This document shows positions 1-64,000 of a stretch of DNA of 64,000 bases, piece by piece. This DNA is from Escherichia phage PE37. The notes under the pieces were generated by a model. The model had not been told where the DNA came from. It did no database searches and worked only from the letters and a program-made list of their open reading frames with translations. The stretch lies in the sequence record NC_054929.1. One strand, written 5' to 3'. Numbering within the stretch: position 1 is the first letter of the stretch; every line of letters starts with the position of its first letter. The position numbers were made by a program, and so were the translations under genes.

Positions 1-100
1 TCTTTGATTAAATCAGTCGTTCTTGCAGCCATGGCTTCAGCAAATAATTTACGAGCGGCTACGAGGTCGTTTGATTTAATAGCTTCAATTAAACCTTCCA

Positions 101-1726
<1,626 letters not shown>

Positions 1727-1758
1727 TTAAGCAGGATGGGGATTTCTCCCCATTCATT

Positions 1759-2250
1759 TTATTCCCAATAATCGAGAGCAAGAGTTACTTCAAATGTTTG
1801 GATTTCATTGTTTGAATCCCAATCTAATTGAAGTTCACCCACGTTAGTAGGCCACAGACCTTTAATTTCAATTTCTTTTGTTACTGTTTTAGCGTCACGA
1901 GCATATTGACGAACGATAGCGCTCTTTTTATACTCTGCAGGTTTTCCACCAGTAATTTCGTTTCCTTGTCCTGCAGCAATGCTTTGCCAATCAACAAACT
2001 TCTGGCGAGCATCATGAGCTTCATCGTTCATTACTGTAACAGTCCAGTCATCGAATGTACGATCACCTGCTACGTTAATTTTACGGTTCATAAATCCGAC
2101 TGGAATTTTTTCTACAATACCAGCTGGTAAAGCAGTGGCTTTACATTGAAACGTAAAATTTTGTCCAAGATAAGAAATTTCTACTTGGAATAAGTTAGGT
2201 CGCGCAAAATCACCAGATTCAAACGCTCGTGTTACATCATCTACAAACAT
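1759..2250 (-). CDS. 19: tail tube protein gp19
   Basis: 163 aa, MFVDDVTRAFESGDF..., T4 gp19 length and sequence from memory; TATAAATA late promoters upstream. Confidence 0.95.
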   Translation of the reverse strand: MFVDDVTRAFESGDFARPNLFQVEISYLGQNFTFQCKATALPAGIVEKIPVGFMNRKINVAGDRTFDDWTVTVMNDEAHDARQKFVDWQSIAAGQGNEITGGKPAEYKKSAIVRQYARDAKTVTKEIEIKGLWPTNVGELQLDWDSNNEIQTFEVTLALDYWE

Positions 2251-2264
2251 ATTAGCCTCTGTAG

Positions 2265-2272
2265 TATTTATA
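2265..2272 (-). promoter_or_regulatory. late promoter (proximal) for gene 19
   Basis: TATAAATA about 15 nt upstream of ATG. Confidence 0.6.
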
Positions 2273-2323
2273 TCCCTATGTTTAACCTAGGGCATATAGA
2301 ATTAAAGAATTAAGGATATAGTG

Positions 2324-2331
2324 TATTTATA
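2324..2331 (-). promoter_or_regulatory. late promoter (distal) for gene 19
   Basis: TATAAATA on minus strand. Confidence 0.55.
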
Positions 2332-2332
2332 T

Positions 2333-2350
2333 GGCCTGCCGAAACAGGCC
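2333..2350 (-). other. stem-loop after gene 18
   Basis: GGCCTG-CCGAAA-CAGGCC. Confidence 0.5.
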
Positions 2351-2366
2351 TTTAGAATGCACCGTA

Positions 2367-4346
2367 TTAACCTGCAAGACCAGTTAACTCATCGAAATCT
2401 GCACCGGTAGCAGTTGCTACGAAGTTTAAGGTAATGTAGTTAATGCTTCTAGCCGGTTGGATGTAGAATGTTGCAACAAACTCATTTCTATCAATTACTG
2501 ACGGAGTGTTATTTGTTGTATCGCAAACTACACGATATTCATAAATTCCACCGAGAGCTTTAATTCCCTGTAAGTACTGGGCAGTTTCTGTGCGGAATGA
2601 TGAACGAGTAAACGCATTGTTTAATTCGAACAAACGATATTTTGAACTACGTCCGATATTCGTTTTCAACATATTAAACAGACGACGAACGTTAATACGA
2701 TCAAACGGAGAAGGAACAGAAGTAGCTGTTTTATCACCATACAATACGTAACCATCACCACCTGTACCAGTTACCGGGTTGATAGCTTCTTGGTATAAAC
2801 GGTCGCGCTGAGCCTGGCGAGTTTCAATAGCAAGTTTAATAACGTTAAGAATCTGGCCACGATTATAACCAGCTGGAGACATCCAAGTCTGAGAAACGTT
2901 ATCGGTTCTCGCGCATAAACCAGCAATATCAGCTGCTAATGGAACCCAACGATTCACATCATTATATTTGTCATACTGATATTTGTAGTTGCCATCGATT
3001 GCTGCATAGGTTGAACTGATATTAAAGTTATTATCAGTGTATGAACCTGCTGCAGTTCTCCAATTGACTAAGTTATCAACAGCACGAGTTACAGGAATTC
3101 CAACTACAGTTTCACGTGGTGGTGAGCACAATACTAAGCAATCTTGACGAGCATCCCCAATTGAAACGACGTGTTTTTGGACAGTAGATGCTGTTTCTAA
3201 AGATTCACCGGCACAAGAACCCGCAATAAACAGTTGAACGTCAACAGATTCGCGGTCAGCAAAGAAGTCCCAAGCTTCCATCAAATCTCCTGCTGTTACT
3301 TCAGCATTTGATGATAATCCACCAGACAGAGTTAAAATTCCAGAGAAGCCTTCTGGCCAGTTTTGTGCAGTTGCAAAAATATATTCTGAACCACCTTTTG
3401 CGAAAAAGTCATCGATATAGATGTTACTATCGTAAATATCTTTTTCACCACGCTTAGTTGAAAGAACAACGCTTTGAACAATAGCATCATTACGACGAAC
3501 TATAATAGCGTACTGTGAATCAGTTTGTGGTCCATATCCAAACACTGCTTTAGCAGTAGATGCACGAGTACCACCACCTGGATAAATTGGGAGTAATGCA
3601 GAAGCTCCTTTTGCATAGTCAGCTTTAGATACGATTTCAATTTCAATTTTATCGCCTAATTCGCCTGGATAAAGAGCTACTACTCCTGGAATTCCGTATT
3701 TTTCGAGATTTGCTTGAAAGTCAACCGCTGTCATAGCAGCTTCAGCATTTTCAATTTCAGCTAATAAAATACCAGAATCAGTAATAATTTTTCCGAGAGT
3801 TATTACTGCAGCTAAACCAGAGGAAGATGAAGAAATTTCCGCAGTCCAGTTAGAACCTAGTGTTGGATATTCACCGACTTCTTTCGCTTTAGCGATAATT
3901 TTTGCAGTAGGAATATTAATTTTCTTGATTTTTCCATCTGCGTCTACTTCAGTAATTTTACCTTCAGTTTCAATATCATCTGAAACATATTTGACCGTGA
4001 TTTTATCTCCAACTGCATAGTTACTACCTGGGGTAGAAATTGTGTATTCAATATTACCAGCAATCGGAGATGAGTTTTTAGCGGTATCTCTATCAACAGC
4101 ACGAACTACTCGTAAGTCATTTCCGTACTGCAAGAAATTCATCGCAGACATAAAATAGTCAGCAGTTTCAGCTGTTGGTTGACCAAAAGTATTAACTAAA
4201 TCTACTTCATTTGTAACCTGTTTAATCTGAAAAGCAGGACCCCACTGGAATTTACCGGCCAAAGCTGCTGTACCAGTAGAGTTATTAACCACGGTGCTTT
4301 GAACCGTAGTTTCTTTGAGCTCAATGCCCGGAGATAATAAAGTCAT
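2367..4346 (-). CDS. 18: contractile tail sheath protein gp18
   Basis: 659 aa; matches T4 gp18 length and N-terminus MTLLSPGIELKETTVQ. Confidence 0.95.
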   Translation of the reverse strand: MTLLSPGIELKETTVQSTVVNNSTGTAALAGKFQWGPAFQIKQVTNEVDLVNTFGQPTAETADYFMSAMNFLQYGNDLRVVRAVDRDTAKNSSPIAGNIEYTISTPGSNYAVGDKITVKYVSDDIETEGKITEVDADGKIKKINIPTAKIIAKAKEVGEYPTLGSNWTAEISSSSSGLAAVITLGKIITDSGILLAEIENAEAAMTAVDFQANLEKYGIPGVVALYPGELGDKIEIEIVSKADYAKGASALLPIYPGGGTRASTAKAVFGYGPQTDSQYAIIVRRNDAIVQSVVLSTKRGEKDIYDSNIYIDDFFAKGGSEYIFATAQNWPEGFSGILTLSGGLSSNAEVTAGDLMEAWDFFADRESVDVQLFIAGSCAGESLETASTVQKHVVSIGDARQDCLVLCSPPRETVVGIPVTRAVDNLVNWRTAAGSYTDNNFNISSTYAAIDGNYKYQYDKYNDVNRWVPLAADIAGLCARTDNVSQTWMSPAGYNRGQILNVIKLAIETRQAQRDRLYQEAINPVTGTGGDGYVLYGDKTATSVPSPFDRINVRRLFNMLKTNIGRSSKYRLFELNNAFTRSSFRTETAQYLQGIKALGGIYEYRVVCDTTNNTPSVIDRNEFVATFYIQPARSINYITLNFVATATGADFDELTGLAG

Positions 4347-4374
4347 TTTTAATCCTCTTTAATATGCTTTAATA

Positions 4375-7515
<3,141 letters not shown>

Positions 7516-7556
7516 GATTTCTCCTAATCTGGGCTTTAATTAGTTTATAATATTTA

Positions 7557-9258
<1,702 letters not shown>

Positions 9259-9272
9259 TTAAAATCCTTTAG

Positions 9273-9288
9273 GGCCTTGCGGCCCCAT
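9273..9288 (-). other. stem-loop between wac and 13
   Basis: GGGCC-TTGC-GGCCC. Confidence 0.45.
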
Positions 9289-9289
9289 G

Positions 9290-10747
9290 TTATGCTGGTG
9301 ATAAAAAGGTAGAAAGCAATACCCATTCGCCGTCTTTACGAACGTAAGCTTGACCATCTTTTGGAGCTTCAGGAATATAACCAGCTTCTTGTAAAGTCTG
9401 GACATCCCTCTGCAATGAGGACACATTACCTTTAATACTACGAATCTCTTGATTAATTGAAGAAATGTTAGTCTCATTAGCTTTTATTGAATTAGTCAAT
9501 CCGCGTTCTTCGACAGTTGAACCATTCGGATTTGTTCCATTTACTAATTTATTTAGTGTTACAACTTGCCCTTTAATTCCGGAATTGTTATTACCAATTT
9601 CAACCTGTAAGTTTTGAACATCATTGTTAAGTCTATTAACAGAGGTTTCAACAGTTGAAACTCTATTTAAAAGAGACCCCGGAGGAGAAGGTTGACCTCC
9701 GTTAGAATCAGTTCCAACTATCTGATTTAGCCATGAAACGTTAGCTCTTAAACCGGACGAGGTGTTTTCACCTACAATTCCATTTAAAGATTCAATAGAA
9801 GTGGTATTATCTTTAATTTGACCTTTAATACTAGAAGGAATATCATCTGAACCAATCGATGTTTCAATGACAGTTAATCGCTGTTTAACGCCGCCACTTT
9901 TATTTAGTTCATCATTTAAAGCTGAAATTTCTTGACTATTGACATTGACATCTGTGATTATTGAAGTATTTCCTGGATATCCAATAGAAGTTTTGATAGA
10001 TTTAATTTCGGAACTAAGATTAATCTGCGATTGATCTAAATTATGCACACGTGAATATATGCTTTCACTAAATGAAGATGGTCTTTGTCCTAATTCCTGT
10101 CTAAGATTTCCTACTTCGATTGTAAGCGAACCTACATCAGATTCAATAAATTTTTCTTCCAAATCACTTAGACGTATTCCTTGGGAAGTTATAGCATCCG
10201 TATTATTAATGATACGATGCTTCATTCCTGTGCTGCTATTTCCTACAACAGGAAGACCATTAATATCTTGTCCAGCATATTGCCCTAATTCTCTTTTAAT
10301 CCATAACAAATCATTTCGAACTGTTCTATAAACTGAATTTGCGTGTTCATTAAATGGTCCTATATCAGAAAGAATGCGGTCAACAGTGGCATTTGTACCA
10401 TTTAATATATCAGTGTGTTCATTCGTAAGCGTCTTTAAATTTGATATGTCATTTTTATTAACGCTAATCTGTGATAGTGCTTCGATATCTCCAGATACAT
10501 CCAAAATGCCTTGAATTGTTTTAATATCTTCCTGTGATGTTTCAACGGCAGTTTTAAGAATTCCTATATTTTCATCAAGAACCTCAACATTTTTAAATAC
10601 GGACACAATTGGTCTATTCATTGATCCATCGTTTCCATACTTAGTACTAGCTCCTAGTATTTCTTCACCATTTTTAATCCATGAAATACGTTCCTGACCT
10701 TCGCCAGGAACGCTATCAACAAAAGGTAAATCTTTTAATTCAATCAT
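9290..10747 (-). CDS. wac: fibritin (whisker) Wac
   Basis: 485 aa; C-terminal foldon [27 protein letters not shown]; T4 wac is 487 aa from memory. Confidence 0.9.
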
Positions 10748-10756
10748 TTGTAATCC

Positions 10757-12307
10757 TTAGTAATGAATTTTAATAATATAGTTTAATGATATATTCCATG
10801 GTCTAGTTTCATAACCAATTAATCCTTCACGATTAAGTGTACCAAGGGCATCTCTCGGTCCACCTAATTCAAATCCATCATTAGTGAAGTATGAAGCATT
10901 ATCCCAGTCGGCATATTTTCTAGTTCCAAGATATCCTTGATAAACGGACGCGCCAAATGGAGCTTCATGTCTTTGGTATTCTCCCCAACCGCCAGCATGT
11001 TTATGGTATGACATCTGTTGTGCTTGAACACCGCCAACATGCATTCCGTCACATCCTACACCAAGTCTATCCTTCCCGTAACCATCTTGCCCTCGTTGAT
11101 TTAAAATATGACCACCAGTACCAGCTCCTCTGACGAAAAGACCTCGCATATCAGGAATGCCAGGATTATTCCAATCGCCACCAAATCTCGTTCCAACTGT
11201 GTTTCTATAATCAGGATATTGATCTCCTGACACAGTTCCACCATGGCACATAATCCAACCAGGAGGAGCTGAATCTCCAGCAAACATCATAATAGTTCCA
11301 ACTGGAACCCTTTCGGACGCATATCTTTCAGTGGCAACAGGTTGATCACCATTTTTCCACATACCGCCGCGCGACCAAATTCCATTTGCTGTAAGATGGT
11401 CTAAATTTAAAGAACCATTAATAGTTTGTCCACCGCGAGTATTAATTACATCTGCGTTCCATGCTAATGCTCCAGAGCTATCACCTTCAGGGGCAATACC
11501 GGCTTGCGTCGTTAATTTTACTACCCCACGCATAGAACCGGTAGCTCCTCGACCATTTAGTGTTTCACCTGTTACAGCAACATCTCCCAAATTACTGTTA
11601 ATTTCCGATTGCGTTCCTAAACGTATAACACCCTTATATTCTTGTGTTGCAACAGAATTCATAAAGGTATACGGGGAAATTGCATATCCTTCGCGAAGAG
11701 TTCCTTGACGAGTTTGAGCGACAGTTGATAACTGAACTACGCCTCTAACAGATTCTGATGCTGTGTCTTCTGAAGGAGCTATTTGCGAAATTAATTTTAT
11801 TGCAAGTTTTTGTGTTTTTAGCGGAGTCATTGCCGTAGTATCATCTACTCCAGCTAAAGCTGCAGGTGTAGATGATATTTTAATAACCCCGTTTGATGAC
11901 TCAGACGAATATCTATTTTGGAACACATCGTCAGTATGGTATTTCAGTTTTTGCGGCGTTATTGATGAATTATTATCTGAGCCTTCTAATGTTTCTTCAT
12001 TTGTTGAATAGCGCGTTAAACCATACTTAGTTTCAGTAGCATTTGGATACAATAATCTTGTTGCTAATGTAGCCGGTGTAACGATTTTAGAATTATTAGT
12101 TCCATCTAAAACCTCTTGCTCTGACGCAATCATTGCTATTCCTTTAACTTCCATAGTTGCATCAGGAATACCATTTACGCCGATATTACTTATTTTTGAT
12201 AATGCAGACTGCACTGTCGTGACAGTGTCAGGAAAATTCGATCCTGCAGGATCGAATTTAACGTATTTTGATTCATTTGATACGTGCTGATATGTATTGT
12301 TACTCAT
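10757..12307 (-). CDS. 12: short tail fiber gp12
   Basis: 516 aa (T4 gp12 527 aa from memory); synteny between wac and 11. Confidence 0.85.
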
Positions 12308-12963
12308 GCTATTCTCTCAAAATAATAAAATACCGTAGGTTGTGTGTGACTATCTAGCGTGACAGTTTGCGCACCTAATAATTGCCAAGTTCCGTATCCA
12401 GGTTTAGAAGGAGAAATTATTTCTTGTTTGAAAGTAATTCCTTTATCAGAGTATTGTTCTAAGATATGTTCTTGGTTATCTAAATACTTAACTTGTATTT
12501 TATTTCCTACGGTAGGATGGTCTTCAAATGAATCAATTGCAATAAATTTTGCAACCATTTCCTGCAGAGCTGTTCTAACGGCACTCGTGAATTCGATTGA
12601 AGTCATTCCGTTAGTAGCTTTAACTGGAATACCAAACATGTTAACAATAACTGGGTCACCTGGTTTGGCTGAAGTATCAGTAACAGTTCCTTCAAATGAC
12701 CAGTAGTCTGTTTGCTGCACGCCAGTAGGAGATACGCCACTTATATTAACTAATACAGCTCCAACCTGTTGCTCTGCCATATTTCTAACATCATTAATAG
12801 CAGATTCTACATTTGGGTCATAAAAACCTTTTGCTATTTGTGAAATTGTTACAGCGCCTACTGGCTGATTATTCATAACCGAAATATCATTTTTCTTAGT
12901 TCTAAAACCAAGAAAATCTGCTAAGCGGGAAATAACTCCCGCTTTATTATTAAGTAAACTCAT
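12304..12963 (-). CDS. 11: baseplate wedge protein gp11
   Basis: Start moved to ATG giving [14 protein letters not shown] (219 aa); TAATG overlap with gp10 stop. Confidence 0.9.
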
Positions 12964-14768
12964 TATGCAATCCTTATCCAACGGTATACAGTAATAGACG
13001 GTTGAATATTACTAATATTAGCAGGAGGAGTATGTGAAGAGTTTGTTGTTGCGTAGTCTTCACGATATTTTGTATATATAGGACCAGTTTCGTCTGGGTC
13101 ATATTGACAACCTCCAATAATAACTGATCCGTTTTCATCTTCAATTAAAACTTTTTCATCAGTTTTAGTCGCAGGAAGATTTGCGTTCTCAAGTGTCACT
13201 GATGTTGTTCCAACTGTTCCACCAGCAGTATGTGAAGGATTTCCGCTAGAATCTAAATCATTGTTGTTTAATGCAAAGTTTGGATCCGTAACATCATCAT
13301 TCCATCCTACTAAAACTTGTCCTTTACCAAATAATTTCCATGAACCAAATCCCATATAAGTTACTGGATTATTTGGGTTTATAGCATTTTCATAAATTGA
13401 ACCAATGGGATAAATGCTATCGAAAATAGATGATATTGAATTATACGTTCTAGTATAAGAATCAACTTTTTCAACATTTGGCCAACCGATTTTATCAAAA
13501 TCAGTTAAGGCTACATCACCAGTAACTTCAGTAGATGATCCTTTGCTAACATAGCGTTCATCAGTTAATTCAATAATGTCATCTTTTTCCAAAAGAGTTC
13601 CTAAATCATTATTGAACCACGTTATAACGATTATATCGCCTGATTCAAATTTTCTATCAAATAAAAGACTGATCGGTTTTCCATCTTCATATTCTATAGA
13701 ATAATCTGTGTTTGATTCTTTCCATTCACCGCCAAGAGATATACATCCTTCTTGCGTATCTGAATTAGCACCTTCACACAAAAACAGAGGATATCCGGCT
13801 GTTCCAGCTTGTTGTTGTAAAATTCCATTAAAACGAACTTCAAGAGAATTAGGATTAATAGGTTCTCCAGGAATTAATCCAAATGCAGAGAATGGAATTG
13901 ATTTCATTGTTGATAAATCAGTAACGTAAATACTTCCTTCTAAAGAAGTTTTTGACGTTAATTTTGAATCTAATACTTTTATTTGGCGTCTTGTATATGA
14001 ACTTCTCCATTGTGATACACCATCCATAAATGTTTCAATTTGAACAGTGTCACCAATATTACAAGGCTGTCTTAACCTAATATTAAATCCATCAAGAGGA
14101 ATCAATTCTCCTTCATTTTCCCCAGGAGAGCCAAAGTCACTGTTTTCACTAAATACATCGCCATAATATAATTCATTACCGCGGTGTTTTACTCGGATGT
14201 TATTAACATTATAGCTAGTTCCACGGAAAACATCTAAAAAGTCTGTTTGTCCTTGAACTTCGACTAAAAATTCTTTACGTGCTACATTACTAATATCTGA
14301 ACTAATAATTTTGTCAATTTGTTTGTTTTTGACATATTCCCAACGTCCTGGAGCACAATAAACTAATTCTAAATCGCTAAATTGAACATTAATTTCAACT
14401 GATGACGATGATCCTTTAATAGTATCACCAGAAGCGGCTACTAGAGTAACTGGATTAACATTCCATGTTGCAAATACATCCCTAGCTCTAATTACTTTAT
14501 TATAATCATTAACAGTTCCTTTAGGAAGTTGCAGTGTTACTCTTCCAGACGAAGTATTAATAGCGTATGATTTTCCCCATTCAGCTTTTAATGTTTGCCC
14601 AGATGAAGCATTATAAGTTTTCCAAGCACCGGCTGAATATGGAACATTACCATCACCAAGTTCATAATAAAGCTCATCAAAGTTTTCATTTATTTTTATA
14701 CCACCTTTACGCAGGTAGTCACCGGTACCATCATCTACAACATTACCGATATTAATATTTTGTTTCAT
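12963..14768 (-). CDS. 10: baseplate wedge protein gp10
   Basis: 601 aa, synteny. Confidence 0.9.
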
Positions 14769-15634
14769 TATTGAGCCACCCCGATTTTCTGCGTAGCGAT
14801 AACTTTAACTGCTGCTCTCATACCGACAGTTGAAGAACTTATAGTCGCCGTTACGTAATTTTCTTTAATACTAAATGCAATATTAGCGATTTCGTCTTCT
14901 TCGGTTTCATTCCCAACTCGCATGACAGCATATTCAGAAGAAATGACCTCTGAATTAACAGTATCCACAAGAATATTTATTTCTGCTGTTTTAATTTTTC
15001 TTCCATCTACTGATTGGCACGTAACTAGCAATTTAGCCATATTGTATTCAGTGCGATGAAATAGTGGAATGTCAACTGATTCAGATGTAGAAATATTCCA
15101 TGTACCTTCAGCTGGTGATTCCTTTTGCCCAAACATACTTTCAATAGAATAATTCCAAACCGACGTAGAATTATCAGATGAAATACAACGTAAAGTAACT
15201 TTACTATATGGACTAGTTACTACTAAATTACCTGAAACGCCTTTAATTGAATCAATAGCTTGAATCGTTAAAGGATTAGTAACTGATATTGATCCATTCG
15301 AGTTAATAAATTCAACACAGTCGCCAAGTTCGCCTCTTTCAATGATAACTTTAACACCTACGGTAGAAGTATCAATATCATGTCTAGTGCCAACTTTTAC
15401 TGGAGTTGCGTACTCCGCGATAGAGTGTTTTTGATAATATCCAGTAGCATGGATAATTTGACCATCAGCTCCAGTGCCATTTGCTACTGCCATTTTACGT
15501 TGATCGCCAAACGCGTTATAAATTGCGTTAAAATCACTATTAATTTTATTACCACCGTCGAATAAGATATCACCAGTAGAAGCGTTACCAATTTCGCCGG
15601 TATCAATCAATTTCTTTGGTTCTTGAATGAACAT
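14768..15634 (-). CDS. 9: baseplate wedge protein gp9 (long tail fiber socket)
   Basis: 288 aa; late promoter 25 nt upstream. Confidence 0.9.
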   Translation of the reverse strand: MFIQEPKKLIDTGEIGNASTGDILFDGGNKINSDFNAIYNAFGDQRKMAVANGTGADGQIIHATGYYQKHSIAEYATPVKVGTRHDIDTSTVGVKVIIERGELGDCVEFINSNGSISVTNPLTIQAIDSIKGVSGNLVVTSPYSKVTLRCISSDNSTSVWNYSIESMFGQKESPAEGTWNISTSESVDIPLFHRTEYNMAKLLVTCQSVDGRKIKTAEINILVDTVNSEVISSEYAVMRVGNETEEDEIANIAFSIKENYVTATISSSTVGMRAAVKVIATQKIGVAQ

Positions 15635-15658
15635 AGCGGTTTCCTTATGAGTTTATAG

Positions 15659-15666
15659 TATTTATA
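15659..15666 (-). promoter_or_regulatory. late promoter for gene 9
   Basis: TATAAATA on minus strand 25 nt upstream of ATG. Confidence 0.65.
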
Positions 15667-15675
15667 AAGAAAAAG

Positions 15676-15693
15676 GGAGCCCATGGGCTCCCT
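15676..15693 (-). terminator. stem-loop/terminator after gene 8
   Basis: GGGAGCCCATGGGCTCCC followed on minus strand by CTTTTTCTTT. Confidence 0.6.
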
Positions 15694-15697
15694 TAAT

Positions 15698-16702
15698 TTA
15701 AAATGTAAACAGAATATTGATTTCTTCTGTCTGATCCATTGCCATAATAATAGGTGGCCTATTTTCCATATAAATCATTTCACCCGAATGCCTCATTAAA
15801 TCTTCAGGATCATAATAATCCTTTTCAGCTTTAACGTTTGGATCATTTGGATGAACTTTAGCTTCAAGAGGATTTGTAATTATCGATATTTGTCTAAATC
15901 CTTTATTTCCCGGCAATGCAGCTTCAGGAAAATAAACTGAATCTAAATATGCTTTAAAACGAATTGTATTAGCTTTAACACGATAAATTAACCCAAAATC
16001 ATCTTGCTGCCAAGTGAGATTATCTTCATACCCCCATCTAGTCGGGTCTTCTTTTAATTCCTCAGGCCAAGGAACTACAATATACTCATTCGTGCATCTA
16101 TTTATAGATACATCAGGCGGAATCTCAAAAAGATATTCCCATACATATCCATCGCCGGGTTCAATTGTTCCTTCAGCATCTCCTCGGCCTTCAGGAGGAG
16201 TCATTGACCTAGCAGAAGGAGTCCATTTTCCACCTAATTTAAGGCATTCATCCTTATCAGTTAAAGATGCTATTGAGCACATTCCAGTATCAGGAACATC
16301 TAAACAGCGATACACTAACCATCCCGCGCCTGATTCAGTAGCGTTGTAAGGAGCTGAGTTGCACACTACAATATCGTTAATTCTAAATGTGTATGGATCT
16401 GGATATCTAGTATCTCCCCAATCTCGACGAGGAATAACTGCATCAAGCATAGATGGAAGAACTTTTACTGTTCCCATCATATGAGTCCACATGTCAGTTA
16501 CACCTAATACAGAATCGGTAGGATAAGGTGGGGCAAAGCCCACCTCATTTTCATTTGATGACCACGGTTCTGATCTTCCAAATGTGATAAAGATAGTGTT
16601 TTTATCCGGACCACTTCCAATTGAATTATAAAAATTCAACATTTTTTCTGTTCTAAATTTTGAAGTAACTATCGCACGATAGATAACACTTGAATCATTC
16701 AT
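15698..16702 (-). CDS. 8: baseplate wedge protein gp8
   Basis: 334 aa, synteny; hairpin plus U-run downstream. Confidence 0.9.
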   Translation of the reverse strand: MNDSSVIYRAIVTSKFRTEKMLNFYNSIGSGPDKNTIFITFGRSEPWSSNENEVGFAPPYPTDSVLGVTDMWTHMMGTVKVLPSMLDAVIPRRDWGDTRYPDPYTFRINDIVVCNSAPYNATESGAGWLVYRCLDVPDTGMCSIASLTDKDECLKLGGKWTPSARSMTPPEGRGDAEGTIEPGDGYVWEYLFEIPPDVSINRCTNEYIVVPWPEELKEDPTRWGYEDNLTWQQDDFGLIYRVKANTIRFKAYLDSVYFPEAALPGNKGFRQISIITNPLEAKVHPNDPNVKAEKDYYDPEDLMRHSGEMIYMENRPPIIMAMDQTEEINILFTF

Positions 16703-19700
16703 CTATTTTAACCTGTGTTGGATTTTCAGGGTCTCTTGGATTTCCTATATTATCTTTTAGACGTTTATTAACTAAATCTCTAAATTGTGCAAATGTTGTT
16801 CCAGATGCATCAAATAAAGGACTCATTAATTTACGTCGTTCAGACGGCAATTGACCTTGAAATATTGAATTGTTATTTTCAGCATTATAGTCATCAGGAA
16901 GAGGATATTCTACACCAGCCATTGGGCCAGGCTCATAAATTGCTTCGCCTGTTACCGAATCATGCTCAATTTCACCAGTTGGAGTCAATTTAGCTACTCT
17001 ATCAGCATATTCAGTAGGCAATCCAGAATCCCATTTATAGTTTTTGTATTTATTAATTATAGTCTCTGTGTGTTTAAGAGTTAAACCAACATTAATAAAC
17101 ATCGTTAAAAGTGTAATTGCTATAAATCCAAATCCTACTGGATGAACAAAACGAATAACGTCAGATTTCCAACGAGAAGAAGGTAAATTGGATTTAATTT
17201 TCATTACATAATATGATCGACTTCTATTAATATAGTCTATATTATTTTGAAGCAAATCCTTTCCTTTAACCCCACGAATAATTTCGCCTTCAAAACCTGG
17301 AAGTCTTTCTGCTTTAACTTCTTGTCCTGCTATTAAACGCCCCAAAAGATTATGTATAGTCACGGTCCATTGCAATTTACCATTAGAATAGCTTCTTTCT
17401 ATATAAGTAACATTACATCTTCCTGTAGCTGTATAAATCGTTTGTCCTACTAAATCTTCTGTAAGAGAATCAGATTGAATGATTACATCATATTCAGTAC
17501 CTGCTCCCGATTCAATTTCAATTTCAACTTCTTCATTATAAAGAACTTTAAAAAGAAATTTATATGATGCTTCAATTCCTTTAGTAGAATAAAAATCATA
17601 GCTACGTGATTCAAAAAATCTTGCAACAGCATCACGTTTGTCAGCATTTAAATAAATGTTTCTTTTATATATTTCTGACCATAAATATTCCCACGCATGC
17701 TCTTCTCGCGGATATTGGTTACGAATTAAATTTCGTAAATTGTTATACTGAGTTCCATATCCGTCAGAAAGATATTGAATATATGCTTCACAAAATGCCT
17801 CAAAATTAGAATCTTGTAACAAATAAGAATCAGGCATCATTGTGCCAATCAATGGTCTTAAATCAGGGTCAGCTAATCCATGTTCTTCTTCTGGTGACCA
17901 AGGAGTTTCGCGCTCTTGGTTTTGTAAAAATGCTTTTAAAAATACTTCAGTTGGCTTCCAAATAATTTCTACTGTATCTCTCACACGATAGTTAAAATCA
18001 TAATAAGAAATTATTTCGCCAGAAGATTTGTAGAAAAGCATCCCAGATGCATATTTTTTAAATCCGGTGAATTTAACATTTGGCATTACTATAGTGCAAT
18101 CGCCATCATCCCAGTATTCATGAACTAATCTATCTGGTGATGTTTCCGGAATATTTTCTATAACTTTAGTGTATTTTAAATCAGCATAAACTACTACAGC
18201 TTTATCAGAGTTGTTTATCCAACAACGAGTGTTAGATTTTTTAGACCAATTAAAGAACGGTTCTGCATAGTATTTCATCGGTTGAGGAGTAAAAGTCTCC
18301 CAATCAGATTTTTCATCCGCTATAAACGCCATCATATGATAATGTTTATCAGCTAACCATTCGCGAGGAAATTCATATTTAACAGCACCGATTAACTGGT
18401 ATTTTACAGCAGTTTTAGGGTCATTAACAACGTTATCACTTAAAAATTTAAAATTACTCGAAGACAGAGAAACTAATTTACCATCAGTTGACATGTTTGC
18501 GTATCCAGGTTGAATACGTCTTCTTTCTTCTTCGGTATTACCGAAAACTCTTTTCCATGTTTTCGTGTCTTGATTTAAAACATATATTCCTTTATCAGCG
18601 GAATCAATTATTTTTGATGTTCTAGGATTAGCATTTAATGTTTCAACTTCACCAATAATAAGAGCAAAAACTTTATCACCGATAGAATCCATTTTATAGC
18701 ATACAGCTTTAGGATTTCCAGTTATAGTCATTGTATCAGGTTCAAAAAGTCTTTCCGAGTATGTTGGTGATAACGGGTCAGAATCTATAGGTGCATTACT
18801 CGTTTTTATATATCTAACTTTATCTCTGGCAACAACATAGATATAATCATCCGTACAAGTAATGGCTTCAGCTATACGATATACATTCGCTGGTAAAGTC
18901 GCATAAGTAGCGAAGATTTCAACATCGAATCCTAAATGAAGTTGGTCTCCTAATTTAGCAAATGTTATATCCTGCGAACTGAATCTGACATCATCTGCTG
19001 ACCATCTAACATCAGTAGATTTGCGACCATAGAAAATCTTGTCGTATCCTAGAACGTATGTTGTGTTTGCAGATTGGTAATATACAGTCTTAGATAAAGG
19101 ATATCCTACACGGTCATTGAAGAGCTTTACAGCTTTCCAAGTTTGTCCTTTATCATTTGATACTTTAACTACGGGTTGATAGCGCTCAAAAAGATATAGA
19201 ATCCCTTCTGATTCCATCAAATAAACTCGGTTAATATCCTTACATACTTGCTGAATAGAACCTTGTATTTCATGATACTCGTTTTCACCAATAATAAAAT
19301 TACTGATTGATGAGACATCAGCATACGATGGGCTGAACTGAAATGATTCATTCATTAACGCAGCCATTATTGTGTCATTATTGAAATTGACATAATTAGA
19401 ATTATTAAGAGTGAACTTTTCCTGAATGAATTTATTAGCTAATTGCATTTCAATCATATTTTGAAATGTGTAAGCATTCGTAGCAAAAGTTTCAAACTCT
19501 TCGGTATAAATCCAATCAGACTGCTCAAAATCTTGCGCAGCCGTAGATACTCTAATAACATATGATGTCAGTGGATCAGCATCATCAAAAAAGAAACTAT
19601 TATTTGCTGTATATCCTAAATTAATCCAACGATATTGATTACTCGGGAGATTTTCCCCCGAGTTTGTTTTTGTCTCAGCGATTTCTACAAAATAGTAGAA

Positions 19701-19793
19701 ATTAGCACCAACGTCATCCCAGCGTACTTGCACCTGATTTGCGGATAACTTGGAAATTCTGAGACTAGTGACTGAAGGTGCTTTTACTGTCAT
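16695..19793 (-). CDS. 7: baseplate wedge protein gp7
   Basis: 1032 aa, T4 gp7 length. Confidence 0.9.
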   Translation of the reverse strand: MTVKAPSVTSLRISKLSANQVQVRWDDVGANFYYFVEIAETKTNSGENLPSNQYRWINLGYTANNSFFFDDADPLTSYVIRVSTAAQDFEQSDWIYTEEFETFATNAYTFQNMIEMQLANKFIQEKFTLNNSNYVNFNNDTIMAALMNESFQFSPSYADVSSISNFIIGENEYHEIQGSIQQVCKDINRVYLMESEGILYLFERYQPVVKVSNDKGQTWKAVKLFNDRVGYPLSKTVYYQSANTTYVLGYDKIFYGRKSTDVRWSADDVRFSSQDITFAKLGDQLHLGFDVEIFATYATLPANVYRIAEAITCTDDYIYVVARDKVRYIKTSNAPIDSDPLSPTYSERLFEPDTMTITGNPKAVCYKMDSIGDKVFALIIGEVETLNANPRTSKIIDSADKGIYVLNQDTKTWKRVFGNTEEERRRIQPGYANMSTDGKLVSLSSSNFKFLSDNVVNDPKTAVKYQLIGAVKYEFPREWLADKHYHMMAFIADEKSDWETFTPQPMKYYAEPFFNWSKKSNTRCWINNSDKAVVVYADLKYTKVIENIPETSPDRLVHEYWDDGDCTIVMPNVKFTGFKKYASGMLFYKSSGEIISYYDFNYRVRDTVEIIWKPTEVFLKAFLQNQERETPWSPEEEHGLADPDLRPLIGTMMPDSYLLQDSNFEAFCEAYIQYLSDGYGTQYNNLRNLIRNQYPREEHAWEYLWSEIYKRNIYLNADKRDAVARFFESRSYDFYSTKGIEASYKFLFKVLYNEEVEIEIESGAGTEYDVIIQSDSLTEDLVGQTIYTATGRCNVTYIERSYSNGKLQWTVTIHNLLGRLIAGQEVKAERLPGFEGEIIRGVKGKDLLQNNIDYINRSRSYYVMKIKSNLPSSRWKSDVIRFVHPVGFGFIAITLLTMFINVGLTLKHTETIINKYKNYKWDSGLPTEYADRVAKLTPTGEIEHDSVTGEAIYEPGPMAGVEYPLPDDYNAENNNSIFQGQLPSERRKLMSPLFDASGTTFAQFRDLVNKRLKDNIGNPRDPENPTQVKIDE

Positions 19794-21772
19794 TGTGATA
19801 TAGGCTCCAAATCGATAGTTAAGTATTGTGGACGTAAGTCATTTTCAAATACAATCAGTGAACCATCGCGAGTAAAGATAACATCATCGGTTGGGTCAGA
19901 ATATAATTCAATAGTCTGAACTTCAAATTTTTCAGATGTTAAATTAATTTTAGCGATATTCCAATAAATCATGTCAGCTGGATAATTTATTTCACCGATA
20001 ACATAGTATTTGTCGCGTCCATCAGAATTTGCTAATTTGTTAAAATCGTTGCCTGTATACGGCTGAATGTTTTCATTTTCTGTAACATCGCCAGAAGCAA
20101 ATGGACCAATAATAACTTTACCAATTCCTTTAGAATCTCGGTCTGTTGATACTATACGAACGTCATATAATACATCTTCTTCTAAACCAGTATCAGGATT
20201 TACAACCTTTCGTCCAGAATTAAATGAAAACGTATTAGATTCCATAGAACGGTCTTTTATTTGATTATTGTATTTAATACCTGCTTCAGGAGTTTTATAG
20301 AAGTTTTGTACTTCACGAACAATTTGAATTGTCGCTGATGAACCAATGATAGAATGATCTGCATCATCTACATATGTCAACATCTTAGACTTGGCAAAAG
20401 ACGAGTTAAAAATTTCTACATCTTCGGTATAATAACGATCAATTTTATCAATTATTTGACCTTCGAGCCACTGTTCGGATTCTTGCAGCTTATTTAAAGC
20501 ATATGTGACTTTTAAATTAGTCTTAATAAAAAGATAATTAGGAGAAATAATTGATGGCGTAATAGGAGCTAAATTATAGTCTTTGAGATAATTTTTAATA
20601 TCTTCACGTTGTACAGTAGTTAAATACAATCCTGATTTAGGTTTAGCAGCAATAAATGCATAACCAGGTTTAGTAGAATCAGTGAAAGTCTGAACGGCTT
20701 GAATAATAGAACCAAATCTTTCTGAGACAAATGTATCATAATCTGTCGCAGTTACACATCGCTGCTGAGTTTCACGCTTAATAGTACCCAATTCACGAAT
20801 ACGTTCAATATCTTCTGGATCACCGCCGCCATCTGCTCCGACAAAATCTGGGTCGTCGTTTGGATTTTCATTAATATTGATGACAGTTATATTTGTTAAT
20901 GTATCTGCATATGAAAATCCGACTGCGCCATTCGCATCTGCACCGTTAGTACTGATGTACTCAATAACAATCGTAGAGTTCTGGGTAGGTTTAAGACCTC
21001 CGATATAATTAGCGGTCAAAGCTCCTTCAGAAGCATTAACAGAAATTTCACCTTCGCCAAAATAAAATTCAGTATTTCCATCAATAGTTTCACGCATGTA
21101 GTAAATTGTTGATGTAGAACCAGCATGAACCATTGACTTTCTTGTCCAGTTAATCCATTCTGCTCCATCAACATACAGCTTAACTTGGTTTCTATCAATA
21201 TTTTTATCATAAATGATAATAGGTGTTAATTTATCATAAATGATTTCAGTTCTTACTATACGTCCCTGGGCCAATTTTAAACGTGGAAAATATTGGTTAT
21301 TTTTATCACGAATAGCAATAACGTCTTCGGTAGAAACGAAGTTATATGGATTAACAGAAGTATCTTTTGCATATGCTAAAAAGCGAGTTCCGCGAGGAAT
21401 AGTAATGTAATTCCTATTCAATGCGTCGGTGCATGTTAACATAATTTCGGTCTGCGCAGCGGATTTTGAAGTAGGTAAATATCCGTTATCTTGTGCAGCT
21501 TGAACAACTGAACTTCGTAAGTTAGCAGTACGCATAAAGCTTTCATACACAGCAGCATTACCAAACTGCTGAATGTACAATGTATTATAAGCCAAAAGGT
21601 CACACAGAACGTTTAATCTTGAGCCTTCAAAATCATAATCCAAAAATTCATTTTGGCCATTAAGCCATTCAATGAGGTTTTGTTTTATTTCAGCAAACGT
21701 ACCCCCGACGAATATCTCGGGAATAGCATTTGCTGTTCTTGTTAATTGATAATTTACAGGGGTATTTGCCAT
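19790..21772 (-). CDS. 6: baseplate wedge protein gp6
   Basis: 660 aa, T4 gp6 length. Confidence 0.9.
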   Translation of the reverse strand: MANTPVNYQLTRTANAIPEIFVGGTFAEIKQNLIEWLNGQNEFLDYDFEGSRLNVLCDLLAYNTLYIQQFGNAAVYESFMRTANLRSSVVQAAQDNGYLPTSKSAAQTEIMLTCTDALNRNYITIPRGTRFLAYAKDTSVNPYNFVSTEDVIAIRDKNNQYFPRLKLAQGRIVRTEIIYDKLTPIIIYDKNIDRNQVKLYVDGAEWINWTRKSMVHAGSTSTIYYMRETIDGNTEFYFGEGEISVNASEGALTANYIGGLKPTQNSTIVIEYISTNGADANGAVGFSYADTLTNITVININENPNDDPDFVGADGGGDPEDIERIRELGTIKRETQQRCVTATDYDTFVSERFGSIIQAVQTFTDSTKPGYAFIAAKPKSGLYLTTVQREDIKNYLKDYNLAPITPSIISPNYLFIKTNLKVTYALNKLQESEQWLEGQIIDKIDRYYTEDVEIFNSSFAKSKMLTYVDDADHSIIGSSATIQIVREVQNFYKTPEAGIKYNNQIKDRSMESNTFSFNSGRKVVNPDTGLEEDVLYDVRIVSTDRDSKGIGKVIIGPFASGDVTENENIQPYTGNDFNKLANSDGRDKYYVIGEINYPADMIYWNIAKINLTSEKFEVQTIELYSDPTDDVIFTRDGSLIVFENDLRPQYLTIDLEPISQ

Positions 21773-21780
21773 TTTAAATC

Positions 21781-22074
21781 CTATTTAATGAATACTTTAG
21801 ATGATGCCTGAGCCACAGTATCACCGCATGATATTGGATCAGCCATTTGAACAGCTTTCTTTCCAGTGACATATACCTTAGAAGTTCTAGGTTGTGTCAC
21901 TCCGCCATGTGTTTCATATGGCTTTTTAATTTCTGTATGTTCTGTAATTGGATCGCCTGCTACTAGAACAGCAATTCCTCCAGTGAATACTTTACTTTGT
22001 GTAGCATTCACAACTGTTGGAGGCCACGCTTCATGGCCAGCAGTAACACACTTATCATAACTTAATCCTGACAT
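21781..22074 (-). CDS. 5.4: gp5.4 PAAR-repeat spike tip protein
   Basis: 97 aa, Gly/His-rich small protein between 5 and 6 as in T4. Confidence 0.8.
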
Positions 22075-22632
22075 TTATGGCCTCTCATACACGTAGCTTC
22101 TCAGTTTATTAGCCCAACGACTCCAATTTCCAACTATAGTTTTAGTATAATTTTTAACGAGAGTTTTTCTTACTGGAGCAGGAGGATCTGTTGGTTCAGT
22201 AGTATCAGAAGATGACCTAGAATTACTGCCAGAACCCCCAGATTCACTTTGTTCTTGGTAGTCATATATTAATGTTACTTCATAAGTGAATGTCTTCTGG
22301 AGATTTTGAGGAGCTTTCCACAAATACAACTGAGTATCAGAATCAGTAGGAAGTTCTTCCCATGAAGCAGCAGTTTTAAATTCATCGCCTAAACGATATT
22401 TCAACGCGTCATTTCCGAAACCAAATACAGATTCATATGTTCCATATAAACGATTTTCTTCTACTAAAACCCCAGGAGTTTCTTCGTAACTAGTTATATT
22501 TATAGATACTAACGTTTCACCCGTTTCTAATTGAGCGGTAAAGGTGACGTCGATAGAAGAACCTTCCATGGATTCTCCTAAATCAGCGCTCATTGGAAGT
22601 ATATTAGCCAATGTCAATCCTCGATCCATCAA
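22075..22632 (-). CDS. 5.1: gp5.1-like hypothetical protein
   Basis: ORF between 5 and 5.4; start uncertain (track start is non-ATG; ATG candidates at 22627-22629 and 22591-22593). Confidence 0.6.
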
Positions 22633-24331
22633 TTGTGTATTGACCAGATGAAATAGAACTCATGGATGCCATTTTTTCTGTCCAATCACCACCGACATCC
22701 CAATCAACTGTCCCGGCAACTTTCCAAGAAAGATTTCCATTTACTGTGTTAGTTTGATTTCCTTCAACTAAAGTGGTAGCATCTCCTTTAACTGTAATGT
22801 CAGCATTGCCTTCAACTACAATAGTAACATTACCTTTGACTAGGATAGTTCCATTACCTTCAACCGTCTTAGTTTCATCGCCACGTACAAATATTGTATT
22901 GCTTCCATCTATTTGGTGAAGACGATTATCCATGTTGTAATAAATTTCTGATCCACCGACGTTAGTCTTTTTATCACCGGCTACCAAAAAATTACCATCA
23001 GCGTTGGTTATATCATACAAATTATCAACAGTTTTTCTTGTTCTTCTCCCTGACGGTGATACTTCTTCATAAGTTCCAGTTGGATGAACTAATCTATATC
23101 GTTCTTGCCCAGGGGTATCATCAAATTCCTGAATATGTCCACTTTCAGTTTCCATTGTATGCACATAAGGATATTCGCCTTTATATGAAGAAACAGGTTC
23201 TTTAAATAAAATTCTTGAATCATTCGGAATAGGAGGGTCAGCAGGGTCAGAAGATTTAGCTACAGTCGCAGCCATTGCCGATAAAGACCTAGCTGGAGTT
23301 TTCACTTCAACACCATATGATTCTAAATTCCCTGTAAGAATAATCATGGTAACACGGGATGCACGACCTTTTGTTTGTTGATACCACAATGAATCACGAC
23401 CGGCTTTATATGCTTTTTCCCAATCTCCTGCTAACATAGCAGTTAACATTGTGTTAAATTTAGCTACACCACCAACACCCATCTGAAATGCCATATTTTC
23501 TAATGCCATTTGACGAGAACGGTTGACAGCTTGCCAGACTGGTCCTACTTTAGAATGTGATTTAATGTCCCGTTGCATATCAGCCAAATCACGCTCAAAT
23601 AAAGTCGTCGCTTCTTCCATTGTAATAGAACCTGGGTTTCCAGTAATTTCACGACCAACTTGTTTTGATAAAACTTTATTAATTTGAGCCATATCACGAA
23701 CTGGCTGCTTCATGATAAGATGACCAATACCAATTGTCGGATATCCTTCGGTATCCCAATAAACTTTTAATCTTAATCCTTCATCACGGCGAAGCATTTC
23801 AGCCATTGACATATTTGGATTATCATCGGTTGGAATCTCTGATAGTGGTCTATCATCGGGATTTATTGCGGTGTCTAAGTTACTATCTTGAATAACGTTG
23901 GAAGAGGAATCATATCCTACTTCTCCACCTTGGTTTAGTACGTTAGTATCATTTCCTAAACGTCTAGGATACTGCCCAGTTGGGTCAGAAAATCCTTCAA
24001 GTCTATTCGGTTTTTCGCGAACTATTCCACCATACGTGCCAAGGACAATTCCGTTAGTTTTCCATTTGTCTAAAAAATGACCATAAACTCTAGTTCCTTC
24101 TACCGGTCCAGTAACAGAACCTCCAATTCCTGACATTGCTGCAGAAGTTATAGGTTGAATAACTGACATCCATGGTAATTTTTCAGTTGGAATACCCATT
24201 ACATCACCTTGTGCTCTTTGCGGTGGATGCAGGCCAACAACACGAACACGAACACGACCTAATTTTAATGGGTCCATTCTATCTTCAACAACACCAACAA
24301 ACCAATTAAGGTTATTACTTATCATTTCCAT
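22604..24331 (-). CDS. 5: baseplate hub + tail lysozyme gp5
   Basis: 575 aa; MEMISNNLNWFVGVVED; lysozyme segment EMLRRDEGLRLKVYWDTEGYPTIGIGHL. Confidence 0.95.
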   Translation of the reverse strand: MEMISNNLNWFVGVVEDRMDPLKLGRVRVRVVGLHPPQRAQGDVMGIPTEKLPWMSVIQPITSAAMSGIGGSVTGPVEGTRVYGHFLDKWKTNGIVLGTYGGIVREKPNRLEGFSDPTGQYPRRLGNDTNVLNQGGEVGYDSSSNVIQDSNLDTAINPDDRPLSEIPTDDNPNMSMAEMLRRDEGLRLKVYWDTEGYPTIGIGHLIMKQPVRDMAQINKVLSKQVGREITGNPGSITMEEATTLFERDLADMQRDIKSHSKVGPVWQAVNRSRQMALENMAFQMGVGGVAKFNTMLTAMLAGDWEKAYKAGRDSLWYQQTKGRASRVTMIILTGNLESYGVEVKTPARSLSAMAATVAKSSDPADPPIPNDSRILFKEPVSSYKGEYPYVHTMETESGHIQEFDDTPGQERYRLVHPTGTYEEVSPSGRRTRKTVDNLYDITNADGNFLVAGDKKTNVGGSEIYYNMDNRLHQIDGSNTIFVRGDETKTVEGNGTILVKGNVTIVVEGNADITVKGDATTLVEGNQTNTVNGNLSWKVAGTVDWDVGGDWTEKMASMSSISSGQYTIDGSRIDIG

Positions 24332-24905
24332 AAGATTTCTCCATTATACGTATAAGGTCGTTCATAAATGAATTGATGTCTGATTTTGCTATTATTTTTA
24401 TTTGACGAAGTTTTTCATTTTCAAGAACAGCAGCTTCATACGTATCGACCGCAGCAAGTGCTCCTTCATATTGAGGATATTTTCTAGCTTTATCGCCTTT
24501 ATCATACCAAACATATGGATTATCATCGTATGATACTAAATTATAAAATTTTTCACCGTTTTCATTCACATGATATACTATTTGGTCTCCACCTACGTTT
24601 TTGTATTTTTGTATAGATGCTTGATAAGCAGCTTCTTGCGAAGTAATCCATCCATAATATGGGTCATAACTATCATTACACATCAATAAAACCCAATACA
24701 ACTGTGGATTTCCATATATAGTATTTGCTAATTCTTCCGGGCGTGGTGAACCTTTAATATAATAAGTACGTAAGCGGTATCCCGCAAGAGCACGTTTGAA
24801 ATAGTCTTTATAGTTTCTAAAAATATCTGTCATAGGAATAGTCGGCGCGTTTTTATTCACCGTTTTGGCCGCATATTCAATCGGATCAAAAAATGTAAAG
24901 AGCAT
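24315..24905 (-). CDS. 53: baseplate wedge protein gp53
   Basis: 196 aa; late promoter upstream. Confidence 0.9.
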   Translation of the reverse strand: MLFTFFDPIEYAAKTVNKNAPTIPMTDIFRNYKDYFKRALAGYRLRTYYIKGSPRPEELANTIYGNPQLYWVLLMCNDSYDPYYGWITSQEAAYQASIQKYKNVGGDQIVYHVNENGEKFYNLVSYDDNPYVWYDKGDKARKYPQYEGALAAVDTYEAAVLENEKLRQIKIIAKSDINSFMNDLIRIMEKSYGNDK

Positions 24906-24918
24906 GGGCCCTCCTGTT

Positions 24919-24926
24919 TATAAATA
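24919..24926 (+). promoter_or_regulatory. late promoter for gene 4
   Basis: TATAAATA 27 nt upstream of ATG. Confidence 0.65.
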
Positions 24927-24933
24927 TATTATC

Positions 24934-24941
24934 TATTTATA
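24934..24941 (-). promoter_or_regulatory. late promoter for gene 53
   Basis: TATAAATA on minus strand about 29 nt upstream of ATG. Confidence 0.65.
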
Positions 24942-24952
24942 AGGAGAATCCA

Positions 24953-25405
24953 ATGGCATATTCTGGAAAATGGGTTCCTAAAAATATATCAAAGTATAGA
25001 GGTGACCCTAAAAAAATTACGTATAGATCAAATTGGGAAAAATTCTTTTTTGAATGGTTAGATAAAAATCCAGAAATTATTGCATGGGGTAGTGAAACAG
25101 CAGTAATTCCTTATTTTTGTAATGCAGAAGGGAAAAAACGTAGATACTTCATGGATATTTGGATGAAAGATTCTTCTGGACAAGAATTTTTTATTGAAAT
25201 AAAACCTAAAAAAGAAACACAACCACCAGTTAAACCAGCACATCTAACAACCGCAGCGAAGAAAAGATTTATGAATGAAATTTATACCTGGTCTGTGAAC
25301 ACTGATAAATGGAAAGCAGCACAATCTTTAGCTGAAAAGCGTGGAATAAAATTTAGAATTCTAACAGAAGATGGATTACGAGCTCTTGGCTTTAAGGGGG
25401 CATAA
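24953..25405 (+). CDS. 4: head completion protein gp4
   Basis: 150 aa; RBS GGAGA; late promoter TATAAATA 27 nt upstream. Confidence 0.9.
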
Positions 25406-26229
25406 TGGCTATTTTTCAAATAATTAATGAAAGCACTCCCCAAGTTCCAAAGGTTAAGCAATCATTAAACGAAAAGAAATGGATTCAAATAGGTCTTGAA
25501 TATAAAAAGGCCAAAGCAAAAGGAATGACAGGAAAGCAATTTGCTGAAGAAAGAGGAATTAAATATTCTACGTTTACTTCGGCAATGTCAAAATATGCTT
25601 CAGGAATTAAAACGGCTGAAAAGATTCAAAAGCTTGAATCAAAACCAATGAATAAACTCAATAAGCAAGAAAGACAACTGCTTATGATAAATTCATTCAG
25701 GCAAACATTGCGTGATAAAATTCGTAATGAAGGTGCAGCAATTAATAATAAAACCAGAAAGTGGTTTGCTGAAACTATTAAGCAGGTAAAAGGACATAAA
25801 GTTGTTCGCCCGCAGCCGGGACGAATATATGCTTTTGCTTACGATGCTAAACACAAGGAAACTCTTCCTTACTGGGATAAATTTCCTTTGATAATTTACC
25901 TTGGTTTAGGTAAGCATAATTTAATGTACGGATTAAACTTGCACTATATTCCACCTAAAGCTCGTCAGCAATTTCTAGAAGAGCTTTTAAAGCAATATGC
26001 AAATACACCTACTATTACTAATAAAACGAAATTAAAAATTGATTGGAGTCAAGTGAAAGGATTTAGGGGTGCAGACCAAATGATTAAGGCATATATACCT
26101 GGTAATATTATGGGTAGCCTTGTTGAAATCGCCCCGAAAGACTGGGCGAACGTTGTGTTAATGCCACTTCAGCAGTTCGTTTCAAAAGGAAAACGTTTCT
26201 CTGCAAACAAAGTCTGGTCAAATATCTAA
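25405..26229 (+). CDS. 2: DNA end protector protein gp2
   Basis: 274 aa, synteny. Confidence 0.9.
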
Positions 26230-26335
26230 TTCTATTATCTTCCATTCTTTTCTATTGTTTGTTCTAATTGGAATTGAATGGAAGGGACTTAGACCCATTA
26301 TACCACCAACATTTATGAAGCATTATGAGGAATAT

Positions 26336-26866
26336 ATGTCGCAAGCACTACAACAAATTTTTAACCAAGCAAATACAACTAACTTTGTAGTATCAATACC
26401 GCATAGTAATACTACATCTGCTTTTACTTTAAATGCTCAGTCAGTTCCTATTCCGGGAATTAGGATACCTGTTACTGATACCGTGACTGGGCCGTTTGGA
26501 CTAGGCCGAGCACAACGTCCAGGTGTTACATTTGAGTATGATCCACTCATTGTGAGATTTATAGTTGATGAAGAACTTAAGTCGTGGATAGGAATGTATG
26601 AATGGATGCTAGGAACTAGCAACTATCTTACAGGTGAAAATACTGCCCAAAAAACAGGTCCTGAGTACATTACGCTTTACATCTTAGATAATAGCAAAAC
26701 TGAAATCGTGATGTCAATAAATTTTTATAAGCCTTGGGTTTCTGACCTATCTGAAGTAGAATTTAGCTATACGGAAGATTCAGACCCGGCTTTAGTATGT
26801 ACTGCAACGATTCCTTACACCTATTTTCAAGTAGAAAAAGATGGAAAAATTATAGCAGAAGTTTAA
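26336..26866 (+). CDS. 3: tail completion / tube terminator gp3
   Basis: Start at internal ATG (MSQALQQIF, 176 aa) with GAGG RBS. Confidence 0.85.
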   Translation: MSQALQQIFNQANTTNFVVSIPHSNTTSAFTLNAQSVPIPGIRIPVTDTVTGPFGLGRAQRPGVTFEYDPLIVRFIVDEELKSWIGMYEWMLGTSNYLTGENTAQKTGPEYITLYILDNSKTEIVMSINFYKPWVSDLSEVEFSYTEDSDPALVCTATIPYTYFQVEKDGKIIAEV

Positions 26867-26890
26867 TGCTTCAGTTTTGTGTGTTATAAT
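26867..26890 (+). promoter_or_regulatory. middle promoter (MotA box + -10) for gene 1
   Basis: aaTGCTTCA, then 11 nt, then TATAAT with upstream TG. Confidence 0.55.
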
Positions 26891-26915
26891 CTTAATTAAA
26901 TTTGAGGAGAAACAC

Positions 26916-27640
26916 ATGAAACTAATCTTTTTAAGCGGTGTAAAGCGTAGTGGAAAAGATACTACTGCTGATTTTATCATGAGCAATTATTCTGCAGTTA
27001 AATACCAACTTGCTGGTCCTATTAAGGATGCATTGGCTTATGCATGGGGAGTATTTGCAGCAAACACTGACTATCCTTGCTTAACTCGTAAAGAGTTTGA
27101 AGGAATTGACTATGATCGTGAGACTAATTTAAATCTGACTAAATTAGAAGTAATCACGATTATGGAACAAGCATTTTGCTATCTTAATGGTAAAAGCCCA
27201 ATTAAGGGTGTGTTTGTTTTTGATGACGAAGGACAAGAATCAGTTAATTCCGTAGCATTTAACAAGATTATTGACGTTATAAATAATATTGAAGATCAAT
27301 GGTCAGTCCGTCGTCTGATGCAAGCCCTAGGTACGGATTTGATTGTTAATAACTTCGACCGCATGTACTGGGTAAAATTATTTGCTTTAGATTATCTTGA
27401 TAAATTTAACTCAGGTTATGATTATTATATCGTTCCTGATACTCGTCAAGATCATGAAATGGATGCGGCTAGGGCGATGGGTGCTACAGTAATTCATGTA
27501 GTTCGTCCTGGTCAAAAATCCAATGATACACATATTACAGAAGCTGGATTGCCAATTCGTGATGGCGATTTAGTAATTACAAACGATGGTTCTCTTGAAG
27601 AACTTTTTTCTAAAATTAAAAATACACTAAAGGTACTATA

Positions 27641-27641
<1 letters not shown>
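26916..27641 (+). CDS. 1: deoxynucleoside monophosphate kinase gp1
   Basis: MKLIFLSGVKRSGKDT P-loop, 241 aa; MotA-box middle promoter upstream. Confidence 0.9.
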
Positions 27642-28338
<697 letters not shown>

Positions 28339-28350
28339 TTTCATAAAGTT

Positions 28351-28381
28351 GTTTACATACTGATGAGGTAGTGATACTATT
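28351..28381 (+). promoter_or_regulatory. early promoter upstream of ipI
   Basis: ttcataaagttGTTTAC ... gtgaTACTAT; 10-bp inverted repeat TGATGAGGTA/TACCTCATCA spans the -10. Confidence 0.6.
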
Positions 28382-28410
28382 ACCTCATCAAAATTAATTA
28401 GGAAAATAAA

Positions 28411-28695
28411 ATGAAAACTTATCAAGAATTCACTTCAACGACTAACGCTTCTACTTTGACTGAAGCGACCCTTACTTCTGAAGTTATTAAAGCAAACAAA
28501 GGACGTGAAGGTAAACCGATGATTAGCCTGGTTGATGGCGAAGAAATCAAAGGTACTGTTTACCTAGGTGATGGGTGGTCTGCTAAAAAGGATGGTGCTA
28601 CAATCGTTATCTCTCCTGCTGAAGAAACTGCTTTGTTTAAAGCCAAGCATATTTCAGTAGCTCAGCTTAAAATTATTGCTAAAAATCTTTTGTAA
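28411..28695 (+). CDS. ipI: internal protein I-like, capsid-targeted
   Basis: N-terminal MKTYQEFTSTT capsid targeting sequence; position after 57B; early promoter upstream. Confidence 0.7.
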   Translation: MKTYQEFTSTTNASTLTEATLTSEVIKANKGREGKPMISLVDGEEIKGTVYLGDGWSAKKDGATIVISPAEETALFKAKHISVAQLKIIAKNLL

Positions 28696-28713
28696 TAAAT
28701 TTTTCACAAAGTT

Positions 28714-28744
28714 GTTTACATAGGGTTTTAGTTGTGATACTATT
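28714..28744 (+). promoter_or_regulatory. early promoter in repeated block
   Basis: tttttcacaaagttGTTTACa ... gtgaTACTATtaccctatcaactactgagg. Confidence 0.6.
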
Positions 28745-28771
28745 ACCCTATCAACTACTGAGGAGAATAAA

Positions 28772-28957
28772 ATGAAACGCTGTGAATTAATTCGAAATGT
28801 TGCTATTGCAATTTCTGCTTCCGCTTTTAGTTTTTCAATGTTTGTTGGATTTATATGCGGATTATTGACTACAGCAGAAAATGTTTTTTCACTTGTAGTA
28901 GCATTTTTAATTAGTTTAATTGCTATCGTTATGGATAAAATTTCTAAAGGTGAATAG
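28772..28957 (+). CDS. small membrane protein (2 TM)
   Basis: 61 aa, hydrophobic; GGAG RBS; early promoter upstream. Confidence 0.5.
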   Translation: MKRCELIRNVAIAISASAFSFSMFVGFICGLLTTAENVFSLVVAFLISLIAIVMDKISKGE

Positions 28958-28958
28958 A

Positions 28959-29339
28959 ATGTATAAAGTGTACGCGGATTATCAGGCTAATCCATCTGAA
29001 AAGCCAGATTGCCAAATTGGATGGGCTCATGATACCCTGCTTGAAGCAGTAGATGCTGCTCAAAAATTAGGATATAAATATGTAGAGATTGTTCAACCGA
29101 CAGGAAAAGTTATTACTCTTGAAGAGTTCAATAATATTAAACCGAACTTTTTACTTTTTGCAGGTGATAATTATTATCCTCGCGGTGGATATGCTGATTT
29201 AATCGCGAAAGCCGCTACCGAAGATGAACTCCGTGACATTATCAAAGAAAATGAGAACAAACCAATGTATGGTTCTAATCGCTTTGATTGGTGGCAAATC
29301 GTAAATGCCCACACTCATACTATTGTTGATGAAGGCTGA
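28959..29339 (+). CDS. hypothetical protein
   Basis: ATG after AGGTGA RBS (MYKVYADYQ...). Confidence 0.55.
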   Translation: MYKVYADYQANPSEKPDCQIGWAHDTLLEAVDAAQKLGYKYVEIVQPTGKVITLEEFNNIKPNFLLFAGDNYYPRGGYADLIAKAATEDELRDIIKENENKPMYGSNRFDWWQIVNAHTHTIVDEG

Positions 29340-29341
29340 TA

Positions 29342-29629
29342 ATGATTCTTTATGCGAAAGTATCGTCCATTGAAAATGGATATAAATATGATCAAGACGC
29401 GGCTAAAGCCTTGATTGATGATTATGGCGTTTTAACATGTTTTGAAGTTGAAAAGGTTTACATTGACCGTTCATCTTCTCAAGTTAAATTAGTAAAGGAA
29501 GACCGTAAATTTAATACAGTAAATTTTGATTTCTTTATTGAAACGGAAAAAGGTCCTCTTGAATATGATATTTTCAAGAATCCTTTGGGTCTTGAATGCA
29601 TCGTAAATATGTATTATCATAAATGGTAA
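29342..29629 (+). CDS. hypothetical protein
   Basis: 95 aa ORF, ATGA overlap with upstream. Confidence 0.55.
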   Translation: MILYAKVSSIENGYKYDQDAAKALIDDYGVLTCFEVEKVYIDRSSSQVKLVKEDRKFNTVNFDFFIETEKGPLEYDIFKNPLGLECIVNMYYHKW

Positions 29630-29726
29630 ATATGCTTTAAGAATTATTTGTTATTATTAACTCATATCGCATTGATTAATACCCTCTATCATCAAGGGTT
29701 CTTTCCTGAGAGCCTTTGTTAATAAT

Positions 29727-29799
29727 TGGGAATTAGCCAAGTTGGTAAGGCACTGGATTTTGATTCCAGGATGCAAAGGTTCGAGTCCTTTATTCCCAG
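29727..29799 (+). tRNA. tRNA-Gln (anticodon UUG)
   Basis: Cloverleaf folded by eye: acceptor TGGGAAT/ATTCCCA, anticodon loop TTTTGAT, T-arm GGTTCGAGTCC; CCA not encoded. Confidence 0.8.
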
Positions 29800-29800
29800 C

Positions 29801-29887
29801 GCGAGAATGGTCAAATTGGTAAAGGCACAGCACTTAAAATGCTGCGGAATGATTTCCTTGTGGGTTCGAGTCCCACTTCTCGCACCA
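29801..29887 (+). tRNA. tRNA-Leu (anticodon UAA), type II
   Basis: Acceptor GCGAGAA/TTCTCGC, loop CTTAAAA, long variable arm, CCA encoded. Confidence 0.85.
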
Positions 29888-29892
29888 AATTT

Positions 29893-29966
<74 letters not shown>

Positions 29967-29976
29967 ATTTAATTTA

Positions 29977-30050
29977 CTCCGTGTAGCTCAGTTTGGTAGA
30001 GCGCCTGATTTGGGATCAGGAGGTCCAAGGTTCAAATCCTTGTATGGAGA
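29977..30050 (+). tRNA. tRNA-Pro (anticodon UGG)
   Basis: Anticodon arm CCTGA-TTTGGGA-TCAGG, T-arm CAAGGTTCAAATCCTTG; acceptor has G-U pairs; CCA not encoded. Confidence 0.8.
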
Positions 30051-30052
30051 CT

Positions 30053-30142
30053 GGAGGCGTGGCAGAGTGGTTTAATGCACCGGTCTTGAAAACCGGCAGT
30101 CGCTCCGGCGACTCATAGGTTCAAATCCTATCGCCTCCGCCA
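30053..30142 (+). tRNA. tRNA-Ser (anticodon UGA), type II
   Basis: Acceptor GGAGGCG/CGCCTCC, loop CTTGAAA, long variable arm, CCA encoded. Confidence 0.85.
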
Positions 30143-30147
30143 GTTTT

Positions 30148-30223
30148 GCTGATTTAGCTCAGTAGGTAGAGCAACTCACTTGTAATGAGAAGGTCGGCGG
30201 TTCGATTCCGTCAATCAGCACCA
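30148..30223 (+). tRNA. tRNA-Thr (anticodon UGU)
   Basis: Acceptor GCTGATT/AATCAGC, loop CTTGTAA, CCA encoded. Confidence 0.85.
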
Positions 30224-30224
30224 A

Positions 30225-30299
30225 GGCCCTGTAGCTGGAAGGTTCAAGCAAGCGACTCATAATCGCCAGATGGTGGTTCAATTCCACCCAGGGCCACCA
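30225..30299 (+). tRNA. tRNA with CAU anticodon (Ile2 lysidine-type, or Met)
   Basis: Acceptor GGCCCTG/CAGGGCC, loop CTCATAA, CCA encoded; T4 tRNA-Ile counterpart by position. Confidence 0.8.
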
Positions 30300-30308
30300 A
30301 ATTAATTT

Positions 30309-30395
30309 GGGGAGTTATCCCGTAGAGGTAGCGGTGTGGACTGTAAATCCATTGTCATTGCGACTCGGGTGGTTCGACTCCATCACTCCCCACCA
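30309..30395 (+). tRNA. tRNA-Tyr-like (anticodon GUA), type II
   Basis: Acceptor GGGGAGT/ACTCCCC, anticodon arm GTGGA-CTGTAAA-TCCAT, variable arm with GTC/GAC stem, T-arm GGTGGTTCGACTCCATC, CCA encoded; D-arm imperfect. Confidence 0.6.
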
Positions 30396-30399
30396 ATTT

Positions 30400-30474
30400 G
30401 GATGTGTAGCTCAATGGCAGAGCGATCGCCTGTTAAGCGATTGGTTATAGGTTCGAATCCTATCACGTCCGCCA
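30400..30474 (+). tRNA. tRNA-Asn (anticodon GUU)
   Basis: Acceptor GGATGTG/CACGTCC, anticodon arm ATCGC-CTGTTAA-GCGAT, T-arm ATAGGTTCGAATCCTAT, CCA encoded. Confidence 0.8.
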
Positions 30475-30478
30475 AATC

Positions 30479-30554
30479 CGAGGCATAGCTCAGAAGGAAG
30501 AGCAAGGACCTTCTAAGTCCTAGGTCGTAGGTTCGATCCCTACTGCCTCGACCA
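30479..30554 (+). tRNA. tRNA-Arg (anticodon UCU)
   Basis: Acceptor CGAGGCA/TGCCTCG, D-stem GCTC/GAGC, anticodon arm AGGAC-CTTCTAA-GTCCT, CCA encoded. Confidence 0.85.
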
Positions 30555-30570
30555 ATTAAGTGAGGAAAAT

Positions 30571-30921
30571 ATGAAAGGTAATGTTTATTTAGTAGTTCAT
30601 GATTTAACATTTTATTTTAATCACAATGACACGGTTATTTCTGAACGTGTAATTAATTTGCTTTATCAACACGCGGATTATGTTTATGTCGAAAACGAAT
30701 ATGGTCATTGGCAATTTCTCAAAAATCGTTCATTTGGCTTAGATGGTTACGAATACTTTGAACGTAAAGACCTTTTAGATAAAATTTCGTTATCTACACA
30801 ATATCAAAATCATAAGTCTTTACATAAATGTCGGCTAATTCGAAATGCTGAATCTGCTTATGAAGCAATTGATTTATGGCGTTTACGCCGTGAACAAATT
30901 GATGCTTTAAAAGAATATTAA
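30571..30921 (+). CDS. hypothetical protein
   Basis: 116 aa ORF starting 17 nt after tRNA-Arg, RBS GAGGA. Confidence 0.55.
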   Translation: MKGNVYLVVHDLTFYFNHNDTVISERVINLLYQHADYVYVENEYGHWQFLKNRSFGLDGYEYFERKDLLDKISLSTQYQNHKSLHKCRLIRNAESAYEAIDLWRLRREQIDALKEY

Positions 30922-31099
30922 GAAACCGGGTCGCTACCGGTAAGTCGTCGGACTGATGTTCCCTGTTTAAGGACTGGCATTAATAAATCTTTATGTTTTG
31001 TTAATGTCCTCTTATATCACAGCAGAAACGGCGCACCGAATTATCGATTCGAGGAAATATCTTTGCCGTAAGCCGAGTAGCGTTTTTGACGGAACGTTC

Positions 31100-31235
31100 G
31101 GATATGGTCGAGATATGGCCTTTTAAAAATATTGAGTAGCGTCAACTGCTTAATAACCGGGTTCGAATCCCGGCGTTTCGTACAAACACTTGCCTTAGCA
31201 GGTGGAACCCCGACAAGGTTGCCGCAAGGCTTAGA
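31100..31235 (+). ncRNA. putative small stable RNA (T4 species 1/2 rnaC/rnaD-like), boundaries approximate
   Basis: 390-nt ORF-free interval after the tRNA cluster with a tRNA-like T-arm (CCGGGTTCGAATCCCGG), repeated GAGTAGCGT, ending at a terminator; T4 has stable RNAs near tRNA-Arg. Confidence 0.3.
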
Positions 31236-31262
31236 CCCGACCGAAAGGTTGGGGCTTTTTGG
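31236..31262 (+). terminator. rho-independent terminator (copy 1)
   Basis: Hairpin CCCGACC-GAAA-GGTTGGG followed by CTTTTT. Confidence 0.7.
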
Positions 31263-31270
31263 TATAAATA
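31263..31270 (+). promoter_or_regulatory. late promoter TATAAATA
   Basis: Exact TATAAATA about 40 nt upstream of the 31311 ATG. Confidence 0.6.
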
Positions 31271-31310
31271 TAGTAGTATATTAAATCCACGAATTAAAAC
31301 AGGAAATAAG

Positions 31311-31784
31311 ATGAAATCATATACTCAATTTTTAAATGAAGCGGTGTTAAATGAAGCATCTAGCACCGAAATTCAAGCTGTCGCAAAAGCAGCCATTGCA
31401 GCGGGTAAATATTCTTACAAAGATGCTTCTGATGAATCGCGATTCCAGTTTGCACGCGACATGAAAGCGGAAGGATTTACGGGAAATGCAGTTAGTATGG
31501 CCTGGAAAAGTTTAGTTGCTACTGGCGCTGCTTTTGCAAAGGCTTCGGGTAAACCTGCTCCTAAAGCAGATCCTAAAGTCGCACAAGAGAAAAATATTGT
31601 TAAAGGAATTATCTCCAAATATGAAGCTATCCTTAAAGAGCTTTTAGTAATCAAAACTGAAGGCCAAAAACTAGCTCGTGCTTATAGTTTCAAAGATAAC
31701 CCACATGCTCACTCTCTTGAGTATGTTGAAGACATCCAAAAAATTATTAAAGACCGCATTTGGTCTGCTAAACAAATCAAATAA
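31311..31784 (+). CDS. capsid-targeted internal-protein candidate
   Basis: 157 aa; N-terminus MKSYTQFLNEA resembles the internal-protein capsid targeting sequence; late promoter upstream. Confidence 0.65.
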   Translation: MKSYTQFLNEAVLNEASSTEIQAVAKAAIAAGKYSYKDASDESRFQFARDMKAEGFTGNAVSMAWKSLVATGAAFAKASGKPAPKADPKVAQEKNIVKGIISKYEAILKELLVIKTEGQKLARAYSFKDNPHAHSLEYVEDIQKIIKDRIWSAKQIK

Positions 31785-31793
31785 CATTCTTAG

Positions 31794-31820
31794 CCCCGAC
31801 CAAAAGGTTGGGGCTTTTTG
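31794..31820 (+). terminator. rho-independent terminator (copy 2)
   Basis: CCCCGACC-AAAA-GGTTGGGG + CTTTTTG, near-identical to copy 1. Confidence 0.7.
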
Positions 31821-31953
31821 GTATCTAGGCCTTTCCAGGCCTCTCTAGACATCATTTAGTTTCTACCCTTTATAATATATTATCCTATCCTTTGATTTCC
31901 CCTCCCTGCCCTAGAATTCCCCAAAACTTTTTAAAAATTTTTTTCACAAAACG

Positions 31954-31984
31954 GTTTACATCCTTGTCCTTCCATGGTACTATA
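31954..31984 (+). promoter_or_regulatory. early promoter (GTTTAC -35, TACTAT -10) in repeated block
   Basis: tttttcacaaaacgGTTTACa...ggTACTATacaactatcaactac upstream of 32027 ATG. Confidence 0.6.
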
Positions 31985-32026
31985 CAACTATCAACTACTG
32001 ATACAGAAAACAACTTGGAGAATGAA

Positions 32027-32290
32027 ATGGATAATTATGGTGAACTGTTCAACTTCTTTATGAAATGTGTTTCCGAAGATTTTGGTCGTACAGTGAATGA
32101 TATTAAAGTTATCGGTCCTGACCATCCGATGTTTGAAACTTACGCAGTAATGGGTAATGAAGATGGTCAGTGGTATACTGTAAAGGTTGTGATTAACATG
32201 TTCACAGCAGAAGGTTATGTTAAACTGTCTTCTAAAGTTTACCATGATAACGACGAAATCGCAGAAGAATATTTCAATAATATGAAATAA
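32027..32290 (+). CDS. hypothetical protein
   Basis: Start moved to ATG after GGAGAATGAA RBS (MDNYGELFNFF); the track extension reads through the promoter. Confidence 0.5.
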   Translation: MDNYGELFNFFMKCVSEDFGRTVNDIKVIGPDHPMFETYAVMGNEDGQWYTVKVVINMFTAEGYVKLSSKVYHDNDEIAEEYFNNMK

Positions 32291-32293
32291 TTG

Positions 32294-32323
32294 TGTACAA
32301 ACACCAAGGATGGTGTTATTATA
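32294..32323 (+). promoter_or_regulatory. early promoter candidate
   Basis: GTGTAC-aaacaccaaggatggtg-TTATTAT, palindrome CACCA/TGGTG in spacer. Confidence 0.4.
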
Positions 32324-32358
32324 GACTTATCAAAACAAATACAGAAACGGAGAAATAA

Positions 32359-32535
32359 ATGACTACTTTAATTATTTGGTTTGACGAAAATGAAGAAACA
32401 TATTGTGTGAACATTGGCGAAAGCCCAATGCCAGAATTTGAATCTTCAGATAAAAACTCGGTTATATCTTGGGCTGAAGGTTATAAAGCAGCAAAAGGCG
32501 ATGTTGAAATAGTTTACAAACTATCCGGAGTATAA
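32359..32535 (+). CDS. hypothetical small protein
   Basis: 58 aa ORF (MTTLIIWFDENEETYCV) with GGAG RBS; below track cutoff. Confidence 0.4.
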   Translation: MTTLIIWFDENEETYCVNIGESPMPEFESSDKNSVISWAEGYKAAKGDVEIVYKLSGV

Positions 32536-32578
32536 TACTCTCATGGATTTTAAATCTTAATTAACCTAAGGAAATACT

Positions 32579-33172
32579 ATGAACACACTGAAGAAAATTG
32601 TTGAGTTTATTCGCACTAAACTTGGTTCTGCTATGGCTAAAAATCTATCTGTTGAAGAGCAGTATACTGCCGCAGCAGCAAAATTGCTTGATAAAATTAA
32701 AGATCTAAAAACTGCTTCTGTTAAATCTATTAATGAAGAAAAGCGTATTCGTGAACTTATTGTCGAAAAGAATAAGCAGGCCGAATCAAAAGAGCGTGAA
32801 ATTCGCAAGCTCCTTTCGGAAGGTCAAGATGTAACAATGCATGCTAAACTTGGTTTACTATATCGTCGAACAGCTGAGCAGTTGACTACTAAAGCTGATG
32901 GTTATGCTGAAATGCGAATTGAAATCGCCAAGAAAGTAGTTGAGTTAGATGATGCTCGCCAAGAACTTGCAGTTAAATTGGAATATATCCGTGAAACTCG
33001 TGCAGCGAATGCCCTTGGAATTAGTACTGCCGATGATGTAGTTGAAATTGCAGCGCTGACTAAGGTTGATATTGAAGATACTCTTGCTCGAGTTGAAACC
33101 TTTAACGGTAATATTTCTGGGGTTGAAACCACCTCTGCCGATGTTCAGGAATATATTAATTCTCTGAAATAA
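32579..33172 (+). CDS. coiled-coil protein, possible PspA/IM30-like
   Basis: 197 aa, predicted almost entirely helical; N-terminus loosely resembles PspA. Confidence 0.6.
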
Positions 33173-33178
33173 TGATAA

Positions 33179-33192
33179 GGGGCTTCGGCCCC
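33179..33192 (+). other. UUCG-tetraloop hairpin
   Basis: GGGGCTTCGGCCCC directly after stop codon, no U-run. Confidence 0.5.
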
Positions 33193-33213
33193 TATTACTT
33201 GGAGTAAGTAGGA

Positions 33214-33822
33214 ATGAAAATGCAAAGTGATTTCAATTCAATGTTTGAAGAGTTCCAAAGACAGGTTGATGTTCCAGACCAATTATTAAATGCTCTTAAA
33301 CGTATGGCAGAAGGACGTAATTATTATTGGGGTTCTTCATATGAAACTGTTGAAAGTCTTTCTGGAAGATTTTCTAGAGGTAAAAAGTCTTTAATACGTC
33401 CTGGAATACTTATTAACAGTATTGAATCAATTCATTTATTAACATGCGATTTTGACGTTGAATTTACTGATTTTGTTTCTCCTGAATGGACGGTCTGTTA
33501 TTTAAACGACGATTATGATTATCTTGGCGTTTATAGTTTAAGTGATGCATGGTTTAAACGTAATTTACAAAAGTCAAATTTATTCTATATTGATACTACT
33601 GTAAAATTTCAGGGCAAGAAATATTTCTTTACTCTTATAGTTGACTCTGAAACAAAATATGAAAATAAACGTATTCTTAGTAAAAAGAATATCTTAACTA
33701 CTGTCGATGATCTTTTTGATAAATTCGTAGAAAATCCCAATTTTGAAAGCGATTTATTATTAGAAAAATTTGTTAAGGAATGTAGAGAATATGTCAAAAC
33801 CATCACTATACCTTCCAAGTAA
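33214..33822 (+). CDS. hypothetical protein
   Basis: 202 aa ORF, RBS GGAGTAAGTAGGA. Confidence 0.6.
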   Translation: MKMQSDFNSMFEEFQRQVDVPDQLLNALKRMAEGRNYYWGSSYETVESLSGRFSRGKKSLIRPGILINSIESIHLLTCDFDVEFTDFVSPEWTVCYLNDDYDYLGVYSLSDAWFKRNLQKSNLFYIDTTVKFQGKKYFFTLIVDSETKYENKRILSKKNILTTVDDLFDKFVENPNFESDLLLEKFVKECREYVKTITIPSK

Positions 33823-34183
33823 ACCGTTGAAGTATGAATTAAAGCGTCAGATAATTTCTACTGATGTGTTAATAGGTCCTGTGGTAGCTGTATCATTTGT
33901 GATTCTGCTGATTGCTGGAATGGTTATAGACGTTATGACTGATATTGGATCTAATACAATATTTGCGTCAACGCTAATTCTTCCATTGGTAGTTCCGCTT
34001 TTATTAGTACCTATAAATTGGATAGGATATTGGTATCAAGGAAGACACTATCGTAAACGTGTACGTGATTGGAAAGCCCAGTGCAAAAAGATTAAAAAAG
34101 AACATCAGCTTAAACTTGCTGCGTATGAATTTGATGAAATTATGAAATTTGTTAAGGAATCACGATGCAAAAGCCAAAACTAA
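33791..34183 (+). CDS. 2-TM membrane protein, paralog 1
   Basis: Start at MSKPSLYLP; two hydrophobic helices; C-terminus FVKESRCK. Confidence 0.55.
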   Translation: MSKPSLYLPSKPLKYELKRQIISTDVLIGPVVAVSFVILLIAGMVIDVMTDIGSNTIFASTLILPLVVPLLLVPINWIGYWYQGRHYRKRVRDWKAQCKKIKKEHQLKLAAYEFDEIMKFVKESRCKSQN

Positions 34184-34527
34184 ATAAAGCCAAATATTCG
34201 TTTCCAGAGGCACTATTAATTCTTGCCGTATCAGCATTTACAGCTCTTGCGGGTAGTCTTATTGGATTATTAATTGACTGTTTTATTTTAAACATCGACG
34301 GCACAGTAATTATAACAGAGGTTTGGAGTGAACTTCGTTATACTATAGCGATTTCATTATTTTCATTCTTTGGTACCATGTTATATTTTCATTATGATAA
34401 TTTTAAAATAAATTGGCAAAGAAAAAAAGATTACAAAATACAATTAAAAGAATATAATAGCTACATGTCTTATATTGAAAAAGAATCAATGGAAGAGTTT
34501 GTGAGTGATTGTAGGAAAATTAAATGA
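34165..34527 (+). CDS. 2-TM membrane protein, paralog 2
   Basis: 120 aa, two TM helices, C-terminus FVSDCRKIK, ATGA overlap with next gene. Confidence 0.55.
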   Translation: MQKPKLNKAKYSFPEALLILAVSAFTALAGSLIGLLIDCFILNIDGTVIITEVWSELRYTIAISLFSFFGTMLYFHYDNFKINWQRKKDYKIQLKEYNSYMSYIEKESMEEFVSDCRKIK

Positions 34528-35012
34528 TTTTAAAAACTCGCTGGTATGATTTAGATGACGGGGATGATGGCATTTCAGTTAATAGAGTTGACTGGAATGG
34601 CTGTTCCGAAGATATGAAAAATTTGCTGATTAGGGAGTTTAGAATGGGATATCAACCAGTTAAGCCATCTACTGCAACAGATGATAAATTCGTGTGTATT
34701 CATAATGGTCGCGCTAAATTAACGAACGCTGATTGGTTCACAGATAAAATTATGATTCTGTGGTATATTATTAGTCTTCCTGTGACATCATTCGTATTTT
34801 ACTTTTTTATAAAAAATCCAATGGACAGAATAGGAGATTGGATTCTTTTAACCATACTTGTTAATATTTTTACTGCAGCAATATTATCTGGGATATGGTA
34901 CACGTTCATTGAAATGCCATGGCGTTTACGCAGACAACAAAAGATTTTTGATGAAAAGAAATATACCCAAAATTTAAATAGCTTTATCACTGAATGCAGG
35001 AAATTAAAATGA
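34524..35012 (+). CDS. 2-TM membrane protein, paralog 3
   Basis: 162 aa, two TM helices, C-terminus FITECRKLK, ATGA overlap with nudE. Confidence 0.55.
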   Translation: MILKTRWYDLDDGDDGISVNRVDWNGCSEDMKNLLIREFRMGYQPVKPSTATDDKFVCIHNGRAKLTNADWFTDKIMILWYIISLPVTSFVFYFFIKNPMDRIGDWILLTILVNIFTAAILSGIWYTFIEMPWRLRRQQKIFDEKKYTQNLNSFITECRKLK

Positions 35013-35449
35013 AAACATTATCAGTTGGTATTATCTTTATGACAGAAGATAAAGATTTATTTATGGGTCGGGTTACTGGTTCTCGTAAGCCTGGAATGAT
35101 GGCACATCGCTGGGATATTCCAAAGGGCCGTGTAGAAAATTCTGATTTAAGCGCATTAGATGCAGCACGAAGAGAATGTTTAGAAGAGACTGGTTTTAGC
35201 AATTATAATCCAGACCTTCTAGAAGACCTAGGTGTATTTAAATATTCTAGTAATAAAGACTTACAGTTATTTTATTATACGATTCCAGTAGAGCATGAGA
35301 TGTTCAGAAATTGCCATTGCGAGTCTTATTTTGAAAATAAAGATGGTGTTATGATTCCAGAGATGGACGCTTTTGCTCTTATTCCTCATACTCAGTGGCA
35401 ATATGTGATGGGTCCTTCACTTTACCGAATAATGAACAACCTCTTTTAA
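35009..35449 (+). CDS. nudE: Nudix hydrolase NudE
   Basis: Nudix box-like PKGRVENSDLSALDAARRECLEETGF; start at ATG after AGGAAA (alternative ATG at 34994). Confidence 0.8.
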   Translation: MKTLSVGIIFMTEDKDLFMGRVTGSRKPGMMAHRWDIPKGRVENSDLSALDAARRECLEETGFSNYNPDLLEDLGVFKYSSNKDLQLFYYTIPVEHEMFRNCHCESYFENKDGVMIPEMDAFALIPHTQWQYVMGPSLYRIMNNLF

Positions 35450-35980
<531 letters not shown>

Positions 35981-35984
35981 AGTT

Positions 35985-36016
35985 GTTTACTTTCTCCTAG
36001 AATTGTGATAGTATAT
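35985..36016 (+). promoter_or_regulatory. early promoter
   Basis: GTTTAC ... TAGTATAT upstream of denV. Confidence 0.55.
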
Positions 36017-36039
36017 TCACAGTTACTTGGAGGGATAAA

Positions 36040-36456
36040 ATGACTCGTATTAATTTGACTTTAGTATCTGAACTTGCTGATCAACATTTAATCGCAGAAT
36101 ACCGTGAATTGCCACGTGTTTTTGGTATAGTTCGTAAACATGTGGCAAATGGTAAACGGGTTAAAGATTTTAAAATATCTTCCGAGTTTATTTTAGGTTC
36201 TGGTCATGTTACGTTCTTTTACGATAAGTTAGAATTTTTGCGAAAGCGTCAATCAGACATTATAACGGAATGCTTAAAACGCGGGTTTAGTATAAAAGAT
36301 ACTGAAGTTCCTGACATCGGCGATATTCCAGCAGAATGGAAAAATGATTATAATCCATGCAAATCAGCTATTAAATTGAGTCAACAACGACTCAATGAAA
36401 AAATTTTAATGAAGCCACACTGGTACAAGTATTACGGCAAAAATATTTACATTTAA
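36040..36456 (+). CDS. denV: endonuclease V (pyrimidine dimer glycosylase) DenV
   Basis: 138 aa, [17 protein letters not shown]..., close to T4 DenV from memory. Confidence 0.95.
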
Positions 36457-36465
36457 AGGAAACAC

Positions 36466-36939
36466 ATGAAAACATATCAAGAATTTATTACTGAAGCAGC
36501 TATTAATTCTCAAATTATTGCTGAATCTTTTACTGATCTTTTGAAATTTAAAAAAGGTCAAAAAATCACTGCTGTATTGGATGATGGTACAGAAGTTGAG
36601 ATGGATGTACAGGGATATAATTATGCAGTAGATGGAAAACTGTATAATAAATCTCATGCTAAATTTGATTCATTTGACGACTTTGTTAATACAGTTGAAG
36701 ATGAAAAAACTCGTCGATCCATTGCAACTGGTGATGCTAAGGTTCTTATGGCACATGGTCATGAACGCATTCGCGCTAAACAGAATAAAATGGGCGAAGA
36801 TAATTTCGCATTAGTTGGTTATCAATCTGGTAAACAAACTTATGGTTATCAGCGTACTGCTACCATGTATAATAAAAATGGTAAAATTGCCTTTGTGAAT
36901 AGTAAGGGTTCTATTCAGTACGTTAAATCGTTCAAATAA
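36466..36939 (+). CDS. internal protein (ipII/ipIII-position), capsid-targeted
   Basis: 157 aa, N-terminal MKTYQEFITEA capsid targeting sequence, basic C-terminal region. Confidence 0.7.
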   Translation: MKTYQEFITEAAINSQIIAESFTDLLKFKKGQKITAVLDDGTEVEMDVQGYNYAVDGKLYNKSHAKFDSFDDFVNTVEDEKTRRSIATGDAKVLMAHGHERIRAKQNKMGEDNFALVGYQSGKQTYGYQRTATMYNKNGKIAFVNSKGSIQYVKSFK

Positions 36940-37073
36940 TATGGGAACAGCCTGGACCTCATTTGAGGTATTCCCGCCAACCTGTAATAAGGTCGAGCCC
37001 AAGCGCGGTAATGGGTAAATACAGAAATGGACAATTCATGCGCCATGGAATGGCCCAAACTTAGAGAGAAGAA

Positions 37074-37613
37074 ATGAGAACATTTTTAACTGGTCCTTAT
37101 CTATCCCTGATGAATGCTTTTACACACCATTCTGATGCTAGAGTAGAAGAAATTTGTAAAAACGAATATATCCCGCCATTTGAAGACTTACTTAAGCAGT
37201 ATTGCACACTTCGTATAGATGGTGGACGTCAATCCGGTAAATCAACTGCTGTGACTAACTTTGCTGCTAATTGGCTGTATGATGGTGGAACAGTTATTGT
37301 TCTTTCTAATACTTCAGCTTACGCTAAAATTTCTGCAAATAACATTAAAAAAGAATTTTCTCGTTATTCTGGCGATGATATTCGATTCCGCTTATTTACC
37401 GATTCTGTCCGTAGTTTTATCGGTAATAAAGGAAGCAAGTTCAGAGGTTTATCGCTTTCACGAATTTTGTATATAATTGATGAGCCTGTTAAAGCTCCTG
37501 ATATGGATAAAATTTACGATATTCATATTGAAACTGTACATTACTGTTGCAATAGTAAATGCTGCATTGGTGGTATTACTCGTCCACAGTTTTTCATAAT
37601 CGGAATGCAATGA
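37074..37613 (+). CDS. small P-loop NTPase
   Basis: Walker A GGRQSGKST, Walker B-like ILYIIDEP, 179 aa. Confidence 0.6.
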   Translation: MRTFLTGPYLSLMNAFTHHSDARVEEICKNEYIPPFEDLLKQYCTLRIDGGRQSGKSTAVTNFAANWLYDGGTVIVLSNTSAYAKISANNIKKEFSRYSGDDIRFRLFTDSVRSFIGNKGSKFRGLSLSRILYIIDEPVKAPDMDKIYDIHIETVHYCCNSKCCIGGITRPQFFIIGMQ

Positions 37614-37939
37614 TGACAGACACACAGCTTTTCGAATATCTTTATTTTTCGCCAAAAACTATTAAAAATAAATTGGTGAATCATTTTGAAATTTTGGCAA
37701 ATAATAACGTCTTGAGCGAATTTTATCCTAAGCAATACAAATTACAAAAAGGCGTATTCAAAGGATGCAGAGTTTTGTGCACTGCTCCTAATGCAAGATT
37801 AATGAATAAAATTCCATATTTTACCATGGAATTTATTGATGGACCTTTTAAAGGACTAATCACCCAAAGTTTAATGGCATATGATTCTGAGCCATTTTTA
37901 ATTAAAGAACAGTCTTGGATAAATTTATTTTCTAATTGA
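37610..37939 (+). CDS. hypothetical protein
   Basis: ATGA overlap with upstream stop; 109 aa. Confidence 0.5.
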   Translation: MMTDTQLFEYLYFSPKTIKNKLVNHFEILANNNVLSEFYPKQYKLQKGVFKGCRVLCTAPNARLMNKIPYFTMEFIDGPFKGLITQSLMAYDSEPFLIKEQSWINLFSN

Positions 37940-37945
37940 GGTTAT

Positions 37946-38308
37946 ATGAAAGCATATCAAATTCTTGAAGGCACACATAAAGGTACTATTTATTTTGAAG
38001 ATGGTATTCAAGCACGAATTATTGTCTCCAAAACCTTTAAAGAGGACTCTTTTGTAGACCCAGAAATTTTCTACGGTTTGCATGCCCGTGAAATTGAAAT
38101 TGAACCACAGCCTACAGTTAAAATTGAAGGTGGTCAACACCTGAACGTTAACGTTCTGCGTCGTGAAACTCTGGAAGATGCAGTTAAGCATCCGGAAAAA
38201 TATCCGCAGCTGACCATCCGTGTATCCGGTTATGCAGTTCGCTTTAACTCTCTGACTCCGGAACAGCAGCGCGACGTTATCGCTCGTACCTTTACTGAGA
38301 GCTTGTAA
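37946..38308 (+). CDS. autonomous glycyl-radical cofactor (GrcA/YfiD-like; T4 Y06I-like)
   Basis: C-terminal 60 aa ([60 protein letters not shown]) matches E. coli GrcA from memory; glycine-radical motif RVSGY. Confidence 0.85.
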
Positions 38309-38529
38309 TGGCAAAGATAATTATTGAAGGTTCTAAAGATGTGTTAAATGCTTTCGCCGAGTGGTTTAGTAATTCAGGCGAACAGCAATTTAATGAAGCG
38401 TGGACCATGGGTGATATTGATGGAATTTATCCTACGACAGAAATTTCTGTTCAAGGATATGGCATTCATGAACCTATTCGTTTAGTTGAATATGATTTAT
38501 GTACTGGTGAGGAAGTCAAATATGATTGA
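38308..38529 (+). CDS. hypothetical protein
   Basis: 73 aa ORF, ATGA overlap. Confidence 0.5.
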   Translation: MAKIIIEGSKDVLNAFAEWFSNSGEQQFNEAWTMGDIDGIYPTTEISVQGYGIHEPIRLVEYDLCTGEEVKYD

Positions 38530-38788
38530 AGACATTAAGGGTTATAAGCCACATACTGAAGAGAAAATCGGTAAAGTGAATGCTATCAAAGATGCTGAAG
38601 TTCGTTTAGGACTTATCTTTGACGCTTTATATGATGAATTCTGGGAAGCACTAGATAATTGTGAAGACTGTGAATTCGCGAAGAATTATGCTGAAAGTCT
38701 CGATCAGTTAACTATTGCTAAAACGAAACTCAAAGAAGCCAGTATGTGGGCTTGTCGTGCTGTGTTCCAACCAGAGGAAAAATATTAA
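38522..38788 (+). CDS. hypothetical protein
   Basis: Start at MIEDIKGYK; 88 aa. Confidence 0.5.
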
Positions 38789-39066
38789 TGGCTCAATTAA
38801 GCGCAGGGTTTGGTTATGAGTATTATACTGCCCCTCGTCGTGCATCTGTTGCTCCTAAGAAAATTCAAAGTCTTGATGACTTCCAAGAAGTAGTCCGTAA
38901 AGCTTTTCAGGACTATGCACGTTATCTTAAAGAAGATTCACAGGACTGTCTCGAAGAAGATGAAATTGCTTACTATACGCAGCGTCTTGAACAGCTCAAA
39001 AATCTACATGAGGTTCGTGCAGAAGTTTCAAAGTCTATGAATAAATTGATTAGATTTAAAGAATAA
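38788..39066 (+). CDS. hypothetical protein
   Basis: Start at [10 protein letters not shown] (TAATG overlap); 92 aa. Confidence 0.5.
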
Positions 39067-39068
39067 CT

Positions 39069-39098
39069 GTTTACTTTTCCTCTTGACTGTGGTATAAT
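39069..39098 (+). promoter_or_regulatory. early promoter upstream of regB
   Basis: GTTTAC-18-TATAAT. Confidence 0.6.
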
Positions 39099-39125
39099 TT
39101 TTCTATCAGTTAAGAGGAGAATAAC

Positions 39126-39587
39126 ATGACTATCAATACAGAAGTTTTTATCCGTCGAAATAAGCTTCGTCGTCACTTTGAGTCGGAGTTTCGTCAAATT
39201 AACAATGAGATTCGTGAGGCATCAAAAGCAGCAGGGGTCTCATCGTTTCATCTAAAATATTCTCAGCATCTTCTTGATCGTGCAATTCAACGGGAGATTG
39301 ATGAGACATATGTTTTTGAATTATTCCACAAAATAAAAGACCATGTTTTAGAAGTTAATGAATTCCTGAGTATGCCTCCGCGTCCTGACATTGACGAGGA
39401 TTTTATTGATGGGGTTGAATATCGTCCTGGGCGTTTGGAAATTACAGATGGAAATCTTTGGCTTGGATTTACAGTTTGTAAGCCTAATGAGAAGTTCAAA
39501 AACCCGTCACTTCAATGCAGGATGGCAATTATCAACAGTCGTCGTTTACCAGGAAAGGCTTCTAAAGCAGTAATTAAAACTCAATGA
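39126..39587 (+). CDS. regB: RegB site-specific endoribonuclease
   Basis: 153 aa, MTINTEVFIRRNKLRRHFESEFRQ, matches T4 RegB from memory. Confidence 0.9.
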   Translation: MTINTEVFIRRNKLRRHFESEFRQINNEIREASKAAGVSSFHLKYSQHLLDRAIQREIDETYVFELFHKIKDHVLEVNEFLSMPPRPDIDEDFIDGVEYRPGRLEITDGNLWLGFTVCKPNEKFKNPSLQCRMAIINSRRLPGKASKAVIKTQ

Positions 39588-39594
39588 GGTAAGC

Positions 39595-40140
39595 ATGAGA
39601 AAAGCACTACTCGCTGGTCTATTGGCCATTTCAATGATGGCACATAGCTCCGAGCATACTTTCAGTAATGTCCAACTCGATAACATGCGTTACGCGTATC
39701 AATTCGGGGAACAATTTTCTAAGGATGGAAAATATAAAACACACAAAAATATCCACAAGAGCGGATTAGGTCATATAATGGCTGCTATTTTATGGCAAGA
39801 AAGCTCTGGCGGAGTTAATTTAAAATCTAAACCAAAGCATCACGCCTACGGAATGTTCCAAAATTATTTGCCTACTATGCGAGCAAGAGTTAAGGAACTT
39901 GGTTATAATATGACCGATGCTGAAATAAAAAGAATGTTGAATAAACGGTCCAATTCAGCTTCCTGGGCGTACATTGAACTTTCTTATTGGTTAAATATAC
40001 ATAAGGGCGATATAAGAAAAGCAATATCCTCTTATAATTCGGGATGGAATGTTAAAGCAGGTTCTAAATATGCTTCTGAAGTCCTAGAAAAGGCTAATTA
40101 CCTTAAAAATAATAAACTTTTGGAAATAGTAAATGACTAA
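39595..40140 (+). CDS. secreted lytic transglycosylase-like protein
   Basis: Signal peptide MRKALLAGLLAISMMAHS; SLT-like motifs LWQESSGG ... AYGMFQ. Confidence 0.65.
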   Translation: MRKALLAGLLAISMMAHSSEHTFSNVQLDNMRYAYQFGEQFSKDGKYKTHKNIHKSGLGHIMAAILWQESSGGVNLKSKPKHHAYGMFQNYLPTMRARVKELGYNMTDAEIKRMLNKRSNSASWAYIELSYWLNIHKGDIRKAISSYNSGWNVKAGSKYASEVLEKANYLKNNKLLEIVND

Positions 40141-40474
40141 AATTTTGGTTTTATGTATAGGATTAATTTCATTTTCTGCGTTAGCAAATACATCATATAC
40201 TGAAATTAGAGAGTATGTAAACCGTACTGCCGCGGATTATTGCGGGAAAAATAAAGCATGCCAAGCTGAATTTGCGCAGAAATTAATATATGCATATAAA
40301 GACGGAGAAAGAGATAAATCAAGCAGATACAAAAATGATACATTGTTAAAACGATATGCTAAAAAGTGGAATACCTTAGAATGTTCAGTTGCGGAGGAGA
40401 AAGATAAAGCCGCTTGTCATTCAATGGTTGACCGTTTAGTAGATTCTTATAATCGAGGATTGAGTACTAGATGA
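40133..40474 (+). CDS. secreted small protein
   Basis: Signal peptide MTKILVLCIGLISFSALA, 4 Cys. Confidence 0.5.
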   Translation: MTKILVLCIGLISFSALANTSYTEIREYVNRTAADYCGKNKACQAEFAQKLIYAYKDGERDKSSRYKNDTLLKRYAKKWNTLECSVAEEKDKAACHSMVDRLVDSYNRGLSTR

Positions 40475-40950
40475 TTGTAAAATATATCAAGGGCGATATT
40501 GTCGCCCTATTTCTTCAAGGTAATATTATTGCGCACGGGTGCAATTGTTTTCATACTATGGGTTCAGGTGTAGCGGGTCAATTAGCAAGAGCCTATCCTA
40601 AAATTTTAGAAATAGATAAAACCACTACTGAGTACGGTTCTCGTGATAAATTAGGCGATATGTCTATTGTTTTTAAACATAATCCTACGGGATTTGGTAT
40701 ATGCTATAACCTGTATACGCAATACGAACCGGGTCCTAATCTTGATTATGGTGCTTTAGTAAACTGCATGATAGAATTAAATCTACAGGCAGAAACCCTT
40801 TTGTTTAAACCAGTAATTTACATTCCACGCATAGGTTGTGGTATTGCTGGCGGTGATTGGGATAAGGTTTCTAAATTAATCGACATGTTTACTCCTGATA
40901 TTGATTTAATAGTGGTGGATTATGAAAGTACATTACCCGCATCCGTTTGA
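40471..40950 (+). CDS. macro-domain protein (TARG1/OARD1-like)
   Basis: Motif HGCNCFHTMGSGVAGQ typical of terminal ADP-ribose glycohydrolase macro domains; 159 aa. Confidence 0.7.
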   Translation: MIVKYIKGDIVALFLQGNIIAHGCNCFHTMGSGVAGQLARAYPKILEIDKTTTEYGSRDKLGDMSIVFKHNPTGFGICYNLYTQYEPGPNLDYGALVNCMIELNLQAETLLFKPVIYIPRIGCGIAGGDWDKVSKLIDMFTPDIDLIVVDYESTLPASV

Positions 40951-41134
40951 TCCTAAAAACAAAGTGGAAATTATTCGTCAATGGGAACGCATTTGCCGTA
41001 CTAAATGCCCAATTAATAGTCCACATGATGTAGATAAAGACTATATTGGAACATTCGTTGAATATACCTTTATTGATAGGAAAGGTCGTAAACAACATGT
41101 AGAAGAATATTGCTTAAAGGTTACATGGTTATGA
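40922..41134 (+). CDS. hypothetical protein
   Basis: 70 aa ORF. Confidence 0.4.
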   Translation: MKVHYPHPFDPKNKVEIIRQWERICRTKCPINSPHDVDKDYIGTFVEYTFIDRKGRKQHVEEYCLKVTWL

Positions 41135-41337
41135 GCCAAACTAGTATTCTTAAAAATGCTCATTGTGAAAAGTGTGAATGGCCAGTTGTTTTTGCTTTAT
41201 GTAATGATGAAATGGCTTGTGATTTCGATTATTGGTGCTATTGTTCCAATAAAGGATGCATCAATCATAAAGGTGAAGGATTTTATTCAGGATTTTATCC
41301 TTATCCTGATTTCGTTAAAGAAGGTAAACCGAAATGA
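41125..41337 (+). CDS. Cys-rich small protein (putative zinc-binding)
   Basis: CEKCEW...CNDEMACDFDYWCYCSNKGC. Confidence 0.45.
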   Translation: MVMSQTSILKNAHCEKCEWPVVFALCNDEMACDFDYWCYCSNKGCINHKGEGFYSGFYPYPDFVKEGKPK

Positions 41338-41503
41338 ATAGTTTTGAGTTACAATATGAAGTGTTACGTGAGCTTGATAATTTAATTGAACTCGCTGCTA
41401 ATAAAGGTTTTGCCATTGGAATCGGTCAAAAAGATACTGACCATTTAACTACGGAAATATTTAAGCAAAAGCGAATTATTTTAAAACTCCTGGAAATTAA
41501 TAT

Positions 41504-41689
41504 ATGAGTCTGAGTAAAGAACAAAAAGATAAATTGTTTGAGCTTATCCATGAACTTCTAGATGAGCATGCAGAAGCAAACACCTTTTATGATGAATACG
41601 GCCCGCTATCTCCCGAACAACAAGAAGAATTTGCTGACCGGTTTGATAAGAAAGAAAACGAATTAATAGCTTATGTGAATACGCTTTAA
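41504..41689 (+). CDS. hypothetical small helical protein
   Basis: 61 aa, MSLSKEQKDKLFELIHEL. Confidence 0.45.
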   Translation: MSLSKEQKDKLFELIHELLDEHAEANTFYDEYGPLSPEQQEEFADRFDKKENELIAYVNTL

Positions 41690-41698
41690 GAAGGTGAT

Positions 41699-42280
41699 AT
41701 GGCGAGTTTAATTTTTACTTATGCAGCAATGAATGCTGGAAAATCTGCTTCTCTTTTGACTGCTGCACATAATTATAAAGAACGTGGAATGAGTGTATTA
41801 GTTCTTAAGCCTGCTATTGATACTCGCGATTCTGTCTGTGAAGTTGTTTCTCGCATTGGAATTAAACAGGAAGCGAATATTATTACAGATGATATGGATA
41901 TTTTCGAGTTCTATAAATGGGCTGAAGCACAAAAAGATATTCATTGTGTATTTGTAGATGAAGCTCAGTTTTTAAAAACTGAACAAGTGCATCAATTGAG
42001 CCGAATTGTTGATACATATAATGTTCCTGTTATGGCTTATGGATTAAGGACTGATTTCGCTGGAAAATTGTTTGAAGGTTCTAAAGAACTTTTAGCGATT
42101 GCAGATAAACTTATTGAACTAAAGGCAGTTTGTCATTGCGGCAAAAAAGCGATTATGACAGCTCGATTAATGGAAGATGGAACACCAGTTAAAGAAGGTA
42201 ATCAAATCTGTATTGGTGATGAAATTTATGTTTCTTTGTGCAGAAAACATTGGAATGAATTAACTAAAAAGCTCGGTTAG
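41699..42280 (+). CDS. tk: thymidine kinase
   Basis: 193 aa, P-loop NAGKSASLL, zinc ribbon CHCGKKA...C. Confidence 0.95.
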   Translation: MASLIFTYAAMNAGKSASLLTAAHNYKERGMSVLVLKPAIDTRDSVCEVVSRIGIKQEANIITDDMDIFEFYKWAEAQKDIHCVFVDEAQFLKTEQVHQLSRIVDTYNVPVMAYGLRTDFAGKLFEGSKELLAIADKLIELKAVCHCGKKAIMTARLMEDGTPVKEGNQICIGDEIYVSLCRKHWNELTKKLG

Positions 42281-42322
42281 TGCAAAAGTTATAAATAGGT
42301 TTATCTAACTAAAGGGGTATAT

Positions 42323-42535
42323 ATGCTACAATTAACTGAAAAGCAACTTCGCAATCTTACTGTTCTTCAATTAGATGAAATTCGTAGGGAAGTTGGAAAT
42401 ATCATTTCAGCTTTGCGTCGAGAAGTATCACTCAACCAATCTCCGGCAGACTATACTAGATTGCGAAATTTTGAAAAATACCTTGATAAAGTTAAGGCCG
42501 TGCATCGGCATAAAGTAAATACAGGACAAAAATGA
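42323..42535 (+). CDS. hypothetical protein
   Basis: 70 aa ORF, RBS AAAGGGG. Confidence 0.45.
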
Positions 42536-42547
42536 TAGGAGGCCTTT

Positions 42548-42841
42548 ATGGCCTTAAAAGCAACGGCACTATTTGCCATGCTAGGATTAGCGTTTGCTTT
42601 ATCTCCACCGATTGAAGCGAATGTCGATCCTCATTTTGATAAATTTATGGAATCTGGCATTAGACATGTTTATATGCTTTTTGAAAATAAAAGCGTAGAA
42701 TCATCTGAACAGTTCTATAGTTTTATGCGAACGACCTATAAAAATGACCCGTGCTCTTCCGATTTTGAATGTATAGAGCGAGGCGCGGAGATGGCACAAT
42801 CATACGCTAGAATTATGAACATTAAATTGGAGACTGAATGA
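42548..42841 (+). CDS. rI: lysis inhibition regulator RI (antiholin)
   Basis: 97 aa, MALKATALFAMLGLAFALSPPIEA signal-anchor; matches T4 RI from memory. Confidence 0.9.
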   Translation: MALKATALFAMLGLAFALSPPIEANVDPHFDKFMESGIRHVYMLFENKSVESSEQFYSFMRTTYKNDPCSSDFECIERGAEMAQSYARIMNIKLETE

Positions 42842-43224
42842 AATTCAGCGACTTTTCACAAAGTGGAAAACCTTCAAAGGCAGATGAATACTTAGGTTTA
42901 TTAATGGCTGCACAAGCTTATTTTCATTCTGCACATTTTGAAACTAAAAGTTATGCTAGACACAAAGCATACGATTTTATTTTCTCCGAGTTGCCAGATT
43001 TGATTGATAAATTTGGTGAGCAATATTTGGGGTATTCTGGTAGAAAATACACACCTTCAATTCCAGATGCCAGTAAACTTCCTACCGACACAATTAAAAT
43101 GATTGATCGCATACTAGACCAATCTAACAGCATTTATAAAGAAATGCCTCCAGCCATCCAAAGCACGATAGATGATATTACTGGAATGTTTTACCAGAGT
43201 AAATATCTTCTTTCCCTCGAATAA
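42838..43224 (+). CDS. hypothetical protein (rI-adjacent)
   Basis: 128 aa, ATGA overlap with rI. Confidence 0.55.
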
Positions 43225-43228
43225 CATT

Positions 43229-43251
43229 AGTCTCCTTCGGGAGACTTTTTT
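43229..43251 (+). terminator. rho-independent terminator (UUCG hairpin)
   Basis: GTCTCCTTCGGGAGAC + TTTTTTC. Confidence 0.7.
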
Positions 43252-43261
43252 CATTTTACCG

Positions 43262-43292
43262 GTTTACTTTCCATTTGAGCTGTGATACTATA
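43262..43292 (+). promoter_or_regulatory. early promoter in repeated block
   Basis: GTTTAC ... gtgaTACTATacaactatc. Confidence 0.55.
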
Positions 43293-43319
43293 CAACTATC
43301 GGATAAAGAGGAGAACATC

Positions 43320-43508
43320 ATGAAAATTGAAGCACTTAATCAAGAAGGAAATATCTACGTCATTATTAATGGTGATTTTTTCGTCGACATGGATGAAGTT
43401 ACTAGTGAAGAACTTGTAGAACTTCTTAAGAAACGTTATAATATGTGTGATGAAGTTGCAACTCACATGGCGTGTGCAATATTCTCTCTTTCATATGTGG
43501 TGGAATAA
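43320..43508 (+). CDS. hypothetical small protein
   Basis: Start at [10 protein letters not shown] after GAGGAGAA RBS. Confidence 0.45.
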
Positions 43509-43711
43509 TGATTAGTATTGAACAAGCAGATAAAATTAAGGAATTAGTGGCTTCAATTCGTAAAGCAGATGAAGAGCTGATTGACTTTGATTGGTATTCA
43601 TCGGGTATTTCTAATAAAGGCATTAAAGACTTTGAAACTAAAGTGGATAATGCTATAGAAGCGTTAGATATGTTTCTTGATGAAATTATCGATCATAATA
43701 CAAGAGTGTAA
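43508..43711 (+). CDS. hypothetical small helical protein
   Basis: [17 protein letters not shown]..., ATGA overlap. Confidence 0.45.
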   Translation: MISIEQADKIKELVASIRKADEELIDFDWYSSGISNKGIKDFETKVDNAIEALDMFLDEIIDHNTRV

Positions 43712-43713
43712 GT

Positions 43714-43908
43714 ATGCTAACACGCGAACAGTTTGAAAAAATCATTAAATTAGCACGTGATATTGAAATAGATTCATATCAATTAGCAGTTGAGCATTGT
43801 GAAGGATATTCATACGACGGTATAGAAGCAGCTAAAAAGGATTTGGATAAATCTAAAGCTAAGCTAGTTCAATATCTTGAAATGATTAGGTGGAATAATG
43901 AAAACTGA
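43714..43908 (+). CDS. hypothetical small helical protein
   Basis: MLTREQFEKIIKLARDI..., 64 aa. Confidence 0.45.
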   Translation: MLTREQFEKIIKLARDIEIDSYQLAVEHCEGYSYDGIEAAKKDLDKSKAKLVQYLEMIRWNNEN

Positions 43909-44071
43909 AAAGCAGATGTTTTTAATGAAACTAATTGAAGAATATGCTAATGCAGTTTCTGACTATGAATGTTCTTCTCGGGAAAGAGGTACAGCTTTCG
44001 CCAAAGAAGAAATGAAAATCATGGTTGATGCTCACACAAAGCTTCAGAATTTTATTGAAAACGTCATTTAA
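43898..44071 (+). CDS. hypothetical small helical protein
   Basis: MKTEKQMFLMKLIEEYAN..., 57 aa, below track cutoff. Confidence 0.4.
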   Translation: MKTEKQMFLMKLIEEYANAVSDYECSSRERGTAFAKEEMKIMVDAHTKLQNFIENVI

Positions 44072-44073
44072 TG

Positions 44074-44106
44074 GTTTACAAGTTGGCAAGGTTATGGTAT
44101 AGTAAT
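44074..44106 (+). promoter_or_regulatory. early promoter
   Basis: GTTTAC ... ggTATAGTAAT. Confidence 0.5.
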
Positions 44107-44235
44107 CTTGTCAACTGCCAAGGAGAAGAGAATGAAAGTTTTGTTTGTTATATATGTGATGATTCAATATAATTACCCAATGTTTACTTATAATTTGGTG
44201 AATAACATTATTGATATTATTCAAAGGAGTATGTA

Positions 44236-44421
44236 ATGACAAGTGAGCAGGCTTTTAAATTAAGAGAATTAATTGAGACGTATAGTAGAGCTGTTCATAC
44301 ATCAACAATTATTGATGAATCAGCTTTCTCCGGACATGCTAACAAGATTAAATACAAAACTCTTATGGAAGAAGCTAAAGTAAATCTTGATTGTTATATT
44401 GAAACTTTAATTGGTAAATAA
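44236..44421 (+). CDS. hypothetical small helical protein
   Basis: MTSEQAFKLRELIETYS..., 61 aa. Confidence 0.45.
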   Translation: MTSEQAFKLRELIETYSRAVHTSTIIDESAFSGHANKIKYKTLMEEAKVNLDCYIETLIGK

Positions 44422-44422
44422 T

Positions 44423-44965
44423 ATGAAAGCTGTAATTGAAACAACTGATTTGTTCGGTAATCTAGTTATCGAAAAACGCGGTAATGTATATGTTCTGACG
44501 CAGGAAGACGATAGTATTATTATTCTTCCTATGGAACTGGCTGCGATTTTATCTTATGCTCCCTCAAGAGTTACCGGTGTAACTAATATTACAGACGACC
44601 TCCAAGTTCGTTTTTATCGTGGCCTTTACGGCGGTAATATTGAAACTGAATTTATGTGTCTTTCTATCAACAATTGGGCAACATTCGTTGCCAAGGTGAA
44701 AGAATTCTTGGAATCTGAAACAGTCGAAACACCCGAAAAGGCTAAACTTCAATGGGCTAAAGATCGCGGTGCTAGCATTATTAATCCAGTAGCTGCAAAT
44801 TATACTACGACTTTGGATGTCAAGACTTCTTATGAAGATGGCGATGTCGTACTTGTTCGCCAAATTGATGATTCTCGAGCACATATTGTCACATTTACCA
44901 AAGATGAAGCTATTGCACTAAAGACTTATCTTGATTCTGTCATTCCAACTATGATTTCAAAGTGA
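44423..44965 (+). CDS. hypothetical protein (paralog pair member 1)
   Basis: Start at MKAVIETTDL; C-terminus EAIALKTYLDSVIPTMISK. Confidence 0.55.
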   Translation: MKAVIETTDLFGNLVIEKRGNVYVLTQEDDSIIILPMELAAILSYAPSRVTGVTNITDDLQVRFYRGLYGGNIETEFMCLSINNWATFVAKVKEFLESETVETPEKAKLQWAKDRGASIINPVAANYTTTLDVKTSYEDGDVVLVRQIDDSRAHIVTFTKDEAIALKTYLDSVIPTMISK

Positions 44966-44971
44966 GGAAAT

Positions 44972-45493
44972 ATGTTTATTTCAAGTGGAAGTGGTTTAAT
45001 TCGTGTTGAATTTAAAAATGACATCTTTCTTATTCAAGGAGATGATATTATTAAAATGAGTTATGACGAAATCAAGAAAATTTGTCATGCTCTTGAAAGT
45101 CATGGAAAAGTGAACGCTGTTATTGATATTGGCGATTTATGGGTGACACTTTATGAAGTATCCGAAGGATTTAACATTGAAGATGAAAATAACATTTTAG
45201 CTATTGATAAAAGAACTGATTTGTTTGATGTATTAAAAGTTTATGAACAGTCAAATGGCGGAAGAAAAGCTGTATTGATTTATCAAAAACCGCATTCATG
45301 TGGAACTGCTTCAATCATTTCAAATATTGAAGGCGAAGTTGATACTTATATGTGTGTTTTAAAAGCTGGTGGTGACCGTCATCCGGATTTTATTTCTATT
45401 CGTCAAAACAATGGAGAAATTTCATTGTCAAAATCAGAAGCTGAAGCTATGATTAAGTATTTAACAACCGTTACGCCTTCAATGAAAGGATAG
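44972..45493 (+). CDS. hypothetical protein (paralog pair member 2)
   Basis: 173 aa; C-terminus EAEAMIKYLTTVTPSMKG resembles upstream neighbour. Confidence 0.55.
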   Translation: MFISSGSGLIRVEFKNDIFLIQGDDIIKMSYDEIKKICHALESHGKVNAVIDIGDLWVTLYEVSEGFNIEDENNILAIDKRTDLFDVLKVYEQSNGGRKAVLIYQKPHSCGTASIISNIEGEVDTYMCVLKAGGDRHPDFISIRQNNGEISLSKSEAEAMIKYLTTVTPSMKG

Positions 45494-45495
45494 TT

Positions 45496-45957
45496 ATGAT
45501 TATTAATGAAAACTCTTGGCACTATAAATTATTCAAATTGTTTAACGATGAATGGCAACGACCTAAGACACTATGTGCATACTTTTGGTCTATTGTTATC
45601 CCTACATTTTTCGTTTCTTTTTTCGGATGCACTATACTCGCAGGTCTAACTATCATCTGTGCAGAAATCATACAGAAATGGCTTATTTTTGGTAGTTTAT
45701 GGACTCTTATTCCATCAGCATTTATACTTGCTATTTTGCTTGTTTTACTTATTATCGGTTCATTTGTTATTCCTGTACATTTGCATGAAAAATATAAAGA
45801 TTATAAATGGAAAAAGGATTATGCTTTACACGTAGAAAATATTGATAGAGCGTATAAAGGTTTACCTCCTATTCAACCCAAGAAATCTATTATCGTCGAA
45901 TTTTTAAAAGCGCGTAAAGCTAAAGTATGTCCTGTTATTGAATATAAGGCTGAATGA
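45496..45957 (+). CDS. membrane protein
   Basis: 153 aa, 2-3 hydrophobic helices. Confidence 0.55.
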   Translation: MIINENSWHYKLFKLFNDEWQRPKTLCAYFWSIVIPTFFVSFFGCTILAGLTIICAEIIQKWLIFGSLWTLIPSAFILAILLVLLIIGSFVIPVHLHEKYKDYKWKKDYALHVENIDRAYKGLPPIQPKKSIIVEFLKARKAKVCPVIEYKAE

Positions 45958-46967
45958 TGAAAACAGTAATGAAAAGTTATTTTGGTAGTCATCTTTATGG
46001 AACTTCTACCCCAGAATCTGATGTAGATTTTAAAGAAATCTTTGTTCCTCCTGCTCGCGATATTCTTATTGGAAATGTCAAAGAGCATATGAGTAAAAAC
46101 ACTAACAACACATCATCTAAAAACACTAAAGATGATATTGACCATGAACTATACAGTCTTAAGTATTTCTTTAAATTAGCAGCAGATGGTGAAACTGTAG
46201 CGTTAGATATGCTTCACACTCCGCCTGAACTAGTGGTTAAATCTGATTTGCCTGATGTATGGAAGTTTATTCAAGACAATCGTTCTCGTTTTTATACGAC
46301 TAACATGAAATCCTACTTAGGATATGTTCGCAAGCAAGCTTCTAAATACGGTGTTAAGGGTTCTCGTTTGGCTGCATTACGTGATGTATTGAAAGTAGTT
46401 AATCAAATCCCCGATCAGTGGGTTGATTACCGAGAAGATGGAACACAAGGACAACGTCGCACTAAAGTTGAAGATATTAAGCATCGTCTTCCAGAAAACG
46501 AATTCTGTGAATGGGTGTTCCATAATCATGAGAAAACAGGTCCACAAACGTTCTACACTGTATTGGGTCGTAAATATCAGACAACGCTTTCTCTTATTGA
46601 GCTTAAGCAGTCTTTGAATAAACTTGATGCTGAATATGGTGAACGCGCTCGTAAGGCTGAAGCCAATGAAGGTATTGACTGGAAAGCTCTGAGCCATGCT
46701 TGTCGTGGTGGACTCCAACTATTGGAAATTTACAAAACTGGCGACTTAGTTTATCCACTCCAAGATGCTCCATTTATTCTCGACGTGAAGCTGGGTAAAC
46801 ATCCATTTAAAACTGTTCAAGAGTTTTTGGAAGATGTGGTCGATCAAGTAGAAGCAGCATCTACTGAAGCTTCTAAGAATGGTATGCCTAAAACAGTAGA
46901 TATGAGCTTTTGGAATAATTTCCTCGAACAGGTTTATCTTGAAAACCACCGAAGTTATTATAAATGA
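45954..46967 (+). CDS. Pol-beta-type nucleotidyltransferase-like protein
   Basis: N-terminal motif FGSHLYGTSTPESDVDF fits the GS-x(9-13)-DxD NTase signature; 337 aa. Confidence 0.6.
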   Translation: MMKTVMKSYFGSHLYGTSTPESDVDFKEIFVPPARDILIGNVKEHMSKNTNNTSSKNTKDDIDHELYSLKYFFKLAADGETVALDMLHTPPELVVKSDLPDVWKFIQDNRSRFYTTNMKSYLGYVRKQASKYGVKGSRLAALRDVLKVVNQIPDQWVDYREDGTQGQRRTKVEDIKHRLPENEFCEWVFHNHEKTGPQTFYTVLGRKYQTTLSLIELKQSLNKLDAEYGERARKAEANEGIDWKALSHACRGGLQLLEIYKTGDLVYPLQDAPFILDVKLGKHPFKTVQEFLEDVVDQVEAASTEASKNGMPKTVDMSFWNNFLEQVYLENHRSYYK

Positions 46968-46969
46968 TA

Positions 46970-46993
46970 GGGAGCCTTCGGGCTCCCTTTTTA
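46970..46993 (+). terminator. rho-independent terminator (UUCG hairpin)
   Basis: GGGAGCCTTCGGGCTCCC + TTTTTAT. Confidence 0.75.
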
Positions 46994-47016
46994 TTTCAAA
47001 AATTTTTCACAAAGTT

Positions 47017-47046
47017 GTTTACAAGCATAAAGCTTTATGGTACTAT
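47017..47046 (+). promoter_or_regulatory. early promoter in repeated block
   Basis: tttttcacaaagttGTTTACa-...-ggTACTATacaactatcaact; palindrome CATAAAG/CTTTATG in spacer. Confidence 0.6.
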
Positions 47047-47080
47047 ACAACTATCAACTGATACGGATTTGGAGAATAAA

Positions 47081-48049
47081 ATGAAAACTGTAACTATCAA
47101 TAAGGGTATCTACTTCGGTAAAGAAATCTCTGGAACTTTTGAGCTCTTAGGCGAATGGTTCCCAGATAATGCTCCGGTAGATGCACAAGGAGATGGTAAA
47201 GTTTTTGTTGAAATTGACGGTAAGCGTCGCGGTGTTTGGGTTTACAAATCAGACATTTCATATGATGGTGTAAAAGTTGAAGAAGTTAAAGAATCGTATG
47301 AAGATATGAAAACCCGCATTAATAAAAGATTTAATGTTATGGGAATGATGACGAATGGTATTATTAATGGAAATATTCGTTCATTAATTATCTCTGGCGC
47401 AGCAGGTATTGGTAAAACGTATTCTTTAGATAAAGCTTTAAATAAAGCAAATGATATTGGATACATTGAATATAAAAGCATTAATGGTAAAATCTCTGGT
47501 ATTGGTCTTTATGAGCAGCTTTGGAATAATCGTGAAGAGAATTCTGTCCTTTTGATTGATGATGTGGATGTTTTCTCTGATATGGACATTCTTAATCTTC
47601 TGAAAGCTGCTCTGGACACTGGAGAGACCCGTAAAGTCTGCTGGAGCACCGCATCTTCTTACTTAGAAGAAAAAGGCATTGAGCGTGAGTTTGAATTTAA
47701 AGGAACGATTGTTTTTATCACAAACGTTGACATTGACCGCGAATTAGACCGTGGTACTAAACTTGCTCCACATTTACAAGCATTAGTGTCCCGCTCAGTT
47801 TATTTGGATTTGGGTGTTCACACTAATGAAGAAATTATGGTCAGGGTTGAAGATGTTATTCTTTCAACTGACATGATGCAAAAGCGCGGTCTTTCTGATG
47901 AAGAAACTTATAAAGCATTATCATGGATGAAAGTCAATGTTAATCGTTTACGCAATGTTTCACTGCGTACTGCTCTTTATCTTGCTGACTTTATTATGAC
48001 CGACAAAAACGGTTGGGAAGAAATTGCTACGGTTACTCTTCTGAAATAA
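47081..48049 (+). CDS. AAA+ ATPase
   Basis: Walker A GAAGIGKT, Walker B VLLIDDVD; start at MKTVTINKG after GGAGAATAAA RBS. Confidence 0.7.
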   Translation: MKTVTINKGIYFGKEISGTFELLGEWFPDNAPVDAQGDGKVFVEIDGKRRGVWVYKSDISYDGVKVEEVKESYEDMKTRINKRFNVMGMMTNGIINGNIRSLIISGAAGIGKTYSLDKALNKANDIGYIEYKSINGKISGIGLYEQLWNNREENSVLLIDDVDVFSDMDILNLLKAALDTGETRKVCWSTASSYLEEKGIEREFEFKGTIVFITNVDIDRELDRGTKLAPHLQALVSRSVYLDLGVHTNEEIMVRVEDVILSTDMMQKRGLSDEETYKALSWMKVNVNRLRNVSLRTALYLADFIMTDKNGWEEIATVTLLK

Positions 48050-48151
48050 ATTCATAAGAGGACTTCTAAGACAAAAAGGCAGTTCAGAAATAGATTATAT
48101 GGACTGCCATCAAAAAGATGACTAGAATTAAACTGGTAAATGGAGGTAAAG

Positions 48152-48454
48152 ATGTTATACTCAAAAGCTCGTGAAATTTATGAAACTAAAATTAAAGACG
48201 CGGTTCATCAGTTCGCAACGACAATGCGTTGGACAAATGACTGGGAATACTCCAAGAATCATAAGAAGCCCTTGGTGACAAGAAAGGCTCATATGTTAGT
48301 GTTAATAGACCGTGAGCAGATTAAAGCCCGAGAAGCCCTCCAGAATCATAAAAAGGCTGCCTTTGAATGGTTTATGGATAACACTGCTCCTGAGACTAAG
48401 AAAGCAGTGAGCGCTTGGTTCAGTGGAAAAAATTGTGAAAGAAGTTTCTTTTAG
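48152..48454 (+). CDS. hypothetical protein
   Basis: Start at ATG after GGAGGT RBS; 100 aa. Confidence 0.5.
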   Translation: MLYSKAREIYETKIKDAVHQFATTMRWTNDWEYSKNHKKPLVTRKAHMLVLIDREQIKAREALQNHKKAAFEWFMDNTAPETKKAVSAWFSGKNCERSFF

Positions 48455-48456
48455 TT

Positions 48457-48486
48457 GTTTACAAGACTGTTCCTCTGTGGTACTAT
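48457..48486 (+). promoter_or_regulatory. early promoter in repeated block
   Basis: GTTTAC ... ggTACTATacaactatcaactac. Confidence 0.6.
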
Positions 48487-48514
48487 ACAACTATCAACTA
48501 CGGAGGAACAGAAA

Positions 48515-49042
48515 ATGAACGCTAAAGATATTTTCAACTTGGTAAACTACAATGATGGTAAATTTAAATCTGAAGCACAAAGTAAGTTCTTTAATGACAT
48601 CTCAATCGGAGGTGAAATCACTGTTGATGGAGGACAAATTTACAAATCCCGTTGGAATTGGATCGTTATTATTGATGAGATTGGTATTGTAGAAATTTAC
48701 AAAAATACGAATAAAAATCGTACATTACACTGGTCTCGTGATACTAACGAACAGTACAAAAAGGATAAAGCATCTAAGTTATCTCGTGTAACTCAAGAAG
48801 ATATTGAGTTCATCAAGAAAGATATTTTGATGTATGATAACTTAATTGCTGAAGAGCAAGCTGTTATTGATAAATTTGATGAGATTAAAGCTTCTCATAA
48901 AATTCCTGATTTTATGAAAGAATCAGTAAATGAACGATACACTCTCATTTCAGAGCGTATTGAAACTTACAAAAAGCAAAGAGCTGAACGCCAGAATACT
49001 CTTCGGAAGTTTGAAGAACGGTTAAAGACGGTACTTGCATAA
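48515..49042 (+). CDS. hypothetical protein
   Basis: Start at MNAKDIF after GGAGGAACAGAAA RBS; 175 aa. Confidence 0.55.
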   Translation: MNAKDIFNLVNYNDGKFKSEAQSKFFNDISIGGEITVDGGQIYKSRWNWIVIIDEIGIVEIYKNTNKNRTLHWSRDTNEQYKKDKASKLSRVTQEDIEFIKKDILMYDNLIAEEQAVIDKFDEIKASHKIPDFMKESVNERYTLISERIETYKKQRAERQNTLRKFEERLKTVLA

Positions 49043-49043
49043 C

Positions 49044-49068
49044 CGCTTTATACCAAGGATGGTATAAT
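49044..49068 (+). promoter_or_regulatory. middle (MotA-box-like) or early promoter candidate
   Basis: cGCTTTA-12 nt-TATAAT. Confidence 0.4.
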
Positions 49069-49097
49069 GGTTCTAAGCCCTTTTAATTGAGATTATT

Positions 49098-49505
49098 ATG
49101 AAACAGCTGATAATTAAAAGATTGAATTTATTGATATGTTGTTTATGTATAGTAATTGCATATGGTTATTACGCAATTAATGATTATATGCATTATAAAG
49201 ATTATGATGTTACTGTAGTTAATACCCTTACAGGAACTCAAGGAAAGGGGTCTAGTTTATCGTTTATTGCCGTATATGAACTCAAAGACGGTTATAGATT
49301 TAGCGAATATATTTCCCCAGAGATGTATTCATCAATAGAAAAAGGCGATAATATTACTGTAAGTTTACGTCCTTTCGACGTAAAACAGACATTGTTTGAT
49401 AATATTGTTTGGTTCTTTGGAATGGTATTAGTTCAATCTGTATGCGGTGCTTATATAGTCTTTTCCATCATATTCTGCGTATTTAGTAAAATTGAAATTG
49501 AGTGA
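49098..49505 (+). CDS. membrane protein (2 TM)
   Basis: 135 aa, N- and C-terminal hydrophobic helices. Confidence 0.55.
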   Translation: MKQLIIKRLNLLICCLCIVIAYGYYAINDYMHYKDYDVTVVNTLTGTQGKGSSLSFIAVYELKDGYRFSEYISPEMYSSIEKGDNITVSLRPFDVKQTLFDNIVWFFGMVLVQSVCGAYIVFSIIFCVFSKIEIE

Positions 49506-49512
49506 GGAAAAT

Positions 49513-50400
49513 ATGTCAGTAGTAATTAATAATGTCAATGCAGTAATTAAATCTTTAGTTAATAAAAAATTGAATGAATGGACTGTACTTCGTCGTGGAG
49601 AGCCAGATAAATTTTTTCATAGATTTAACCCAACTTTGGATTTGAATGTTATTGACAGAGATGTTCATGCAGAAATTTTAGATAAGTTTAAAGTTGATAT
49701 TGGATTTGGATTAGAAAAACATTTACAGCGAACAAACGGGTCTGGAATGGGTTTATCTAATCGCATCATGAAAGCCCTTAATAAAATTGGAGCATTGTCT
49801 CGTATTAACGCGAGTGAAATCCTTCGTAATTATAATAAAGGATATGACCTTTATGGCCGACTAATGCCGAAATTGTCATTCGATCAAATGATTGCGGATT
49901 TGTGGGAAAATCAACGACGATTATTAGCATTAGGCGCTAGATTAGCTAAAGGTCTAGATAAACAAATGATTTTTAAAACTAATAATACAGAAGACCTTAA
50001 ATGCTTTAAATTTAGTACTCGTGGAGATGACTATTACATCAGAGCTCACTCTACAGATTATGTCAATATGGGGCATCATCTCTGTTTAGCTTTTGAAGTT
50101 TTAAAAGAAGCCGGAACATTAGAATATTCATCTGGGGCAAAATGCCCGATTGGTTCAAATTGTATTTTAATTTATCGCCCGAATGAATCCAGTTCAACTA
50201 AATTGCCTACAAAACCTGTACCAGTTCGTAATAATGAAAAACATTCTGAGCAAATTGATTATTTTAATAAGCAAATTGAAGAGCTGAATATTTCTATTCA
50301 ACAATATGATGATGAAATTTTCAGACTATCTGGACTGAGTAGTAAAGCTAAATCTGAGCGTGAAAAGTTAATTAAAATTGTTGATTTACTTAAATCTTAA
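49513..50400 (+). CDS. coiled-coil-tailed protein, array member A
   Basis: Start at MSVVINNVN after GAGGAAAA RBS; about 250-aa N-domain + C-terminal heptad-repeat helix. Confidence 0.6.
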   Translation: MSVVINNVNAVIKSLVNKKLNEWTVLRRGEPDKFFHRFNPTLDLNVIDRDVHAEILDKFKVDIGFGLEKHLQRTNGSGMGLSNRIMKALNKIGALSRINASEILRNYNKGYDLYGRLMPKLSFDQMIADLWENQRRLLALGARLAKGLDKQMIFKTNNTEDLKCFKFSTRGDDYYIRAHSTDYVNMGHHLCLAFEVLKEAGTLEYSSGAKCPIGSNCILIYRPNESSSTKLPTKPVPVRNNEKHSEQIDYFNKQIEELNISIQQYDDEIFRLSGLSSKAKSEREKLIKIVDLLKS

Positions 50401-50408
50401 GGAACACC

Positions 50409-51428
50409 ATGAAAACTCGTTCTCAAATTGAAGATATGGTTCGTAATGCCAGCTATACTCGTGATGTTATGACATTTTTGTGCCAAAATAATTTAGACCC
50501 TGATAAAGTTAATCGTGATATTCACTTTAAATATATGAATAGCAGTGAATGGTTACGTCATTTTAGTAAAGCGGGATATATTACACAAATGACTGCTCGT
50601 GAGCAGCTCACCGATTTCTGTAAAACTATTGATTATAAAAATCCTCTATTTGTTCAAGGCGTTGGTCAAAGTAAGGTCGATTTATCATCTGGATTTTTCA
50701 ATCCAAATCATTATCGTATTGAATGGAGATTTATTGCTCTGTTCCGTAGACAATTAAAGCAAATTTTGTCTACTGCTAGTCGATTAAAAGGCTCTGATAT
50801 TAACTTAAAGAATCTGAAATTTGATGGTTATACTCTTCAGATGGAAGTAAGACCGTTAAAAGAAAATAATAGAACTGCACGAATTAGCTTTAAACCTAAT
50901 ACAAAAAATTCTCTTTCAATTTGTGAATGCCTTAAATCACAGTTGACAGAAGCATTTAAGTATATGGATGTTGTTGCTGCTGTTCAATCTAAGATTTTAC
51001 CTCGTTTTGAACGATTTAAGTTAGATACAACATCATATGAACTTGATATGATCGTTTCATTTAAATACGATTTTTTGAGAAAGGACGAAGTCCCGCAAGA
51101 GAAAAAGCAAGAAGTGCAAGATAACTTAAATTTATCTAATTACTCATCAAACGATCCTAAATTTTGGATGTATAGTTCAGGCAATAAAGATGCATGGAAA
51201 TTCAATAAAGTGAATTTTCTTCCTATTGAAAATCCGAGTCTTAAACCTGTTGAAAAATGGCACGCGGATGCGATTGGGAAGTCTATCAAGGCAGTAGATG
51301 ATGAACTCGTTAAAGCAACTAATGAAGTGTTAGAAGCTGAAAAGATGCTAGAAAAAGCTCAAGAAAAAGTCAAAAATCTCACGAAGCAACGTTCTAAACT
51401 GAACAATGCACTAAATGCACTGAACTAG
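50409..51428 (+). CDS. coiled-coil-tailed protein, array member B
   Basis: 339 aa, MKTRSQIEDMV..., C-terminal coiled coil. Confidence 0.6.
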   Translation: MKTRSQIEDMVRNASYTRDVMTFLCQNNLDPDKVNRDIHFKYMNSSEWLRHFSKAGYITQMTAREQLTDFCKTIDYKNPLFVQGVGQSKVDLSSGFFNPNHYRIEWRFIALFRRQLKQILSTASRLKGSDINLKNLKFDGYTLQMEVRPLKENNRTARISFKPNTKNSLSICECLKSQLTEAFKYMDVVAAVQSKILPRFERFKLDTTSYELDMIVSFKYDFLRKDEVPQEKKQEVQDNLNLSNYSSNDPKFWMYSSGNKDAWKFNKVNFLPIENPSLKPVEKWHADAIGKSIKAVDDELVKATNEVLEAEKMLEKAQEKVKNLTKQRSKLNNALNALN

Positions 51429-51457
51429 TTTACTTTGCCACAAGGATGTGGTATAAT
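51428..51457 (+). promoter_or_regulatory. early promoter
   Basis: GTTTAC-18-TATAAT, palindrome CACA/TGTG in spacer. Confidence 0.55.
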
Positions 51458-51485
51458 GTTCTTACTTTCTACTGAGGAGATTAAT

Positions 51486-52487
51486 ATGACTCGTAACGAA
51501 TATATCAAATCATTCAATAGCGTTATTGATGATAAAGCTATACCGATGTTTGGCCAAAATAGCGTTCTTTCTATTATCAATCAATGGCTCAATAGTGTTG
51601 ATGCAGGTATTGTTTCTTCTGCTAAATTTATTCATGAAATTCGTAAAATTTCTAGCCGTGTAGATAAAGATAATATCAAGAAAACCTTTAAAGAGTCTCG
51701 TCTTCTTTCATATTTGGTTAATCGGGATATTCTTGGTAATTTTGGGAAAGAAATTAAACGAACCAAAGATGTAGTAGGATATAATTGGTTCGGTGATGTT
51801 AATTCTTATCATCTTAATAATAAAGAAGACCCTGAGAATATTTTTACTCGTCGTTGGATTAGTAATTTCAGACTTTTTAAAGGACAAATTCTAAAATCAG
51901 CTTCTAAATTATGTTATGGCGATTATCGTCAAATTCATCCTTTGGCTTCTGATATGATTATCGTAAAAGAATATGAGCTTGATGAAAATAAAGTAGCTAT
52001 TTTTGTGAATTATGGATTTTTTACACCAAACGCTAATCAAAAGAATATTAATAAATTTTTCTCAATTGCTAGTGATATAACTCGACAATTAGAGACTGCA
52101 CTACTTTGTATGGAAACAGTAGAAAATATTCATACATATCCTTTTAAGAATATATGCGGATGGGAAGGATATAAAATTGTAATTAGTCTTCGTGAAGTGA
52201 AATGTGCTTATTCACCTACTGATAAAGAAATTTACCAACAAAAATGTGATGAAATTGTGAATACTCCTAAAGAAGAAACTACCCTTGAGGAACTAATGGA
52301 TAATCTTGATGATTCACCTGAACCGGTAGAAATTCGTCCAGAAGTTATTGCATTAGAAAAAGCTTATAAAGAAGTTCTAGAAATTTCTAATAAAGCGCAG
52401 AAAGAATATGAGCAGGCTAAAAAGATTTGGGAAGAATCCGTTAATCGTCTTGATCGTCTTGAACAAGCTTTAAAGTTAATTAAGTAA
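51486..52487 (+). CDS. coiled-coil-tailed protein, array member C
   Basis: Start at MTRNEYIKSF after GAGGAGATTAAT RBS; C-terminal coiled coil. Confidence 0.6.
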   Translation: MTRNEYIKSFNSVIDDKAIPMFGQNSVLSIINQWLNSVDAGIVSSAKFIHEIRKISSRVDKDNIKKTFKESRLLSYLVNRDILGNFGKEIKRTKDVVGYNWFGDVNSYHLNNKEDPENIFTRRWISNFRLFKGQILKSASKLCYGDYRQIHPLASDMIIVKEYELDENKVAIFVNYGFFTPNANQKNINKFFSIASDITRQLETALLCMETVENIHTYPFKNICGWEGYKIVISLREVKCAYSPTDKEIYQQKCDEIVNTPKEETTLEELMDNLDDSPEPVEIRPEVIALEKAYKEVLEISNKAQKEYEQAKKIWEESVNRLDRLEQALKLIK

Positions 52488-52539
52488 TTTAAAGCCAAGG
52501 ATGGCTCGGAGTATAAATCATTAACCAAGTGAGAAGAAC

Positions 52540-53466
52540 ATGAAAACTCGTAAACATTATATTGATTATTTTGACAGTCTTATTACTAAACACCGTAATT
52601 ATCAAATCGGACACAGAGCAGTAATCAATAATATTCTTCGTGATTTTTTAGACTATATTGGTTGGGAAAACCATATTTGTAAAGATACACAAAATGCGTA
52701 TTCACATTCTCTTGGTTCTTTGCTCGAGTGGTTCAAGCGTTCCCGATTACTATCTTCTGTGATAGCTGTTAATAATGTTAAAAAATTTATGTATCCAATC
52801 TACATTAAGACTAATGTATCAAATGCTAGTGTTGTTACATTTAATATTATTAACGACGTGAAAAGAACTTATTTAGAAGAATGGTTTTCTAAAGATAGTA
52901 AAGAAAAATTTGCTAGTGAATTTTCACACGAATTCAATAATAACGTAAATATGCTTTTTAAGCATTCTCGTAGACTGTTTTGTCATGGTGATAACCGTAC
53001 TATTAATGTGAATGTAAAAGACTGGGTTACGGCTAAATTTATTCCATCGTCCCAGAATGGACAATTTGAATTGTCAATTATCGTTTGCGCTCCGCATGAG
53101 ATATATAAAAATCTTCCGTATATGAAACCACGCGAAGCTAATAAACACAATGAAACTATTAGTTCTTTGGCTTATAATTTGCGCGTGTTATTATCTGATA
53201 TGGATGTAGTCAAATCCTTTGATGATAATACGAATTATGGTCTTTCACTGTTTGAAACTAAATTTGTTATTAAATTAAAGGACCCTAGTGAATTTAAACC
53301 TATACCAAAATCCAATCATGGAAATGATACTATGAAAGAAGAACGTGAATATCTCAATGTCCGTTTGACTGAAGTTGAAAAACAAATTGAAGAGCATACT
53401 AAAGTTCTTAAGGCTTTAACCGCCAAAGCAAATGGTTTACGTAATGCTATTGAGGTATTGAAATGA
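52540..53466 (+). CDS. coiled-coil-tailed protein, array member D
   Basis: 308 aa, MKTRKHYIDYF..., C-terminal coiled coil. Confidence 0.6.
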   Translation: MKTRKHYIDYFDSLITKHRNYQIGHRAVINNILRDFLDYIGWENHICKDTQNAYSHSLGSLLEWFKRSRLLSSVIAVNNVKKFMYPIYIKTNVSNASVVTFNIINDVKRTYLEEWFSKDSKEKFASEFSHEFNNNVNMLFKHSRRLFCHGDNRTINVNVKDWVTAKFIPSSQNGQFELSIIVCAPHEIYKNLPYMKPREANKHNETISSLAYNLRVLLSDMDVVKSFDDNTNYGLSLFETKFVIKLKDPSEFKPIPKSNHGNDTMKEEREYLNVRLTEVEKQIEEHTKVLKALTAKANGLRNAIEVLK

Positions 53467-53852
53467 AAAAGCGTTTATTAGAAGACATTGCAGCTTCAAG
53501 TAATTCCAGTTTAATTAAAATTATTATGGCTGGTGAGGAAGATGATATGGAAATGCGTGGAAAGATTCACGGCTGCGACGATTTAGATTTTAAACCTCCA
53601 GCATGGGATGCTATTATGGCTATGGTTGAACGACGTGAAAGAGCTTCTAAAAACGTTCCTAATTGCCCTGAATGCGATACTGAACAAGTTCAATTGATTA
53701 ACTGGCGTAAACCAGAGCTTGAATATAAATGCCGTCAATGTAAACATAAATTCAGTAAGCATGCTCCGGAAATGGTTAAATTGCCTGACTCTACTGAGTT
53801 CTTTAAAGAACTTGTGAGTGTTCAACCAATGCCTAATAATATTTTGGATTAA
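53463..53852 (+). CDS. zinc-ribbon protein
   Basis: CPEC-x18-CRQC, 129 aa. Confidence 0.5.
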
Positions 53853-53854
53853 AA

Positions 53855-54097
53855 ATGACCAAGCGTAAAGAATATATGGAGGCTGCTGAAAAGGCAGTCC
53901 GTGAATTAGCAATAGCTTATTATAATGAACATGGTAAATTTCCTGATAGATACAGCGTGCTTAAATCTGCTTTAACTCGTTCATATAAAAATATGCTATC
54001 AGAAGTAAGTGATATTATATACAAACATAAAGAACAAACGGGCCAAAGTCTTGATTACGACGAGACTTTTAAACAAGTACTAGGAATTAAGGAATAA
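53855..54097 (+). CDS. hypothetical protein
   Basis: 80 aa ORF. Confidence 0.5.
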
Positions 54098-54098
54098 T

Positions 54099-54362
54099 AT
54101 GTTTAAAGTATATGGTTATGATAGCAACATTCACAAATGTGTGTATTGCGATAATGCAAAACGTCTTTTGACCGTGAAGAAACAGCCGTTTGAATTTATC
54201 AACATTATGCCGGAAAAAGGTGTTTTTGATGATGAGAAAATCGCTGAGCTTCTGACTAAACTAGGTCGTGATACTCAAATCGGCTTGACAATGCCCCAGG
54301 TATTTGCTCCTGATGGAAGTCATATTGGTGGATTTGACCAACTGCGAGAATATTTTAAATGA
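54099..54362 (+). CDS. nrdC: glutaredoxin/thioredoxin NrdC
   Basis: 87 aa, CVYC active site, MFKVYGYDSNIHKCVYCDNAKRLL matches T4 from memory. Confidence 0.95.
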   Translation: MFKVYGYDSNIHKCVYCDNAKRLLTVKKQPFEFINIMPEKGVFDDEKIAELLTKLGRDTQIGLTMPQVFAPDGSHIGGFDQLREYFK

Positions 54363-54574
54363 TGCTCGAAGGAACTGACTATATTCACGATTACCGCGGA
54401 AGCGCGGTATATGTAGGTGATGAAGTTGCAGTTTATTATGGGTATGGAACTTTGATGACAGCAAAGGTTATTCAAATTAAAAATAATCGTGCTAAACTCG
54501 AAGTTTATTATTCTAATGATGAAAAGTCTATTTCTAAGTGGAAATACGGCGATTGTATGGTTAAATTGGGGTAA
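54359..54574 (+). CDS. hypothetical protein
   Basis: 71 aa ORF, ATGA overlap with nrdC. Confidence 0.45.
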   Translation: MMLEGTDYIHDYRGSAVYVGDEVAVYYGYGTLMTAKVIQIKNNRAKLEVYYSNDEKSISKWKYGDCMVKLG

Positions 54575-54757
54575 ATATGATTTACGATATTAATGTATCA
54601 CGAGCTCCGTCAATGGTTACTATTCCAGCCGAAGAACTAGAACGTCTTCAGAAAATTGAAGAACTTCTTTGGGAAATTGAATGTGCCCTGCCATCAGGAC
54701 TAGAATCCTGGATTGATGATGAAGAACTTAATAAATTGCGAAATTAATTGGTGAAAA

Positions 54758-55078
54758 ATGACTATTGAAAATAAATTAGATGTTGATGCAGTTCTGAGCG
54801 AAATCATTGAAGACCATGATGCATTTTCGGAAAACTATGATTTCGATTTTTCCGATTATCTTAAACCTGTCGAAATAGAAGACTGGGTGCAAGATGGTAA
54901 ATGTCAATATCGTCAGTGTGTTTACTTTAGTCCAAAACATAATGTACATGTGGCTGTAAATGAATCTCGGTTAGGTTCTTATCATTCTGACTGGTATTAT
55001 GCAGTTCCGACTGTTGAACTAGTCGAGCCCCATGAACGTGTAGTAACTCAGACAATACGAGAATGGATTACGCTATAA
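54758..55078 (+). CDS. hypothetical protein
   Basis: 106 aa ORF. Confidence 0.5.
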   Translation: MTIENKLDVDAVLSEIIEDHDAFSENYDFDFSDYLKPVEIEDWVQDGKCQYRQCVYFSPKHNVHVAVNESRLGSYHSDWYYAVPTVELVEPHERVVTQTIREWITL

Positions 55079-55201
55079 AACCTTGGTGGGCGGCTAGATG
55101 GGAAACTGTAGAGCCAGAGCCGGAAGAACCGGTTTACACTGATGAAGAAACAATATATAATGAACCAACGATAAATGACTTAATTGATATGGAGATGGGA
55201 C

Positions 55202-55687
55202 ATGATTACAGTAGATAAGTGGTTTAGAATTAATCGTGCTGATACAGGGCTGTGTAATTACTGGCCGGAACTTAGTGCAGGTACTGTCTTTAAAGTTCGT
55301 GAACTTGCAAAAGAATGTGAAGATGATATAGAGCCTGATACTGGAATTATTGAAATTGAACTTTCTGATGGAAAGATTATTAACATCTACGATAAGCCAA
55401 TTACGTATTGGTGCTTGTGGAATACTGAATCAGTAGAAAATGGCGAAATTGAAGAAGTTGTAGAGAGAACTAATCAAGTTGTTCAGAAGCCTAAAGCTGA
55501 TTTTCAAGGTGAACGTATTTCATACGCATTAGCTAAATTAGCTGCACAAGAAAATAACGATGGCTATGAAGGAAATTTGATGCAAGCTGCGGCAGAATAT
55601 ATTGAATGGCTTGAAACCCAAATTTCTTTTTCTGACCAAAAGATTCGGCAATATAAGCGATTGAATCAAATGTTTTACAATACTTGA
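55202..55687 (+). CDS. pin: Pin (Lon protease inhibitor)-like protein
   Basis: ATG start with GGAG RBS gives 161 aa (track start is TTG); position next to gene 49 as in T4. Confidence 0.6.
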   Translation: MITVDKWFRINRADTGLCNYWPELSAGTVFKVRELAKECEDDIEPDTGIIEIELSDGKIINIYDKPITYWCLWNTESVENGEIEEVVERTNQVVQKPKADFQGERISYALAKLAAQENNDGYEGNLMQAAAEYIEWLETQISFSDQKIRQYKRLNQMFYNT

Positions 55688-55728
55688 AAATAATAAATAC
55701 CCTTATCTATTTAAGGTAAGGGTTTATT

Positions 55729-56202
55729 ATGTTATTGACTGGCAAATTATATAAAGAAGAAAAACAGAAATTTTATGATGCACAAAATGGTAAATGTTTA
55801 ATTTGCCAACGAGAACTAAATCCTGACGTTCAAGCTAATCATCTTGATCATGACCATGAATTAAATGGACCAAAAGCAGGAAAAGTACGTGGATTGCTCT
55901 GTAATCTCTGCAATGCCGCGGAAGGTCAAATGAAGCATAAATTTAATCGTTCTGGCTTAAAGGGACAAGGCGTTGATTATCTTGAATGGTTAGAAAATTT
56001 ACTTACTTATTTAAAATCCGATTACACCCAAAATAATATTCATCCTAACTTTGTTGGAGATAAATCAAAGGAATTTTCTCGTTTAGGAAAAGAGGAAATG
56101 ATGGCTGAGATGCTTCAAAGAGGATTTGAATATAATGAATCTGACACTAAAACACAATTAATAGCTTCATTTAAGAAGCAGCTTAGAAAGAGTTTAAAAT
56201 GA
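55729..56202 (+). CDS. 49: endonuclease VII (Holliday junction resolvase) gp49
   Basis: 157 aa, zinc motif CLICQ...CNLCN, matches T4 gp49 from memory. Confidence 0.95.
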   Translation: MLLTGKLYKEEKQKFYDAQNGKCLICQRELNPDVQANHLDHDHELNGPKAGKVRGLLCNLCNAAEGQMKHKFNRSGLKGQGVDYLEWLENLLTYLKSDYTQNNIHPNFVGDKSKEFSRLGKEEMMAEMLQRGFEYNESDTKTQLIASFKKQLRKSLK

Positions 56203-58016
56203 CAATTGAAAAAGAAATTGAAGGATTGATTCATAAAACTAATAAAGACCTTTTAAACGAGAATGCTAATAAAGATTCTCGTGTTTTTCCAACTCAACGG
56301 GACCTTATGGCTGGTATTGTGTCTAAACACATTGCCAAAAATATGGTCCCGTCTTTTATTATGAAAGCGCATGAAAGCGGAATTATTCATTTCCATGATA
56401 TTGATTATTCCCCTGCTCTTCCATTTACTAATTGCTGTTTAGTAGATTTAAAAGGAATGCTTGAGAACGGATTTAAGCTTGGTAATGCACAGATTGAAAC
56501 TCCTAAATCAATTGGTGTTGCTACTGCAATTATGGCACAAATTACTGCACAGGTTGCTTCCCATCAATACGGCGGAACGACTTTTGCTAATGTAGATAAA
56601 GTACTTTCTCCTTATGTTAAACGCACCTATGCAAAACATATTGAGGATGCAGAAAAATGGCAAATCGCTGATGCGTTGAATTATGCTCAATCTAAAACAG
56701 AAAAAGATGTATACGATGCATTCCAAGCTTATGAATATGAAGTAAATACTCTCTTTAGTTCAAACGGACAAACGCCTTTTGTAACAATTACATTTGGTAC
56801 GGGAACTGACTGGACTGAACGAATGATTCAGAAAGCAATTCTGAAAAATCGTATTAAAGGTCTCGGTCGTGATGGGATAACTCCTATTTTTCCTAAGCTT
56901 GTTATGTTCGTCGAAGAAGGCGTTAATCTTTACAAAGACGATCCGAATTACGACATTAAGCAACTTGCTCTAGAGTGCGCAAGCAAAAGGATGTATCCTG
57001 ATATTATTTCAGCTAAGAACAATAAAGCTATCACCGGCTCATCTATTCCTGTTTCTCCAATGGGTTGCCGCAGTTTCTTGAGTGTGTGGAAAGATTCAAC
57101 CGGTAATGAAATTCTTGATGGACGTAATAATCTCGGTGTTGTAACGCTGAATCTTCCTCGTATCGCATTAGATTCTTATATTGGAACACAGTTCAATGAA
57201 CAGAAATTTATCGAATTGTTCAATGAACGAATGGATTTATGTTTTGAAGCTTTGATGTGCAGAATTAGTTCCTTAAAAGGAGTTAAAGCGACTGTTGCTC
57301 CTATTCTTTACCAAGAAGGTGCATTCGGGGTTCGTCTTAAACCTGATGACGATATAATTGAGTTATTTAAAAACGGCAGAAGTTCAGTGTCTCTAGGATA
57401 CATTGGTATTCACGAATTGAATATTCTTGTCGGTCGTGATATTGGACGAGAAATTTTAACTAAAATGAATGCTCATCTTAAACAGTGGACTGAAAGAACC
57501 GGTTTTGCTTTTAGTTTGTATTCTACACCTGCTGAAAACCTGTGCTATCGCTTCTGTAAACTTGATACTGAAAAATATGGAAGTGTAAAGGATGTTACTG
57601 ATAAAGGCTGGTACACTAACAGTTTCCACGTTTCAGTAGAAGAAAATATCACTCCGTTTGAAAAGATTTCTCGCGAAGCACCATATCATTTCATTGCGAC
57701 AGGTGGCCACATTTCTTATGTTGAACTTCCTGATATGAAAAATAACTTAAAAGGTCTTGAGGCTGTATGGGATTATGCCGCACAACATTTAGATTATTTT
57801 GGTGTTAATATGCCGGTAGATAAATGTTTTACATGCGGAAGTACCCATGAAATGACTCCTACTGAAAACGGATTTGTTTGTTCTATTTGTGGAGAAACTG
57901 ATCCTAAAAAGATGAACACAATAAGAAGAACATGTGGTTATTTGGGAAATCCGAACGAACGCGGATTTAATCTCGGTAAAAATAAAGAAATCATGCATAG
58001 GGTTAAACACCAATGA
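56199..58016 (+). CDS. nrdD: anaerobic ribonucleotide reductase NrdD (uninterrupted)
   Basis: 605 aa continuous ORF; C-terminal glycyl radical motif RRTCGYLG and Zn-ribbon cysteines. Confidence 0.95.
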   Translation: MTIEKEIEGLIHKTNKDLLNENANKDSRVFPTQRDLMAGIVSKHIAKNMVPSFIMKAHESGIIHFHDIDYSPALPFTNCCLVDLKGMLENGFKLGNAQIETPKSIGVATAIMAQITAQVASHQYGGTTFANVDKVLSPYVKRTYAKHIEDAEKWQIADALNYAQSKTEKDVYDAFQAYEYEVNTLFSSNGQTPFVTITFGTGTDWTERMIQKAILKNRIKGLGRDGITPIFPKLVMFVEEGVNLYKDDPNYDIKQLALECASKRMYPDIISAKNNKAITGSSIPVSPMGCRSFLSVWKDSTGNEILDGRNNLGVVTLNLPRIALDSYIGTQFNEQKFIELFNERMDLCFEALMCRISSLKGVKATVAPILYQEGAFGVRLKPDDDIIELFKNGRSSVSLGYIGIHELNILVGRDIGREILTKMNAHLKQWTERTGFAFSLYSTPAENLCYRFCKLDTEKYGSVKDVTDKGWYTNSFHVSVEENITPFEKISREAPYHFIATGGHISYVELPDMKNNLKGLEAVWDYAAQHLDYFGVNMPVDKCFTCGSTHEMTPTENGFVCSICGETDPKKMNTIRRTCGYLGNPNERGFNLGKNKEIMHRVKHQ

Positions 58017-58483
58017 ATTATGATAGATTTTATCCTTGCGATTTTGTGAATGGTCCTGGATGCAGGACTGTTCTTTTCGTTACAGGTTGTTTGCATAAAT
58101 GTGAAGGGTGTTATAATAAATCAACATGGAATGCTAGAAATGGTATTCCATTCACTGGTGAAACACTAGAGCAATTAATTGAATGTTTGAATAATGATTA
58201 TATAGAAGGATTGACTATAACTGGAGGTGACCCTCTCTATCCTGATAATCGAGATGTTATTCATTGCATTGTTCAAACAGTAAAAAATCTTTATCCTAAT
58301 AAAAGCATTTGGTTGTGGACAGGATATAAGTTTGAAGATATTAAACAACTAGAAATGCTTAAATATGTTGATGTTATTATTGATGGGAAGTATGAGAAAA
58401 ATCTTCCGACCAAAAAGCTGTGGCGAGGTTCAGATAATCAGCGACTTTGGTCAAATACCGATGGGGTGTGGAAACATGATTAA
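58013..58483 (+). CDS. nrdG: anaerobic RNR activating enzyme NrdG (radical SAM)
   Basis: 156 aa, CxxxCxxC (CLHKCEGC). Confidence 0.95.
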   Translation: MNYDRFYPCDFVNGPGCRTVLFVTGCLHKCEGCYNKSTWNARNGIPFTGETLEQLIECLNNDYIEGLTITGGDPLYPDNRDVIHCIVQTVKNLYPNKSIWLWTGYKFEDIKQLEMLKYVDVIIDGKYEKNLPTKKLWRGSDNQRLWSNTDGVWKHD

Positions 58484-58597
58484 ATTGAATTACATTATGG
58501 ATACTATAAATGATATGATTTTTCATTTTGGTCCAGAATTTTATTCGCAATATAGTTTAGTGCTTATCAATGCTTGGTTAATCAATTAAGGGTAAAT

Positions 58598-58813
58598 ATG
58601 TATAAATTTCGTAAAGGTTTAGCTGATTTTCTTACAACTGTAACATTCTTTCTGTTTATGGCAGTTGGAGCTATTTTCCTTATTCCTTTTATTGCTATAT
58701 TTTTCGTGATTAGTTTGATTTCTCCAGAAAAAGGCTTATCTTCTAGTGAGTTCAATAAGCGTCTGGATAAAATTACTAACAAGCTGAATGCTGTTCTTGA
58801 TAAAAAGGCTTAA
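58598..58813 (+). CDS. small membrane protein
   Basis: Start at MYKFRKGL, one long hydrophobic segment. Confidence 0.5.
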   Translation: MYKFRKGLADFLTTVTFFLFMAVGAIFLIPFIAIFFVISLISPEKGLSSSEFNKRLDKITNKLNAVLDKKA

Positions 58814-58815
58814 TT

Positions 58816-59127
58816 ATGATTAGTTTTGAGCGGTATGTAGTAGAGAGTTGGAATGGTTTTGATATGTTCGGTAATGACTATTATTTCTATGAATGTAGTC
58901 TGAACCCAAGCTTCTGGGCTGGACGTGAACAAGACCTCGAAGAAATCAACGCTCGTGCCGATTTGTTAGGTGAACTGCCTACTACTTATTTCACCTTTGA
59001 TGAATCCGGCTTCGTTATCCAGGTTTATTTTCCTGAAGAAAACTCTGGTGAGGATTCTGTTAATCCTCCTTATTGGGCTTATCAAGGAATTATTTCTCGT
59101 GGAACAAAACTCGAACTTAAAGAATAA
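58816..59127 (+). CDS. hypothetical protein
   Basis: 103 aa ORF. Confidence 0.5.
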   Translation: MISFERYVVESWNGFDMFGNDYYFYECSLNPSFWAGREQDLEEINARADLLGELPTTYFTFDESGFVIQVYFPEENSGEDSVNPPYWAYQGIISRGTKLELKE

Positions 59128-59422
59128 GATTGAAGTCTATGGAATTCCAGATGAAGTAGGTCGTTGTCCTGGATGTCAATCAGTTACAAAACTTCTAAAG
59201 GAGCTCAATGCTCCTTTTACTTTCTATAAAGTTCTTACAAATAACGGTAAGATTGAGTATGATCGTCCGCTGATTGTATCTCTTGCTAAACGCGCTGGAT
59301 TCACATCTCTTAACATTCGTTATCCGGTCATTTTCATTAATGATTCTAGACAAAAGAACATTAAACACTTCAAAGAAACTCTCATTTCACTTGGATATGA
59401 TAGAGATATCATAGAAGATTAA
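59099..59422 (+). CDS. nrdH: glutaredoxin-like protein (NrdH-like)
   Basis: CPGC active site; no in-frame ATG in the non-overlapping part; GTG at 59099 preceded by AAGGAA is the likely start. Confidence 0.6.
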   Translation: MEQNSNLKNKIEVYGIPDEVGRCPGCQSVTKLLKELNAPFTFYKVLTNNGKIEYDRPLIVSLAKRAGFTSLNIRYPVIFINDSRQKNIKHFKETLISLGYDRDIIED

Positions 59423-59424
59423 GA

Positions 59425-59448
59425 CGGGCCCTCTGGGCCTTTCTTTCT
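59425..59448 (+). terminator. rho-independent terminator
   Basis: GGCCC-TCT-GGGCC followed by TTTCTTTCT. Confidence 0.5.
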
Positions 59449-59520
59449 CGCATTCTGTATATTACCATTCTAAGCTATCGTTCCTTTCTTATCATTCCCT
59501 AAAATATTTTTCACAAAGTT

Positions 59521-59550
59521 GTTTACAACGAGCTCAAACTGTGGTATTAT
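59521..59550 (+). promoter_or_regulatory. early promoter in repeated block
   Basis: tttttcacaaagttGTTTACa-18-TATTAT. Confidence 0.55.
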
Positions 59551-59580
59551 TAACACATGAATTGCCTTTGAGGAATTGAT

Positions 59581-59763
59581 ATGGTTATGATTGATAAAGA
59601 AATTAAAAAGGGACAGTATTATCTCATTAATGGTAATGCTGTTCGTGTTACTCATGTAAATAGTTTTGAAGTTTGCTATATTATACTCAAGTTACATAAA
59701 CGCATGATTTGTGATCGTGCTGCATTTAGTTCAGTTGCTAAGGAAATTAAACTCCATGGGTAA
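59581..59763 (+). CDS. hypothetical protein
   Basis: 60 aa ORF. Confidence 0.4.
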   Translation: MVMIDKEIKKGQYYLINGNAVRVTHVNSFEVCYIILKLHKRMICDRAAFSSVAKEIKLHG

Positions 59764-60049
59764 AACGTATCGTCGTAAAGACTTGAAAGTTCGTGATTAT
59801 GACTATTTCGGAAAGCGTAAAGCTCCTGATGGGGTAAGTCATAAAGATATGGTTGAAAACATTTTTCGCTCAGATAAATGGCGTAGAATGAAAGGCATTG
59901 ATTCAGAAGTTAAAGATGAGCTAAATCGCCAATTACGTGGTGAAGTAAGAAAGTTGAAAAAATCAGTTTACATTGACGATGATTTTGATTATAATACTTC
60001 TCAACGAGTTGCTAAGCGCAAATCAAACGAGTGTTATCGTTACAGCTGA
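59756..60049 (+). CDS. hypothetical basic protein
   Basis: Start at MGKTYRRKDL; Lys/Arg-rich. Confidence 0.5.
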   Translation: MGKTYRRKDLKVRDYDYFGKRKAPDGVSHKDMVENIFRSDKWRRMKGIDSEVKDELNRQLRGEVRKLKKSVYIDDDFDYNTSQRVAKRKSNECYRYS

Positions 60050-60188
60050 GGAAAATATGAATATTAAACGAATGCTTTTTAAGCAAGGGCTATATACTTT
60101 AAATGTTACTCCAAAAGGCGATACAACTAAGTGGTCAGTAAATGACTGGATTAAATTTATTGATGAAAACGGTAACTGGAAAATTTAA

Positions 60189-60389
60189 ATGAATCCTGAA
60201 TCTAAATTATCGCAACGAATTGCCGAAGCTCGTCGTCAGTTCTTTGAAAATATGATAGCCCAAGGTATTGATGACGAAGTTTTTCTGAACTGGTTTTGGA
60301 ATCACAAATACTCAAAATGCGCAGGAGCAATATTAATATCAGCTGCAATGATGTACGAAGGCTGGAAGGGTGCCAAACAGTTTAGCTAA
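60189..60389 (+). CDS. hypothetical protein
   Basis: 66 aa ORF followed by terminator. Confidence 0.45.
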   Translation: MNPESKLSQRIAEARRQFFENMIAQGIDDEVFLNWFWNHKYSKCAGAILISAAMMYEGWKGAKQFS

Positions 60390-60408
60390 GGGCTTCGGCC
60401 CTTTTTGG
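60390..60408 (+). terminator. rho-independent terminator (UUCG hairpin)
   Basis: GGGCTTCGGCCC + TTTTTGG. Confidence 0.7.
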
Positions 60409-60441
60409 ATAATAAAATTTTAATGTAATTGAGGATAATGT

Positions 60442-60768
60442 ATGACTATTCAAATTAAAAACGCCATCAATTCTTACGCATATGATAAAGTAGTTTCTTT
60501 GCTAGAAAAAGGCGATATTGTAACTCCTCAAATTTTGGATAAATGGGAAAAAGAGCTTCATCAGACGATGAAACAGAATGATCAGAAAATTGGACGCAAT
60601 ACTGTCCGTGAATTGTTGGTTCAATATATCTTGTCAGAATTTGATGTTAAAGCTTTTGGTGTAGAATCTAAAGCTTATCAGAAGCATGAAATTTCTGATA
60701 AAACTATTCGTCGTATGAAAAATCAACGCAAGAAAAAATTTGCTGACCTGAAAATTACTAAGGCATAA
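60442..60768 (+). CDS. hypothetical protein
   Basis: 108 aa ORF. Confidence 0.5.
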   Translation: MTIQIKNAINSYAYDKVVSLLEKGDIVTPQILDKWEKELHQTMKQNDQKIGRNTVRELLVQYILSEFDVKAFGVESKAYQKHEISDKTIRRMKNQRKKKFADLKITKA

Positions 60769-60770
60769 TT

Positions 60771-60986
60771 ATGAATGAAGCTCTTATTAACGATTTGCGT
60801 CTTGCCGGATATGAAGTAAATACAAACGGCATTGGTTTAACTCAAATTGAAGGAAATGGATTCATCCTTGAGTATGAATTTAGCCAATGGTGGTTATACG
60901 CTAATTACGGCGAATTGATTGAATATGTTGACCAATTTGATTCACTAGATGCAGCTCTTGAAGCGGCTAAGTTGATGAATGTATGA
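60771..60986 (+). CDS. hypothetical protein
   Basis: 71 aa ORF. Confidence 0.45.
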   Translation: MNEALINDLRLAGYEVNTNGIGLTQIEGNGFILEYEFSQWWLYANYGELIEYVDQFDSLDAALEAAKLMNV

Positions 60987-61252
60987 AATTTATTAATATT
61001 TCTATTACTATTGAAAATTATGGCATTTTCTATGTTGACCAATACATGAAAATTTCATTTTTCCCAAATAAGACTGGTGTTGGATATTGGGAAAGTCATG
61101 TTTCTGAATTAAATGAAAGTGAATATGTTAGCACACATGAAAAGTTTTTAGACTTTTTATATCATGCTGATTTAACTAGTCATTACATAGATATTCATGA
61201 ATTTAAAAAGATGATGGAGAAAGTGTTCCAAGCATACTGCTTACTTAGATAA
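60983..61252 (+). CDS. hypothetical protein
   Basis: 89 aa ORF, ATGA overlap. Confidence 0.45.
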   Translation: MKFINISITIENYGIFYVDQYMKISFFPNKTGVGYWESHVSELNESEYVSTHEKFLDFLYHADLTSHYIDIHEFKKMMEKVFQAYCLLR

Positions 61253-61330
61253 CTGATATCCTCTATGCTTTAAGATAGATCTTCAAATATTATGATATAA
61301 TAGATCTATGAATTGAGCTAAGAGGTGAAA

Positions 61331-61888
61331 ATGTCAGAAACTAAGCCTAAATATAATTACGTAAACAATAAAGAGCTTTTACAAGCTATTATTGATTGGA
61401 AAACAGAATTAGCAAATAATAAAGACCCAAATAAAGTAGTTCGTCAGAATGATACTATCGGATTAGCCATTATGCTTATTGCAGAAGGCTTATCTAAACG
61501 TTTCAACTTTTCAGGATACACCCAGTCTTGGAAACAAGAAATGATTGCAGATGGTATAGAAGCTTCTATTAAGGGGCTTCATAATTTTGATGAAACGAAA
61601 TATAAAAACCCACATGCATATATAACTCAAGCTTGTTTTAATGCATTCGTCCAACGTATTAAAAAAGAACGTAAGGAAGTTGCAAAGAAATATAGTTACT
61701 TCGTTCACAATGTCTATGACAGCCGTGACGACGATATGGTTGCGTTAGTAGATGAAACTTTTATTCAAGACATCTATGATAAAATGACGCATTACGAAGA
61801 ATCAACCTATAGAACACCGGGGGCTGAAAAGAAAAGTGTTGTAGACGATTCTCCTAGTTTGGATTTTTTATATGAGGCTAACGATTAA
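61331..61888 (+). CDS. 55: late-transcription sigma factor gp55
   Basis: Start at [24 protein letters not shown] (185 aa), T4 gp55 from memory. Confidence 0.9.
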
Positions 61889-62090
61889 CCTCTCCGGATT
61901 CTTGGAAGAAATACCTGAAGTTGAAGCTATTCCCTATTTACTTAAAATGTATCTCAGGGAAGTTTTAGCTCTTGACATTGATATTGATCCAGAAAATCCG
62001 TATGATACCGCTTTTAAATCTAATGGTGTAGAATTAAACTATCGGTATCATTTAACAGATGATGATTTTTATTTTATATTAGAGAAATAA
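61872..62090 (+). CDS. hypothetical protein
   Basis: 72 aa ORF overlapping end of 55. Confidence 0.45.
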
Positions 62091-62091
62091 T

Positions 62092-62409
62092 ATGACTGAT
62101 AAACCCGAAATTAATGATGAAGTGGAAAAGCTTATTTCTTCTATTGAAGAAAAGAACCGTCTTGAAGCAGAAAGAAAAGCAAATAAGTTATTGTCTAAAA
62201 ACAAACGCGAACTGAATCGTCTTTATAAGCACGCTCAGATTGCAGCTGAAAATAATAATTTTGCTCAATACGAATATGCTATCAAGAAAAGTCGGGATAT
62301 TCTAAAACAGCCATATAACGATGAACTCATCAGTATTCTTTGGAAGACTACTAGATCGCAGATTGAGGATATGATTGATGCTTACACACGTAAAATTCAA
62401 GCGTCTTAA
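62092..62409 (+). CDS. hypothetical protein
   Basis: 105 aa ORF. Confidence 0.5.
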   Translation: MTDKPEINDEVEKLISSIEEKNRLEAERKANKLLSKNKRELNRLYKHAQIAAENNNFAQYEYAIKKSRDILKQPYNDELISILWKTTRSQIEDMIDAYTRKIQAS

Positions 62410-62581
62410 AATTAATGCAGGATTTACTGAATCTTTGAATGGTCATCTTTGTGTGAAAATTTCTGAAAAAGAATACCATGATAGTTCAATTAAAGAAGTT
62501 AATCCTCCTATTGTAAGAGCAGACCCTAATATGAAAGTGTGGGTTGATTCTTATCAAGTCAAAAAATGGTGGCAGTTATGA
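62375..62581 (+). CDS. hypothetical protein
   Basis: 68 aa ORF. Confidence 0.4.
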   Translation: MMLTHVKFKRLKINAGFTESLNGHLCVKISEKEYHDSSIKEVNPPIVRADPNMKVWVDSYQVKKWWQL

Positions 62582-62754
62582 AAGATGAACACCCAGACTT
62601 CTGAAATAGATTATAATAAAGTTCGTTCCTTTAAAGAGGAAATGATGAGACTCTTTAAAGAGTCTCATGATAAAGCTAAAGCAGAAGGAACTATAACATA
62701 TAAGCGCATAAAATTTAAAAGTTCTAACGAGCCTCTGTATGGCGTATTATGTGG

Positions 62755-62774
62755 ATAGGAGCTTCGGCTCCTAT
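62755..62774 (+). other. UUCG-tetraloop hairpin
   Basis: ATAGGAGCTTCGGCTCCTAT. Confidence 0.5.
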
Positions 62775-62824
62775 ATTGCTTTATAAATTTTTGGTAAAAT
62801 AAACCAAAACAAAGAGGATATTAA

Positions 62825-64000
62825 ATGAAAGTATGTATTTTTATGGCTCGAGGTCTTGAAGGTTGTGGTGTAACAAAATTCTCACTCGAGCAACGTGATT
62901 GGTTTATTAAAAATGGTCATGAAGTGACTTTGGTTTATGCTAAAGATAAATCATTTACTCGTAACTGTGCACATGATTATAAATCATTTTCAATTCCGGT
63001 TTTATTGGCAAAAGAATACGATAAAACACTTAAGCTGGTAAATGATTGTGATATTCTAATTATCAATTCAGTTCCTGCTACTTCAGTTGAAGAAGACACT
63101 ATTAATAACTATAAAAAAATTATTGATAACATTAAACCTTCTGTTCGTGTTGTAGTTTATCAACATGACCATTCTTCTCTTTCTTTGCGCCGAAATTTGG
63201 GATTAGAAGAAACTATTCGTCGAGCTGATGTTATTTTTAGCCATTCTGATAATGGTGATTTTAATAAAGTTCTGATGAAAGAGTGGTATCCAGAAACTGT
63301 TTCTCTGTTTGATGATATTGAAGAAGCACCGACCGTATATAACTTTCAGCCTCCTATGGATATTGCGAAGGTTCGGTCAACTTACTGGAAAGATGTTTCT
63401 GAAATTAACATGAATATCAACCGTTGGATTGGTCGTACGACTACATGGAAAGGTTTTTATCAGATGTTTGATTTTCATGAAAAACATCTTAAACCTGCAG
63501 GACTAAGTACTGTTATGGAAGGTCTGGAACGTTCTCCAGCGTTCATTCCTATTAAAGAAAAAGGAATTCCATACGAGTATTATCGTCTTCATCAAGTAGA
63601 CCAAATTAAAATTGCTCCTAATTTGCCAACGCAAATTCTTGACCGTTATGTAAATAGCGAAATGCTTGAACGCATGAGTAAATCCGGATTTGGTTATCAA
63701 TTGAGTAAGTTGGATAAAAAATATCTACAACGTTCTTTAGAATATACTCATCTCGAGCTTGGTGCATGTGGAACAATTCCGGTATTTTGGAAATCTACTG
63801 GCGAAAATTTAAAATTCCGTGTTGATAATACTCCTTTGACCTCGCATGATAGCGGTATCATTTGGTTTGATGAAAATGACATGGAATCAACATTTGAACG
63901 TATTAAAGAACTGTCATCTGACCGAGCTCTTTATGACCGTGAGCGAGAAAAAGCATATGAATTTTTGTATCAGCATCAAGATTCAAGCTTCTGCTTTAAA
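62825..64000 (+). CDS. agt: DNA alpha-glucosyltransferase (5' part; runs off window)
   Basis: MKVCIFMARGLEGCGVTKFSLEQRDWFIKNGHEV..., matches T4 AGT from memory; no stop before window end. Confidence 0.85.
   Translation, partial: MKVCIFMARGLEGCGVTKFSLEQRDWFIKNGHEVTLVYAKDKSFTRNCAHDYKSFSIPVLLAKEYDKTLKLVNDCDILIINSVPATSVEEDTINNYKKIIDNIKPSVRVVVYQHDHSSLSLRRNLGLEETIRRADVIFSHSDNGDFNKVLMKEWYPETVSLFDDIEEAPTVYNFQPPMDIAKVRSTYWKDVSEINMNINRWIGRTTTWKGFYQMFDFHEKHLKPAGLSTVMEGLERSPAFIPIKEKGIPYEYYRLHQVDQIKIAPNLPTQILDRYVNSEMLERMSKSGFGYQLSKLDKKYLQRSLEYTHLELGACGTIPVFWKSTGENLKFRVDNTPLTSHDSGIIWFDENDMESTFERIKELSSDRALYDREREKAYEFLYQHQDSSFCFK

Follow-up and report, generated by a model that had tools for sequence, protein, structure and literature searches.

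The window analysed here, the whole stretch of 64,000 nucleotides from Escherichia phage PE37 (NC_054929.1), belongs to a Tequatrovirus, i.e., a T4-like coliphage: a megablast search with positions 44000-50000 matched 756 phage records, nearly all of them Escherichia or Shigella T4-like phages at 95-97% identity, with coverage from nrdC.11 to nrdC.6. Rightwards from about 24.9 kb all genes lie on the + strand, the counterpart of the minus (early) strand of T4, and the sign of the GC skew switches at the same point. Comparison with the T4 record places the nrdC.11 orthologue at 45954-46967 (stop codon 46965-46967) and the nrdC.10 orthologue at 47081-48049, with a conserved block at 47017-47046 in between. 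Two open reading frames listed from 31892 and 46964, which an earlier note on this DNA had taken to be artefactual extensions through such blocks, are indeed of that kind, because genes beginning at 32027 and 47081 have the same lengths as the annotated e.8 and nrdC.10 of T4 and its relatives. A search of the whole window with Rfam covariance models at the gathering score matched only 10 tRNAs and nothing at the blocks.

The block upstream of nrdC.10 combines an A/T-rich UP region and the sequence 'tcacaaagtt' with a -35 element GTTTAC (47017-47022), a TGg (47038-47040) and a -10 element TACTAT (47041-47046); the predicted +1 is the A at 47053, followed by a Shine-Dalgarno sequence (SD) GGAG at 47071-47074 and the ATG at 47081. 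The spacer holds a perfect 14-bp palindrome, CATAAAGCTTTATG, at 47026-47039. The hairpin behind the nrdC.11 stop codon has a predicted folding energy of -18 kcal/mol (z = -3.9), and both here (46969-46996) and at 43229-43252 a G+C-rich hairpin followed by a U-run is found at a gene end. In both cases the hairpin (46969-46988 and 43229-43246) has the canonical form of an intrinsic terminator, with z of about -4. The promoters and terminators that enter the argument are listed below, the promoters being named for the likeness to those of T4 that is set out further on.

46969-46996, + strand: terminator of the nrdC.11 orthologue, with stem AGGGAGCC/GGCTCCCT, a C(UUCG)G tetraloop and then a T-run (terminator scan)
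46997-47059, + strand: early promoter of the nrdC.10 orthologue; matrix match, same spacer in the T4 orthologue, identical block at a second T4 locus
28331-28393, + strand: early promoter upstream of the ipI orthologue; arms 28361-28373 and 28378-28390 around the -10 (-17.4 kcal/mol, z = -6.3)
28694-28756, + strand: early promoter upstream of the trna.4 orthologue; 7-bp dyad ATAGGGT/ACCCTAT across the -10
31230-31265, + strand: duplicated terminator, left copy, 94% identical to 31789-31824 (repeat family D8)
31789-31824, + strand: duplicated terminator, right copy (repeat family D8)
31934-31996, + strand: early promoter upstream of the e.8 orthologue (ATG 32027)
32273-32335, + strand: early promoter upstream of a 58-aa ORF; GTGTAC...TATTAT, spacer hairpin AACACCA/TGGTGTT
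35965-36035, + strand: early promoter heading the internal-protein locus; arms 35991-36008 and 36017-36035 take in the SD (-18.1 kcal/mol, z = -4.3)
39049-39121, + strand: early promoter of the regB orthologue; arms 39075-39092 and 39103-39121 take in the SD AAGAGGAG (-21.4 kcal/mol, z = -5.9)
43229-43304, + strand: UUCG terminator (43229-43246 and T-run; -10.8 kcal/mol, z = -4.1), then early promoter of the mobD.5 orthologue
44054-44116, + strand: early promoter upstream of the mobD.2 orthologue; 15-bp hairpin 44081-44095/44102-44116 across the -10 and predicted +1 (-19 kcal/mol, z = -5.0), with covariation
48437-48511, + strand: early promoter of the nrdC.8 orthologue; the SD GGAGG is hidden in the hairpin 48467-48481/48497-48511 (-23.2 kcal/mol, z = -6.7)
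51408-51470, + strand: early promoter of the nrdC.4 orthologue; spacer hairpin CCACA/TGTGG
59501-59563, + strand: early promoter upstream of the 55.6 orthologue; terminator-like hairpin 59426-59440 about 80 nt upstream

Six exact matches to GTTTAC-N18-TACTAT are present in the window, all of them on the + strand, against 0.07 expected; by the position of the first G these sites are 28351, 28714, 31954, 43262, 47017 and 48457. The recurrence of the block, for which the earlier note had listed six sites, is real and larger than described there. Five of those sites carry the exact pattern, and the sixth, 59521, has TATTAT as its -10 and is still a member of the family, while a position weight matrix brings in six more (28351, 32293, 35985, 39069, 44074 and 51428), giving 12 copies in all, at 28351, 28714, 31954, 32293, 35985, 39069, 43262, 44074, 47017, 48457, 51428 and 59521. 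The 28351 block, counted here among the 12, had been noted separately for a 10-bp inverted repeat at 28357-28390, which is likewise present (28361-28370/28381-28390). All copies are in early-strand orientation and fall in the interval 28.3-59.6 kb, each upstream of an ATG; where about 30 nt had been given for the distance to the start codon, the leaders, from predicted start to ATG, measure 19-37 nt.

The 12 sites score 35-58 bits against the family matrix (16-49 in leave-one-out), and the next-best match on either strand reaches at most 10 bits, inside the shuffle range. A generic sigma-70 scan of the window, with 76 matches against 77 expected, is uninformative in so AT-rich a genome. Two sites with good hexamers, at 55132 and 59966, were not counted, as they lack the extended features and lie within ORFs. 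Among the matches listed for the pattern GTTTAC-N14-TGTG-N-TA-NN-AT in viral contigs, most were single and unrelated.

Inspection of the aligned blocks shows that their conservation runs from about -51 to +7, far past both hexamers. Column information above 99.9% of the null is seen at -40, -38, -36 to -31, -16 to -14, -12, -11, -8, -7, -3, -1 to +3 and +7, and is raised throughout the A/T-rich stretch from -51 to -37; a MAFFT alignment agrees with this extent. The possibility that the copies might not align beyond the -35 and -10 hexamers, which would have told against a common block, is thus set aside, as significant columns extend outside them, namely A-40, T-38, a TGTG motif at -17 to -14, C-3, T-1, A+1, T+2, C+3 and T+7. 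The -35 reads GTTTAC in 11 copies and GTGTAC in one, so that five of its six columns are invariant and the third is shared by 11/12; in the extended -10, T-15, G-14, T-12, A-11 and T-7 are invariant, as is A-40 within the UP-like A/T-rich region.

These features are those of the early promoters of T4, whose consensus has GTTTAC at -36 to -31 (Nolan 2006) and which have been termed 'über' UP/-35/TGn/-10 promoters with 'additional regions of consensus' (Hinton 2010, PMC2988021). The early motif obtained from T4 by dRNA-seq is TGTG(A/G)TA(C/T)(A/T)AT. Screening of T4 (34-76 kb) with the window matrix finds orthologues of 11 of the 12 blocks at syntenic positions and no match on the opposite strand, and the PE37 promoter sequences are 93-97% identical to them; the spacer of the nrdC.10 promoter is the same in T4. 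The block at 32293 (GTGTAC...TATTAT) has no T4 matrix match above threshold, and the adjacent gene is replaced in T4. Transcription starts were predicted by a simple rule, the A seven bases after the -10: applied to the matrix match at T4 133331 it predicts 133295, the very coordinate of 'Pe133295', an early promoter mentioned in a note within the T4 record. Apart from that one note, the T4 records NC_000866 and AF158101 carry no annotated promoter features, and the case for orthology to experimentally mapped promoters is built on the published consensus together with this one coordinate check. The early promoters (Pe) of T4 have reportedly been compiled by Liebig & Ruger in 1989 and by Miller et al. 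in 2003. The identity of the blocks as T4-type early promoters, with a UP element, a GTTTAC -35, TGn and TAnnAT, is solid, and by homology they would presumably be active in PE37.

The modules differ in the kind of stem-loop that accompanies the promoter. Whereas the blocks had been said to stand often right after a UUCG hairpin terminator, this is directly so for only two of the 12 (hairpins 43229-43246 and 46969-46988); of the others, one is preceded by a different hairpin at a distance of about 80 nt and one by a terminator at about 140 nt. Counted by distance, a terminator-like hairpin lies within 120 nt upstream of 3/12 blocks, 5/12 contain a strong hairpin of the embedded kind (at most -15.7 kcal/mol), and the remainder have short spacer dyads or the terminator at about 140 nt. 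The palindromes claimed for several spacers are real, as seen in CATAAAGCTTTATG at 47026-47039, CACCA/TGGTG and CCACA/TGTGG. The nrdC.10 promoter belongs to the terminator class and shows no significant embedded RNA hairpin (fold z = +0.7).

An early promoter, an AT-rich upstream tract and the SD/ATG are thus present together in one short intergenic module, as in the promoter-early stem-loop (PeSL) modules to which the earlier note had likened the blocks. In the phages RB49 and phi1 a PeSL consists of an AT-rich tract, a strong early promoter, a stem-loop and the SD/ATG (Arbiol et al. 2010, PMC2839356), and PeSLs with the consensus TTTACW-N17-TAYWAT have been described near indels in the T4/PST pair, the nrdC region included (Comeau et al. 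2014, PMC4122927). This likeness is borne out by the identical T4/PST consensus, by the published place of the nrdC region and by the cassettes found at the nrdC.10 junction, which are bounded by blocks. Four relatives carry three different inserts there, each lying between two promoter blocks: in HY01 a 161-aa ORF that has a terminator of its own, with the junction in the -35 box; a 66-aa ORF in JK38, with the junction in the 'ctatcaa' box at +1; and a 49-aa ORF with a DUF4031 ORF in JE01 and ECML-134, the JE01 junction lying in the SD region.

Structural variants were collected more widely by chained BLAST against six relatives (T4, HY01, JK38, JE01, ECML-134 and Lv5cm), which yielded 53 distinct structural alleles. 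Their breakpoints fall within -60 to +45 of a block start in 23 of 106 cases, against 3.4 expected by length, and events inside the blocks involve five promoters (28351/28714, 32293, 35985, 47017 and 51428) and about 15 alleles. For example, a 245-bp Ip6 insertion at the 28714 block in JK38 and ECML-134 has duplicated blocks on its flanks; the variant breakpoint at the 32293 block lies exactly after the -10 (32322) in T4, HY01 and JE01; the breakpoints at the 35985 block lie at +6/+8 in T4, JE01 and ECML-134; and nrdC.4, downstream of the 51428 block, is absent from Lv5cm with a left breakpoint at about +41. Those events that affect 28351/28714 and 35985 sit in internal-protein loci, for which shuffling is a long-standing observation (Comeau et al. 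2014, PMC4122927). Further, several inserts are flanked by duplicated blocks with overlaps of 21-47 bp. The blocks form the largest direct-repeat families of the early region, and since they have 40-70 bp of near-identical sequence in common, they are also its main dispersed repeats.

The strongest alternative to an exchange function is that the blocks are early promoters only, with their similarity maintained by selection for polymerase binding and the variable junctions being no more than indel-tolerant intergenic DNA. The extended T4 consensus has indeed been ascribed to polymerase contacts (Hinton 2010, PMC2988021). Additionally, the frequency of junctions with any variant is not significantly higher at promoters (7/12 as against 33/70 other junctions among the six relatives; Fisher p = 0.54), and other junctions with gaps of at least 40 nt are about equally variable when computed with the 47017 junction uncorrected. 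The number of alleles per junction tends modestly the other way, with a mean of 1.58 at promoter junctions versus 0.76 elsewhere (p = 0.057) and at least four alleles at 3/12 versus 3/70 (p = 0.038). Selection for polymerase binding also leaves several observations without a place, however. Distant loci can have identical spacers, although the polymerase does not read this part: among T4 promoters 8 of 496 pairs share at least 15 of 18 positions, and Pe55348, the orthologue of the nrdC.10 promoter, is identical to Pe146839 from -66 to +4. Mosaic promoters take the spacer from one family and the leader from another, cassettes are flanked by duplicated blocks with overlaps and with junctions in the conserved boxes, and mini-circles between PeSLs have been shown experimentally in RB49/phi1 (Arbiol et al. 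2010, PMC2839356). Taken with these, a purely promoter-based account appears rather unlikely.

Recombination between the blocks is hence supported as real: its junctions are observed directly, and the mechanism, for which there is experimental support in RB49/phi1 (Arbiol et al. 2010, PMC2839356), would be homologous recombination between blocks by the phage recombination system, within a genome or between co-infecting relatives, by which the intervening small ORFs could be inserted, deleted or swapped. As to the proposal that the blocks delimit the accessory cassettes, it is correct at some junctions and fails as a general rule. Most variants in the region are insertions of homing endonucleases or introns (mobB, mobC, mobD, segB, I-TevII) or replacements without a nearby block, such as the 49.3 exchange, which Comeau et al. 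too excluded (PMC4122927). A 157-aa ORF at 31311-31784, absent from T4, JE01 and Lv5cm, is bracketed by the duplicated terminator without promoters, its flanks overlapping by 35 bp. Given the similar share of variable junctions at promoters and elsewhere, the preponderance of variants away from the blocks and the presence of UUCG terminators at just two of them, the blocks are only one contributor to shuffling.

A second property of the promoters emerges from the relation of the spacer to the sequence downstream. The spacer (-30 to -13) is often complementary to the leader of the same promoter, sometimes including its SD. In the window the duplex energy averages -11.5 kcal/mol for cognate pairs as compared with -7.5 kcal/mol for non-cognate ones (permutation p = 0.00015), and strong hairpins are embedded in five of the 12 promoters (28351, 35985, 39069, 44074 and 48457; -15.7 to -23.8 kcal/mol, z from -4.3 to -6.7). 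The effect replicates in 21 T4 early promoters from outside the window-orthologous region, with -11.3 versus -7.2 kcal/mol and none of 20,000 permutations as extreme. In RB69, where the T4-derived matrix finds few promoters and a relaxed regular expression gave only 7, replication is weak, with p = 0.004 in this small sample. When pooled, 39% of cognate and 4% of non-cognate pairs reach -14 kcal/mol. The complementarity is missing in some recombinant promoters, e.g., 7719 of Lv5cm and Pe27044 of T4.

The predicted transcription start falls in the loop of these hairpins, which could therefore form only in read-through RNA from upstream and never in the transcript that the promoter itself initiates. 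The 3' arm covers the SD in 7-8 of 13 strong cases, among them regB, nrdC.8, the first internal-protein gene and the T4 promoters Pe8182, Pe166771, Pe136300 and Pe123057. The embedded hairpins are not intrinsic terminators, as no U-run follows them. In one hairpin family two compensatory pairs are seen, with 105/105 cells paired.

Several of the inverted repeats are near-perfect DNA palindromes centred on the -10 and coincide with recombination junctions, which raises the alternative that they act as DNA, for instance as cruciforms cut by endonuclease VII and serving as recombination hot spots. The composition of the stems points to RNA instead. G.U pairs make up 25 of 183 stem pairs, changes between orthologues and paralogues run through A-U, G.U and G-C states, with orthologues passing through G.U intermediates, and the sense strand is more stable than the antisense in 13/13 strong cases, a bias that is in part compositional, the baseline among strong non-cognate pairs being 69%. 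Further, pooled with T4, a strong embedded hairpin occurs in 0/8 promoters that have an intrinsic terminator in the preceding 120 nt as against 13/25 without (one-sided p = 0.009), i.e., hairpins are missing exactly where a terminator would stop read-through RNA, a pattern that fits RNA and not DNA. A role as DNA structures is accordingly judged improbable.

The palindromes could also be imagined as operators at which a dimeric repressor, from phage or host, ends early transcription. The perfect 14-bp palindrome at 47026-47039 and the short dyads in several other spacers would suit such a role, and the shut-off of T4 early promoters has not been fully explained (Hinton 2010, PMC2988021). Yet the dyads differ in sequence and position between promoters and offer no common site, on which ground they were rejected as operators; many 3' arms fall in the transcribed leader or the SD; and only the sense strand tolerates G.U pairs, which argues for RNA rather than a DNA-binding protein. 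The operator account is thus very improbable. Least credible of all is the notion that the blocks are ends of mobile elements moved by a dedicated recombinase or homing endonuclease, as dispersed repeats at cassette borders and the many homing endonuclease genes that differ among the compared genomes might suggest, since the small cassettes encode neither a recombinase nor an endonuclease (the ORFs in them being orphans or domains of unknown function), no target-site duplications are seen beyond the blocks themselves, and the junction position varies within the block from one relative to the next, as expected of homologous rather than site-specific exchange.

These considerations favour a combined reading, which we hold to be very probably correct: the blocks are sigma-70 early promoters that double as dispersed repeats recombining small ORFs, in keeping with the PeSL model, and each module has a stem-loop. 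By homology to the mapped T4 promoters, the host sigma-70 polymerase would bind the UP/-35/TGn/-10 block immediately after infection, and at the nrdC.10 junction the transcript from the block at 47017-47046 would start at about 47053, while the C(UUCG)G hairpin and U-run, to judge by their canonical anatomy, would end the nrdC.11 transcript. The stem-loop of a module would be either an upstream terminator of this kind or a hairpin of spacer and leader. Where the terminator is absent, the spacer-leader hairpin could form in the read-through RNA, and, by analogy with the T4 genes e, soc, 49 and I-TevI, a hairpin covering the SD could keep the gene silent on that RNA. As the SD is covered in about half of the strong cases, we propose that such genes might be translated mainly from the transcript of their own promoter.

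A further step can be offered only tentatively, and it may well prove mistaken: the spacer might have co-evolved with its own leader into a start-in-loop hairpin, with the early genes that lack a terminator being translated essentially from their own promoters and the promoter, hairpin and leader forming one exchangeable unit. If true, hairpins alternating with upstream terminators would explain how genes are controlled individually in a dense and read-through-prone early region; whole promoter-leader modules rather than bare ORFs would be the units of exchange, an idea drawn from the sequences; the stem-loop of the PeSL would gain a function other than termination; and the principle known from e, soc, 49 and I-TevI would apply not just to a few late promoters but, as a genome-wide design rule, to early ones. 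The embedded-hairpin rule was not found in the T4 reviews consulted; since the search did not extend to earlier work on T4 (Liebig & Rüger 1989; Wilkens & Rüger 1994; Miller et al. 2003), no claim is made that it is new. The early promoters and the PeSL reading are already known, being textbook or published matter for T4-type phages and for the nrdC region. For annotation, the analysis supplies the true starts of two genes, 12 predicted transcription starts (28387, 28750, 31990, 32329, 36021, 39105, 43298, 44110, 47053, 48493, 51464 and 59557) and the placement of terminators, and the blocks help account for differences in the early region between relatives.

Set beside the known systems, the blocks show no essential difference from T4 early promoters, with which they share the -35, the TGn extended -10, TA(C/T)(A/T)AT at -12 to -7, the UP region, a consensus near +1, the early strand and the syntenic position. 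The C(UUCG)G terminators of T4 intercistronic regions, reportedly described by Tuerk et al. in 1988, have the same G+C-rich stem, UUCG loop closed by C-G and T-run as those at 46969-46996 and 43229-43252, but such terminators stand directly upstream of only two of the 12 window blocks. With PeSLs the modules share the AT-rich tract, the sigma-70-type early promoter, the stem-loop and the SD/ATG, some of them also adjoin indels or replacements of small ORFs, and the T4/PST consensus fits; in both, the stem-loop may lie upstream of, inside or across the promoter. The published T4/PST stem-loops are drawn just upstream of the promoter, whereas here most modules without a terminator have theirs across the -10 and +1; further, the stem-loops of the window and T4 reach the SD in 7-8 cases, while the published PeSL reading is that of a terminator or attenuator, with translation unmentioned (PMC2839356). 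A parallel to the stem-loops that reach the SD is provided by T4 e, soc, 49 and I-TevI, in which the SD is sequestered in a helix of upstream transcripts and the RNA of an internal promoter, being without the 5' arm, is translatable (Uzan & Miller 2010, PMC3014915). The same SD-hiding helix, confined to transcripts from upstream promoters, is predicted from the sequence here, but while the internal promoter is late and expression delayed in those genes, the promoter of the present modules is early and the 5' arm is its own -35/-10 spacer.

Two early promoters, at 7719 in Lv5cm and Pe27044 in T4 (the latter named by its T4 start position), appear from their sequences to be recombinant. Each carries the spacer of one family and the leader of another, with the join lying inside the conserved TACTAT/+1 core; since the spacer and leader thus come from different families, the complementarity by which the -35/-10 spacer could pair with the 5' leader of the same promoter is gone.

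The spacer of the early promoter of the nrdC.10 orthologue (47026-47039) is filled by a perfect 14-bp palindrome, CATAAAGCTTTATG, with AAGCTT within it, from which no stable RNA hairpin is formed. The same palindrome is found at two unlinked T4 loci, namely 55375-55362 and the Pe146839 block, and in every relative examined it is unchanged, apart from a single change in Lv5cm. Two further sites are devoid of any extended early-promoter feature and could represent either internal promoters or fortuitous matches:

55132-55161: near-consensus sigma-70 promoter within an ORF (GTTTACA-N17-TATAAT, 11/12 hexamer matches)
59966-59995: near-consensus sigma-70 promoter within an ORF (GTTTACA-N17-TATAAT, 11/12 hexamer matches)

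Another UUCG hairpin, AUAGGAGCUUCGGCUCCUAU, is located where a gene ends (62755-62774), lacking a clear U-run and with no early-promoter block downstream.

A duplicated 36-bp terminator, whose copies are 94% identical, brackets a 157-aa ORF (31311-31784) that has no Pfam match and is missing from T4, JE01 and Lv5cm; ECML-134 carries an extra 634-bp insertion at the same repeat. The segment 31230-31824 is a cassette with terminators, not promoters, as its borders. The small ORF at 60983-61252, for an 89-aa DUF7200 protein, and that at 58816-59127, whose 103-aa product has no Pfam match, are likewise missing from T4, and neither insertion adjoins an early-promoter block. Directly downstream of the mobD.2 orthologue, a segment of about 590 bp (44237-44830) is unlike all six relatives compared, which have 400-670 bp of other sequence at this position.

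The tRNA cluster at 29727-30554 comprises 10 genes (Gln, Leu, Gly, Pro, Ser, Thr, Met, Tyr, Asn and Arg), as opposed to 8 in T4, and a different 116-aa ORF (30571-30921) stands in place of the T4 homing-endonuclease gene segB. Several other T4 elements are missing from the window, at the following sites:

56734: nrdD intron with I-TevII
58013-58033: mobC
62809-62834: mobB
44990-45953: mobD

In Lv5cm and JE01, different endonuclease genes are found elsewhere, one such site being 3' of nrdC.10, at 48028. Much of the structural variation is due to homing endonucleases.
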